Assembly: GCF_057098645.1 (NCBI RefSeq)
Contig: NZ_CM169472.1
DNA: 64,000 bases
Strand: one strand, 5' to 3'
Shown one piece after another: positions 1 to 64,000 of the stretch. Positions within the stretch are counted from its first letter, which is position 1. Every line of letters starts with the position of its first letter. Both the position numbers and the translations under genes were made by a program. The notes below the pieces were generated by a model that saw nothing but the letters and a program-made list of their open reading frames with translations, made no database searches and was not told the DNA's origin.

Positions 1-1166
1 ATCGCGCCGCAGCGCAACGCATTCTGCCGCCGTTCCTGTTCCACTATATGGATGGGGGTGCATATTCTGAATACACGCTGCGCCGCAACGTGGAAGATTT
101 GTCAGAAGTGGCGCTGCGCCAGCGTATTCTGAAAAACATGTCCGACTTAAGCCTGGAAACGACGCTGTTTAATGAGAAATTGTCGATGCCAGTGGCGCTA
201 GGTCCGGTAGGTTTGTGTGGCATGTATGCGCGACGCGGCGAAGTTCAGGCAGCCAAAGCGGCGGATGCGCATGGCATTCCGTTTACTCTCTCGACGGTTT
301 CCGTTTGCCCGATTGAAGAAGTCGCGCCAGCCATCAAGCGCCCAATGTGGTTCCAGCTTTATGTACTGCGCGATCGCGGCTTTATGCGTAACGCGCTGGA
401 GCGAGCAAAAGCAGCGGGTTGTTCGACGCTGGTTTTCACCGTGGATATGCCGACACCGGGAGCGCGTTATCGTGATGCGCATTCTGGGATGAGCGGCCCG
501 AACGCGGCAATGCGCCGCTATTTGCAGGCGGTGACGCATCCGCAATGGGCGTGGGATGTGGGCCTGAACGGTCGTCCGCATGATTTAGGAAATATTTCGG
601 CTTACCTCGGCAAACCGACCGGACTGGAAGATTACATCGGCTGGCTGGGGAATAACTTCGATCCGTCCATCTCATGGAAAGACCTTGAGTGGATCCGCGA
701 TTTCTGGGATGGCCCGATGGTGATCAAAGGGATCCTCGATCCGGAAGATGCGCGCGATGCAGTACGTTTTGGTGCTGATGGGATTGTAGTTTCTAACCAC
801 GGTGGCCGCCAGCTGGACGGTGTACTCTCTTCCGCTCGTGCACTGCCTGCTATTGCAGATGCGGTGAAAGGTGATATAGCCATTCTGGCGGATAGCGGAA
901 TTCGTAACGGGCTTGATGTCGTGCGTATGATTGCGCTCGGTGCCGACACCGTACTGCTGGGTCGTGCTTTCTTGTATGCGCTGGCAACAGCGGGCCAGGC
1001 GGGTGTAGCTAACCTGCTAAATCTGATCGAAAAAGAGATGAAAGTGGCGATGACGCTGACTGGCGCGAAATCGATCAGCGAAATTACGCAAGATTCGCTG
1101 GTGCAGGGGCTGGGTAAAGAGTTGCCTGCGGCACTGGCTCCCATGGCGAAAGGGAATGCGGCATAG
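1..1166 (+). CDS. lldD: L-lactate dehydrogenase (FMN-dependent alpha-hydroxy acid dehydrogenase), 5' end cut by window edge
   Basis: Frame-3 translation from base 3 reads [19 protein letters not shown]..., continuous with ORF 48..1166; stop at 1164-1166. Recognised as LldD by sequence and lld-trmL-cysE synteny. Confidence 0.9.
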
Positions 1167-1176
1167 TCATTTGCGC

Positions 1177-1269
1177 CCCCTCCCCCTAACCCTCTCCCTC
1201 AGGGAGCTGTCTCTTGATCAGATCTCCTGATCAAGAGACAGGGGGAGGGCCGGGGTGAGGGGAAAAGGC
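1177..1269. repeat. Imperfect ~90-bp palindrome; perfect 15-bp inverted core arms (ctgtctcttgatcag / ctgatcaagagacag, 1207-1221 and 1227-1241) flanked by C-rich and G-rich arms
   Basis: Read directly: ccctctccctcagggag-CTGTCTCTTGATCAGATCT-cc-tgatcaagagacag-ggggagggccggggtgagggg. The 19-mer at 1207-1225 matches the IS50 inside-end sequence as I recall it. Confidence 0.5.
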
Positions 1270-1320
1270 CGCACGGTTCACCAATTTTCTGCTATCCTGC
1301 CCCCGCACTAAGGGGGCAGT

Positions 1321-1794
1321 ATGCTAAACATCGTACTTTACGAACCAGAAATTCCGCCAAATACTGGCAACATCATCCGTCTTTGCGCTAATACCGGCTT
1401 TCGTCTGCATATCATCGAACCGATGGGATTTGCCTGGGACGATAAGCGCCTGCGCCGCGCGGGGCTGGACTATCACGAGTTTACCGCCGTTACGCGTCAT
1501 CATGACTACAGCGCGTTCCTCGAAGCAGAAAATCCCCAGCGCCTGTTTGCCCTCACCACGAAAGGTACGCCTGCTCACAGCGCCGTAAGCTATCAGGATG
1601 GCGATTATCTGATGTTCGGCCCGGAAACACGCGGCCTGCCAGCGAGCATTCTTGATGCCCTGCCCGCTGAACAAAAAATTCGCATTCCGATGGTGCCAGA
1701 CAGCCGCAGCATGAACCTGTCCAATGCGGTGTCGGTAGTGGTGTATGAAGCCTGGCGGCAGCTGGGATATCCGGGAGCGGTGTTGAGAGATTAG
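1321..1794 (+). CDS. trmL: tRNA (cytidine/uridine-2'-O)-methyltransferase, SpoU/TrmH family
   Basis: 157-aa ORF, SpoU-type methyltransferase sequence, position between lldD and cysE. Confidence 0.9.
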
Positions 1795-1846
1795 TTACGC
1801 CATGCCGGATAGATGATTACATCGCATCCGGCACGATCACAGGACA

Positions 1847-2668
1847 TCAGATCCCATCCCCATACTCAAATGTATGGTTAATACCGTTGAAATGCTGGTC
1901 CATATCCATTGATGGCTTATCGCTGTCTGGTTTACCGACAATGCGTGCCGGAACGCCAGCGGCGGTGGTATGCGGCGGCACCGGTTGCAGCACCACGGAA
2001 CCTGCGCCAATCTTCGCGCCGCGACCAACTTCAATATTGCCGAGAATCTTCGCGCCCGCGCCAATCATCACGCCTTCACGAATTTTCGGGTGACGGTCGC
2101 CGCTAGTTTTCCCAGTACCGCCAAGGGTGACGGATTGCAGAATCGACACGTCGTTTTCAATCACCGCCGTTTCACCCACAACGATACCCGTGGCGTGATC
2201 AAGCATGATACCGCGACCAATTTTTGCTGCCGGGTGAATATCAACCTGGAACGTCACAGAAACCTGGTTTTGCAGAAAGATTGCCAGTGCGCGACGCCCC
2301 TGATTCCACAACCAGTGACCGATGCGATAGGCCTGCAAGGCATGAAAACCCTTCAGGTATAACAACGGGGTTGAGTATTTATCGACTGCCGGGTCGCGGG
2401 TACGCACCGCCTGAATATCACAGGCCGCAGAGGCGATCATTTCCGTGTCAGCGGCGTAGGCTTCTTCCACCACCTCACGGATAGCAATAGCAGGCATAAT
2501 TGGCGATGACAGCTTGTTCGCCAGCATGTAGCTCAGTGCACTGCCAAGGTTTTCGTGCTTGAGTAGCGTCGCGTGGTAAAAACTGGCCAGCATTGGCTCA
2601 CAGTCCGCCAGCGTTCTGGCTTCGGCTTTAATATTGTTCCAGACAATTTCCAGTTCTTCACACGACAT
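1847..2668 (-). CDS. cysE: Serine O-acetyltransferase
   Basis: 273-aa ORF with hexapeptide-repeat C-terminal region (IGxGxxIGAGxxV...). Confidence 0.95.
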   Translation of the reverse strand: MSCEELEIVWNNIKAEARTLADCEPMLASFYHATLLKHENLGSALSYMLANKLSSPIMPAIAIREVVEEAYAADTEMIASAACDIQAVRTRDPAVDKYSTPLLYLKGFHALQAYRIGHWLWNQGRRALAIFLQNQVSVTFQVDIHPAAKIGRGIMLDHATGIVVGETAVIENDVSILQSVTLGGTGKTSGDRHPKIREGVMIGAGAKILGNIEVGRGAKIGAGSVVLQPVPPHTTAAGVPARIVGKPDSDKPSMDMDQHFNGINHTFEYGDGI

Positions 2669-2747
2669 TGCTTACTCCACACGATGAGATAATGACCGGC
2701 CCGTTCTGCGCGGGCCGGGTCATAGCGGTAACAAAGGTTCCCTGGGG

Positions 2748-3767
2748 TTAGTGGCTGCTGCGCTCGTCCTTGCGTGCACGACCTAATAACGTCAATGCTG
2801 CCTCGCGCGCGTTTTTTCCGCAATATAATACTTGATAAATTTCCTCGGTTATTGGCATTTCAACGCCGAAGCGATGCGCCAGTTCGCGGACTTCTTTCGT
2901 ATTGCGGTAGCCTTCCACCACCTGACCAATCTTCTCCTGCGCGCTTTGTACATCCATGCCCTGACCGAGCATCATGCCAAAACGGCGGTTACGCGACTGG
3001 TTGTCGGTACAGGTAAGCACCAAATCGCCAAGCCCCGCCATGCCCATAAAGGTGGCAGGATCGGCACCCAGCGCCGCGCCAAGACGCGACATTTCAGCCA
3101 GCCCACGGGTGATCAGCGCCGTACGCGCATTCGCACCAAAACCGATACCGTCGGACATCCCCGCACCAATGGCAATGACGTTTTTCACCGCGCCGCCAAG
3201 CTGCACGCCAATGAAATCCGGATTGCTGTAAACGCGGAAACTTTTGCCGCAGTGCAGCAGCTGCTGAAGATCATCAGCAAAAGTTTGGTCGGTCGAGGCC
3301 AGCGAAATGGCTGTCGGTAAACCTGCCGCCAGTTCTTTCGCAAACGTTGGGCCAGAGATAACCGCCAGCGGAATTTGATCGCCTAACGCCTCGCGGGCCA
3401 CGTCCTGTAACAGACGCCCGGTTTCCGCTTCCAGCCCTTTGGTCGCCCACACCAGACGCGCATCAGGACGCATCAGCGGTTTAATCTGGCGCAGCACTTC
3501 ACCAAAGACATGGCTGGGTACGACGACAAGTATATTACGGCTGGCTGCCAGCGCAGTGGCGAGATCGCTTTCAAGATGGAGCGTATCGGGAAAAGGCACA
3601 TCGGGGAGAAACGCGGCGTTACAGCGGTCGCGTTCAAGCGTTGCGATATGTTCAGGGTCATGGCCCCAGAGGACAACCTCGTGGCCATTTCTTGCCAGGG
3701 TAATGGCAAGAGCGGTGCCGTACGAGCCGGCACCGATCACAGTCATTGAAGCATTACGTTGGTTCAT
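2748..3767 (-). CDS. gpsA: NAD(P)H-dependent glycerol-3-phosphate dehydrogenase
   Basis: 339-aa ORF, N-terminal [11 protein letters not shown]ossmann motif; cysE-gpsA-secB-grxC synteny. Confidence 0.95.
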
Positions 3768-4234
3768 CAGGCATCCTGATGTTCTTCAGTACCTTCGCCA
3801 GCCTGCTGCTGCAAATAGTTCATGAACAGCGCATCGAAGTTAACCGGCGCAAGGTTCAGTTGCGGGAATGTACCGCGGGATACCATGCTGGTGATGCACT
3901 CACGAGCATACGGGAACAGAATGTTCGGGCAGTATGCGCCCAGGCAATGTGCCATCTGGGTGCCTTCGATACCCGCGATGGAGAAAATACCGCCCTGCTG
4001 AACTTCACACAGGAACGCGGTTTCTTCGCCCAGGGAGGCCGTTACGGTAACACGCAGTACCACTTCGTAAACGTCATCTGCCAGTTGAGTAGATGCCGTA
4101 TCCAGATCAAGTTTAACTTCTGGCTGCCAATCTTTCTGGAAAACGTGCGGCGCGTTCGGCGCTTCGAAAGAAATATCCTTGGTATAAATACGTTGGATCT
4201 GGAAAGTCATTTCGGTGTTGTTTTGTTCTGACAT
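3767..4234 (-). CDS. secB: Protein-export chaperone SecB
   Basis: 155-aa [32 protein letters not shown]...; stop overlaps gpsA start. Confidence 0.95.
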
Positions 4235-4296
4235 GTGTAGAAAACCCTTAAGTGTTGTCCTTAAATACTGCGCAATGTAATGCCAACGTTCACACG

Positions 4297-4548
4297 TTAT
4301 TTCAGCAGGGGATCCAGTCCACCACGTGCATCCAATGCATACAAGTCATCACAGCCGCCAATGTGCTGTGCGTCAATAAAAATCTGGGGAACCGTGGTGC
4401 GACCGCTGCGTTTGATCATCTCTTCACGCTTGGCGGCGTTGCCATCGATCGGCAGCTCCTGGAAACTCACGCCCTTGCTGCTCAGCAGTGCTTTTGCACG
4501 ATGGCAATACGGGCAGGTTTCTTTGGTATAGATTTCAACATTGGCCAT
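4297..4548 (-). CDS. grxC: Glutaredoxin 3
   Basis: 83-aa ORF with CPYC active-site motif ([19 protein letters not shown]...). Confidence 0.95.
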
Positions 4549-4688
4549 AAATTAGCTCCTGTTTTTTACCCTGAAATTTCATGTTGCAGGGCGGCAGCAA
4601 AATGGAGTGTCCCCAGAAGCTTATAACAATAAGTCGCTGGGGGCCTAATTGCAGCTAACGGTCTGCATCATGAAAGACGACAGGTAAA

Positions 4689-5120
4689 TTATTTGCCGCG
4701 CACCAAAGGCAAGTTTTCGCCAGCCCAGCCAGCGACGCCTTCTTTCAGCACGAATACTTGCGCAAAACCAGCTTTCGTCAGTGCGTTTGCAGGCTCCTGG
4801 CACTGCATGCCAGAACCGTCTACCACGATAACCGGTTTGTCTTTGTGCTTCTCAAGCTCACCAACATTGTTGGCTTTGATTTCGCTCGGCAACAGATTAA
4901 TAGAACCTGCGATATGGCCTTTACGGAAGTCATCACGCTGACGTAAATCCACAACCACAGCGTCTTCTTTGTTGATCAGACGCGTAGCTTCACCACGAGT
5001 AATCACCTTCACTTTCGAGGTCAGGCTCTTAAACGTAGTCACAAGAACCGCCACCAGTAACGCGATCCAGGCGATACTCAGTATGGGATGACGGCCAACA
5101 AATTGCATAATTTCTTGCAT
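4689..5120 (-). CDS. yibN: Rhodanese-domain inner membrane protein
   Basis: ORF 4689..5132; start set at internal Met (MQEIMQFVG...) for a 143-aa product; N-terminal TM helix then rhodanese-like domain. Confidence 0.85.
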
Positions 5121-5364
5121 GGGGGGTAACAACTCCCGACGTAGTGATTAAAAAAACCAGGAAAGGAGTATACCTGCGCGGTGCGGCAAATACAGCCAGC
5201 GCGTTAACTGGAATGCAATTTTGCGGGGCGCGACGAAAAAAAAGCGTAAATCTGGCATCGGCTTGCCGCGGGCGGTCGTATATTTTGATCTTCAGAGGCT
5301 ATTTTATCGATTCAGCTGTAGTAAAATTACGCAAATTTTGACTCTTGAGTATGAGGTTGTCGCA

Positions 5365-6909
5365 ATGTCGGTTTCTAAAAAACCTATGGTACTGGTGATT
5401 CTGGATGGCTATGGCTATCGCGAAGAACAGCAGGATAACGCCATTTTTAGTGCTAAAACCCCGGTAATGGATGCACTGTGGGCCAATCGTCCGCATACCC
5501 TGATCGACGCTTCCGGTCTGGAAGTCGGTCTGCCTGACCGTCAGATGGGGAACTCCGAAGTAGGCCACGTTAACCTGGGTGCCGGCCGCATCGTGTATCA
5601 GGACCTGACTCGTCTGGACGTTGAAATCAAAGATCGCGCTTTCTTTGCTAATCCGGTGCTGACTGGCGCGGTAGATAAAGCGAAAAACGCAGGTAAAGCA
5701 GTACACATTATGGGTCTGCTCTCCGCAGGCGGCGTACACAGCCACGAAGATCACATCATGGCGATGGTAGAACTGGCAGCTGAACGCGGCGCAGAAAAAA
5801 TCTACCTGCACGCATTCCTTGACGGTCGCGACACTCCGCCGCGCAGTGCTGAATCCTCGCTGAAAAAGTTTGAAGAGAAATTTGCTGCGCTGGGTAAAGG
5901 CCGCGTAGCGTCCATCATTGGTCGTTACTACGCGATGGACCGCGATAACCGTTGGGATCGCGTTGAAAAAGCTTATGACCTGCTGACTCTGGCGCAGGGT
6001 GAGTTCCAGGCCGATACCGCCGTTGCTGGTTTGCAGGCAGCTTATGCTCGCGACGAAAACGACGAGTTCGTGAAAGCGACCGTTATTCGTGCAGAAGGTC
6101 AGCCAGACGCGGCAATGGAAGACGGCGATGCGCTGATTTTCATGAACTTCCGTGCTGACCGCGCGCGTGAAATCACTCGTGCTTTCGTGAACGCTGATTT
6201 CGATGGCTTCGCGCGTAAGAAAGTGGTTAACGTGGATTTCGTGATGCTGACCGAATACGCCGCTGACATCAAAACTGCGGTTGCTTACCCACCAGCTTCC
6301 CTGGTTAACACCTTCGGCGAGTGGATGGCGAAAAACGACAAAACTCAGCTGCGAATTTCCGAAACCGAAAAATATGCCCACGTCACTTTCTTCTTTAACG
6401 GTGGTGTAGAAGAGTCGTTCAAAGGCGAAGACCGCATTCTGATCAACTCACCGAAAGTGGCAACTTACGATCTGCAACCGGAAATGAGCTCCGCAGAGCT
6501 GACCGAAAAACTGGTTGCGGCAATCAAGAGCGGCAAATACGACACCATCATCTGTAACTACCCGAACGGTGACATGGTAGGTCACACCGGGGTGATGGAA
6601 GCAGCAGTTAAAGCCGTTGAAGCGCTGGATCACTGCGTGGATGAAGTTGCGAAAGCGGTTGAGTCTGTAGGTGGACAACTGCTGATCACCGCTGACCACG
6701 GTAACGCTGAACAGATGCGCGATCCGGCAACGGGTCAGGCGCACACAGCACACACCAACCTGCCAGTTCCGCTGATTTACGTTGGTGATAAGAACGTGAA
6801 AGCGGTTGAAGGCGGCAAACTTTCTGACATCGCGCCGACCATGTTGTCGCTGATGGGTATGGAAATCCCGCAAGAGATGACTGGTAAGCCGCTGTTCATC
6901 GTGGAATAA
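5365..6909 (+). CDS. gpmM: 2,3-bisphosphoglycerate-independent phosphoglycerate mutase
   Basis: ORF 5221..6909 has an upstream extension; start set at Met49 ([18 protein letters not shown]...) for a 514-aa product. Confidence 0.95.
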
Positions 6910-6942
6910 TCCCTCCCCATGAGGGGAAAGGCGATTAATACC

Positions 6943-8202
6943 ATGACACGGGCCGTGAAACCGCGCAGGTTTGCAATCAGGCCCATCATCTACGCCAGCG
7001 TTCTTAGCGCTGGCGTATTGTTGTGCGCCTTTTCCGCCCACGCGGATGAGCGTGACCAACTCAAATCTATTCAGGCCGATATCGCCGCGAAAGAGCGCGC
7101 GGTACGCCAAAAGCAACAACAACGCGCAAGCCTGCTCGCACAATTGAAAAAGCAGGAAGAAGCGATCTCGGAAGCCACCCGTAAGCTGCGCGAAACGCAA
7201 AACACGCTCAATCAACTGAATAAACAGATTGATGAGATGAACGCGTCGATTGCCAAACTGGAGCAGCAAAAAGCCGCCCAGGAACGCAGCCTCGCCGCGC
7301 AACTGGATGCCGCATTCCGTCAGGGCGAGCATACCGGTATTCAGCTGATTCTCAGCGGTGAAGAAAGCCAGCGTGGACAGCGTTTACAGGCTTATTTCGG
7401 CTATCTCAACCAGGCGCGACAAGAAACCATTGCCCAGTTGAAGCAAACGCGTGAAGAAGTCGCCATGCAGCGTGCTGAACTGGAAGAGAAACAGAGCGAG
7501 CAACAAACGCTGTTATATGAACAGCGCGCCCAACAGGCGAAGCTGACCCAGGCGCTGAACGAGCGTAAAAAGACGCTGGCAGGGCTGGAGTCTTCCATCC
7601 AGCAAGGTCAGCAACAGTTGAGCGAGCTGCGCGCCAACGAATCCCGTCTGCGTAACAGCATTGCCCGTGCGGAAGCCGCGGCGAAAGCGCGTGCAGAACG
7701 AGAAGCACGTGAGGCCCAGGCGGTTCGCGACCGCCAGAAAGAAGCGACGCGCAAAGGCACCACCTACAAACCGACCGAAAGCGAAAAATCGCTGATGTCC
7801 CGAACTGGTGGCCTGGGCGCGCCGCGTGGTCAGGCATTCTGGCCGGTTCGCGGGCCGACGCTGCATCGCTATGGCGAGCAGCTACAGGGTGAATTACGCT
7901 GGAAAGGGATGGTGATTGGTGCCTCTGAAGGTACTGAAGTTAAAGCGATTGCCGACGGTCGGGTGATTCTGGCTGACTGGCTGCAAGGCTACGGTCTGGT
8001 GGTGGTGGTTGAGCATGGTAAAGGCGACATGAGTCTTTACGGCTATAATCAGAGCGCACTGGTGAGCGTTGGTTCGCAGGTTCGCGCGGGCCAGCCAATT
8101 GCACTGGTGGGCAGCAGTGGCGGTCAGGGTCGGCCTTCACTCTATTTCGAAATTCGCCGCCAGGGTCAGGCGGTCAATCCACAGCCGTGGTTGGGAAGAT
8201 AA
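6943..8202 (+). CDS. envC: Murein hydrolase activator EnvC (coiled coil + degenerate LytM/M23 domain)
   Basis: ORF 6919..8202; start at MTRAVKPRRF...; signal peptide, long Q/A/E-rich coiled coil, C-terminal M23-like domain. Confidence 0.9.
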   Translation: MTRAVKPRRFAIRPIIYASVLSAGVLLCAFSAHADERDQLKSIQADIAAKERAVRQKQQQRASLLAQLKKQEEAISEATRKLRETQNTLNQLNKQIDEMNASIAKLEQQKAAQERSLAAQLDAAFRQGEHTGIQLILSGEESQRGQRLQAYFGYLNQARQETIAQLKQTREEVAMQRAELEEKQSEQQTLLYEQRAQQAKLTQALNERKKTLAGLESSIQQGQQQLSELRANESRLRNSIARAEAAAKARAEREAREAQAVRDRQKEATRKGTTYKPTESEKSLMSRTGGLGAPRGQAFWPVRGPTLHRYGEQLQGELRWKGMVIGASEGTEVKAIADGRVILADWLQGYGLVVVVEHGKGDMSLYGYNQSALVSVGSQVRAGQPIALVGSSGGQGRPSLYFEIRRQGQAVNPQPWLGR

Positions 8203-8205
8203 GTT

Positions 8206-9165
8206 TTGTTTCCATTTCGTCGTAACGTTCTTGCATTTGCCGCTCTGTTGGCGCTCTCCTCCCCCGTACTTGCTGGCAAACTTGCCATCGTCATTGATGA
8301 TTTTGGGTATCGCCCGCACAACGAAAACCAGGTGCTGGCGATGCCTTCCGCTATCTCCGTCGCTGTATTACCCGATTCACCGCACGCCAGAGAGATGGCG
8401 ACCAAAGCGCATAACAGCGGTCACGAAGTGTTGATTCATCTGCCAATGGCACCGTTGAGTAAACAGCCGCTGGAGAAAAATACGCTGCGCCCGGAGATGA
8501 GCAGCGACGAAATTGAGCGCATTATTCGTAGTGCGGTCAATAACGTGCCCTATGCCGTGGGGATCAACAACCACATGGGTAGCAAGATGACCTCTAACCT
8601 GTTTGGTATGCAGAAAGTGATGCAGGCACTGGAGCGTTACAATCTTTACTTCCTCGACAGCGTAACCATCGGTAATACCCAGGCGATGCGCGCCGCGCAA
8701 GGCACTGGCGTGAAGGTTATTAAACGGAAGGTGTTCCTCGACGATTCACAGAACGAAGCAGACATCCGTGTGCAGTTTTATCGTGCAATTGACCTGGCGC
8801 GTCGCAACGGTTCAACCATTGCCATTGGGCATCCTCACCCTTCAACGGTACGCGTGCTACAACAGATGGTTTATAACCTGCCGCCAGACATTACGCTGGT
8901 AAAAGCCAGCAGCTTGCTGAATGAACCGCAGGTTGATACGTCTACACCGCCGAAAAACACTGTGCCCGACACACCGCGTAATCCGTTCCGTGGCGTGAAG
9001 CTGTGCAAACCGAAGAAACCGATAGAACCTGTTTATGCTAATCGCTTCTTTGAAGTATTAAGCGAAAGCATCAGCCAGAGCACGCTGATCGTTTACTTCC
9101 AGCATCAGTGGCAAGGCTGGGGCAAACAGCCCGAAGCGGCGAAACTTAACGCTAGCGCAAATTAA
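8206..9165 (+). CDS. yibQ: Divergent polysaccharide deacetylase family protein
   Basis: 319-aa ORF with signal peptide; TTG start as given by the ORF track; follows envC. Confidence 0.85.
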   Translation: MFPFRRNVLAFAALLALSSPVLAGKLAIVIDDFGYRPHNENQVLAMPSAISVAVLPDSPHAREMATKAHNSGHEVLIHLPMAPLSKQPLEKNTLRPEMSSDEIERIIRSAVNNVPYAVGINNHMGSKMTSNLFGMQKVMQALERYNLYFLDSVTIGNTQAMRAAQGTGVKVIKRKVFLDDSQNEADIRVQFYRAIDLARRNGSTIAIGHPHPSTVRVLQQMVYNLPPDITLVKASSLLNEPQVDTSTPPKNTVPDTPRNPFRGVKLCKPKKPIEPVYANRFFEVLSESISQSTLIVYFQHQWQGWGKQPEAAKLNASAN

Positions 9166-10186
9166 AGGCGCTACGCGTAATGCGATGGTGCGACCGCGTT
9201 TTGTCGCGCCATTGCCATAAGCGGAAAGACCACAGTAACGCCTGGTAACCCACCTTCACGCTGCGCACATTGGTAATCAGGCGCTTATACATACCGGAAG
9301 TAAATATCTCGGCAATCATCCGTTGGCGGGTAAGAATATCCGGCTCTTTGCGCACCGCATGGCAAACACGCAATGCTTCGTAAGTTATTTGCTGATGAAA
9401 TTCCGGATAAATCGTAATTTTGTCGGCATAATTTCGATTTAATTTCTCCAGCAGGCGGGTAATCTTAATATAGTGACGTTGATAATTAAGGTTTTTATTC
9501 CCTTGTCTATGCAACCGACTCACTGACGTATTATGCAGATAATATTTATATAATGATTGCTCGGTATATCGCGCACGCAGCGCGTTAAACATGAATTCTG
9601 TTGTCCAGACAATATCCTGATGATGTAATCCGGCAATAAATTTAATGTTATTTTTAACAATAACATCGCGGCGATAAACCCCCATCCAGACCACGTGTGT
9701 CCAACGGCGCGAAGAAAGCCCCATCCGCAGCCAGTCCGGGCCGGTTAAGACGCCGGTTGAGCGAAGGCGATCGGTGGGGATGGATTGCCAGGTTTCTCCC
9801 GTTTCACGAAAACACCAGTCAGCGTTGCACTGCGCCACGTCGAGGTCGTCCTCTAACGCCATGGTCATCAGCGTTTCGTACATGGTGGGATAGACTTCAT
9901 CGTCAGCATCGACAAAAGCGACATATTTGCCCGTTGCCACTTCAATCCCACGATTACGCGCCACCGATGCGCCAGCATTCGCCTGATGCAACAAACGAAC
10001 GTGCGGATAGTTTTCTGCGTAATACTTTGCTATTTCAACAGAATTATCCGTTGAACCATCGTTAATAATAATGATTTCCAGAGCAGTCCAGGTTTGCGTA
10101 ATTAAAGATTCCATACAAGTACGGAAATCATCGCCCGCATTATATAACGGAATAATAACACTAAGTTTATTGGTGCTGTTCATCAT
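9152..10186 (-). CDS. waaH: Family-2 glycosyltransferase WaaH (YibD), LPS core modification
   Basis: 344-aa ORF, N-terminal GT2 signature (LSVIIPLYNAGDDF...DGSTDNS...DADD); convergent 14-bp overlap with yibQ. Confidence 0.85.
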   Translation of the reverse strand: MMNSTNKLSVIIPLYNAGDDFRTCMESLITQTWTALEIIIINDGSTDNSVEIAKYYAENYPHVRLLHQANAGASVARNRGIEVATGKYVAFVDADDEVYPTMYETLMTMALEDDLDVAQCNADWCFRETGETWQSIPTDRLRSTGVLTGPDWLRMGLSSRRWTHVVWMGVYRRDVIVKNNIKFIAGLHHQDIVWTTEFMFNALRARYTEQSLYKYYLHNTSVSRLHRQGNKNLNYQRHYIKITRLLEKLNRNYADKITIYPEFHQQITYEALRVCHAVRKEPDILTRQRMIAEIFTSGMYKRLITNVRSVKVGYQALLWSFRLWQWRDKTRSHHRITRSAFNLR

Positions 10187-10394
10187 AAATTACCGACGAC
10201 CTCTGAAGTTATCCTGACGTTTTACAGGCTTTGTATTAAGAAACTATTAAGCCTGTGAGATATTATTTTTACAGGTGAGAGAGTCACTTCAGGGTAGAGA
10301 GATAATGAGAGCAGCTATATAAGAGATCAGCACAATTACGAACTCTTTATTACACTGACAGGATTTTACATATTTAACAGATTATCCTCAGATA

Positions 10395-10418
10395 AAAGGG
10401 CTGGAATACCAGCCCTTG
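10395..10418 (-). terminator. Rho-independent terminator downstream of kbl-tdh
   Basis: Minus-strand hairpin aagggctgg-tatt-ccagccctt followed by T-rich tract, immediately 3' of tdh stop. Confidence 0.5.
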
Positions 10419-10424
10419 TTCGTG

Positions 10425-11450
10425 TTAATCCCAGCTCAGAATAACTTTCCCGGACTGGCCCGAACGCATAGCGTCAAAGCCCTTCTGGAAATCATCGATA
10501 GAGAAACGATGGGTAATGATCGGCGAGAGATCGAGGCCAGACTGAATCAGCGCCGCCATCTTGTACCAGGTTTCAAACATCTCACGACCGTAAATACCTT
10601 TAATGAACAAGCCTTTAAAGATCACTTTGGTCCAGTCGATAGACATATCAGACGGTGGAATACCCAGCATCGCAATGCGACCGCCGTGGTTCATGGTGTC
10701 GAGCATGGTACGAAACGCTGGCGGCGCACCAGACATTTCCAGACCGACATCAAAGCCTTCGGTCATGCCTAACTCCGCCATCACGTCATTGAGATTTTCT
10801 TTGGCGACGTTAACCGCACGGGTGATACCCATTTTACGCGCCAGCTCAAGGCGGTATTCATTAACATCCGTGATCACCACGTTGCGTGCACCAACGTGTT
10901 TCGCCACCGCCGCAGCCATAATACCTATCGGCCCTGCACCAGAGACCAGCACATCCTCGCCAACCAGATCGAACGACAGCGCGGTATGCACGGCGTTACC
11001 GAAGGGATCAAAAATGGAAGCCAGGTCGTCGGAGATATTGTCTGGGATTTTGAAGGCGTTGAACGCCGGGATCACCAGATATTCGGCGAAGCAGCCCGGA
11101 CGGTTAACGCCGACGCCGATCGTGTTGCGGCACAGATGGGTACGACCGCCACGACAGTTGCGACAGTGACCGCAGGTGATATGGCCTTCGCCAGAAACGC
11201 GATCGCCGATTTTGAAGCCTTTCACTTCCTGACCAATACCTACCACTTCACCGACATATTCATGGCCTACGACCATCGGCACCGGGATGGTTTTTTGCGA
11301 CCACTCATCCCAGTTATAGATGTGAACGTCAGTCCCGCAGATGGCTGTTTTACGGATTTTAATCAGCAGATCGTTATGCCCGAGTTCCGGTACAGGAACG
11401 TCGGTCATCCAGATGCCCTCTTCCGCTTTCAGTTTGGATAACGCTTTCAT
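10425..11450 (-). CDS. tdh: L-threonine 3-dehydrogenase (Zn-dependent)
   Basis: 341-aa ORF with zinc-ADH motifs ([16 protein letters not shown]). Confidence 0.95.
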
Positions 11451-11459
11451 CTCACATCC

Positions 11460-39335: not shown

Positions 39336-41444
39336 TTGTATCTGTTTGAAAGCCTGAATCAACTGATTCAAACCTACCTGCCGGAAGACCAAATCAAGCG
39401 TCTGCGGCAGGCGTATCTCGTTGCACGTGATGCTCACGAGGGGCAAACACGTTCAAGCGGTGAACCCTATATCACGCACCCGGTAGCGGTTGCCTGCATT
39501 CTGGCCGAGATGAAACTCGACTATGAAACGCTGATGGCGGCGCTGCTGCATGACGTGATTGAAGATACTCCCGCCACCTACCAGGATATGGAACAGCTTT
39601 TTGGTAAAAGCGTCGCCGAGCTGGTAGAGGGGGTGTCGAAACTTGATAAACTCAAGTTCCGCGATAAGAAAGAGGCGCAGGCCGAAAACTTTCGCAAGAT
39701 GATTATGGCGATGGTGCAGGATATCCGCGTCATCCTCATCAAACTTGCCGACCGTACCCACAACATGCGCACGCTGGGCTCACTTCGCCCGGACAAACGT
39801 CGCCGCATCGCCCGTGAAACTCTCGAAATTTACAGCCCGCTGGCGCACCGTTTAGGTATCCACCACATTAAAACCGAACTCGAAGAGCTGGGTTTTGAGG
39901 CGCTGTATCCCAACCGTTATCGCGTAATCAAAGAAGTGGTGAAAGCCGCGCGCGGCAACCGTAAAGAGATGATCCAGAAGATTCTTTCTGAAATCGAAGG
40001 GCGTTTGCAGGAAGCGGGAATTCCGTGCCGCGTCAGTGGTCGCGAGAAGCATCTTTATTCGATTTACTGCAAAATGGTGCTCAAAGAGCAGCGTTTTCAC
40101 TCAATCATGGACATCTACGCTTTCCGCGTGATCGTCAATGATTCCGACACCTGTTATCGCGTGCTCGGGCAAATGCATAGCCTGTACAAGCCGCGTCCGG
40201 GTCGCGTGAAAGACTACATCGCCATTCCAAAAGCGAACGGCTATCAGTCGTTGCACACCTCGATGATTGGCCCGCACGGCGTGCCGGTTGAGGTCCAAAT
40301 CCGTACCGAAGATATGGATCAGATGGCGGAGATGGGTGTTGCCGCGCACTGGGCTTATAAAGAGCACGGCGAAACCAGCACGACTGCACAAATCCGCGCC
40401 CAGCGCTGGATGCAAAGCCTGCTGGAGCTGCAACAAAGCGCCGGTAGCTCGTTTGAATTTATCGAGAGCGTTAAATCCGATCTCTTCCCGGATGAGATTT
40501 ACGTTTTCACACCGGAAGGGCGCATTGTCGAACTGCCTGCCGGTGCAACGCCTGTCGACTTCGCTTATGCAGTGCATACCGATATCGGTCATGCCTGCGT
40601 GGGCGCACGCGTCGACCGTCAGCCTTACCCGCTGTCGCAGCCGCTTACTAGCGGTCAGACCGTTGAAATCATTACCGCTCCGGGCGCTCGCCCGAATGCC
40701 GCTTGGCTGAACTTTGTCGTTAGCTCGAAAGCGCGCGCCAAAATTCGTCAGTTGCTGAAAAACCTCAAGCGTGATGATTCTGTAAGCCTGGGCCGTCGTC
40801 TGCTCAACCATGCTTTGGGTGGTAGCCGTAAGCTGAATGAAATCCCGCAGGAAAATATTCAGCGCGAGCTGGATCGCATGAAGCTGGCAACGCTTGACGA
40901 TCTGCTGGCAGAAATTGGTCTTGGCAACGCGATGAGCGTGGTGGTCGCGAAGAATCTCCAGCAGGGAGACGGTTCCATTCCACCGGCGACTCAAAGCCAC
41001 GGGCATCTGCCGATCAAAGGCGCTGATGGCGTGCTGATCACCTTTGCGAAATGCTGCCGCCCCATTCCTGGCGACCCGATTATCGCCCATGTCAGCCCCG
41101 GTAAAGGTCTGGTGATCCACCATGAATCCTGCCGTAACATCCGTGGCTACCAGAAAGAGCCAGAGAAGTTTATGGCTGTGGAATGGGATAAAGAGACGGC
41201 GCAGGAGTTCATCACCGAAATCAAGGTGGAGATGTTCAATCATCAGGGCGCGCTGGCAAACCTGACGGCGGCAATTAACACCACGACTTCGAATATTCAA
41301 AGTTTGAATACGGAAGAGAAAGATGGTCGCGTCTACAGCGCCTTTATTCGTCTGACCGCTCGTGACCGTGTGCATCTGGCGAATATCATGCGCAAAATCC
41401 GCGTGATGCCAGACGTGATTAAAGTCACCCGAAACCGAAATTAA
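39336..41444 (+). CDS. spoT: Bifunctional (p)ppGpp synthetase II / ppGpp pyrophosphohydrolase
   Basis: 702-aa ORF; the start codon read at 39336 is TTG; HD domain motif HDVIEDT present. Confidence 0.95.
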   Translation: MYLFESLNQLIQTYLPEDQIKRLRQAYLVARDAHEGQTRSSGEPYITHPVAVACILAEMKLDYETLMAALLHDVIEDTPATYQDMEQLFGKSVAELVEGVSKLDKLKFRDKKEAQAENFRKMIMAMVQDIRVILIKLADRTHNMRTLGSLRPDKRRRIARETLEIYSPLAHRLGIHHIKTELEELGFEALYPNRYRVIKEVVKAARGNRKEMIQKILSEIEGRLQEAGIPCRVSGREKHLYSIYCKMVLKEQRFHSIMDIYAFRVIVNDSDTCYRVLGQMHSLYKPRPGRVKDYIAIPKANGYQSLHTSMIGPHGVPVEVQIRTEDMDQMAEMGVAAHWAYKEHGETSTTAQIRAQRWMQSLLELQQSAGSSFEFIESVKSDLFPDEIYVFTPEGRIVELPAGATPVDFAYAVHTDIGHACVGARVDRQPYPLSQPLTSGQTVEIITAPGARPNAAWLNFVVSSKARAKIRQLLKNLKRDDSVSLGRRLLNHALGGSRKLNEIPQENIQRELDRMKLATLDDLLAEIGLGNAMSVVVAKNLQQGDGSIPPATQSHGHLPIKGADGVLITFAKCCRPIPGDPIIAHVSPGKGLVIHHESCRNIRGYQKEPEKFMAVEWDKETAQEFITEIKVEMFNHQGALANLTAAINTTTSNIQSLNTEEKDGRVYSAFIRLTARDRVHLANIMRKIRVMPDVIKVTRNRN

Positions 41445-41450
41445 TGTTTT

Positions 41451-42140
41451 ATGAACCCAACACGTTATGCACGCATCTGCGAAATGCTCGCCAGGCGGCA
41501 GCCTGATCTGACCGTCTGCATGGAGCAGGTCCACAAACCTCATAACGTTTCTGCGATTATTCGTACCGCAGATGCCGTTGGCGTACATGAAGTTCACGCC
41601 GTCTGGCCTGATAGCCGCATGCGTACCATGGCCTCTGCGGCGGCGGGTAGCAACAGTTGGGTGCAGGTGAAAACGCACCGCACCATTGGCGATGCCGTCA
41701 CTCATCTCAAAGGCCAGGGCATGCAGATTCTGGCAACCCATCTTTCTGATAACGCTGTCGATTTCCGCGAAATTGATTACACTCGCCCGACCTGCATTTT
41801 GATGGGACAGGAGAAAACGGGCATCACGCAGGAAGCATTGGCCCTGGCGGATCAGGACATCATCATTCCGATGATCGGCATGGTGCAGTCGCTGAATGTT
41901 TCCGTTGCCTCAGCCCTCATTCTTTACGAAGCCCAGCGTCAGCGGCAAAATGCAGGCATGTACCTGCGTGAAAACAGCATGTTGCCGGAAGCAGAGCAAC
42001 AACGCCTGTTGTTTGAAGGCGGCTATCCGGTGCTGGCGAAAGTCGCAAAACGCAAAGGCCTGCCTTATCCCCACGTCAATCAGCAAGGCGAGATCGAAGC
42101 TGATGCCGACTGGTGGGCTACTATGCAGGCTGCAGGGTAA
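41451..42140 (+). CDS. trmH: tRNA (Gm18) 2'-O-methyltransferase
   Basis: 229-aa SpoU-family ORF immediately after spoT. Confidence 0.9.
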   Translation: MNPTRYARICEMLARRQPDLTVCMEQVHKPHNVSAIIRTADAVGVHEVHAVWPDSRMRTMASAAAGSNSWVQVKTHRTIGDAVTHLKGQGMQILATHLSDNAVDFREIDYTRPTCILMGQEKTGITQEALALADQDIIIPMIGMVQSLNVSVASALILYEAQRQRQNAGMYLRENSMLPEAEQQRLLFEGGYPVLAKVAKRKGLPYPHVNQQGEIEADADWWATMQAAG

Positions 42141-42145
42141 GTGCC

Positions 42146-44227
42146 ATGACAGGTCGCCTGTTAGATGCTGTCCCACTCAGTTCCCTAACGGGCGTTGGCG
42201 CAGCACTTAGTAACAAACTGGCGAAAATCAACCTGCATACCGTGCAGGATCTACTCTTACACCTTCCCCTGCGCTACGAAGATCGCACCCATCTCTACCC
42301 CATCGGAGAACTACTGCCGGGCGTTTATGCCACGGTGGAAGGCGAAGTGCTGAACTGCAATATCTCCTTCGGCGGTCGGCGGATGATGACCTGCCAGATC
42401 AGCGACGGTTCCGGCATCCTCACCATGCGCTTTTTCAATTTCAGCGCGGCAATGAAAAATAGCCTGGCGACGGGCCGCCGTGTACTGGCTTATGGCGAAG
42501 CAAAGCGCGGTAAATATGGTGCGGAGATGATCCACCCGGAATACCGCGTGCAGGGCGATCTCAGCACGCCAGAATTACAGGAAACGCTCACGCCGGTTTA
42601 TCCAACAACGGAAGGCGTAAAGCAGGCCACGCTGCGTAAATTAACCGACCAGGCGCTGGATCTGCTCGACACCTGCGCCATTGAAGAACTCCTGCCGCCG
42701 GAACTGTCACAAGGAATGATGACGCTACCGGAAGCGTTGCGCACTTTGCACCGCCCGCCACCGACGCTACAGCTTAGCGATCTGGAAACCGGGCAGCATC
42801 CGGCGCAACGTCGTCTGATTCTGGAAGAACTGCTGGCGCACAACCTCAGCATGTTAGCCTTACGTGCCGGAGCACAGCGTTTTCATGCCCAGCCGCTGAG
42901 CGCCAATGATGCGCTGAAAAATAAACTCCTCGCAGCCTTACCGTTCAAGCCAACGGGCGCACAGGCACGCGTAGTGGCGGAGATCGAGCGCGATATGGCG
43001 CTGGATGTGCCGATGATGCGCCTGGTACAGGGCGATGTAGGTTCCGGTAAAACGCTGGTCGCCGCCCTCGCCGCGCTGCGTGCGATTGCCCACGGCAAAC
43101 AGGTGGCATTGATGGCACCAACCGAATTACTCGCCGAACAGCACGCCAATAACTTCCGCAACTGGTTTGAACCGCTCGGTATCGAAGTGGGCTGGCTCGC
43201 CGGTAAGCAGAAAGGCAAAGCGCGACTGTCTCAGCAGGAAGCCATCGCCAGCGGTCAGGTGCAGATGATTGTTGGTACGCACGCCATCTTCCAGGAACAG
43301 GTGCAGTTTAACGGTCTGGCGCTGGTGATTATCGACGAACAACATCGCTTTGGCGTGCATCAGCGTCTGGCGTTATGGGAGAAAGGCCAGCAGCAAGGCT
43401 TCCATCCGCATCAGTTGATCATGACCGCCACGCCGATCCCCCGCACGCTGGCAATGACGGCGTATGCCGATCTCGATACCTCGGTGATAGATGAGCTGCC
43501 GCCAGGCCGCACGCCAGTGACTACGGTCGCTATTCCTGATACCCGCCGTACCGACATCATTGACCGCGTGCGCCACGCCTGCATAACTGAAGGTCGTCAG
43601 GCGTACTGGGTTTGTACGTTGATTGAAGAGTCAGAGTTACTGGAAGCGCAGGCGGCGGAAGCTACCTGGGAAGAGTTGAAACTGGCGCTACCAGAATTGA
43701 ATGTTGGCCTGGTACACGGGCGGATGAAACCAGCCGAGAAACAGGCGGTGATGGCGTCGTTTAAACAAGGTGAGCTACATCTGCTGGTTGCCACTACCGT
43801 TATTGAAGTCGGTGTTGATGTGCCTAACGCCAGCCTGATGATTATCGAAAACCCTGAGCGTCTGGGTCTGGCGCAGTTACACCAGCTTCGCGGGCGTGTA
43901 GGTCGTGGTGCGGTGGCTTCTCACTGCGTGCTGCTCTACAAAACGCCGCTCTCCAAAACCGCGCAAATTCGGCTGCAAGTGCTGCGCGACAGCAACGACG
44001 GTTTTGTGATTGCACAGAAAGACTTAGAGATTCGCGGACCGGGTGAACTGTTAGGTACGCGTCAGACGGGTAATGCTGAGTTTAAAGTGGCGGATTTACT
44101 GCGCGATCAGGCGATGATCCCGGAAGTTCAGCGCCTGGCGCGACATATTCACGAACGTTACCCACCACAAGCAAAAGCCCTGATAGAACGCTGGATGCCG
44201 GAGACGGAACGTTACTCCAACGCATGA
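42146..44227 (+). CDS. recG: ATP-dependent DNA helicase RecG
   Basis: ORF 42113..44227 (GTG in track); start set at ATG encoding MTGRLLDAVPLSSLTGVG (693 aa); Walker A GDVGSGKT, DEQH box. Confidence 0.95.
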   Translation: MTGRLLDAVPLSSLTGVGAALSNKLAKINLHTVQDLLLHLPLRYEDRTHLYPIGELLPGVYATVEGEVLNCNISFGGRRMMTCQISDGSGILTMRFFNFSAAMKNSLATGRRVLAYGEAKRGKYGAEMIHPEYRVQGDLSTPELQETLTPVYPTTEGVKQATLRKLTDQALDLLDTCAIEELLPPELSQGMMTLPEALRTLHRPPPTLQLSDLETGQHPAQRRLILEELLAHNLSMLALRAGAQRFHAQPLSANDALKNKLLAALPFKPTGAQARVVAEIERDMALDVPMMRLVQGDVGSGKTLVAALAALRAIAHGKQVALMAPTELLAEQHANNFRNWFEPLGIEVGWLAGKQKGKARLSQQEAIASGQVQMIVGTHAIFQEQVQFNGLALVIIDEQHRFGVHQRLALWEKGQQQGFHPHQLIMTATPIPRTLAMTAYADLDTSVIDELPPGRTPVTTVAIPDTRRTDIIDRVRHACITEGRQAYWVCTLIEESELLEAQAAEATWEELKLALPELNVGLVHGRMKPAEKQAVMASFKQGELHLLVATTVIEVGVDVPNASLMIIENPERLGLAQLHQLRGRVGRGAVASHCVLLYKTPLSKTAQIRLQVLRDSNDGFVIAQKDLEIRGPGELLGTRQTGNAEFKVADLLRDQAMIPEVQRLARHIHERYPPQAKALIERWMPETERYSNA

Positions 44228-44411
44228 CCAGACTCATCACAAGACAAGTCACGCAGTAAATCTTCAATCTGGATAGTGAGGATATCCATTGCCTCATACG
44301 CATCCTGTGCAATTCGCGCCGCCATTGCGCCTTCCGGTTCACCACGCAGAATTTCAGCCGCTGCCTGTATGAACCGCCCCGGTTTTCCTGGAGAGTGTTT
44401 TATCTGTGAAC

Positions 44412-45299
44412 TCAGGCTGCCAGATCATCGTTTCTGATGGAAGCATAATAAGCTTTTTCTGCTTCTGCCGGAGGGATATGACCCAGCCTTCCCAGCAATC
44501 GTCGATTGTTATACCAGTCCACCCACGTGAGTGTGGCCAGTTCCACTTCTGCACGGTTTTTCCAGCTCTTACGGTGTATTACCTCCGCTTTGTAAAGACC
44601 ATTGATGCTCTCCGCCATCGCGTTGTCATACGAGTCACCTGTACTCCCTGTTGATGCCAGCAGTTTTGCTTCTTTTAGTCGCTCCGTATAGGCCAGTGAT
44701 ACATACTGAGAACCTTTATCACTGTGATGGACTGTGCCGGACGGCCGACGGGCCCACAACGCCTGCTCCAGTGCATCCAGCACGAATGTCGTTTCCATAG
44801 ACGATGAGACTCGCCACCCCACGATACATCCGGCAAACACATCAATGATGAACGCCACATAGACGAAGCCCTGCCATGTGCTGACGTAAGTAAAATCAGC
44901 CACCCACAGCTGGTCAGGACGTTCTGCCACGAACTGACGGTTTACGCGGTCGCCTGCGGAAACGGCTTTCCGGCTGACGGTAGTACGGACCTTTTTACCC
45001 CGGAGAACACCGGCAAGTCCCATAACCGCCATGAGACGTGCCACAGTGCATCTGGCCACTCTGATACCTTCCCGTAACAACTGACGCCAGACTTTACGCA
45101 CACCGTATACCTTGTGATTTTCATCGTATACGCGCTGTATCTCTCTCTTCAGCCAGTCATCGCGCTGAGCACGGGCACTGCGTTTATCAGGATGATGTCG
45201 CTGTTGCTGACAGTGGTAATACGTTGACGGGGCAATATGCAGTTCACTGCATACCGGTCCGACCCCGTACTGCTCACGCAGCTTATCCAGCAGCGGCAT
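44412..45299 (-). CDS. IS3-family transposase OrfB (DDE integrase core), normally expressed as an OrfAB fusion by -1 frameshift
   Basis: 295-aa ORF with DDE-domain sequence (…HHSDKGSQYVS…DNAMAESINGLYKAE…). Confidence 0.9.
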   Translation of the reverse strand: MPLLDKLREQYGVGPVCSELHIAPSTYYHCQQQRHHPDKRSARAQRDDWLKREIQRVYDENHKVYGVRKVWRQLLREGIRVARCTVARLMAVMGLAGVLRGKKVRTTVSRKAVSAGDRVNRQFVAERPDQLWVADFTYVSTWQGFVYVAFIIDVFAGCIVGWRVSSSMETTFVLDALEQALWARRPSGTVHHSDKGSQYVSLAYTERLKEAKLLASTGSTGDSYDNAMAESINGLYKAEVIHRKSWKNRAEVELATLTWVDWYNNRRLLGRLGHIPPAEAEKAYYASIRNDDLAA

Positions 45300-45625
45300 T
45301 ATTTTTTCCAGAGGCGGTCGAACTCCGCCTTCGCAAAATAAGCGGAAGCCTGGCGAAGGATATCGTTACTGCGGCGCAGTTCACGATTTTCACGTTCCAG
45401 CTCTTTCAGACGCTGACGTTCAGCGGTGGTGAGTCCACCATCACCACTCCCGGTATCCCGCTCATGCTGACGAACCCACACACGCAGAGTCTCTGGTGTA
45501 CAGCCAATCTTTGGGGCAATGGAACAAATTGCCGCCCATTGTGAGTCATATTCGCCCTGACTTTCCAGAACCATACGAACTGCCCGTTGACGGACCTCGG
45601 GGGAAAAACGTGTATTTTTAGTCAT
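45299..45625 (-). CDS. IS3-family transposase OrfA (HTH protein)
   Basis: 108-aa [36 protein letters not shown]...[36 protein letters not shown], recognised as IS629-type. Confidence 0.9.
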
Positions 45626-46393
45626 CCTGTTTACCTCTTTCTCAGGGAGTTTAGTCTCCAGGATTCCCGGGGCGGTTCAGTACGCCAGCCACAATCATTT
45701 CAGGTGTTAACATTTGGCGAAGAAAAGCGCGATTATCAGAGGACCAGCCATCTTTATGGCCTAATGGATGCCCCCAGCCTATCCATTCTTGCGACCATAA
45801 CGGATTGGCTTCTATGGGATAAATTAGATGCGCGGCATACTGAATAGCACACACCGCTTTTCCTGGCGTATCCAGCGCCCACCAGCGCGACCAGAGAGAA
45901 CGAATTAACGGCGCGGCCCCACCCAGAGTATTGAACACCGCCAGCCAGCAAAGAACGTTATTGAAACCACGCTCGTTATCCATACGCTGCAACGCGGTGT
46001 CCAGTAAAAATTGCCGTACCTGCTGGCGTTGGGAAGCATTCATCATCTCCTGCCAGAGATAGGGCCGACACAATGCCTTCATTAAGGATTCTTCGAAGTG
46101 ATCACCATAACCGCCAGCTAAAACGGTTTCATGCCATTGCGCCAGGCAGAGCGGAAACAGATAGCGAAACAACTCTATTTGCATCGGTTCGTTATAAACG
46201 AGATTGAGTACATAGTAAGCACTCAAATCCCATTCGCTGATCTGCTGCCACTCTTTAGCCGCCAGCGCCTTGAGTTCGGCATCTGCGTAATCAAATTCCG
46301 TTTCCCATACACAGAGCACTGGCGGCTCATCACCAAAAATATGGCGACAGTGTTCACGTAGCGTTTCCGGTTCCTTCCGACGCTTTTTCATTT

Positions 46394-47599
46394 TTAACCG
46401 GCAAAAATCGGCAACATTAAATACAGCTTAATCACCAGCGCATTGACGATATCGATAAAGAACGCACCGACCATCGGCACCACCAAAAACGCCATGTGCG
46501 ACGGGCCAAAGCGTTCAGTGATCGCCTGCATGTTGGCGATTGCCGTTGGCGTTGCACCGAGGCCAAAACCACAGTGACCCGCAGCCAGCACTGCCGCATC
46601 GTAGTTTTTGCCCATCATGCGCCAGGTAACGAAGATGGCATACAACGCCATGAAGATGGTCTGTACCACCAGAATCGCCAGCATCGGCAGCGCCAGCGAA
46701 GCCAGCTCCCACAGTTTCAGCCCCATCAGCGCCATCGCCAGGAACAACGACAGGCTTACGTTACCCAGCACGGATACCGCACGCTCAAAGACGCGGTAAA
46801 AGCCCATCATTGACAGACCGTTGCTCAGAATCACGCCAACAAACAGTACACAGACGAAGGTCGGCAGTTCAAAAGCAGTGCCAGCCAAAAGTTGCGCAAC
46901 AATTTTCCCCACCGTCAGGCAGATAGCAATCAGCGCGATAGTTTCAATCAGCACCAGCGAGGTGATCATGCGACCCACATCCGGCTTTTCAAACGCCGTC
47001 GGGACTTCCTGGTCATCCGGAATACCGTTCGGCGTGGTGGAGTGTTTCACCAGATAGCGCGCCACCGGACCGCCAATCAAGCCGCCCAGCACCAGACCGA
47101 ACGTTGCACAGGCCATCGCCACTTCCGTCGCATTGGTGAAGCCATAACGTTCAATGAACAATTTACTCCACGCAGCGCCCGTACCGTGACCGCCGGAAAG
47201 CGTAATAGAACCGGCCAACAGCCCCATCAGCGGATCAAGCCCTAACAGGCTAGCCATACCAATGCCAATGGCATTTTGCATCACCAACAGACCAACAACC
47301 ACAATCAAGAAGATGCCAACCACACGCCCACCGGCACGCAAACTGGCAATGTTGGCGTTCAGGCCAATGGTGGCGAAGAAAGCCAGCATTAACGGATCGC
47401 GCAGGGACATATCAAAGTTGACTTCCCAGCCCATGCTTTTTTTCAGTACTAGTAGCGCCAGCGCCACCAACAAACCACCCGCAACAGGTTCCGGTATGGT
47501 GTATTTCTTCAAAAAGGAGACGGAATGGACCAACTTACGCCCGAGCAGCAACGTCAGCGTTGCGGCAACAAGCGTTGCTAAAGTATCGAGATGAAACAT
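46394..47599 (-). CDS. gltS: Sodium/glutamate symporter
   Basis: 401-aa polytopic membrane ORF MFHLDTLATLVAATLTLLLGRKLV... Confidence 0.9.
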   Translation of the reverse strand: MFHLDTLATLVAATLTLLLGRKLVHSVSFLKKYTIPEPVAGGLLVALALLVLKKSMGWEVNFDMSLRDPLMLAFFATIGLNANIASLRAGGRVVGIFLIVVVGLLVMQNAIGIGMASLLGLDPLMGLLAGSITLSGGHGTGAAWSKLFIERYGFTNATEVAMACATFGLVLGGLIGGPVARYLVKHSTTPNGIPDDQEVPTAFEKPDVGRMITSLVLIETIALIAICLTVGKIVAQLLAGTAFELPTFVCVLFVGVILSNGLSMMGFYRVFERAVSVLGNVSLSLFLAMALMGLKLWELASLALPMLAILVVQTIFMALYAIFVTWRMMGKNYDAAVLAAGHCGFGLGATPTAIANMQAITERFGPSHMAFLVVPMVGAFFIDIVNALVIKLYLMLPIFAG

Positions 47600-47878
47600 A
47601 GTTACTCCTTTGTATCCGCATCACTCTTTCATACTCGTCATACTTCATCGCGCAGTGGCAACTTCATGAACTATGACGGGTATCGAGTTATGCTTTCCTG
47701 GGTCAAATTCTCAGCTGTTAATGAACAAATGGCATGGATTTTAAGCAGAAAAATACCAAAAGTTATATAAAAAAGTGCATTTATCTCATTTAAATATTTA
47801 GATGAGGATGTGGCAAACGTTTGCTTTTCTCTTTCGGTCAGCTAAAATGCCCGCTTTGCTACCACGGGATTGTTTTCG

Positions 47879-49270
47879 ATGTCTGTTTCCACCCTCGAGT
47901 CAGAAAATGCGCAACCGGTTGCGCAGACTCAAAACAGCGAACTGATTTACCGTCTTGAAGATCGTCCGCCGCTTCCTCAAACCCTGTTTGCCGCCTGTCA
48001 GCATCTGCTGGCGATGTTCGTTGCGGTGATCACGCCAGCGCTATTAATCTGCCAGGCGCTGGGTTTACCGGCACAAGACACGCAACACATTATTAGTATG
48101 TCGCTGTTTGCCTCCGGTGTGGCATCGATTATTCAAATTAAGGCCTGGGGTCCGGTTGGCTCCGGGCTGTTGTCTATTCAGGGCACCAGCTTCAACTTTG
48201 TTGCCCCGCTGATTATGGGCGGTACCGCGCTGAAAACCGGTGGTGCTGATGTTCCTACCATGATGGCGGCTTTGTTCGGCACGTTGATGCTGGCAAGTTG
48301 CACCGAGATGGTGATCTCCCGCGTTCTGCATCTGGCGCGCCGCATTATTACGCCGCTGGTTTCTGGCGTTGTGGTGATGATTATCGGCCTGTCGCTAATT
48401 CAGGTTGGGTTAACGTCCATTGGCGGCGGTTACGCAGCCATGAGCGATAACACCTTCGGCGCACCGAAAAATCTGCTGCTGGCAGGCGTGGTCTTAGCCT
48501 TAATTATCCTGCTTAACCGTCAACGTAACCCTTACTTACGCGTGGCCTCACTGGTGATTGCGATGGCGGCCGGATATGCGCTGGCGTGGTTTATGGGCAT
48601 GTTGCCAGAAAGCAACGAACCGATGACGCAAGAACTGATTATGGTGCCAACGCCGCTCTATTACGGTCTTGGCATTGAATGGAGTCTGCTGCTGCCGCTG
48701 ATGCTGGTCTTTATGATCACTTCGCTGGAAACCATTGGCGATATCACGGCGACCTCTGACGTTTCCGAACAGCCAGTGTCCGGTCCGCTGTACATGAAAC
48801 GCCTGAAAGGCGGCGTGCTGGCAAACGGCCTGAACTCGTTTGTTTCGGCGGTGTTTAACACCTTCCCGAACTCCTGCTTCGGGCAAAACAACGGAGTGAT
48901 CCAGTTGACTGGTGTTGCCAGCCGCTATGTCGGTTTTGTCGTCGCGCTGATGTTGATCGTGCTGGGTCTGTTCCCGGCAGTGAGCGGTTTTGTACAACAC
49001 ATTCCAGAACCGGTTCTGGGCGGCGCAACGCTTGTAATGTTTGGCACCATCGCCGCCTCCGGTGTGCGTATCGTTTCTCGTGAGCCGCTGAACCGTCGGG
49101 CGATTCTGATTATCGCGCTGTCGCTGGCGGTTGGTCTGGGCGTGTCTCAGCAGCCGCTGATTTTGCAGTTTGCCCCTGAATGGCTGAAAAACCTGCTCTC
49201 CTCCGGGATCGCCGCGGGCGGTATTACTGCCATCGTGCTGAATCTGATTTTCCCACCAGAAAAACAGTAA
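47879..49270 (+). CDS. xanP: Xanthine permease (NCS2 family)
   Basis: ORF 47870..49270; start at [12 protein letters not shown]... (463 aa). Confidence 0.9.
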
Positions 49271-49276
49271 TTCACT

Positions 49277-49303
49277 GGCGGCGGTAAGATAATTACCGCC
49301 GCA
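49277..49303 (+). terminator. Putative hairpin downstream of xanP
   Basis: ggcggcggtaa-gata-attaccgccgc inverted repeat just after the xanP stop; no strong T-run. Confidence 0.4.
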
Positions 49304-49390
49304 GTCTCACCTCTTTCACCATTCCCGCCTTGAGGATTGCGCGTAAATCGTGCATAACTCCCTTATGTGCATTTCACGGGATGGAAGACC

Positions 49391-51100
49391 ATGAAATTTA
49401 TTGGGAAGCTGCTTCTCTACATTCTCATCGCTCTGTTAGTGGTGATCGCTGGCCTCTATTTTCTTCTGCAAACCCGCTGGGGAGCAGAACATATCAGCGC
49501 ATGGGTTTCCGAGAATAGCGACTATCATCTGGCCTTCGGGGCGATGGATCACCGTTTTTCCGCGCCATCTCATATCGTGCTGGAGAACGTCACGTTTGGT
49601 CGTGATGGTCAGCCCGCGACCCTGGTGGCAAAAAGTGTCGACATTGCGCTAAGCAGTCGGCAACTGACCGAACCACGCCATGTCGATACCATCCTGCTGG
49701 AAAACGGGACGCTGAATCTCACCGACCAGACCGCGCCGCTACCGTTCAAAGCCGATCGTCTGCAACTGCGTGATATGGCGTTTAATAGCCCGAATAGCGA
49801 ATGGAAACTGAGCGCGCAGCGGGTAAATGGCGGCGTGGTTCCGTGGTCACCAGAAGCCGGTAAAGTGCTGGGTACGAAGGCGCAGATTCAGTTTAGTGCC
49901 GGATCGCTTTCGCTCAATGATGTTCCTGCCACCAATGTACTGATTGAAGGCAGTATTGATAACGATCGCGTTACGCTGACTAACCTGGGTGCCGACATCG
50001 CCCGCGGGACATTAACCGGAAACGCGCAGCGTAACGCCGACGGCAGCTGGCAAGTGGAAAATCTGCGCATGGCGGATATCCGTCTACAAAGCGAAAAATC
50101 GCTAACCGACTTCTTTGCGCCATTACGCTCTGTCCCGTCGTTGCAGATTGGTCGCCTGGAAGTGATCGATGCTCGTTTGCAAGGTCCGGACTGGGCGGTG
50201 ACCGACCTCGATCTCAGCTTGCGCAACATGACCTTCAGTAAAGATGACTGGCAGACACAAGAAGGCAAACTGTCGATGAACGCTAGCGAGTTCATTTATG
50301 GTTCGCTGCATTTATTTGACCCGATTATAAACGCGGAATTTTCCCCGCAGGGCGTAGCGCTGCGCCAGTTCACCAGCCGCTGGGAAGGGGGTATGGTCAG
50401 AACGTCAGGGAACTGGCTGCGTGACGGGAAAACGTTGATCCTTGATGATGCGGCAATTGCCGGGCTGGAATATACCTTGCCGAAAAACTGGCAACAGTTG
50501 TGGATGGAAACGACACCCGGTTGGTTAAACAGCCTGCAACTGAAGAGATTTAGCGCCAGCCGCAATCTGATCATTGATATCGACCCTGACTTCCCGTGGC
50601 AGCTCACCACGCTCGATGGTTACGGTGCCAACCTGACGCTGGTTACCGATCATAAATGGGGCGTCTGGAGTGGCTCGGCGAATCTGAATGCCGCCGCCGC
50701 GACATTCAATCGTGTTGATGTTCGTCGCCCGTCGCTGGCGCTGACCGCCAACAGCAGCACGGTGAATATCAGCGAACTGAGTGCATTTACTGAAAAAGGC
50801 ATTCTGGAAGCCACTGCCAGTGTTTCACAAACGCCACAACGTCAGACCCATATCAGCCTGAATGGACGCGGTGTGCCGGTGAATATTTTGCAACAATGGG
50901 GATGGCCTGAATTACCGTTGACTGGCGACGGCAATATTCAGCTTACCGCCAGTGGCGATATTCAGGCCAATGTCCCGCTGAAACCTACGGTTAGCGGGCA
51001 ACTCCATGCCGTGAACGCCGCAAAGCAGCAAGTGACTCAAACCATGAATGCGGGCGTCGTTTCCAGTAGCGAAGTTACATCGACAGAGCCGGTGCAGTAA
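49391..51100 (+). CDS. yicH: AsmA-family protein
   Basis: ORF 49367..51100; start at MKFIGKLLLYILIALLVV... (569 aa), N-terminal TM anchor. Confidence 0.85.
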   Translation: MKFIGKLLLYILIALLVVIAGLYFLLQTRWGAEHISAWVSENSDYHLAFGAMDHRFSAPSHIVLENVTFGRDGQPATLVAKSVDIALSSRQLTEPRHVDTILLENGTLNLTDQTAPLPFKADRLQLRDMAFNSPNSEWKLSAQRVNGGVVPWSPEAGKVLGTKAQIQFSAGSLSLNDVPATNVLIEGSIDNDRVTLTNLGADIARGTLTGNAQRNADGSWQVENLRMADIRLQSEKSLTDFFAPLRSVPSLQIGRLEVIDARLQGPDWAVTDLDLSLRNMTFSKDDWQTQEGKLSMNASEFIYGSLHLFDPIINAEFSPQGVALRQFTSRWEGGMVRTSGNWLRDGKTLILDDAAIAGLEYTLPKNWQQLWMETTPGWLNSLQLKRFSASRNLIIDIDPDFPWQLTTLDGYGANLTLVTDHKWGVWSGSANLNAAAATFNRVDVRRPSLALTANSSTVNISELSAFTEKGILEATASVSQTPQRQTHISLNGRGVPVNILQQWGWPELPLTGDGNIQLTASGDIQANVPLKPTVSGQLHAVNAAKQQVTQTMNAGVVSSSEVTSTEPVQ

Positions 51101-51111
51101 AAATCAATCTC

Positions 51112-51139
51112 GCCGGGTACGACTCAGACGTACCCGGCA
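51112..51139. terminator. Hairpin between convergent yicH and yicI
   Basis: gccgggtacg-actcaga-cgtacccggc inverted repeat. Confidence 0.5.
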
Positions 51140-51152
51140 TTCCATCAATAGA

Positions 51153-53471
51153 TTACAACGTAATTGTCAGCGCATTCCCTTGAGGCGTCACCACCAGCCC
51201 CTGCTCACTTTCAGCCTGCGAACCACCTTGCAGACCATTTACTTTCACAATATTGCGCAAGCACAGTGTCCAGTTCTTCGCCTCGCCCGCACCAGTCACA
51301 GTAATCGTGTTGCCAGTACGCGCCGCTTTCAGGGTGAAAAGAACGGAACCGTCAGCAGCGGGCACTTCACAGATGGCTTCATGCCCGTCTTGTAGATTAA
51401 AGAGCTGGAATGCCGTGCCTTCGTGCCACGCGTAATCGGGACGTTGCTCGTTGTTGCCCAGCGCCAGTAGGGTGTTATCACGCACATAAACGGGCAGACT
51501 CAGGAAGCTGTGCTGCTGTTTATGCCAGCGACTACCATCGAGTTCATCGTTGTGCCACAGATGTGTCCAGCGACCTTCCGGCAAGTAGAACTGCACATCG
51601 CCCGCTTCACTGAACACCGGAGCAACCATCACGTTGTCGCCTAACATGTATTGACGGTCAAGGTAATCACAAGCCGGATCGTCCGGGAACTCCATCATCA
51701 TGGCCCGCATCATCGGCGTACCCCGCGCGTTCGCACGAGCAGCTTCACGATACAGATACGGCATCATGCGGCATTTCAGTTGCGTGAAGAAGCGCACCAC
51801 ATCACAGGACTCATCATCGTAGGCCCACGGCACACGATAAGATTTGCTGCCATGTAAACGGCTATGGCTGGAGAGCAAACCAAACGCGCACCAGCGTTTG
51901 TAAACGTGCGCCGGAGCGGTATTCTCAAAGCCGCCGATATCGTGGCTCCAGAAACCAAAACCTGAAAGGCCAATAGACAAACCACCGCGCAGGCTTTCCG
52001 CCATTGATTCGTAGTTAGCGTAACAGTCACCACCCCAGTGTACCGGGAATTTCTGCGCACCAACGGAGGCCGAGCGGGCAAACAAGACGGCTTCTTCCTC
52101 GCCAACGGTGTCCTTGAGCACGTTCCACACCAGTTCGTTGTAGATGTACGCATAATGGTTATGCATTTTCTGCGGATCGGAACCGTCAAACCACTGAACA
52201 TCGATTGGAATACGTTCGCCAAAGTCGGTCTTAAAGCAATCAACGCCCATCGCGACCAGACCTTTCAGTTTGTCGGCGTACCATTTGCAGGCATCCGGAT
52301 TGGTAAAGTCATAAATCGCCAGACCTGGCTGCCATTTATCCCACTGCCATAACGAACCGTCCGGGCGTTTGAGTAAATAGCCTTTCTCTTGTAACTCTTT
52401 AAAGACAGGGGATTTTTGCCCGATATAGGGGTTAATCCAGACGCAGATTTTTAGCCCTTTCGCTTTCAGGCGGCGGATCATCCCTTCCGGGTCCGGGAAA
52501 GTCAGCGGGTCCCACTCAAAATCGCACCACTGGAAGGCTTTCATCCAGAAACAGTCAAAGTGAAAAACATGCAGTGGCAGATTGCGTCCCGCCATACCAT
52601 CGATAAAGCTGTTTACCGTCGCTTCGTCGTAGTTGGTGGTAAATGAAGTGGTTAGCCACAGGCCGAAGGACCACGCGGGCGGCAGCGCCGGACGACCAGT
52701 AAAACGGGTATAACGATCAAGTACCGCTTTCGGCGTCGGGCCGTCGATAACAAAGTATTCGAGATATTCACTCTCAACGCTGAACTGCACTTTGGAGACT
52801 TTCTCCGATCCCACTTCAAAAGAGACGCATTGAGGATGATTGACCAGTACCCCATAGCCACGGTTAGTCATATAGAACGGGATATTTTTATACGCCTGTT
52901 CAGTACTTGTGCCGCCGTCCCGGTTCCAGGTCTCTACCGTCTGGCCATTGCGCACCAGGGCAGTAAAGCGCTCTCCCAGACCGTAAACTGTTTCGCCAAC
53001 GCCAAGATCCAGCCGCTCAAACATATAATTTCGTTGATTATTCGTGTCCTGCACGTAGCCATTATTTTTCACCTGACTACCGGTAATACGTTCGCCGTTG
53101 CGCAGAAAATCCAGTGACCAGAACTCACCTTTGCTGACACGCGCGCTTAAGTTGCCACTTTTAAACTCAGCGTAACGTTCTGTGTTTTCGATTGTGACCT
53201 TCACGTCCTGCAAAATATTGAGCGGATAATGAGGACCATTATTCAGCGCCCCCTGAAAATGCTCAATCCGTACACCGACAATACCTTCCTGTGGGGAGAA
53301 AAAGCGCAGCGTAAATAAAGGCGTATCAAGCTGCCAGGTTCGTTCACGCACATCACGGGGGGCAGCATAGACCACCATTTCATTACCCTGCTGTTCAACC
53401 TCGAACACCTGAAGCGGGTGAATCAAATTGAGGCCAGGTTGAATCAACCAGTTTCCGTCGCTAATTTTCAT
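51153..53471 (-). CDS. yicI: Alpha-xylosidase (GH31)
   Basis: 772-aa [26 protein letters not shown]... Confidence 0.9.
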
Positions 53472-53480
53472 TGCCGTTCC

Positions 53481-54863
53481 TTAGTTCTGCACTTCTTGAG
53501 AGGTGAATTGTTGCTGGCAACGGCGTTTGCCCTGGGCCAGCGGTTCCATAACGGTTTTCAGATTGTGCGTCGTGAGTGAGTAGTAGCGTTTAGCGATAAT
53601 CGCGCTCAGCAAATAACAGATCGCCGGAACAATCGTGAATAGCGCAATAATGATGCTAATCGTGGCGCTGTTCTGCGCTTTTTCTGCCGCATCATATCCG
53701 CCATAAGCCAGCATCCAGCCGATAAGAGCGCCGCCGAAGGCCAACCCCAGTTTGAGCACAAACAGCGTGCCAGCAAAACTGATCCCGGTCAGGCGTTTAC
53801 CATTGCACCACTCGCCGTAGTCGACGGTATCGGACATCATTACCCACTGGATAGGTGTCACCAGTTGATGCAACACACCAATCACGAAGATGAAGACAAA
53901 CATAGTGATGCTGGCCTGCATAGGAACAAAGAACATCGCGAGGCTAATCACTGCCAGCAGGGCGTTCGTCCACCAGAAGATAGTGACTTTACATTTCCAG
54001 TCGGTCAGCGGTTTTGCCAGTGCGGAACCAATCAGGTTACCCACGCAATAAGTGGTGAGAAAAGCGACAAACACTTCCGGCGTACCCAAAATCCATGTGA
54101 CGTAATACATCATCGCTCCACCGCGGACGCACACCGCCAGGATATTGAAAATGGTTAGTAAACCGACAATCCGCCACTGGTCGTTTTGCCAGATATCACG
54201 TAAATCTTCCCGCATAGACGTCGTTGTAGGTGGTGCTTCAACGCGTTCTTTAGTGGTGAAGAAACAGAATGCCAGCATCATGAATGCCACCACGGAAAGG
54301 ACCGCGATACCGCCCTGGAAACCGAGTGGTTTATTATCACCGCCAATTAAATTAACCAGTGGCATCATCAGAACAGTAGAGAGCATGCCTCCCGCGGTCG
54401 CCAGCACAAAACGCCAGGATTGCAGCGAGATACGCTGAGTCGGGTCATTGGTGATTACACCACCCAATGCGCAGTAAGGGATATTGACGACGGTATAAAG
54501 TAAGGTAAGTAGGGTGTAAGTAATTGCTGCATAGATCATTTTGCCGTTCATACTGAGATCTGGCGTGCTATAGGCCAGTACACAGACGATCCCAAATGGC
54601 AGTGCGCCACACAGTACCCACGGACGAAATTTACCCCAGCGAGAGCGCGTTCGATCGGCCAACAACCCCATGCAAGGATCGGAAATCGCATCCAGTGCAC
54701 GAGCGACCAAAAACATGGTTCCGACAAATCCGGCAGGTATGCCAAAATTATCGGTATAAAAGAACATCATATATAACATTACGTTATCGAAAATAATGTG
54801 GCTGGCGGCGTCTCCCATGCCATAACCAATTTTCTCTTTAACGGACAACACTTCACTCATCAT
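53481..54863 (-). CDS. yicJ: GPH-family sugar:cation symporter
   Basis: ORF 53481..54920; start set at internal Met (MMSEVLSVKEKIGYGMGDA...) for a 460-aa product. Confidence 0.85.
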   Translation of the reverse strand: MMSEVLSVKEKIGYGMGDAASHIIFDNVMLYMMFFYTDNFGIPAGFVGTMFLVARALDAISDPCMGLLADRTRSRWGKFRPWVLCGALPFGIVCVLAYSTPDLSMNGKMIYAAITYTLLTLLYTVVNIPYCALGGVITNDPTQRISLQSWRFVLATAGGMLSTVLMMPLVNLIGGDNKPLGFQGGIAVLSVVAFMMLAFCFFTTKERVEAPPTTTSMREDLRDIWQNDQWRIVGLLTIFNILAVCVRGGAMMYYVTWILGTPEVFVAFLTTYCVGNLIGSALAKPLTDWKCKVTIFWWTNALLAVISLAMFFVPMQASITMFVFIFVIGVLHQLVTPIQWVMMSDTVDYGEWCNGKRLTGISFAGTLFVLKLGLAFGGALIGWMLAYGGYDAAEKAQNSATISIIIALFTIVPAICYLLSAIIAKRYYSLTTHNLKTVMEPLAQGKRRCQQQFTSQEVQN

Positions 54864-55155
54864 CTGCTTTTCCTTGATGCTATAGGGGTGCTGAGACCGA
54901 TAACGCATTTTGTAAACCATCCCTGTGAGAGCGAATATTCCGATATCTGGTTATTAATTTATGATTCTTGTTTTATGTGATCGTGGTAGCGTTAATTCCG
55001 CTCATATATCATTGTAAAATATGGGTTTTATATGAATTATAATGCTTTCGTGATAATACGCTGCGTGTATTAGGCGGAAAAAACTGATCTGGGGGATGTA
55101 GAAACTCAAGGAAGTAGCTATAATGCGCCCCGCCTCCATGTAGCAATCGAGGCGC

Positions 55156-55250
55156 GGAAGATCGTCGTCTCCGGTGAGGCGGCTGGACTTCAAATCCAGT
55201 TGGGGCCGCCAGCGGTCCCGGGCAGGTTCGACTCCTGTGATCTTCCGCCA
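55156..55250 (+). tRNA. selC: tRNA-Sec (selenocysteine, anticodon UCA)
   Basis: 95-nt sequence GGAAGATCGTCGTCTCCGGTGAGGCGGCTGGACTTCAAATCCAGT...GTGATCTTCCGCCA with long variable arm, 8-bp acceptor stem and encoded CCA. Confidence 0.9.
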
Positions 55251-55412
55251 AACCTCATCCAGCCAGTTCCGAGACACTCCATAAAATCATTTATATTCAA
55301 TGCGATGAATAATCAGCTTGTCCGTAATAGTCCGAGATCATCTCCCTGAATCCGCGAAAAATATGTATAGTAATGTGTATAGATTTTTTATACGTAGTTT
55401 TCAGTTATACAC

Positions 55413-56591
55413 ATGGCCCTAACCGATATACAGATCAAACGTGCAAAACCACAAGACAAACCATACACATTAAACGATGGACAAGGTCTGTCATTGCTTA
55501 TCAATCCCGATGGCTCGAAAGGCTGGCGTTTCCGTTTCCGGTTTGCAGGGAAAGCGCGGTTAATGTCATTTGGCAGCTACGATTTAGTAAGCCTCGCAGA
55601 AGCACGTGAGAAACGCGATACGGCTCGTAAGCAGGTAGCAAACGGCATTGATCCAGTAGCAGAGCGTAAGGCTCAGAAAATTGCTCAGAAATTATCAACT
55701 GAAAACTCTTTTGAGGCCGTTAGCAGAGAATGGCATGCAGCAAAAGCAGATCGCTGGACTTTAGCTTATCGCGAAGAAATTATTAAAACATTTGAACAGG
55801 ATGTTTTTCCTTTCATTGGTAAACGGCCAATAGCTGAAATTAAACCCCTAGAACTGCTTGAAGTTCTTAAACGCATAGAAAAACGTGGAGCGTTGGAGAA
55901 AACCAGAAAAGTACGTCAACGATGCGGAGAGGTGTTTCGCTACGCGATCATCACTGGCCGCGCTGAATACAATCCAGCACCTGATTTAGCTATCGCATTA
56001 GCTGTACCGAAGCAAAAACATCATCCTTTTCTATCAGCAGAAGAACTCCCTCATTTTGTCAGAGATCTTGAGGCTTACACAGGTAGCATAATCACTAAAA
56101 ATGCAACTAAAATTGTGATGCTTACTGGAGTCAGGACACAGGAAATGCGTTTTGCCACTTGGGACGAAATTGATTTACAAAAAAAGGTATGGGAAATACC
56201 GGCCGAACGAATGAAAATGCGCCGACCACATCTTGTACCACTCTCCACTCAAGTAGTTGAAATTTTTCAACAACTCAAGCTAATCACCAAAAACTATCCA
56301 TATATTTTTATCGGCCGTAATAATCACACTAAGCCAATTTCTAAAGAAAGTGTATCCCAAGTAATAGAATTACTTGGCTATAAAGGAAGAGCTACGGGCC
56401 ACGGATTCCGCCATACAATGTCTACTATTTTGCATGAGTACGGATTTAACAGCGAATGGATAGAATTACAATTGGCTCATGTTGATAAGAATAGTATTCG
56501 AGGCACTTATAATCATGCCCAATATTTAGAAAAGAGAAGTTCTATGATGCAGTGGTACAGTGATTATATCCTTAATAGAGATAAAGCATAG
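55413..56591 (+). CDS. int: P4-family tyrosine integrase, adjacent to the tRNA-Sec 3' end
   Basis: 392-aa ORF with N-terminal arm-binding region (…AKPQDKPYTLNDGQGLSLLINPDGSKGWRFRFRFAGK…) and C-terminal catalytic residues (…HGFRHT…LAHVDKNSIRGTYNHAQY). Confidence 0.9.
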   Translation: MALTDIQIKRAKPQDKPYTLNDGQGLSLLINPDGSKGWRFRFRFAGKARLMSFGSYDLVSLAEAREKRDTARKQVANGIDPVAERKAQKIAQKLSTENSFEAVSREWHAAKADRWTLAYREEIIKTFEQDVFPFIGKRPIAEIKPLELLEVLKRIEKRGALEKTRKVRQRCGEVFRYAIITGRAEYNPAPDLAIALAVPKQKHHPFLSAEELPHFVRDLEAYTGSIITKNATKIVMLTGVRTQEMRFATWDEIDLQKKVWEIPAERMKMRRPHLVPLSTQVVEIFQQLKLITKNYPYIFIGRNNHTKPISKESVSQVIELLGYKGRATGHGFRHTMSTILHEYGFNSEWIELQLAHVDKNSIRGTYNHAQYLEKRSSMMQWYSDYILNRDKA

Positions 56592-56646
56592 AATAATAGA
56601 AGTTAATGCTGTATACTGTAAATTAACAATATAGTAAGGATTGAAA

Positions 56647-57513
56647 ATGAAGAAGACAGTACTTATAACTGATTTAGATAACACACTATTCGACTGGTTT
56701 AGCGTTTGGTATCATAGCTTTAATGCAATGCTAAATAAAGTCGTTGAGATTTCCGGTTTTTCTAAAGACGAGCTTATTGCACAGATAAAACCAATTCATC
56801 AAAAATATGGTACTGCCGAATACTCTTTTATTCTAGAAAGCATACCTCTTTTACAAGAAAAATATGGTGATAGAAACTCCATCAATTTAGTTATGGATGA
56901 TGCTATACACGCTTTCAGAAGTGAGAGAAAGAAATATCTTTCTCTGTACCCAACAGTAATGGACACTTTGAGTGTATTAAAAAGTAAAGGGTGTTATATT
57001 GTCGCGTATACTGAATCCAAAGCTTATTACTCCAATTTCCGCTTAACAAGATTAGGATTAGATGGTGTGATTGATGTCCTTTTCTCTCCTGAAGATCATG
57101 AAATCCCTGATGGTGAGAAAAAACAAGATAAATATAATCTAATGCTGACAAAGCAAGAATATACACCTATTGATGAAATTAAACCAAACCCACAACTTCT
57201 TCTGGACATAATAAAATCAATTGGTGCCACACCAGAAGAGTGTGTATATATAGGTGACAGTGAAATGAAAGATATAGAAATGGCCCAAAAAGCAAACGTA
57301 TCAGATGTTTTTGCAAGCTATGGAACGAATCATTTTGAAGAGAACAAGGAGGGATATGAATTACTCCGTGCGGTAACCCACTGGACTGATGCTGATGTTG
57401 AAAGGGAAAGAAAAATTAAAGAAAATGCCTTCGGAGCAAAACCCACATATGTAGCCAAACAATTTTCAGATATTTTGTCTTTTTTTGAATTTACAAAATT
57501 TAAAGGAAAATAG
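56647..57513 (+). CDS. HAD-superfamily phosphohydrolase (subfamily IA-like), cargo gene 1
   Basis: Track ORF 56641..57513 (TTG); first ATG gives MKKTVLITDLDNTLFDW (motif I DxDxT), later EIKPNPQ (motif III Lys) and YIGDSEMKDIEMA (motif IV GDxxxD); AT-rich; RBS aagga upstream. Confidence 0.8.
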   Translation: MKKTVLITDLDNTLFDWFSVWYHSFNAMLNKVVEISGFSKDELIAQIKPIHQKYGTAEYSFILESIPLLQEKYGDRNSINLVMDDAIHAFRSERKKYLSLYPTVMDTLSVLKSKGCYIVAYTESKAYYSNFRLTRLGLDGVIDVLFSPEDHEIPDGEKKQDKYNLMLTKQEYTPIDEIKPNPQLLLDIIKSIGATPEECVYIGDSEMKDIEMAQKANVSDVFASYGTNHFEENKEGYELLRAVTHWTDADVERERKIKENAFGAKPTYVAKQFSDILSFFEFTKFKGK

Positions 57514-57514
57514 A

Positions 57515-58147
57515 ATGAACGATCTAGAATTAAAGAAACATGATGACGCTATAAAATTAGAAAATCTCAAGTTGAAAATTGATATCTGGAAGACAGTTGT
57601 TGACGTTCAGAAACATTTTAATGATCTTGAGATGAAGGTTAGAAACTTCGGAATTTTGATCTTGTCTGCATTTATTGGTGCAATTGGTGTAAGCTTTAAT
57701 TCCGGCGCTGAATTTATAGCCTTTGGCAATCATTACTCTGTTGCTGCCATTCTTGCTTTCGGGGCATCTGTTGTTTGGTTGTTATTTTATTTTGTTGACG
57801 TTTACTGGTATCACCCATTACTTCTTGGAGCTGTAAAGAAAGGTTCAGAACTCGAAAAAGAAATTGCATCCGACATCCCAGGAATTAATCTTACAGAAAC
57901 CATAGGAAAAAGTAGCCCAAAAGATATTTTGCTCTGGAAAAATATGCATAGTACTGGAAAAGCTAACCTTTTCTACTTTGGGGTTTTAGCTGTTCTGTTA
58001 ACTATTTTTATTTCTCTACTGTGCTTTAAAGCCCCGCAAAAGACAAATCAACTAAATGAATTAAATATTAAAGCAAATTGCACTAGAAACAGTAATTACA
58101 ATGGAGTTAATTGCATTATCGCATCACAGCCAAGTGACAACAAATAG
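57515..58147 (+). CDS. Small membrane protein with three predicted TM helices, cargo gene 2
   Basis: Track ORF 57485..58147 (TTG); first ATG (MNDLELKKHDD...) lies 1 nt after the HAD stop; hydrophobic helices ILILSAFIGAIGVSF, VAAILAFGASVVWLLFYFV and LFYFGVLAVLLTIFISLLCF; AT-rich. Confidence 0.7.
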   Translation: MNDLELKKHDDAIKLENLKLKIDIWKTVVDVQKHFNDLEMKVRNFGILILSAFIGAIGVSFNSGAEFIAFGNHYSVAAILAFGASVVWLLFYFVDVYWYHPLLLGAVKKGSELEKEIASDIPGINLTETIGKSSPKDILLWKNMHSTGKANLFYFGVLAVLLTIFISLLCFKAPQKTNQLNELNIKANCTRNSNYNGVNCIIASQPSDNK

Positions 58148-58237
58148 TGCACTTTATCACTCTTTACCCCAACTGCATGTACTTACCTTGTGAGCACAGA
58201 GACGCGCTATAAATAAACACTTTACTGCTGGCGGGCG

Positions 58238-58256
58238 GTGCTTTCCCCGCCTCGCC
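58238..58256 (-). other. P2/P4-type cos site (19-nt cohesive-end sequence)
   Basis: Plus strand gtgctttccccgcctcgcc; reverse complement GGCGAGGCGGGGAAAGCAC matches the P2/P4 cohesive end as I recall it; lies between the cargo pair and psu. Confidence 0.65.
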
Positions 58257-58359
58257 CGCCCGCTTTGCAGGGCGGTTTTAATGCAGTTGCACAGTCACGC
58301 TCAGGCTGCGCCGGGAATGGCGCGGTCTGCAGAGAATGAGGCAGGAAAACGCATGCAAA

Positions 58360-58390
58360 GCCATGCACCTTATCGATGCATGGCTTTTTT
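58360..58390 (+). terminator. Rho-independent terminator downstream of the int/cargo genes
   Basis: gccatgca-(9-nt loop)-tgcatggc followed by tttttt. Confidence 0.5.
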
Positions 58391-58420
58391 CAGTAAAAAC
58401 GGGAGGATTTTCGGGGAATT

Positions 58421-58993
58421 TTACACAGACTGACGTGATGCCAGTTGCGCACTTTTACGCGAAAAAATCATGTTCTGCGCAGGGGTGAATTTTTCACGGC
58501 TGTCATCCACCGAAGCCGCGTCAGGCCTGAATCCGATGGTCGTTAAAATGTCGCTATCCTGTGCGGAATAATTAATTTTTTCACCCTTCGCAAGCCAGGA
58601 CAGGAGGGCTTCACGCAGGGCATCTGTGGCACGCTGTATGGCACAGTTTCGGGCAATGGCCGTCAGCTCACTGTAGCCCATCAGCTCCGGTGCCAGTGCC
58701 GCCGCCAGTGCTGTGCCGTGCTGCTGCATAAAATCATTCAGCCGATCGCGGATGCTGATGTGCTGAACGGCTTCATGCGAACGAATATAACGACCGGCGG
58801 CCTGATTCACCTGCCATTTTCTGACTTCGATAATATTGCGTAATTCGTCCAGGCGACTGACGTTTCTGCCTTCTCCTGACAGAAGCCGCAGATATTCCTG
58901 TTCGGCCGCAGCCAGCTCATTTTTGCGTTGCAGCCATGCTGCTTTGTTATTCTGACAGGTGTCAAAGGCCTGCTGTAAGGCTGTGCTTTCCAT
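58421..58993 (-). CDS. psu: P4-type polarity suppression protein (capsid decoration / Rho antagonist)
   Basis: 190-aa ORF MESTALQQAFDTCQNNKAAWLQRKNELAAAEQEY... recognised as P4 Psu; sid-delta-psu gene order. Confidence 0.85.
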   Translation of the reverse strand: MESTALQQAFDTCQNNKAAWLQRKNELAAAEQEYLRLLSGEGRNVSRLDELRNIIEVRKWQVNQAAGRYIRSHEAVQHISIRDRLNDFMQQHGTALAAALAPELMGYSELTAIARNCAIQRATDALREALLSWLAKGEKINYSAQDSDILTTIGFRPDAASVDDSREKFTPAQNMIFSRKSAQLASRQSV

Positions 58994-59066
58994 CGTTATC
59001 TCTTTCTCATCATGCTGAAGAATAAAAATACGGTGTGCGGCGACGGCCGGGGTTAACCGGCAGCCC

Positions 59067-59567
59067 TCATTCCAGACGCAGCGAATATGATTGTGTTTTT
59101 AACCGTACTGGCGGCAGTTCCTGTTTTTCATGCAGGCTTTCTGCCAGTTCGTCCGGCGTGACCGGGCGGACAATGAAGCGGTTGATGGTCTGAAGCGTTT
59201 TAAACACCAGACCACAGCCCGGATCCGTGCACACATAAAAACGCTCGGTGACTTCCTGAGACAGACGCCGCGATGTTCTTGACAGCGCAAGGCCTTTACA
59301 TCTCCGACAACAATATCCGGTAACAAGCATTCTTTTCGGGCGCTTCATGCTACCGGAGGCTGACGTCAGTGAATCGCGGTATCTCTGTTTGCCTGAAATG
59401 TATTCCATTCCTGAATCTTTACAGTCAGAGAAAAAGCTTTCACTCGCTTCAAATGTCGCAGAGCAATAAATATTCCGGCACTGTGCAATCATTATCTTGG
59501 TGCCATCGTCCATGAAATGTGCGCGACGGGTGTGAGCAACATGTCCACACGACGGGCAGTAAATCAT
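59067..59567 (-). CDS. delta: P4 Delta-type late transcription activator (two fused Ogr-like zinc-finger domains)
   Basis: 166-aa ORF with two Cys clusters (CPSCGH…CRNIYC and CCRRCKG…CTDPGC). Confidence 0.85.
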   Translation of the reverse strand: MIYCPSCGHVAHTRRAHFMDDGTKIMIAQCRNIYCSATFEASESFFSDCKDSGMEYISGKQRYRDSLTSASGSMKRPKRMLVTGYCCRRCKGLALSRTSRRLSQEVTERFYVCTDPGCGLVFKTLQTINRFIVRPVTPDELAESLHEKQELPPVRLKTQSYSLRLE

Positions 59568-59790
59568 GACAGCAGTCCTCTGGCCTTAAGCACTGCTCCC
59601 TGCTGGTCTATTTTGTCCTGCCACACCTTGCGCTGTGCCGGTGTGCCTGCCACCTCATAATCCATGTGCGGGAGTGTTGCCGCTGACAGTCCGGTCAGCC
59701 GGAGAACCGGCTCGCCGGTGAGGCTGATTTGCATCTGTTTTATTTTCTGTTCCAGCGATGATTTCACCTGCTGCGTATTCCGCTCTATTC
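59564..59790 (-). pseudogene. sid: 3' fragment of P4 sid (capsid size determination), separated from its 5' part by an IS21-family element
   Basis: ORF 59564..59842: the first ~17 codons come from the IS end, the remainder (RIERNTQQVKSSLEQKIKQMQISL…KARGLLS) is the Sid C-terminus, with a 4-bp overlap onto the delta start. Confidence 0.6.
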
Positions 59791-59870
59791 GATCACGGAT
59801 TGGCATCGAAGTCCGATCAGCGATTCGCATCCATTCGATCAACCGGGAACTTAACTTTTTCTACCGCTTT

Positions 59871-64000: not shown

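Follow-up and report, generated by a model that had tools for sequence, protein, structure and literature searches.

A palindrome between lldD and trmL of Escherichia coli as the probable scar of an ISEc13 insertion in a BoxC hairpin

Strict symmetric targets that are met by palindromes of the host have been described for several insertion sequences (ISs), with IS1397 and ISKpn1 targeting REP/BIME and IS231A targeting GGG-N5-CCC. Palindromes can also be what a transposon leaves behind. In nearly precise excision, short repeats near the ends recombine or slip, inverted repeats help, and a short palindromic remnant is left at the site. Such remnants of Tn10 and Tn5 were reportedly described by Ross, Swan and Kleckner in 1979 and by Foster and colleagues in 1981.

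The host palindromes most relevant to the present work are the BoxC/PIT/TMECO repeats (Bachellier et al.; Hoyne & Maher; Holder et al. 2015), of which strain MG1655 has 23 TMECO copies (Holder et al. 2015, PMC4666352). A complete motif of this kind is built from three consecutive blocks (C-block, G-block, G-block) joined by short loops and can fold into an intrastrand triplex. Two of them are catalogued at 81.5 min of its chromosome, TMECO 17 (type A, antisense, 3,781,028-061) and TMECO 18 (type B, sense, 3,781,121-156) (PMC4666352). TMECO loci show an unusual strain-to-strain variability by a mechanism that was called unclear, and inverted TMECO pairs tend to lose their inner parts while a hairpin is still possible, which was named the 'palindrome effect' (PMC4666352). 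In this study, the most detailed one on these repeats, neither transposons nor remnants of a transposase were ever encountered in association with TMECOs, and the earlier work summarised there reported neither promoter nor terminator activity for PIT elements (PMC4666352).

The window, which is the whole 64-kb stretch of DNA analysed here, starts inside lldD (ORF end at 1166), goes on with trmL (1321-1794) and carries cysE, gpsA and secB on the opposite strand, and these gene names agree with the RefSeq annotation of matching E. coli records. A first-pass annotation, made from the letters alone, had placed a palindromic element with IS50 inside-end-like arms between lldD and trmL, and the coordinates of the two genes confirm that position. 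The 19 nucleotides at 1207-1225 (CTGTCTCTTGATCAGATCT) are indeed identical to the IS50 inside end (19/19), and they are the sole match in the window with up to 3 mismatches permitted, against a chance expectation of 0.02. Two perfect 15-nt inverted arms (1207-1221 and 1227-1241) stand on either side of a 5-nt centre, ATCTC (1222-1226); the inverted copy of the first 15 bp is therefore present and perfect, but it does not immediately adjoin them as had been described, since 5 nt lie between. Because the 19-mer extends 4 nt into this centre, two 19-bp 'ends' would overlap. The three Dam (GATC) sites that had been noted in the core lie at 1216, 1221 and 1229. Outside the core, a C-rich arm (1177-1199) and a G-rich arm (1240-1262), 23 nt each and 78% complementary, form the large imperfect hairpin (~86 nt) that the annotation had described (Table 1). 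This hairpin begins 10 nt past the lldD stop codon and stops 58 nt short of the trmL ATG. RNA structure prediction, which had been proposed as a check, gave -63.4 kcal/mol for the region, far more stable than shuffled sequence (z -4.8), and the DNA fold reached -31.5 kcal/mol (z -5.6 against shuffled sequence).

Table 1. Features of the lldD-trmL spacer, with positions counted along the 64-kb window
Feature	Positions	Strand	Basis
Whole imperfect hairpin (arms, core and internal bulge at ~1199-1206)	1176-1263	+	folds
Left arm, type A BoxC/PIT/TMECO remnant, antisense	1176-1206	-	1-mismatch motif match and K-12-type allele
Left arm block CCCCCTCCCCC	1176-1186		
Left arm block TAA	1187-1189		
Left arm block CCCTCTCCC	1190-1198		
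Left arm block TCA	1199-1201		
Left arm block GGGAG	1202-1206		
Putative left copy of the target-site duplication, CTCAGGGAG	1198-1206	+	target consensus and K-12-type sequence
35-bp core, two 15-bp inverted arms round ATCTC	1207-1241	.	both ISEc13 termini without the interior
33 bp identical to ISEc13 positions 1-33	1207-1239	+	blastn, 33/33
AG finishing the second terminus	1240-1241	+	intact ISEc13 has TT at 34-35; other end finishes ...AAGAGACAG
Right arm, type B BoxC/TMECO remnant, sense	1242-1262	+	1-mismatch match at 1241-1262
Right arm block GGGGAGGG	1242-1249		
Right arm block CCG	1250-1252		
Right arm block GGGTGAGGGG	1253-1262		

The element from which the core comes, ISEc13, was found through 'IS4 family transposase' pseudogenes among the matches to a spacer query in 5,426 complete E. 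coli genomes. ISEc13 belongs to the IS50 group of the IS4 family, has a length of 1,539-1,564 bp (about 1.55 kb) and reaches up to 32 copies per E. coli genome, with intact copies labelled by PGAP as 'IS4-like element ISEc13 family transposase'. Over its N-terminal 250 residues the transposase shows homology to that of Tn5 (E 1e-41), and it carries Pfam Tnp_DNA_bind. The terminus at the 3' end of the transposase gene reads CTGTCTCTTGATCAGATCTCCTGATCAAGAGAC-TT... and matches the IS50 inside end in 19/19 positions, whereas the other terminus, CTGTCTCTTATACACAA(A/G)T, resembles the IS50 outside end. In the inside-end-like terminus bases 3-15 recur inverted at 21-33, and the last seven codons of tnp and its stop codon sit within the terminal hairpin of intact ISEc13.

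When ISEc13 was compared with the window by blastn, the only matches were IS 1-33 at 1207-1239 (100%) and, on the other strand, IS 1-15 at 1241-1227. The second terminus of the core repeats the first 15 bp in inverted and perfected form and is not the intact outside-end-like terminus CTGTCTCTTATACAC..., and the AG that finishes it probably derives from the other ISEc13 terminus. The heptamer AAGAGAC occurs in ISEc13 only at positions 27-33 and 1542-1548, and joining both copies produces the exact 35-mer. A source of the ISEc13 type and not IS50 itself is indicated by the centre, which is ATCTC as in ISEc13, while Tn5 has ATCTT (read from the sequence context in a published primer). There is no transposase gene in the core, with just 5 nt between the arms, nor is a transposase encoded anywhere in the window, where the best tblastn match to the ISEc13 transposase had an E of 1.3; since no transposase lies between the ends, the core is a remnant and not an IS. 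No 8-9 bp direct target-site duplication surrounds it, the left flank being CTCAGGGAG and the right flank GGGGAGGGC; the only recoverable repeat is a 7-nt CAGGGAG that overlaps the core end in a single variant (L040). The core thus shares with ISEc13 and IS50 its 33 bp, the 19 bp of the IS50 inside end with their Dam sites and an ISEc13-type target, but differs from them in keeping 35 of ~1,550 bp, with no interior, no transposase gene and no intact duplication.

The target was examined by reading the junctions of ISEc13 copies (20 by exact-protein look-up, 2 by junction search and 2 plasmid copies), and the comparison was made on 21 distinct copies with both junctions comparable. Direct repeats of 8-9 bp were present in 19 of these, in agreement with the published range for the IS50 subgroup; in the remaining two the flanks are swapped and re-pair perfectly, which shows a ~60 kb inversion between two ISEc13 copies. 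The consensus, with counts out of 21, is C(15)-C(21)-Y(21)-C(21)-Y(20) [N8-9] R(18)-G(21)-R(21)-G(21)-G(13), or in short CCYCY-[8-9 bp duplicated]-RGRGG, with invariant C at -4 and -2 and invariant G at +2 and +4. This is far from what chance would give, since the strict motif CCYCY-N8/9-RGRGG has zero occurrences in the 64-kb window. Many of the targets are hairpins, either terminator-like stems or BoxC elements. ISEc13 sits in BoxC hairpins at three other loci (L014, in the tusA-zntA spacer, L015 and L023), and a truncated copy on plasmid pJJ1887-4 adjoins CCCTCTCCCTGAGGG, again a BoxC hairpin. The K-12-type lldD-trmL spacer offers TCTCC-CTCAGGGAG-AGGGG within the TMECO 17 hairpin, and the core in the window starts directly after the same 9-mer, which is itself preceded by the half-site TCTCC (1193-1197); the 9-mer may therefore be the left copy of an ISEc13 duplication. 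ISEc13 is comparable to IS1397, ISKpn1 and IS231A in having a strict symmetric target that host palindromes meet, here BoxC and terminator-like hairpins, but differs from them in the target motif (CCYCY-N8/9-RGRGG) and in the host repeat family. We found no description of the target choice of ISEc13, of links between BoxC and ISs or of this spacer in the literature searched, which did not extend to ISfinder, and the ISEc13-BoxC link appears to be undescribed.

The arms have an origin of their own. Both fit the BoxC/PIT/TMECO motif GGGAGAGGG-NNN-GGGTGAGGGG with one mismatch each and on opposite strands, the left one also through a minus-strand match to GGGAGAGGGNNNGGGTGAGGGG with 1 mismatch (1177-1198). 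Blocks 3 and 2 are kept in the left arm and block 1 is reduced to 5 nt where the core cuts in, while the right arm retains a shortened block 2 and block 3 and has lost block 1 and the loop, so that neither arm is an intact triplex motif, as not all three blocks are kept. In the K-12-type spacer (L002) the sequences of TMECO 17 and TMECO 18 are found exactly, 59 bp apart, and the window keeps only the outer parts of this pair, both of which adjoin the core. The first-pass annotation had not recognised the arms as the TMECO 17/18 pair. The likeness to the described repeats therefore covers the consensus, the catalogued position, the outer blocks of the pair, the variability among strains and the 'palindrome effect' (PMC4666352), but the element differs from them in its IS-derived centre and its incomplete triplex blocks.

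Comparison of the spacer across strains, also proposed earlier, uncovered alleles from 47 to 197 bp. BoxC is wholly absent from the 47-bp spacer (L005), and in the 72-bp spacer (L026) GGGGGTGAGGGG alone remains; the O157-type spacer has 184/185 bp (L003, L004) and the K-12-type 197 bp (L002). The core is present in the 153/154-bp spacer of the window and of L008-L010, and a variant of this core-bearing allele has 143 bp (L040). The constant part of the spacer is the final ~43 bp ahead of trmL. The core-bearing allele was found in 796 of the 5,426 complete E. coli genomes (~15%), among them REL606, HS, and ETEC and O145 isolates, as well as in gut metagenomes. An evenly spaced sample of ranked matches gave rough allele shares of 17% core-bearing, 27% O157-type, 20% K-12-type, 8% 72-bp and 27% 47-bp. 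The alternative alleles differ by BoxC rearrangements and not by a clean insertion of the core with a duplication. The further genome copies that the first-pass annotation had thought worth searching for were not found in the E. coli material covered: the window has one, and the 35/35 matches checked in E. coli all lie at lldD-trmL, none with an annotated feature. Those 35/35 matches that had unusual coordinates resolved to lldD-trmL too, and the 33/35 matches are ISEc13 ends. The core is hence single-copy in E. coli, but it is not the universally conserved part of this intergenic region that had been considered as a contrary possibility, with about 15% of genomes carrying it.

Small changes separate the core-bearing spacers from one another. 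L040, with the right flank GGAGAGGGCCG, has A where the window has G at 1244, the single substitution between these two flanks, and one further G sets the common 153-bp form apart from L040. L040 is also without 10 nt of the left bulge, which results in a cleaner hairpin with one dominant structure (DNA z -8.5), as the 'palindrome effect' would predict.

Solo 35-mers were also sought outside this locus by exact-pattern scans that covered one genome per species and, separately, metagenomes, and 16 further loci were found (13 genome and 3 metagenome). The genome loci belong to a soil Proteobacteria MAG (2), Serratia silvae (5), S. proteamaculans (1), Budvicia aquatica (1), Salmonella diarizonae (1), Rahnella woolbedingensis (1) and Escherichia sp. 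MOD1-EC7003 (2). In the metagenomes the E. coli locus came up 12 times and the two soil-MAG loci recurred, besides three further distinct loci. The centres are mostly ATCTC/GAGAT; the soil organism has ATCTT instead, and ACCTC is shared by Rahnella and one of the metagenome contigs. Almost all of these cores lie between a C-block and a G-block, and when the flanks are read against the ISEc13 consensus, most cores have half-sites 8-9 nt from each end. None of the loci has an 8-9 bp direct repeat. In many cases the two 8-9-mers beside a core are instead reverse complements, perfectly so at L027 and L037, with one nucleotide off at L057 and differing by 'CT' at L029 and L032. No transposase gene was found in the 4-14 kb fetched around the 13 genome-scan cores, and no coreless versions of the TGCGA/TCGCA hairpins were found in the fetched loci. 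In an empty-site comparison the flanks of the MOD1-EC7003 cores were not collinear in E. coli, and a look-up of orthologous Serratia loci through exact neighbouring proteins returned only the same contig. The single scar locus of E. coli and the five solo cores of one S. silvae genome make an imbalance that is not obviously explained by recurrent scarring.

Our preferred reading, to which we would give a probability of about 80%, is that the palindrome is an immobile relic of an ISEc13 that inserted into a BoxC hairpin and has since lost its interior. What the sequences show directly is the identity of core and arms, the target rule, the series of alleles and the confinement to one locus, while the order and the mechanism of the deletion steps are inferred. 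The ancestral lldD-trmL spacer would have been a BoxC/PIT/TMECO hairpin such as the TMECO 17/18 pair of K-12, and insertion of ISEc13 would have produced ...TCTCC-CTCAGGGAG-IS-CTCAGGGAG-AGGG.... The interior would then have been lost with IS 1-33 and a terminal AG left, which gives the perfect 15+5+15 palindrome. One route to this product would be slippage between the 7-bp AAGAGAC repeats, leaving the exact 35-mer, followed by a 5-nt loss between CAG triplets (ACAG[CTCAG]GGAG) that would turn the right side into core + GGAGAGGGCCGGGG and remove most of the right duplication. Another would be a single fold-back (quasi-palindrome) template switch with the same product, in which the nascent strand would pair IS 21-33 with 3-15, copy AG and re-anneal on CAG. 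The slippage and template-switch routes cannot be told apart. The right flank that the model predicts, core + GGAGAGGGCCGGGG, is exactly the right flank of L040. The right arm has the type B 'CCG' loop, and therefore the 72 bp that separate the two GGGAGAGGG repeats in the K-12-type allele would either already have been gone or have disappeared together with the IS. Inheritance and recombination may afterwards have carried the scar into ~15% of E. coli genomes, with later drift by small changes, some of which would have perfected the hairpin.

The passage from the insertion to the present sequence requires two or three steps, or a single complex one. Plain slippage between the AAGAGAC copies was rejected as a complete account, since the direct duplication that it predicts is absent in the window and at all solo cores. 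We also rejected use of an internal pseudo-end of intact ISEc13 by the transposase, which would leave TT and not AG, and the pseudo-end matches only 13/19 positions. Chimeric junction queries returned no intact ISEc13 at lldD-trmL in the 5,426 genomes, so the insertion intermediate itself is unobserved. A hypothetical pre-insertion allele with a single hairpin was not present among the sampled rows, all of which were two-piece matches. The proposed history resembles the nearly precise excision of Tn10 and Tn5 in that the interior is lost and a short palindromic remnant stays at the old site, but those remnants come from composite transposons and measure 50 bp for Tn10, whereas here a single IS with 7-bp repeats would have left 35 bp; the right duplication is mostly gone here, and the related scars elsewhere have flanks that are inverted and not direct.

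The reading that competes most directly with an immobile ISEc13 scar treats the 35-bp palindrome as a mobile 'nano-MITE', moved by an ISEc13-family transposase in trans or copied by BoxC gene conversion, with the lldD-trmL copy as one of its insertions. The 16 further loci speak for it, with five in one S. silvae genome and two each in the soil MAG and Escherichia sp. MOD1-EC7003, and so do the lack of a transposase gene near the 13 genome-scan loci, the half-sites 8-9 nt away on both sides of most cores and the 15/19 end positions that both arms retain. Nevertheless, we regard such mobility as unlikely. DDE cut-and-paste insertion characteristically leaves an 8-9 bp direct repeat, as is found with 19 of 21 intact ISEc13 copies, but none of the solo cores has one; simple cut-and-paste insertion of a 35-bp MITE was rejected on this ground, with the predicted duplication absent at the window and at the solo cores. 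The often mutually inverted flanks (L027, L037) point instead to template switching, and 35 bp cannot hold two 19-bp ends without overlap. Tn5 transposition is said, after work by Goryshin and colleagues in 1994, to fall steeply for very short transposons. Besides, the core occupies one locus only across 5,426 E. coli genomes, many of which have active ISEc13. Fold-back template switching at an IS end, or slippage with quasi-palindrome correction, would yield perfect arms and inverted flanks with the spacing kept, and because the flanks are often inverted and direct repeats are absent, recurrent scar formation is favoured over a mobile MITE at the solo cores. Of the earlier proposal of a MITE made from IS4/IS50-type ends, the derivation of the core from such ends was upheld (33/33 to ISEc13), but MITE status in E. 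coli was not. The element has the IS-derived terminal inverted repeats of MITEs, is non-coding and intergenic and would be transcribed into a hairpin; at 35 bp, however, it is far smaller than their usual 50-500 bp, has no target duplication, is confined to a single locus in E. coli and gives no sign of movement. It is an IS-derived scar and MITE-like in form only. A bolder proposal, which we consider doubtful, would make the palindrome the smallest transposon-derived mobile or self-propagating element, a pair of overlapping IS50-type ends spreading among C-block/G-block hairpins (BoxC repeats and terminators) in Enterobacterales, and in a wider version would make the ISEc13 family a main driver of BoxC/TMECO instability. 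Transposase acting on an extruded cruciform, or BoxC gene conversion, could then account for flanks that are inverted and not direct.

The hairpin could conceivably also be maintained by selection as an RNA or DNA structure, in the role of an unusually large terminator or attenuator, a 3' stabiliser of the lldPRD transcript or a regulator of read-through into trmL. A very stable stem-loop 10 nt past the lldD stop codon (RNA z -4.8) and the small deletions in L040 that improve the hairpin (z -8.5) would suit such a role, but the remaining observations make it highly improbable. No U-tract comes after the large stem, which is followed by GGAAAAGGCC, and a promoter/terminator scan found no promoter and, for the large stem, no terminator, only a trivial 5-bp stem. 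Nothing in Rfam 15 was above the gathering threshold (best 28.5 bits against 80), and the sub-threshold matches were dismissed as shape artefacts, being microRNA-precursor models that fit any long hairpin. Strains differ in the length of the spacer, between 47 and 197 bp, and ~27% of the sampled rows are without the whole element, a presence/absence polymorphism that argues against a required role. PIT/BoxC elements were reported without promoter or terminator activity, and mutational 'palindrome effects' predict improvement of the hairpin without selection (PMC4666352). The terminator or attenuator that the first-pass annotation had offered as its second reading was consequently not borne out. 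Chance or convergence as the source of the palindrome had to be weighed too, and so had a laboratory origin, for instance as the scar of a Tn5-derived construct, given that the IS50 inside end is common in mini-Tn5 vectors and the 19-mer stands in the primer lists of several papers. Chance cannot produce identity in 33/33 positions to the end of a natural IS, the centre is ATCTC as in ISEc13 and not ATCTT as in IS50/Tn5, and 796 independent complete genomes as well as gut metagenomes carry the allele; these population data effectively refute such an origin.

As an ISEc13 scar, the element is today most likely a neutral stem-loop in the 3' region of lldD. Extragenic palindromes of another kind (REP) are able to shield the 3' ends of mRNAs, and by analogy with them the stem-loop might incidentally slow 3' exonucleases. 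With its two IS50-type ends and three Dam sites, it could in principle also be a putative binding site for a resident ISEc13 or IS50 transposase.

Taken alone, the element is a harmless scar, and the interest of the locus lies in the ISEc13 target rule and in the link between an IS and BoxC. The target rule is unusually strict for a relative of Tn5; it would help in annotating insertions and may be of interest for engineering Tn5-type transposases. The direct targeting of a BoxC hairpin by an IS50-group element gives the BoxC/PIT/TMECO repeats a concrete link to a mobile element. The recurrent 35-bp palindromes, whose flanks are inverted and not direct, resemble what quasi-palindrome template switching would naturally produce at the end of an IS, and they could be markers of past IS activity in genomes from which the IS is now absent.

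The target of ISEc13, the IS whose remnant we read in the core palindrome, is symmetric and very strict at the 21 sites compared, following the form CCYCY-[8-9 bp duplicated]-RGRGG, in which the bases at positions -4 and -2 are always C, and those at +2 and +4 always G (21/21). The copies surveyed (L012-L025 and L041-L050) came from genomes and plasmids of E. coli and Salmonella, and many of their targets are BoxC or terminator-like hairpins. No description of this target rule was found in the searchable literature.

The small stem before trmL is itself a near fit to this target (GCCCC[CGCACTAA]GGGGG). It is kept in every allele of the lldD-trmL spacer, including that of 47 bp, and its DNA fold has an energy of -9.6 kcal/mol (z -2.9). 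The Shine-Dalgarno sequence of trmL likely lies inside the stem, which may control trmL translation. In the K-12-type spacer, a 9-bp direct repeat brackets 72 bp between TMECO 17 and the body of TMECO 18; this inverted pair could therefore have arisen when a single palindromic BoxC took up an insertion or a duplication, or else it could offer a ready substrate for slippage deletion.

Coordinates of the features discussed
Feature	Location	Detail
8-bp G+C stem	window 1296-1320	CTGCCCCC-GCACTAA-GGGGGCAG; stops one base short of the trmL ATG
TMECO 17/18 pair, K-12-type spacer	L002 301-497	9-bp repeat GGGAGAGGG
ISEc13 copies compared with IS50	L012 301-1850; L013 301-1864	inside end 19/19
ISEc13 copies L022 and L023	CP148541.1, ~2.305 and ~2.365 Mb	flanks re-paired by exchange: CTGGTTCG and TTGGGGAG

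The ends of ISEc13 are almost identical to those of IS50, with the outside end agreeing at 18/19 positions (CTGTCTCTTATACACAAGT in L013), yet the transposases of the two elements, although homologous (E 1e-41), are divergent. The outside-end-like terminus also bears a close likeness to the engineered Tn5 mosaic end. Two ISEc13 copies in CP148541.1 (L022 and L023) each lack a matching duplication, but their flanks re-pair perfectly when exchanged, which indicates an inversion of ~60 kb through recombination between them. A comparable flank swap, between the sites of copies L044 and L045, was observed at L050.

Solo cores from Budvicia (L034), Salmonella diarizonae (L036) and a metagenome (L055) share, across genera, a near-identical left flank (TTTTTGTCTATGGAAAACCCCCAGCCAGGCT), and L036 and L055 have the right flank in common as well. 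The centres of these three cores differ in orientation and sequence (ATCTC vs GAGGT). This pattern suggests that the site is carried on a horizontally moving element. Three other loci, unrelated and from different organisms (L037, L057 and L066/L069), agree in the bases that abut the core, TGCGA(A) before it and TCGCA after it, followed by a G-block; either these hosts carry a family of BoxC-like repeats whose stem has this sequence, or what is being copied is a longer palindromic unit of ~45-65 bp.

In a permissive Rfam search of window 900-1600, both strands of the hairpin drew a stack of models for eukaryotic microRNA precursors, the best match reaching 28.5 bits vs a threshold of 80, which shows that long bacterial palindromes of any kind attract such matches.

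Follow-up and report, generated by a model that had tools for sequence, protein, structure and literature searches.

An IS629 insertion interrupts ybl159, a gene of an undescribed protein family, between recG and gltS in Escherichia coli O145:H28

The recG-gltS locus and the question it raises

Between recG and gltS, the window analysed here (64,000 nucleotides of contig NZ_CM169472.1, NCBI RefSeq assembly GCF_057098645.1) holds an insertion sequence and the two parts of an interrupted reading frame, and we asked what this frame encodes and what its interruption means. A preliminary description, made from the sequence alone, had seen here an IS629-like insertion disrupting a hypothetical gene. 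To this the present analysis adds the O145:H28 lineage of the DNA, the sharing of the insertion across a sub-lineage, a third allele of the locus, the conserved linkage to recG, and a predicted structure with a constrained functional inference for the protein, Ybl159. In a sub-lineage of O145:H28, IS629 transposed into codon 237/238 of ybl159, duplicating GTA, and the last 51 residues of the protein were exchanged for nine IS-encoded ones, with recG and gltS left untouched; the explanation as a whole, with the consequences for Ybl159 given below, is considered very probable. The features of the locus are as follows.

42146..44227, + strand: recG, 693 aa, intact (ORF list; BL21(DE3) and O26 carry an identical sequence annotated in RefSeq)
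44212..44369, - strand: 3' remnant of ybl159, cut off from the 5' part of the gene and comprising codons 238-288 and the stop (in-silico excision)
44367..44369: first copy of the target-site duplication (+ strand GTA, read as TAC in the sense of ybl159)
44370..45679, - strand: IS629 (IS3 family), 1310 bp, complete (read off the sequence)
44370..44394, + strand: IRR, the orfB-side terminal inverted repeat, starting with TGAACCGCCCCGG
44412..45299, - strand: IS629 orfB, 295 aa, DDE catalytic part (NCBIfam NF033516)
45228..45344, - strand: ALIL frameshift-stimulating pseudoknot (Rfam RF01497, E 7e-31; score 120.9 bits, gathering score 50)
45299..45625, - strand: IS629 orfA, 108 aa, HTH transposase part (NCBIfam NF033516, profile positions 1-86)
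45651..46391, - strand: chimeric truncated ORF, 246 aa (residues 1-237 of Ybl159, followed by LNRPGNPGD, 9 residues from the IS)
45655..45679, - strand: IRL, the orfA-side terminal inverted repeat
45680..45682: target-site duplication, copy 2 (GTA)
46394..47599, - strand: gltS, intact (ORF list)

The inserted element is a complete, mosaic copy of IS629

IS3-family elements move by copy-out/paste-in. The preliminary description had correctly seen a 1310-bp member of this family, with its termini and flanking GTA repeats; it lies at 44370..45679. The ends, TG...CA, consist of TGAACCGCCCCGG and its reverse complement, with 13 matches in 13 positions and 22 in the first 25 nt, and within the 64-kb window this 13-mer was found at the two IS629 ends only (0.04 occurrences expected by chance). 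While GTA stands on both sides of the element here, it is present once in the empty ybl159 sites of at least 1911 complete E. coli genomes; target duplications of IS629 are 3 to 4 bp long (PMC3271280). The transposase genes, which share their orientation with ybl159 and gltS, matched the IS3 transposase profile NCBIfam NF033516 at 311.8 bits (cutoff 160). They overlap in TAATG, 3' of an A6 run, with a -1 frameshift at GGAAAAAATAATG, and RefSeq labels an equivalent copy "programmed frameshift".

The earlier label, IS629-like, stood as far as the family is concerned and could be sharpened, as the element is IS629 itself, 98.9% identical over 1310 bp to the element that depositors annotated as IS629 in phage JLK-2012 (JQ347801). 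It shares with known IS629 (isoforms IS1203 and IS3411; EHEC and Shigella) the same 1310 bp, the TG...CA repeats and the orfA/orfB -1 frameshift, and likewise a 3-bp target duplication and the ALIL pseudoknot. A mosaic patch sets it apart from known IS629. Compared with the copies in O145:H28 it was 99.2% identical, and all 10 differences were located inside one 79-bp tract; since this patch (10 substitutions, one amino-acid change) matches another IS3 isoform exactly, the copy is a mosaic.

IS629 interrupts an 867-bp gene between recG and gltS

Deleting IS629 together with one GTA in silico gave an ORF of 288 aa on the minus strand (46391..44212, 867 bp), 100% identical to the intact gene of O145:H28, O157:H7 and BL21(DE3). 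The in-frame fusion and the richness in Trp proposed previously (for a protein of about 290 aa) were both borne out, with 13 Trp (4.5%) in a protein of 288 aa that is acidic (pI 4.9). Since other genomes carry the intact 867-bp ORF as an annotated CDS, the view that a hypothetical gene is interrupted here was also upheld. The intact product is the RefSeq "hypothetical protein" WP_000747329.1, named "Ybl159" in UniProt; the protein of E. coli B, O157:H7 and O26 matches the reconstructed one at 100% identity and is encoded at the same locus in the same orientation, the difference being that the gene in the window is interrupted. The insertion point falls at codon 237/238, cutting off 51 codons and the stop.

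On its 3' side ybl159 is convergent with recG, and the overlap with the recG stop (44227) amounts to exactly 16 bp, where about 16 bp had been estimated; the C-terminus of RecG, ...ERYSNA, is kept in all alleles of the locus. On its 5' side, 2 nt separate the gltS stop from the ATG of ybl159 (TAA-AA-ATG), a layout shared with Salmonella, and this gap would imply co-transcription and translational coupling. No Shine-Dalgarno sequence is obvious ahead of this ATG. Judging from this arrangement, expression of ybl159 would probably rely on coupling to gltS.

ybl159 belongs to a conserved family

The reconstructed frame neither lacked homologues nor showed random codon usage, findings that together would have spoken against the preliminary description. 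We found 33 close matches and, in an exhaustive HMM search, 444 clusters from several phyla, with homologues of the same length at 23 to 71% identity. Members of the family are recognised by homology over their full length (about 280 to 310 aa), by conserved Trp and by the core motif EPxQPxLFRYLFPxCLxxW; an alignment of 18 homologues contained 41 invariant columns, and the extra tails of longer members were low-complexity or coiled-coil only. Within E. coli, dN/dS was 0.27, and between genera about 0.11; the gene is under purifying selection, and the protein changes 6 to 11 times faster in amino-acid sequence than RecG. Codon preference exceeded a null from synonymous shuffling by about 6 SD, and GC3 was lower than in neighbouring genes.

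The notion that the 288-aa ORF is a chance open frame, so that IS629 disrupts nothing, could draw on RefSeq locus tags that are out of order (ECD_RS25820 and ECO26_RS34360, apparently missed in the original annotations), the lack of Pfam and NCBIfam matches or an obvious Shine-Dalgarno sequence, and the low GC3, but it is effectively refuted by the same-length homologues across phyla, the dN/dS, the codon preference and the confident AF2 model described below.

ybl159 is a real gene, of a family absent from Pfam, NCBIfam, the PDB and the searchable literature. Pfam (E<=0.001, all members of alignment A2 included) and NCBIfam returned no match, PADLOC defence models gave no family at E<=1 for three members, PHROGs matched neither Ybl159 nor distant members, and a profile search of PDB sequences yielded no relative. 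A search with a narrower alignment led to 9 named loci. When the broad alignment was used for a word-indexed search, neither names nor Pfam domains nor fusions came up. In the literature, "ybl159" and guessed O157 locus tags led to nothing relevant.

Three alleles occupy the recG-gltS locus

The gene had been called accessory, and it is: ybl159 is annotated as a single-copy chromosomal CDS in 1911 to 1917 of 5426 complete E. coli genomes (35%), including BL21(DE3), O157:H7 and O26, and is absent from K-12. Its sequence is nearly invariant within the species (at least 99% identity in 1872 of 1917). The short recG-gltS region of K-12, mentioned in the preliminary description, proved to be a 168-bp spacer with REP and no gene, unrelated to ybl159, so that no intact equivalent is present there. 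A third allele, found in about 30% of genomes (e.g., ATCC 25922), is a 33-bp terminator hairpin. Both spacers are non-coding and take the place of the gene between the stops of recG and gltS; that of ATCC 25922 forms a single bidirectional terminator, whereas in the REP/BIME spacer of K-12 a REP-like insert of about 135 bp splits the 33-bp hairpin. No sequence is shared between either spacer and ybl159. We also considered the K-12 spacer as a deletion remnant of ybl159 and rejected this, as the two are not similar.

Presence or absence of ybl159 at one locus is polymorphic in both E. coli and Salmonella. Wherever it occurs in five enterobacterial genera, ybl159 borders directly on the recG stop (-16 to +21 nt), while the other neighbour is gltS, xanP or glpX. 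Among the loci examined outside Enterobacteriaceae, no family member lay next to recG, and at least 15 family loci showed no recurring partner gene beyond the recG linkage. Some distant members are found in variable regions, adjoining McrC or ParE-antitoxin genes. As for phage or plasmid cargo, there was no PHROG match, no BFVD fold match and no occurrence in IMG/VR; three "plasmid" matches turned out to be chromosome fragments with recG adjoining.

The insertion marks a sub-lineage of O145:H28

The backbone of the window was 100% identical over 24,370 bp to genomes of STEC O145:H28, and a Shigella backbone was rejected on this ground. IS629 is the most prevalent IS in O145:H28 (PMC3893438). 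Gene inactivation by its insertion is well documented in O157 and O145; by comparison, the ybl159 site between recG and gltS was occupied by IS629 in 0 of 5426 complete E. coli genomes, where the sites were empty. The exact 246-aa product was, however, encoded on at least 15 public draft contigs, each breaking inside the IS, with an identical junction and flanks that matched without a single difference over up to 3.7 kb. Given this one junction on an identical backbone, the insertion marks a single O145:H28 sub-lineage, and a recG-gltS PCR or the 246-aa chimeric product could serve as its clade marker. Small-scale polymorphism in EHEC stems mainly from IS629 transposition, and as an event the present insertion is routine. 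Of modest further interest is its target, a protein of 288 aa from an undescribed family that is carried by a third of E. coli, BL21(DE3) and O157:H7 included, and is found in several phyla.

Ybl159 is predicted to be an alpha-solenoid

An AF2 model of Ybl159 (pLDDT 88.6, pTM 0.88) predicted an alpha-solenoid of 15 helices, and Foldseek gave TM values of 0.8 to 0.96 between Ybl159 and family members. The model resembles HEAT/ARM/TOG alpha-solenoids only generically, with neither a repeat profile nor a strong structural superposition to place it among them. The label DUF1822 (PF08852) was attached to one AFDB structural neighbour (rank 28, 20% identity) and was set aside, the Pfam profile match being absent. 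The positions conserved across the family are aromatic or structural (F33, Y60, Q71, P80, W86, W170, G177, A179, W216 and N220), and no acid, His, Cys, Ser or Lys is among them. Based on the generic solenoid and the lack of conserved catalytic residues, we infer a non-enzymatic binding protein; that it is a cytoplasmic, acidic, non-catalytic binding or scaffold protein acting alone, a reading drawn from negative evidence and generic fold resemblance, is held with moderate confidence. The absence of catalytic residues is a weak argument where the fold family is novel. The constant abutment on recG in Enterobacteriaceae could, against a stand-alone reading, reflect a functional link.

A niche- or conflict-related accessory factor, such as a neutralising binder of an exogenous protein, would fit the patchy presence, the fast change under purifying selection and the low GC3, but this is a guess, and an unlikely one. 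In a more specific form, Ybl159 would be an orphan immunity or defence binder of an incoming toxin or phage factor, and its loss would alter susceptibility to competitors or phages. The polymorphism at one locus in E. coli and Salmonella, the rapid evolution under constraint with low GC3, the acidic, all-helical, predicted binder-like fold and the McrC or ParE-antitoxin neighbours of some distant members are compatible with such a role. At the same time, no toxin, Rhs, CDI or T6SS gene adjoined the gene in any of the at least 15 loci examined, no Pfam Imm, PADLOC or PHROG match was obtained, the gene is not on mobile elements, and the near-invariance within E. coli is unlike typical arms-race genes; we consider this role unlikely. 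Less probable still is a composite in which a new family of alpha-solenoids acting alone forms a long-lived recG-linked polymorphism kept by conflict or by a RecG-dependent role on DNA, with both independent truncations at residue 237 (IS629 and Q238*) due to selection on a C-terminal module and not to chance.

The linkage to recG also bears on whether Ybl159 is tied to RecG or the rpoZ-spoT-trmH-recG operon, by binding or through convergent transcription, in which case IS629 would alter recG expression. The gene abuts the recG stop in five genera whatever its other neighbour, and it replaces the strong bidirectional terminator hairpin of gene-less alleles. However, no member adjoins recG outside Enterobacteriaceae, 65% of E. 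coli do without ybl159, and common descent with recombination through conserved flanks explains the position equally well, making such a tie very unlikely.

Truncation at residue 237 and the Q238* allele

The segment lost from Ybl159 comprises the last two of the 15 helices, modelled at pLDDT 87-97, and pLDDT was high across residues 221-280. It includes L244, E249, A253, A260, I266, I271 and L278, which are invariant or nearly so in 18 homologues. Given this confident model and these family-invariant positions, the truncation most likely results in loss of function, although the 237-aa form could still fold and act. The loss is probably neutral or nearly so, in view of the approximately 65% of E. 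coli without ybl159. These natural knock-outs, together with the contrast between K-12 and BL21, provide ready material for a first functional test of the family.

A separate allele, Q238*, carries a CAG to TAG change at codon 238, and the changed base occupies the third position in the target triplet of the IS. It was found on at least two different backbones, in 225 index blocks of public drafts, and in 0 of 1913 complete genomes carrying ybl159. This bears on the idea that the truncated product of 237(+9) aa keeps or gains a function and that truncation was selected rather than neutral: only 1 in 129 possible single-base nonsense changes lands at codon 238. Yet the coincidence with IS629 was spotted after the fact, the allele is missing from the complete gene-carrying genomes, the helices that are lost show good conservation and a confident model, and end deletions in solenoids usually expose core residues. 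A function of the short form with selection for it is judged highly improbable, and neutral loss of function remains the preferred reading.

As a footprint of IS excision, Q238* was unsupported; it occurs on other backbones, and the IEE paper describes microhomology joining, not substitutions. This independent allele ends the protein at the same residue as IS629 does, which could mean that the short form is tolerated or favoured.

An IS629 element interrupts an accessory gene between recG and gltS

Direct reading of positions 43900-46700 in the window placed a 1310-bp element between recG and gltS, with GTA on either side. Its terminus, TGAACCGCCCCGG, begins at 44370 and the reverse complement ends at 45679; the motif was found at only two places in the 64-kb window (0.04 expected by chance), and the two ends match each other at 13/13, then 22/25 positions. 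The features of the locus are as follows.

44212-46393: recG-gltS interval of the gene allele
44227: stop of recG (plus strand)
44367-44369 and 45680-45682: flanking GTA
45625..45299, minus strand: IS orfA, 108 aa, NCBIfam IS3 transposase model (profile positions 1-86)
45299..44412, minus strand: IS orfB, 295 aa, NCBIfam IS3 transposase model (311.8 bits, cutoff 160)
45228-45344: ALIL frameshift pseudoknot (Rfam, 120.9 bits)
45036-45114: 79-bp mosaic tract of the IS copy, 10 differences
44369/45683 junction: equivalent of gene nucleotide 712 (loci L033-L035)

The overlap of orfA and orfB is TAATG, directly past an A6 run, and equivalent copies carry the RefSeq annotation "programmed frameshift". 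The preliminary description had proposed an IS629-like, IS3-family element with flanking GTA; the direct reading and the transposase matches agree with this, and the assignment could be sharpened. Full-length alignment to the depositor-annotated IS629 of phage JLK-2012 gives 98.9% identity, and target duplications of 3-4 bp have been reported for IS629 (PMC3271280); the element is thus IS629 proper. IS629 has been reported as the most prevalent IS in O145:H28 (PMC3893438) and as a major source of inactivated genes in EHEC (PMC9943667).

Excising the element together with one GTA joins the 246-codon open reading frame at 45651..46391 (minus strand) in frame to 51 further codons, where about 50 had been proposed. 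The restored frame encodes 288 aa and stops at 44212, 16 nt inside the 3' end of convergent recG, in line with the expected protein of about 290 aa and overlap of about 16 bp. Database searches with the reconstruction recovered homologues and the catalogued protein WP_000747329.1, which UniProt entries name "Ybl159", a name not found in any paper of the searched literature. The gene, ybl159, thus has RefSeq and UniProt entries yet is uncharacterised; Pfam has no entry for its family.

The recG-gltS locus is tri-allelic in E. coli

The uninterrupted 867-bp gene was present in 1917 of 5426 complete E. coli genomes, always chromosomal and in single copy; identity is 99% or higher for 1872 of them. 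Carriers include BL21(DE3) (ECD_RS25820, WP_000747329.1, "hypothetical protein"), O157:H7, O26:H11, O103:H2, and O145:H28. As anticipated for an accessory gene, K-12 lacks it: MG1655 has instead a 168-bp spacer (L002, the K-12 locus, 4293-4460) that shares no sequence with the gene, homology ending 10 nt before the recG stop and restarting at the gltS stop. This spacer type was found in 1869 genomes (about 34%). In the remaining ~30%, of which ATCC 25922 and two further strains were sampled, the spacer is 33 bp long (L036 in ATCC 25922, 3023-3055) and consists of one strong hairpin, GGCGGCGGT-GAGAAG-ACCGCCGCC (folding energy -21 kcal/mol), that reads as a bidirectional terminator. The K-12 spacer is this same hairpin divided by a REP-like insert of about 135 bp. 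The locus is therefore tri-allelic, with ybl159 (about 35%), the 168-bp REP-containing spacer, and the 33-bp hairpin. In the gene allele, a terminator hairpin between convergent recG and ybl159 is absent, and the last three recG codons are synonymously recoded (TCC AAC GCA TGA versus TCG AAT GCG TAA), the RecG C-terminus remaining ...ERYSNA.

The locus tags ECD_RS25820 (BL21(DE3)) and ECO26_RS34360 (O26:H11) are far out of numerical order relative to their neighbours, which suggests that the gene was overlooked in the first annotation round and added later. It was also noted that the 90% protein cluster containing intact Ybl159 has 9280 members, mixes GltS and Ybl159 entries, and is represented by GltS. 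This mixing is a database artefact, not biology, and probably hid intact E. coli Ybl159 from the first homology search.

ybl159 is a real gene

Five lines of evidence establish ybl159 as a real gene. First, equally long homologues occur in Salmonella (69-71% identity), Superficieibacter (64-66%), Intestinirhabdus (55%), an "Enterobacter sp." (49%), Leminorella (45%), Cupriavidus (43%), a Zoogloeaceae MAG (37%), and Planctomycetes (34%). Second, an exhaustive profile search returned 444 clusters at E<=1e-3, 113 of them at E<=1e-30. Third, dN/dS was 0.27 within E. coli; against Salmonella and Superficieibacter, with dS saturated, it was about 0.11-0.13. The dN of ybl159 was 6-11 times that of adjacent recG. 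Fourth, synonymous codon choice lies about 6 SD over a uniform-synonymous null, so codon usage is not random; GC3 (0.50) is lower than that of its neighbours (0.61-0.65). Finally, AlphaFold2, with an 18-sequence alignment, gave an all-alpha model of 15 helices (pLDDT 88.6, pTM 0.88).

The insertion is predicted to inactivate ybl159

IS629 splits codons 237/238 of ybl159 (gene sense ...GGC GTA | CAG...), leaving a product of residues 1-237 followed by LNRPGNPGD. Lost are the end of helix 230-243 and the whole of the last two helices, 250-262 and 264-277, a region with block pLDDT values of 97, 97, 93, and 87 that holds the invariant or near-invariant residues L244, E249, A253, A260, I266, I271, and L278. 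With these conserved, confidently modelled helices gone, ybl159::IS629 is probably a null allele, which supports the inactivation proposed initially. The fitness cost of the loss is probably small, as the gene is missing from about 65% of E. coli. Neither recG, whose stop lies 143 bp from the IS, nor upstream gltS is altered.

A second, rarer allele carries the single substitution C712T (CAG->TAG, Q238*) and encodes a 237-aa product, truncated at the same residue as by the insertion. The mutated base, 712, occupies the third position of TAC, the gene-sense target triplet duplicated by IS629, and only 1 of 129 possible single-base nonsense changes falls at that spot. At least two backbones carry the allele, with 99.7% and 99.1% identity to the window; it was present in 225 index blocks from public drafts and in 0 of 1913 complete genomes carrying the gene. 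The coincidence, spotted post hoc, may be due to chance; it may also reflect a hotspot, or selection on the C-terminal module. That Q238* is a footprint of IS excision seems unlikely.

The insertion is shared within an O145:H28 sub-lineage

Over the 24 kb left of the IS, the window matches several STEC O145:H28 chromosomes at 100.0% identity. The IS is absent from this site in all 5426 complete E. coli genomes, and those with the gene have an empty site, matching over 1488 bp (the 2801-bp query less 1313 bp). The public protein collection nevertheless contains the exact 246-aa chimera, encoded by at least 15 draft contigs or read-set assemblies, each ending 28-265 nt into the IS, with the same junction as the window and zero flanking differences over up to 3.7 kb. 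An assembly artefact or strain-unique insertion was rejected on this recurrence of the junction. The identical junctions and flanks instead indicate an insertion inherited by members of a single O145:H28 sub-lineage. As an event, this is classic insertional inactivation by IS629, at a site unseen in complete genomes, and the discovery potential rests only in the target gene and its family, not in the IS event.

The closest IS copies in the 5426 genomes reached 99.2% identity at best, none being identical over the full length. All 10 differences from the O145:H28 copies are confined to the 79-bp tract (IS-sense nt 566-644), which causes a single amino-acid change, OrfB K63Q. About 1800 E. coli records contain another IS3-family isoform that matches this tract at 100% identity. 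The copy is thus a mosaic, for which gene conversion between isoforms is the simplest explanation.

Genomic context and predicted nature of Ybl159

The order gltS-ybl159-recG is found in E. coli, Salmonella, and one enterobacterial metagenome bin, where the ybl159 ATG sits 2 nt (or -1 nt) past the gltS stop, a spacing that implies that the two genes are co-transcribed and coupled. Elsewhere among enterobacteria, xanP or glpX lies upstream in divergent orientation, and recG is 92-94% identical compared with 48-71% for Ybl159. At synonymous sites, ybl159 is also more diverged than recG, a hint of old alleles that recombination has exchanged.

Enterobacteriaceae orthologues (loci L003, L004, L006, L011, L013-L016) always adjoin the recG stop (-16 to +21 nt), irrespective of which gene (gltS, xanP, or glpX) lies on the opposite side. 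At the examined loci outside this family, the neighbours were unrelated:

Leminorella: gapA and a yeaD-sized ORF
Cupriavidus: small unknown ORFs near an McrC-like gene
Zoogloeaceae MAG: clan-AA aspartic protease
metagenome contig: ParE/antitoxin pair
second metagenome contig: amidohydrolase

There is therefore no conserved partner gene, and Ybl159 appears to act alone. The constant adjacency could reflect a functional link with RecG, which we consider improbable; the linkage can be explained by descent and recombination through conserved flanks.

Foldseek against AFDB50 returned only family members and other unnamed proteins, a BFVD structure search gave no match, and no family member was found on plasmids or in viral contigs in the collections searched. 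Across 64 sequences, the nearly invariant residues (F33, Y60, Q71, P80, W86, W170, G177, A179, W216, and N220) are aromatic or structural in kind; none of the conserved residues is acidic, His, Cys, Ser, or Lys. Ybl159 is acidic (pI 4.9), and its N-terminus is not hydrophobic. From this negative evidence, we give about even chances to a cytoplasmic, non-catalytic binding or scaffold protein. Ybl159 is unlikely to be a new stand-alone factor, acting in conflict or linked to RecG, that is maintained as a long-lived polymorphism.

Other features of the window

A genomic island integrated at selC, the site occupied in EHEC by the LEE/prophage-remnant region, begins in the segment 55156-64000. Here tRNA-Sec (selC, 55156-55246) is immediately followed by a P4-type tyrosine integrase (55413-56591), then a HAD-like hydrolase ORF and an IS21-family element (istB, 59871-60869; istA, 60643-62289); isrK and C4-target RNAs of phage type are found at 63.8 kb. 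The waa (LPS core) region contains a JUMPstart RNA element (25114-25152, minus strand; Rfam RF01707, 55.2 bits), of a kind expected ahead of long polysaccharide operons.

Follow-up and report, generated by a model that had tools for sequence, protein, structure and literature searches.

The misBC gene pair in the window (the whole 64,000-nt stretch of DNA analysed) is an already known anti-phage module, type II Metis, alias “Hydrolase + 3TM” or Rst_Hydrolase-3Tm; the genes are real, and the module is not new. The pair occupies the int-cos cargo hotspot of a P4-like satellite, and we consider it likely that it acts as a type II Metis abortive-infection module in the manner the published model proposes. 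The pair and its immediate flanks are organized as follows:

56497..56646, + strand: native upstream region of misB, comprising the int 3' end and an AT-rich spacer of 55 nt that carries an AAGGA ribosome-binding site
56647..57513, + strand: misB ORF, ATG start, 288 aa (the program-made list starts at the upstream TTG 56641)
57515..58147, + strand: misC ORF, ATG start, 210 aa (the program-made list starts at TTG 57485)
58256..58275, + strand: candidate intrinsic terminator for the misBC transcript, a GC-rich hairpin with 6 GC pairs followed by TTTT, adjoining cos; a consensus match only

As described in the first-pass annotation, the two ORFs are co-oriented, AT-rich and 1 nt apart. The misB stop codon TAG (57511-57513) is followed by one base and then by the misC ATG at 57515, and AGGA-type ribosome-binding sites lie 7 nt 5' of both ATG codons. 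GC fractions are 0.341 and 0.346 for the two ORFs versus 0.498 for the window (34% versus 50%), 0.41 for int and 0.53 for psu. From the sequence layout, misB and misC form one transcription unit with translational coupling. Chance ORFs are excluded for the pair, as homologues of both proteins are found in the hundreds, with E values down to 1e-189 and 1e-135, and the MisC profile search collected 1603 cluster representatives at E≤0.001. The 56497..56646 region is, to judge from the published pFR97 construct, sufficient for expression there. A sigma-70 consensus scan of 56300-56646 on the + strand returned no site, and just imperfect -10-like hexamers are seen by eye; misB may be transcribed from a promoter inside the int 3' end or by read-through from int. 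Downstream, the hairpin at 58256..58275 is a plausible misBC terminator. Inside the misBC region, antisense ORFs of 40-83 aa were put down to chance in AT-rich DNA.

MisB is identical at 288/288 residues to protein 1 of pFR97, the HAD-plus-TM system of E. coli 2862600 that inhibits T7 (Rousset et al. 2022, Cell Host Microbe, PMC9122126), and MisC is identical at 208/210 residues to protein 2, the differences being N3D and S173A. At the nucleotide level, window positions 56497-56895 correspond to the first 399 nt of the pFR97 insert, with one mismatch, at 56793. The window's exact protein pair (WP_000754434 + WP_000998640) appears in the Table S1 catalogue of P4 hotspots of the same study (PMC9122126), and identical genes are named misB/misC in the RefSeq record of E. 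coli E6. The two-gene anti-phage module postulated from the sequence is thereby 100% / 99% identical to a validated system, and the “hydrolase + 3-TM pair” from such hotspots that the first-pass annotation mentions is this very system. Profile searches, which had been proposed as a check, agree over the full length of both proteins: PADLOC PDLC03008 matches MisB (E 6.1e-198, 654 bits, residues 1-288 on profile positions 1-288 of 288) and PDLC03009 matches MisC (E 7.5e-141, 465 bits, 1-210 of 210). The pair is rare, being found in 7 of 5426 complete E. coli genomes. As far as the published assays indicate, T7 protection is the only activity shown experimentally for the pFR97-type E. coli system, on a construct 100% / 99% identical to the window's proteins. 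In the phage panel of Rousset et al., the E. coli system blocked T7 only, and T4, also a host-DNA degrader, was not blocked (PMC9122126). According to the heatmap legend, systems other than PARIS-1 were under native promoters (PMC9122126); expression was from a low-copy plasmid, and T7 plates, unlike those of other phages, were kept at room temperature (PMC9122126).

The element that hosts misBC is a P4-like satellite integrated at selC, of which int, cos, psu, delta, a split sid, an AlpA-like gene and the RNA region were found:

55156..55250, + strand: tRNA-Sec (selC), the attL-side integration site of the satellite (ARAGORN; Rfam RF01852, 83.8 bits)
55413..56591, + strand: P4-family tyrosine integrase, int (NCBIfam NF007246, 291 bits, residues 3-391)
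58238..58256, - strand: P2/P4 cos, the 19-nt cohesive-end sequence, an exact match to GGCGAGGCGGGGAAAGCAC and the right boundary of the cargo slot
58421..58993, - strand: psu, polarity suppression protein (phrog_6366, 5.5e-101)
59067..59567, - strand: delta, a double Ogr/Delta zinc-finger transactivator of 166 aa (phrog_603 at 1e-67; NF007241 with two stretches)
59564..62960, - strand: sid, split by an IS21-family insertion into a C-terminal part (59564..59842) and an N-terminal part (62394..62960), both matched by phrog_6165
about 59772..62410: IS21-family element in sid, 100% identical to ISSso4-like istA/istB copies
63494..63760: AlpA-like gene, a P4-like satellite component
63819-63909: isrK / c4-a1b1 RNA matches (Rfam)

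The slot between int and cos/psu at tRNA-Sec lies where the first-pass annotation had placed it, delimited by the int stop at 56591, cos at 58238-58256 and psu at 58421-58993. Comparison with the satellite of E. coli E6 corroborates the setting: the 3' 32 nt of tRNA-Sec (55221-55252) are found again as attR in E6, the integrase counterpart in the 99%-identical E6 locus is annotated as a tyrosine-type recombinase, and the intact sid of E6 allowed us to locate the IS junctions and a 5-bp duplication, CCTGC. The satellite primase lies beyond the window end; the E6 satellite, which is 96-99% similar, encodes one. The cos sequence GGCGAGGCGGGGAAAGCAC also occurs within the P4 hotspot inserts cloned by Rousset et al. 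Recurrence of the pair in the same slot of other P4-like satellites, a further check that had been proposed, is borne out by a Serratia misBC homologue in another such satellite and by the exact pair in the Table S1 catalogue. For the Aeromonas and Blastochloris pairs, no integrase was found within 8 kb.

MisB is predicted to be a C1-capped HAD phosphatase, with a Rossmannoid core and a helical cap after motif I. HAD motifs I-IV (D9-x-D11-N12-T13, T122, K179 and G203-D204-S205...D209) are present and invariant in 32 homologues, and Pfam assigns PF00702 at 1.5e-14 and also PF13419. In the AlphaFold2 model (pLDDT 92.1), helices spanning residues 17-97 are inserted between strand 5-9 and strand 117-121. 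A Foldseek search of the PDB returned 261 neighbours at E≤0.001, the best 50 of which are HAD-superfamily folds or engineered proteins; the HAD folds among these include NANP/HDHD4, phosphoglycolate phosphatases and YfnB. The HAD enzyme read from the motifs is accordingly upheld by a confident fold prediction. No hydrophobic transmembrane segment was detected in MisB by a 19-residue Kyte-Doolittle scan. In E. coli PK6, the HAD encoded by a metallophosphoesterase+HAD operon, the type I arrangement, shares 40% identity with MisB (E 4e-63). We rejected an assignment of MisB as phosphoglycolate phosphatase (Gph), since NF009695 scores 46.9 bits against a cut-off of 225 and TIGR01449 38.4 against 180, and both matches are confined to residues 175-232.

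MisC, anticipated as a three-helix protein of about 210 aa with no enzymatic motif, indeed contains three hydrophobic segments at about residues 45-62, 74-95 and 153-172 (19-residue Kyte-Doolittle maxima 1.8-2.6), and searches of Pfam, NCBIfam and PHROGs gave no significant family and no transporter family match. The sole Pfam signal is a weak one to 8xMP (PF24838, E 0.07), seen at E≤0.1 in 9/33 relatives; more distant family members carry precomputed 8xMP matches, and a literature search on “8xMP” returned unrelated papers only. A profile search of PDB sequences found no related solved structure at E≤1, and all that Foldseek returned for the MisC model (AlphaFold2, pLDDT 79.8) against the PDB were coiled-coil matches without meaning, the best at E 0.31. 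The K/R distribution and the natural HAD-MisC fusions suggest that MisC resides in the inner membrane with its N-terminus and the 96-152 loop in the cytoplasm. The family signature, H34 F35 N36 D95 H100 L103 E114 I130 S134, is kept, and the family-invariant residues sit on predicted cytoplasmic segments; L103 is invariant, and L102 and L126 are also present. Identity between E. coli MisC and alphaproteobacterial and actinobacterial family members is about 33-38%, and the E. coli protein has an enterobacterial C-terminal tail with a Cys pair. One family profile joins it to alphaproteobacterial members (Bradyrhizobium L012 and Blastochloris P0392), and the motifs HFN, D..WYH.LL, E and I...S are invariant across that profile. 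With the Bradyrhizobium MisC as query, 147 relatives were found; none among the 120 matches listed is labelled Phyllobacterium.

The two genes are strictly paired across distant bacteria. A profile search of genome contigs placed misB directly upstream of misC, co-oriented, at 14/14 loci from Gamma- and Alphaproteobacteria and Actinomycetota, with Phyllobacterium absent from these 14. Natural MisB-MisC fusion proteins also exist: nine of ten longer MisC-containing proteins checked have a HAD-family match N-terminal to the MisC region and represent HAD-MisC fusions, some cut short, and in the tenth the N-terminal match is ArfA/OmpATb-like. None of these ten gives evidence of a new partner domain of MisC.

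A mechanistic framework comes from Osterman et al. (bioRxiv 10.1101/2025.11.05.686725, November 2025, unreviewed), who named the pair type II Metis with components MisB/MisC and describe the products of the E. coli 2862600 operon as MisB/MisC homologues. Their experiments on the Phyllobacterium type II system report Dam dependence, escape of T6 denA mutants and m6dAMP toxicity (10.1101/2025.11.05.686725); a MisC pocket-leucine mutant loses defence and a MisB catalytic-aspartate mutant keeps full defence (10.1101/2025.11.05.686725). In type I, MisA alone defended and purified MisB dephosphorylated m6dAMP (10.1101/2025.11.05.686725). The remark in the first-pass annotation that no mechanism had been worked out is outdated since this preprint; its guess of a nucleotide-dephosphorylating HAD and a membrane effector matches the published type II model.

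Applied to the window, the published model would work as follows. In uninfected cells, MisB, by homology an m6dAMP 5'-nucleotidase that holds MisC off, would act as a Mg2+-dependent HAD enzyme and dephosphorylate the trace N6-methyl-dAMP (m6dAMP) arising from DNA repair; with the basal m6dAMP removed, MisC would therefore stay silent and autotoxicity be prevented. Experimental evidence for this antidote step comes from a type I E. coli MisB, and homology would extend it to the window allele. Upon infection, a lytic phage such as T7 would degrade the Dam-methylated chromosome to mononucleotides, and m6dAMP would rise about 100-fold and outrun MisB. MisC, the proposed m6dAMP sensor and membrane-disrupting effector, would then bind m6dAMP in a conserved cytoplasmic pocket predicted by AlphaFold3 and disrupt the membrane, probably as an octameric pore (also an AlphaFold3 prediction), so that infection would be aborted by cell death. 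That T4 is not blocked is unexpected if host-DNA breakdown is the sole trigger; expression level could explain it.

It is unlikely, in our estimate, that the E. coli allele differs from the type II Metis prototype, either with MisB as a required, membrane-recruited co-effector or with MisC tuned to a T7-specific or non-m6dAMP cue. The natural fusions would fit the former, and such a cue would explain the lack of T4 restriction. If true, either difference would split “Metis II” into mechanistically distinct subtypes and bear on the disagreement of two preprints over the HAD role. The second of these, by Zhang et al. (bioRxiv 10.64898/2026.01.15.699771), describes the type I HAD as essential for defence and as a dNTP-to-dNDP phosphatase, which contradicts an antidote-only role. 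MisB could be a co-effector and not an antidote: under the same trigger, an activated HAD bound to or gated by MisC would dephosphorylate dNTPs or another abundant nucleotide, and both proteins would be needed. In the type I PUA-Calcineurin-HAD system of E. coli ECOR28, HAD deletion and the tested motif mutants, except T122A, abolish defence (10.64898/2026.01.15.699771), and the reported activity of this HAD, in complex with its partner, is conversion of dATP to dADP (10.64898/2026.01.15.699771). The residue numbering of that HAD (D7/D9, T122, K180, G204/D205/D210, W15/E56) nearly equals that of MisB (D9/D11, T122, K179, G203/D204/D209, W17/E58), and the MisB-MisC fusions show physical proximity of action. 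However, a MisB that scavenges the ligand beside the sensor would be just as likely to yield fusions. Moreover, in the sole type II system tested, the MisB catalytic-aspartate mutant kept full defence and the MisC mutant lost it (10.1101/2025.11.05.686725), and the type I results of Osterman et al., with MisA defending alone and purified MisB acting on m6dAMP, point the same way (10.1101/2025.11.05.686725). We regard a co-effector MisB as distinctly improbable.

Very improbable, too, is an E. coli allele triggered not by m6dAMP but by a T7-specific cue, be it a T7 protein, the shut-off of host RNA polymerase or some other nucleotide. Such a cue would explain the T7-only range, and the identity of just about 33-38% between E. 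coli MisC and alphaproteobacterial/actinobacterial members leaves room for it; yet T7 is a classic host-DNA degrader, the family-invariant MisC residues and the MisB catalytic and cap residues are all kept, and the narrow range may be quantitative, given the room-temperature T7 plates and the low-copy plasmid. Finally, a metabolic unit hitch-hiking on the satellite, with a phosphoglycolate or sugar phosphatase and a small membrane transporter or anchor, is scarcely credible: several database sources label homologues “phosphoglycolate phosphatase” and the Aeromonas and Blastochloris pairs lie without an integrase within 8 kb, but near-identical proteins are anti-T7 in published plaque assays (PMC9122126), which refutes this reading in effect, and phosphoglycolate phosphatase scores fall far under the NCBIfam curated cut-offs, the pair occupies a known defence hotspot in both the window satellite and Serratia, its GC is 34% against 50% for the host, and MisC has three helices with no transporter family match.

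As a discovery, type II Metis in the window adds little, for the module is catalogued (DefenseFinder/PADLOC-type), and its validation dates from 2022 and its mechanistic model from 2025. Its value lies in annotation: the strain is marked as a carrier of a rare defence that, on the published model, would respond not to a phage component but to an effect of infection, the methylated mononucleotides set free as the chromosome is degraded, and the P4-like satellite can move misBC between Escherichia and Salmonella. By-products for work on Metis are the strict misB-then-misC order across phyla, the HAD-MisC fusions that point to a cytoplasmic MisC N-terminus, and the T7-only range of the E. coli allele.

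Among known systems, Hydrolase + 3TM of pFR97 shares with the window the same gene pair, order, 1-nt spacing and P4 int-cos slot, and the window copy differs by two conservative MisC substitutions. The window satellite itself differs from other carriers in its backbone right of psu and in the disruption of sid by the IS21-family element. The type II Metis of Phyllobacterium sp. UNC302MFCol5.2 is likewise a two-gene operon encoding a HAD phosphatase and a three-TM protein without annotated domain, and the family-wide MisC motifs and MisB catalytic residues are kept in the window pair. However, the mechanistic experiments were all carried out on the Phyllobacterium system, whereas the E. coli allele contributes a T7 range only; the case for homology between the two is the authors' statement together with family continuity via alphaproteobacterial members. 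Type I Metis, or PUA-Calcineurin-CE + HAD (MisA-MisB), shares a MisB-type HAD (40% identity), the same psu/cos-int cargo slot of P4-like satellites (E. coli PK6) and m6dAMP as the trigger reported by both groups. In contrast, its effector is a soluble PUA-metallophosphoesterase that depletes NAD+ or dNTPs, not a membrane protein, and its gene order is effector then HAD, whereas the window pair has HAD then effector. SLATT and other small TM effectors of CBASS, Pycsar and similar systems resemble MisC in that a nucleotide binds the cytoplasmic part of a short multi-TM protein and the membrane is compromised. In the AFDB50 structure search with the MisC model, SLATT-annotated proteins come at ranks 49-50, with an E value of about 3e-8 and a TM-score of about 0.68, and SLATT Pfam models match neither MisC at E≤10 nor its 33 relatives at E≤0.1. 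Unlike CBASS/Pycsar-type effectors, which respond to a second messenger made by a dedicated cyclase, type II Metis has as its proposed ligand a breakdown product of the host DNA.

The HAD gene misB and the three-TM gene misC lie at the following place in a P4-like satellite.

Features of the misBC locus
55156..55250, tRNA-Sec, left of misB
55413..56591, P4-family integrase, left of misB
56647..57513, plus strand, misB, ATG at 56647, 288 aa, AGGA-type ribosome-binding site 7 nt upstream
57515..58147, plus strand, misC, ATG at 57515, 210 aa, AGGA-type ribosome-binding site 7 nt upstream
58238..58256, minus strand, P2/P4 cos 19-mer, right of misC
58421..58993, psu, right of cos
59067..59567, delta, double-Ogr, 166 aa, right of psu
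59564..59842 and 62394..62960, minus strand, fragments of sid, split by an insertion sequence

The TAG stop of misB ends at 57513 and misC starts at 57515, leaving 1 base between the genes. Their GC contents are 0.34 and 0.35, respectively, compared with 0.50 for the window, 0.41 for the integrase and 0.53 for psu, and an AlpA-like gene also lies on the right side of the pair. The ORF list, GC content and flanking matches agree with the first-pass annotation, which had described two co-oriented, AT-rich ORFs between a P4 integrase at tRNA-Sec and cos/psu.

This module is already known: it has been catalogued, validated and named. The misB product matches the PADLOC model PDLC03008 “Hydrolase” over 288/288 positions (654 bits), and the misC product matches PDLC03009 “Hydrolase-TM” over 210/210 positions (465 bits), so that both proteins align end to end with defence models. 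Rousset et al. 2022 (PMC9122126) list in their Table S2A the sequences of pFR97, a “Hydrolase + 3TM” plasmid whose insert derives from the E. coli 2862600 P4 locus; the HAD protein is identical to its counterpart there at all 288 residues and the membrane protein at 208 of 210 (substitutions N3D and S173A). The first 399 nt of the pFR97 insert, including the upstream region, differ from the window at 1 position, and the reverse primer site lies just past cos, so the published construct covers the entire interval described here. Tested against a panel of lambda, T4, P1, 186, CLB_P2, LF82_P8, AL505_P2 and T7, the pFR97 system protects against T7, and abortive infection was suggested (PMC9122126). 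The exact pair found here, WP_000754434 and WP_000998640, also occurs in E. coli E6 and recurs in the catalogue of P4 hotspot contents from the same study (PMC9122126). The region occurs in only 7 of 5426 complete E. coli genomes, always on the chromosome and at no less than 99.8% identity, and in 1 of these RefSeq uses the gene names misB and misC. Near-identity to pFR97, together with the two PADLOC matches, supports the earlier interpretation of the pair as a two-gene defence module.

Profile search, structure prediction and structural neighbours all assign MisB to the HAD fold. It matches PF00702 (1.5e-14) and PF13419, and its AlphaFold2 model (pLDDT 92.1) displays a Rossmannoid core with a helical C1 cap. 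A structural search returned 261 PDB neighbours at E<=0.001, the best 50 of which have folds of the HAD superfamily or are engineered proteins; NANP/HDHD4, phosphoglycolate phosphatases and the YfnB nucleotidase family come first. The catalytic motifs proposed earlier, DLDNT (residues 9-13), K179 in IKPNP and GDSEMKD (203-209), are present, with their residues invariant in 32 homologues. Annotation as a phosphoglycolate phosphatase is rejected, since the NCBIfam equivalogs score far under cut-off (46.9 versus 225). A full-length comparison gives 40% identity (E 4e-63) between MisB and the HAD protein of a metallophosphoesterase + HAD operon in E. coli PK6, and the cap residues W17, H51, E58 and Y59 are common to both.

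MisC has no significant family in Pfam, NCBIfam or PHROG, and no relative among solved structures by PDB sequence-profile and structural searches. The three hydrophobic helices that had been noticed span approximately residues 45-62, 74-95 and 153-172. In the AlphaFold2 model (pLDDT 79.8), a long N-terminal helix runs into TM1; then come a short hairpin, TM2 with a cytoplasmic helical extension, a loop and TM3, and the chain ends in a hairpin that has a Cys pair. A profile of 33 homologues retrieves 1603 cluster representatives at E<=0.001. Residues H34, F35, N36, D95, H100, L103, E114, I130 and S134 are invariant in Gamma- and Alphaproteobacteria and Actinomycetota, W25, K26, Q32, R43, W98, Y99, L102, L126, S146, K149 and Y154 are at least 85% conserved, and the window's MisC keeps all of them. 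These residues border the TM helices on the Lys/Arg-rich side, taken to be the cytoplasm. Precomputed matches to Pfam 8xMP (“octameric membrane protein”) exist in some distant members, E. coli MisC itself being a weak match, and are at least consistent with the octamer prediction for MisC.

Enterobacterial MisC proteins have a common C-terminal tail (186-203) with two conserved cysteines, C188 and C200; it forms a beta-hairpin in the model, on what is predicted to be the periplasmic side, is missing from Vibrio-type, alphaproteobacterial and actinobacterial homologues, and may be a periplasmic element stabilised by a disulfide. SLATT-domain proteins, which are predicted to form pores as effectors in nucleotide-signalling defence, occupy ranks 49-50 in the structural-neighbour list for the MisC model (E ~3e-8, TM-score ~0.68), and MisC has no sequence match to the Pfam SLATT models. 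MisC could be a distant SLATT relative or a convergent analogue.

The two genes are conserved as a pair. In 14/14 loci drawn from one-genome-per-species contigs, misC is directly preceded on its own strand by a gene for a MisB homologue (42-64% identity); these loci come from Buttiauxella, Aeromonas, Endozoicomonas, Kosakonia, Pseudocolwellia, Bradyrhizobium, Rhodospirillaceae, Nocardioides, Mycolicibacter, Nocardia and others. Single-chain proteins of ~450-640 aa with the MisC region C-terminal make up at least 16 of the best 150 MisC-family representatives, and 9 of the 10 long proteins scanned have an N-terminal HAD match. Such MisB–MisC fusions, carried by Pectobacterium brasiliense, Pantoea agglomerans, Rhizobium etli, Neolewinella, a candidate division Kazan bacterium and others (examples with an N-terminal HAD domain are the homologue-search proteins P0127, P0140, P0124, P0168, P0178 and P0188, plus AlphaFold DB entries), link the two functions and position the N-terminus of MisC on the cytoplasmic side; the available sections of the Metis preprint make no mention of natural fusions (10.1101/2025.11.05.686725). 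The pair recurs in the same slot of a P4-like satellite in Serratia marcescens, between int and ogr/delta. The Aeromonas and Blastochloris copies are chromosomal and have no integrase within 8 kb, so the module is not confined to satellites. In E. coli PK6 (L016, 4079..6534), a P4-like satellite inserted at ssrA has the metallophosphoesterase + HAD operon, which is type I Metis-like, in the corresponding psu/cos-int slot. The same arrangement, from E. coli HVH3 (pFR96), is among the tested systems that Rousset et al. tabulate in their supplement; for the HVH3 system, their main text reports no activity detected against the panel (PMC9122126).

The satellite's sid is interrupted by an IS21-family (ISSso4-like istA/istB) element of ~2.64 kb (59772..62410), 100% identical to copies from other E. 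coli genomes and flanked by an apparent 5-bp target duplication, CCTGC. Capsid-size redirection was probably lost through this disruption, and the satellite may be defective for transduction. Compared with the E. coli E6 satellite, identity is 99.1% from selC through psu, breaks after psu (58978..59445), and reaches 86.8% in delta where alignable and 96.5% past the IS; delta is a 166-aa double-Ogr protein here versus 81 aa in E6. This drop past psu suggests a mosaic backbone around a common int-misBC-cos-psu block. At 63819..63909 (plus strand), directly 3' of the AlpA-like gene and within the segment 96.5% identical to E6, Rfam matches isrK at 69 bits and, at 50 bits, the c4 antisense RNA target a1b1. 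Elsewhere in the window, Rfam matches an ALIL pseudoknot, an IS3-family frameshift element that indicates a further IS copy, at 45228..45344 (minus strand), and at 25114..25152 (minus strand) a JUMPstart element, of the kind usually found ahead of polysaccharide or LPS core operons.

According to Osterman et al. (bioRxiv, Nov 2025, 10.1101/2025.11.05.686725), type I Metis relies on MisA, a PUA-metallophosphoesterase that is activated by N6-methyl-dAMP (m6dAMP) from phage breakdown of Dam-methylated host DNA and then destroys NAD+; the type I HAD protein MisB dephosphorylates m6dAMP in vitro, and in vivo clears basal m6dAMP, averting autotoxicity. Type II combines MisB with MisC, a three-TM protein without annotated domain, and the E. 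coli 2862600 operon is explicitly cited there as encoding MisB/MisC homologues. For Phyllobacterium MisB–MisC, the same preprint reports that deleting dam from the host removes defence, that T6 denA mutants escape, that external m6dAMP arrests growth, that mutating a conserved pocket leucine of MisC abolishes defence and that a MisB catalytic mutant retains it; AlphaFold3 places m6dAMP in a cytoplasmic MisC pocket and predicts an octameric ring. Zhang et al. confirm the m6-dAMP trigger for the type I arrangement, and find its HAD essential for defence, with dATP-to-dADP activity inside a filament (bioRxiv 10.64898/2026.01.15.699771). The preprints conflict, one describing a dispensable m6dAMP-removing antidote and the other an essential dNTP-to-dNDP co-effector, so the HAD role is disputed for type I; for type II it has been tested in one system only, and neither preprint's HAD experiments used the E. 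coli MisB of the present locus.

The published type II Metis model most likely fits the module best. MisB and MisC would be co-produced via translational coupling, with MisB holding basal m6dAMP low; T7 would degrade the Dam-methylated chromosome, and the resulting m6dAMP would swamp MisB and bind the cytoplasmic face of MisC, whereupon ligand-bound MisC would breach the membrane and abort infection. For the E. coli allele itself, what stands as shown is the published anti-T7 protection, along with the features read from its sequence and the conservation described above; by homology we infer m6dAMP as its ligand, its Dam dependence and the antidote role of its MisB, and the MisC pocket and pore are predictions from models. 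The main discrepancies are the conflicting accounts of the HAD enzyme and the range of the E. coli system, which is T7 only although T4 was in the panel (PMC9122126). That the E. coli allele is mechanistically unlike the prototype, or that its MisB acts as a co-effector, appears unlikely to us. The preferred reading is the published type II Metis model, with which the first-pass guess of a HAD enzyme acting on a nucleotide and a membrane protein acting as effector agrees well.

Follow-up and report, generated by a model that had tools for sequence, protein, structure and literature searches.

The stretch of DNA analyzed here, called the window throughout, is 64,000 nucleotides long and holds a P4-family satellite that is integrated at selC and truncated by the end of the window. 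Reading inward from the chromosome, the order is the tRNA-Sec gene with attL, int, a two-gene defense cargo, cos, psu, delta, sid (split by an insertion sequence), ori and vis, with coordinates given in Table 1. The open reading frames of int, misB, misC, psu and delta are all intact. The attR site and the replication genes (the alpha primase-helicase and epsilon) of this copy lie beyond position 64000, and complete relatives that share its int-cargo-cos module carry alpha, epsilon and attR in elements of 9,953-10,490 bp. The 23-nt att core lies at the 3' end of selC, and its two copies are spaced 10,490 bp apart in strain MS 16-3 and 9,953-10,188 bp apart in three other strains.

Table 1. Features of the selC satellite within the window (positions in the 64,000-nt stretch).
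Feature	Position	Strand	Basis or remark
tRNA-Sec gene (selC), chromosomal integration target	55156..55250	+	ARAGORN
attL core, 23 nt, GACTCCTGTGATCTTCCGCCAAA	55230..55252	+	repeated as attR in complete relatives
P4 Int-type tyrosine integrase (int) with arm-binding, central and catalytic domains	55413..56591	+	Pfam Arm-DNA-bind_3, Phage_int_M, Phage_integrase
Cargo gene 1, HAD-family phosphatase (MisB; 'Hydrolase')	56647..57513	+	PADLOC Hydrolase 6e-198; Pfam HAD_2
Cargo gene 2, membrane protein (MisC; 'Hydrolase-TM' effector)	57515..58147	+	PADLOC Hydrolase-TM 9e-141
Cargo-linked spacer, misC stop to cos block	58148..58230		part of variable slot
55-bp cos block common to P2 and P4	58231..58285	-	aligned to the joined P4 and P2 record ends
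Perfect 8-bp inverted repeat	58231-58238 / 58256-58263		symmetric about the 19-mer and the two inferred nick sites
19-nt cohesive end GGCGAGGCGGGGAAAGCAC	58238..58256	-	exact single match; equals P2 cosL/cosR
GC hairpin and T-run, CCGCCCGCTTTGCAGGGCGG TTTTAATGCA	58256..58285	+	in conserved psu-side flank; consensus scan
psu (polarity suppression / capsid decoration)	58421..58993	-	Pfam Psu 1e-88; 97.5-98% DNA identity to P4
delta (Ogr/Delta zinc-finger activator of helper late genes)	59067..59567	-	Pfam Ogr_Delta; 98% P4 DNA identity
sid 3' fragment (capsid size determination)	59564..59771	-	aligns to P4 up to 10107
IS21-family (ISSso4-like) element, istA and istB	59772..62410	-	5-bp duplication CCTGC; ends ambiguous by 1-3 nt
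sid 5' fragment	62411..62941	-	95.5% identity to P4 from 10119 downward
vis/alpA-type HTH regulator (P4 ORF88 homologue)	63494..63760	+	within P4 match 62405-63970

The minus strand from 63970 to 58257 corresponds to P4 positions 8554-11624 (ORF88/vis, ori, sid, delta and psu), broken by 2.6 kb. This psu-delta-sid-ori-ORF88 segment keeps the P4 gene order at 95-98% DNA identity, and ORF88 of P4 is annotated as an excisionase/regulator. All of the core genes looked for in P4-like satellites (psu, delta, sid, alpA/vis and int) were found, with sid interrupted by the IS. The last 30 nt of the window (63971-64000) match neither P4 nor MS 16-3, though the preceding 1.5 kb do, and may mark where a variable immunity region or another insertion begins.

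P4 integrates at a leucine tRNA gene, whereas the window satellite occupies selC, and its integrase, a protein identical to WP_001218980.1, is only 38% identical to P4 Int (E 2e-96). The satellite phiR73, which we compared by its description rather than its sequence, is also a P4-family element in a selenocysteine tRNA gene, with an accessory retron near int where the window satellite has MisB-MisC. This retronphage (Sun, Inouye & Inouye 1991, as cited in PMC6174562) is described as a P4-like cryptic prophage at selC and is the earlier precedent for an element of this kind there.

Neither P4 nor MS 16-3, the nearest complete genome, has the IS element that splits sid, and copies 99.9% identical to it, annotated as IS21-family istA and ISSso4-family istB, occur in many E. 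coli genomes. Because sid is split, the window copy cannot direct small capsids alone. If the part past 64000 resembles that of MS 16-3, we infer that the element spans ~13.1 kb instead of 10.5 kb.

Both cargo proteins match their PADLOC models over their full length, and MisC has three hydrophobic segments. In NCBIfam we found no specific family for MisC, and for MisB only generic HAD matches below the cutoff. MisB is identical to WP_000754434.1 and MisC to WP_000998640.1, a pair listed repeatedly in the hotspot table of Rousset et al. 2022 (PMC9122126), and in strain E6 the identical genes are already labeled misB/misC in RefSeq. A near-identical pair from E. coli, cloned in the same study, blocks T7 (PMC9122126); MisB of the window is identical to protein 1 of that construct, and MisC is two residues off protein 2. 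Judged by these sequence identities, the cargo is the HAD-hydrolase plus three-transmembrane anti-T7 system of Rousset et al. 2022, which corresponds to type II Metis (MisB/MisC). The pair is thus already catalogued, and a version with two changed residues in MisC has already been tested.

The published role of the HAD phosphatase and three-transmembrane system is to abort infection by lytic phages, and this architecture, in which, as in the window pair, a protein with three membrane-spanning segments comes after a HAD phosphatase, has been named type II Metis (bioRxiv 10.1101/2025.11.05.686725). In the same preprint MisB dephosphorylates basal m6dAMP, and MisC is proposed to sense the m6dAMP set free by phage degradation of Dam-methylated host DNA and to form a pore in the membrane. 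The type II system studied there comes from Phyllobacterium, and it is for that system that Dam- and m6dAMP-dependent activity was reported; the window pair is likened to it by architecture and by the RefSeq labels.

Between the cargo and psu, the minus strand from 58256 to 58238 reads exactly GGCGAGGCGGGGAAAGCAC, 19 nt that occur once in the window, whether searched for exactly or with up to three mismatches. The same 19-mer is annotated as cosL (1-19) and cosR (33575-33593) of P2 (NC_001895) and forms the first 19 nt of P4 (NC_001609), so the sequence-only reading was right to recognize the reverse complement of 58238-58256 as the P2/P4 cohesive end. That reading also proposed comparing the flanks with the published cos regions, and the agreement extends well into them. 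We anchored an alignment of the window, six other E. coli selC satellites, P4 and P2 on the 19-mer, and found that in all of them it is preceded by TGCATTAAAACCGCCC(C/T)G..AAGCGGGCG and followed by (C/T)GC(G/C)CGC. The resulting block of 55 bp places the 19-nt cohesive end between a psu-side flank of 29 nt and a cargo-side flank of 7 nt; when aligned with the joined record ends, it matches P4 at 53/55 positions and P2 at 50/55. The cos site is described as '55 bp long' in PMC9594776, which cites Ziermann & Calendar 1990, and a core cos signal is common to P4 and P2 as their packaging signal (PMC9122126).

The likeness to P4 goes beyond the block itself. In P4 (junction 11596-11624 plus 1-26) cos also lies directly downstream of psu and is also the edge of a non-essential region reaching int, and the psu-side flank of the window is 98.2% identical to P4 over 1.5 kb, up to the IS in sid. 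Within the block the window differs from P4 by two substitutions, C to T at -13, which is common in satellites, and G to C at +4, which is rare. Beyond +7 the DNA is unrelated, with gop-beta-cII in P4 and misB-misC in the window satellite. The P2 cos, with its identical 19-mer, likewise adjoins a variable defense locus (old/tin); its flanks beyond the 55 bp are unrelated to the window, and on one side P2 has portal and terminase genes.

From these comparisons we conclude, with a probability of about 90%, that 58231-58285 is the cos site of the P4-family satellite at selC, with packaging that by homology would be P4-like. The genome ends of P2 and P4 place the presumed staggered nicks at 58257/58256 on the minus strand and 58237/58238 on the plus strand. 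Given an active P2-type helper, the satellite would be excised via Int and then replicate, and the helper terminase would recognize the 55-bp block common to P2 and P4. Nicks 19 nt apart, at both edges of 58238-58256, would yield linear DNA with 5' GGCGAGGCGGGGAAAGCAC cohesive ends, which would be packaged into helper-made capsids. In the linear genome the end that starts with the 19-mer would carry the cargo and int, and the opposite end psu, an arrangement like that of P4, where gop-beta-cII-int lies at the genome end starting with the 19-mer. Packaging by a P2-type terminase, which had been put forward from the 19-mer, is a likely extension that follows from conservation of the site. Within the window we found neither a second cos nor a helper prophage.

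The cargo-side flank carries an uncommon variant of the site. The seven nucleotides at 58231-58237 read CGCCCGC in the window and TGCGCGC in 118/123 sampled P2/P4-type junctions, a set that comprises IMG/VR contigs (~117) and six E. coli loci other than the window. Among these junctions the base at +4 is G in 122 and C in MS 16-3 only. The CGCCCGC allele was found in none of the ~117 IMG/VR viral-contig junctions tallied, and the exact junction sequence with CGCCCGC had no match in IMG/VR. It is the rare C at +4 that makes the inverted repeat around the 19-mer perfect (Table 1); the flanking 7 nt are symmetric at 5/7 positions with the usual allele and at 6/7 in P4.

The allele has nevertheless traveled. 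CGCCCGC was present in 4/4 other MisBC satellites examined, on at least three psu-side haplotypes, and a metagenome scan for the CGCCCGC junction returned two contigs, one with the same module and one with a PARIS-like (AriA/AriB) cargo. The latter contig rules out that the C at +4 is private to MisBC cargo. Its spread over haplotypes and to a PARIS-like cargo indicates a heritable cos allele and not a private lesion, and this heritability argues that the cos allele may well still function.

These observations bear on the strongest alternative, that cos is a relic, P4-type by descent but now part of a decaying, immobile satellite or weakened by the G-to-C change at +4. The split sid gene fits such decay, as does the absence of the +4 C allele from the IMG/VR junctions and of an exact junction match there, and the remainder of the element lies past 64000 and outside the view of the window. 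Against this stand an intact 19-mer with 53/55 of the block, the intact int, misB, misC, psu and delta reading frames, and a nick-site symmetry that the C at +4 improves. At least five additional E. coli strains carry the variant too, on at least three psu-side haplotypes, as does the metagenome contig with a different, PARIS-like cargo, which points to an allele that kept moving between satellites. In P4, mutation of sid does not stop packaging, which then takes multimers into large capsids. We thus consider a relic improbable.

A second alternative, that the block is conserved mainly as a terminator of the cargo operon or as a recombination hotspot and that its identity as cos is incidental, fares considerably worse. 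The 29-nt flank does contain a terminator-like hairpin and T-run on the cargo-sense strand, and the 19-mer is the exact point at which between-strain divergence switches, as described below. A terminator consensus scan around cos found one candidate where 0.5 were expected, the hairpin at 58256-58285 is predicted for single-stranded DNA too (z -2.6), and a scan for sigma-70 promoters around cos found none. The hairpin and T-run face the cargo operon and may terminate misB-misC transcripts. However, the block is conserved in P2-type phages that have different neighboring genes, and P2 and P4 share it as a packaging signal (PMC9122126). A role in termination or recombination would be an additional function of the site and not an alternative to cos, so a purely non-packaging explanation is very unlikely. 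The last alternative, a chance match or the cos of a P2-type prophage, has a negligible probability: only the GC-rich, low-complexity look of the 19-mer favors chance, which is ruled out by an expectation of 0.01 matches even at three mismatches (dinucleotide-preserving shuffles), and a P2-prophage cos is ruled out by flanks that are 98% P4 and not P2, with psu, delta and sid as neighbors and no adjoining P2 structural genes.

With 58231-58285 taken as the cos of the satellite, its position marks one edge of the cargo slot. Similarity on the cargo side stops 7 nt past the 19-mer, and the window, the six satellites, P4 and P2 all diverge pairwise at the eighth nucleotide. The variable genes between cos/psu and int begin beyond this point, at +8, and in the same slot other selC satellites of E. 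coli strains have an AAA ATPase, Drt4, a HEPN protein or a DEAD-box helicase pair. The spacer between misC and the block (58148-58230) behaves as part of the slot, being identical in satellites with the same cargo allele and unrelated in those with other cargo. These alignments show cos as the fixed edge of the hotspot: the exchangeable cargo begins 8 nt beyond the 19-mer and reaches to int.

Two further proposals drawn from the sequence before this analysis, that cos directly bounds the cargo slot and that the interval from int to cos is the classic accessory slot, agree with this picture and with the literature. Rousset et al. 2022 place the P4 hotspot between psu and int, directly beside cos (PMC9122126), as do De Sousa & Rocha (PMC8628076). 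In locus, cos adjacency and cargo pair the window shows no essential difference from the hotspot of Rousset et al., and the arrangement of cos with an adjoining defense slot is already on record for thousands of P4-like satellites in E. coli. What the window copy adds is the IS that splits sid and, at cos, the rare CGCCCGC flank. For annotation, the cos assignment would fix the orientation and one end of the satellite virion genome, and it marks misB-misC as probable mobile, helper-phage-transducible defense cargo.

Comparison of related satellites showed that sequence divergence changes abruptly at this edge. Between the window and MS 16-3 there are 2 differences in the 3,101 nt from attL through the 19-mer and 22 in the next 1,518 nt (Fisher p = 3e-9), and the first psu-side difference comes 13 nt after the 19-mer. 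Three complete relatives show 0-1 differences over the 3 kb that follow attL and differ in the remainder up to attR. Between strains the 3.1-kb att-int-cargo-cos arc is almost identical, with 0-3 differences; the psu-to-alpha arc diverges by ~0.3-2% per 300 nt, all the way to both edges.

In satellites with the AAA-ATPase cargo the pattern of divergence runs in both directions. JML285 and VG1046-3E9 differ at 4/3,255 positions on the cargo side and 23/1,344 on the psu side, and JML285 and EC19 differ at 244/3,255 positions on the cargo side, the last of them at +1 past the 19-mer, and at 15/1,344 on the psu side. By these counts att-int-cargo-cos behaves like a cassette whose limits are the two programmed break sites of the element.

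The gene content next to the module varies as well. In PigCaeca_2, E6 and CH4804 (locus 12909-13155) an 81-aa Ogr/Delta gene replaces the 166-aa delta of the window and P4. Both forms occur beside an identical int-misBC-cos, which shows different late-gene modules joined to the same cassette.

One possible explanation is that the 19-mer and the att core are the exact edges of an independently assorting cassette, which would be exchanged via two programmed DNA breaks and not by ordinary homologous recombination. Cohesive ends of different satellite genomes could join, followed by Int-mediated att x att resolution; alternatively, packaging from cos to cos across tandem or dimeric satellites could be followed by the same Int-mediated step. 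By either route the 7 nt past the 19-mer, including CGCCCGC, would travel with the cargo side. We hold this explanation tentatively, at a modest probability clearly short of even odds, because the divergence switch was sampled in a handful of genomes. Exchange promoted by cohesive ends was raised by Rousset et al. as speculation only (PMC9122126), and according to a 2026 preprint the recombination process still awaits elucidation. If the switch at the 19-mer and att holds across many satellites, it would provide a concrete mechanism for fast swaps of defense cassettes.

To the left of selC the window is ordinary E. coli chromosome, with yicJ, yicI, yicH and xanP as annotated in relatives. Relative to the window, MS 16-3 has ~7.2 kb of additional DNA between yicH and yicI (locus 2776-10031), missing at window position ~51104-51129, that encodes a PTS fructose transporter, aldolases, a ROK kinase and a BglG antiterminator. 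The chromosomal flank also has an unexpected match in GenBank: MG065691 and MG065686 (named 'Campylobacter phage A11a/A18a'; 174 kb) share ~11 kb with window 44000-55252 at 98.5% identity. The matching stretch is gltS..yicJ and selC of the E. coli chromosome, and its presence in these two records looks like contamination or misassembly.
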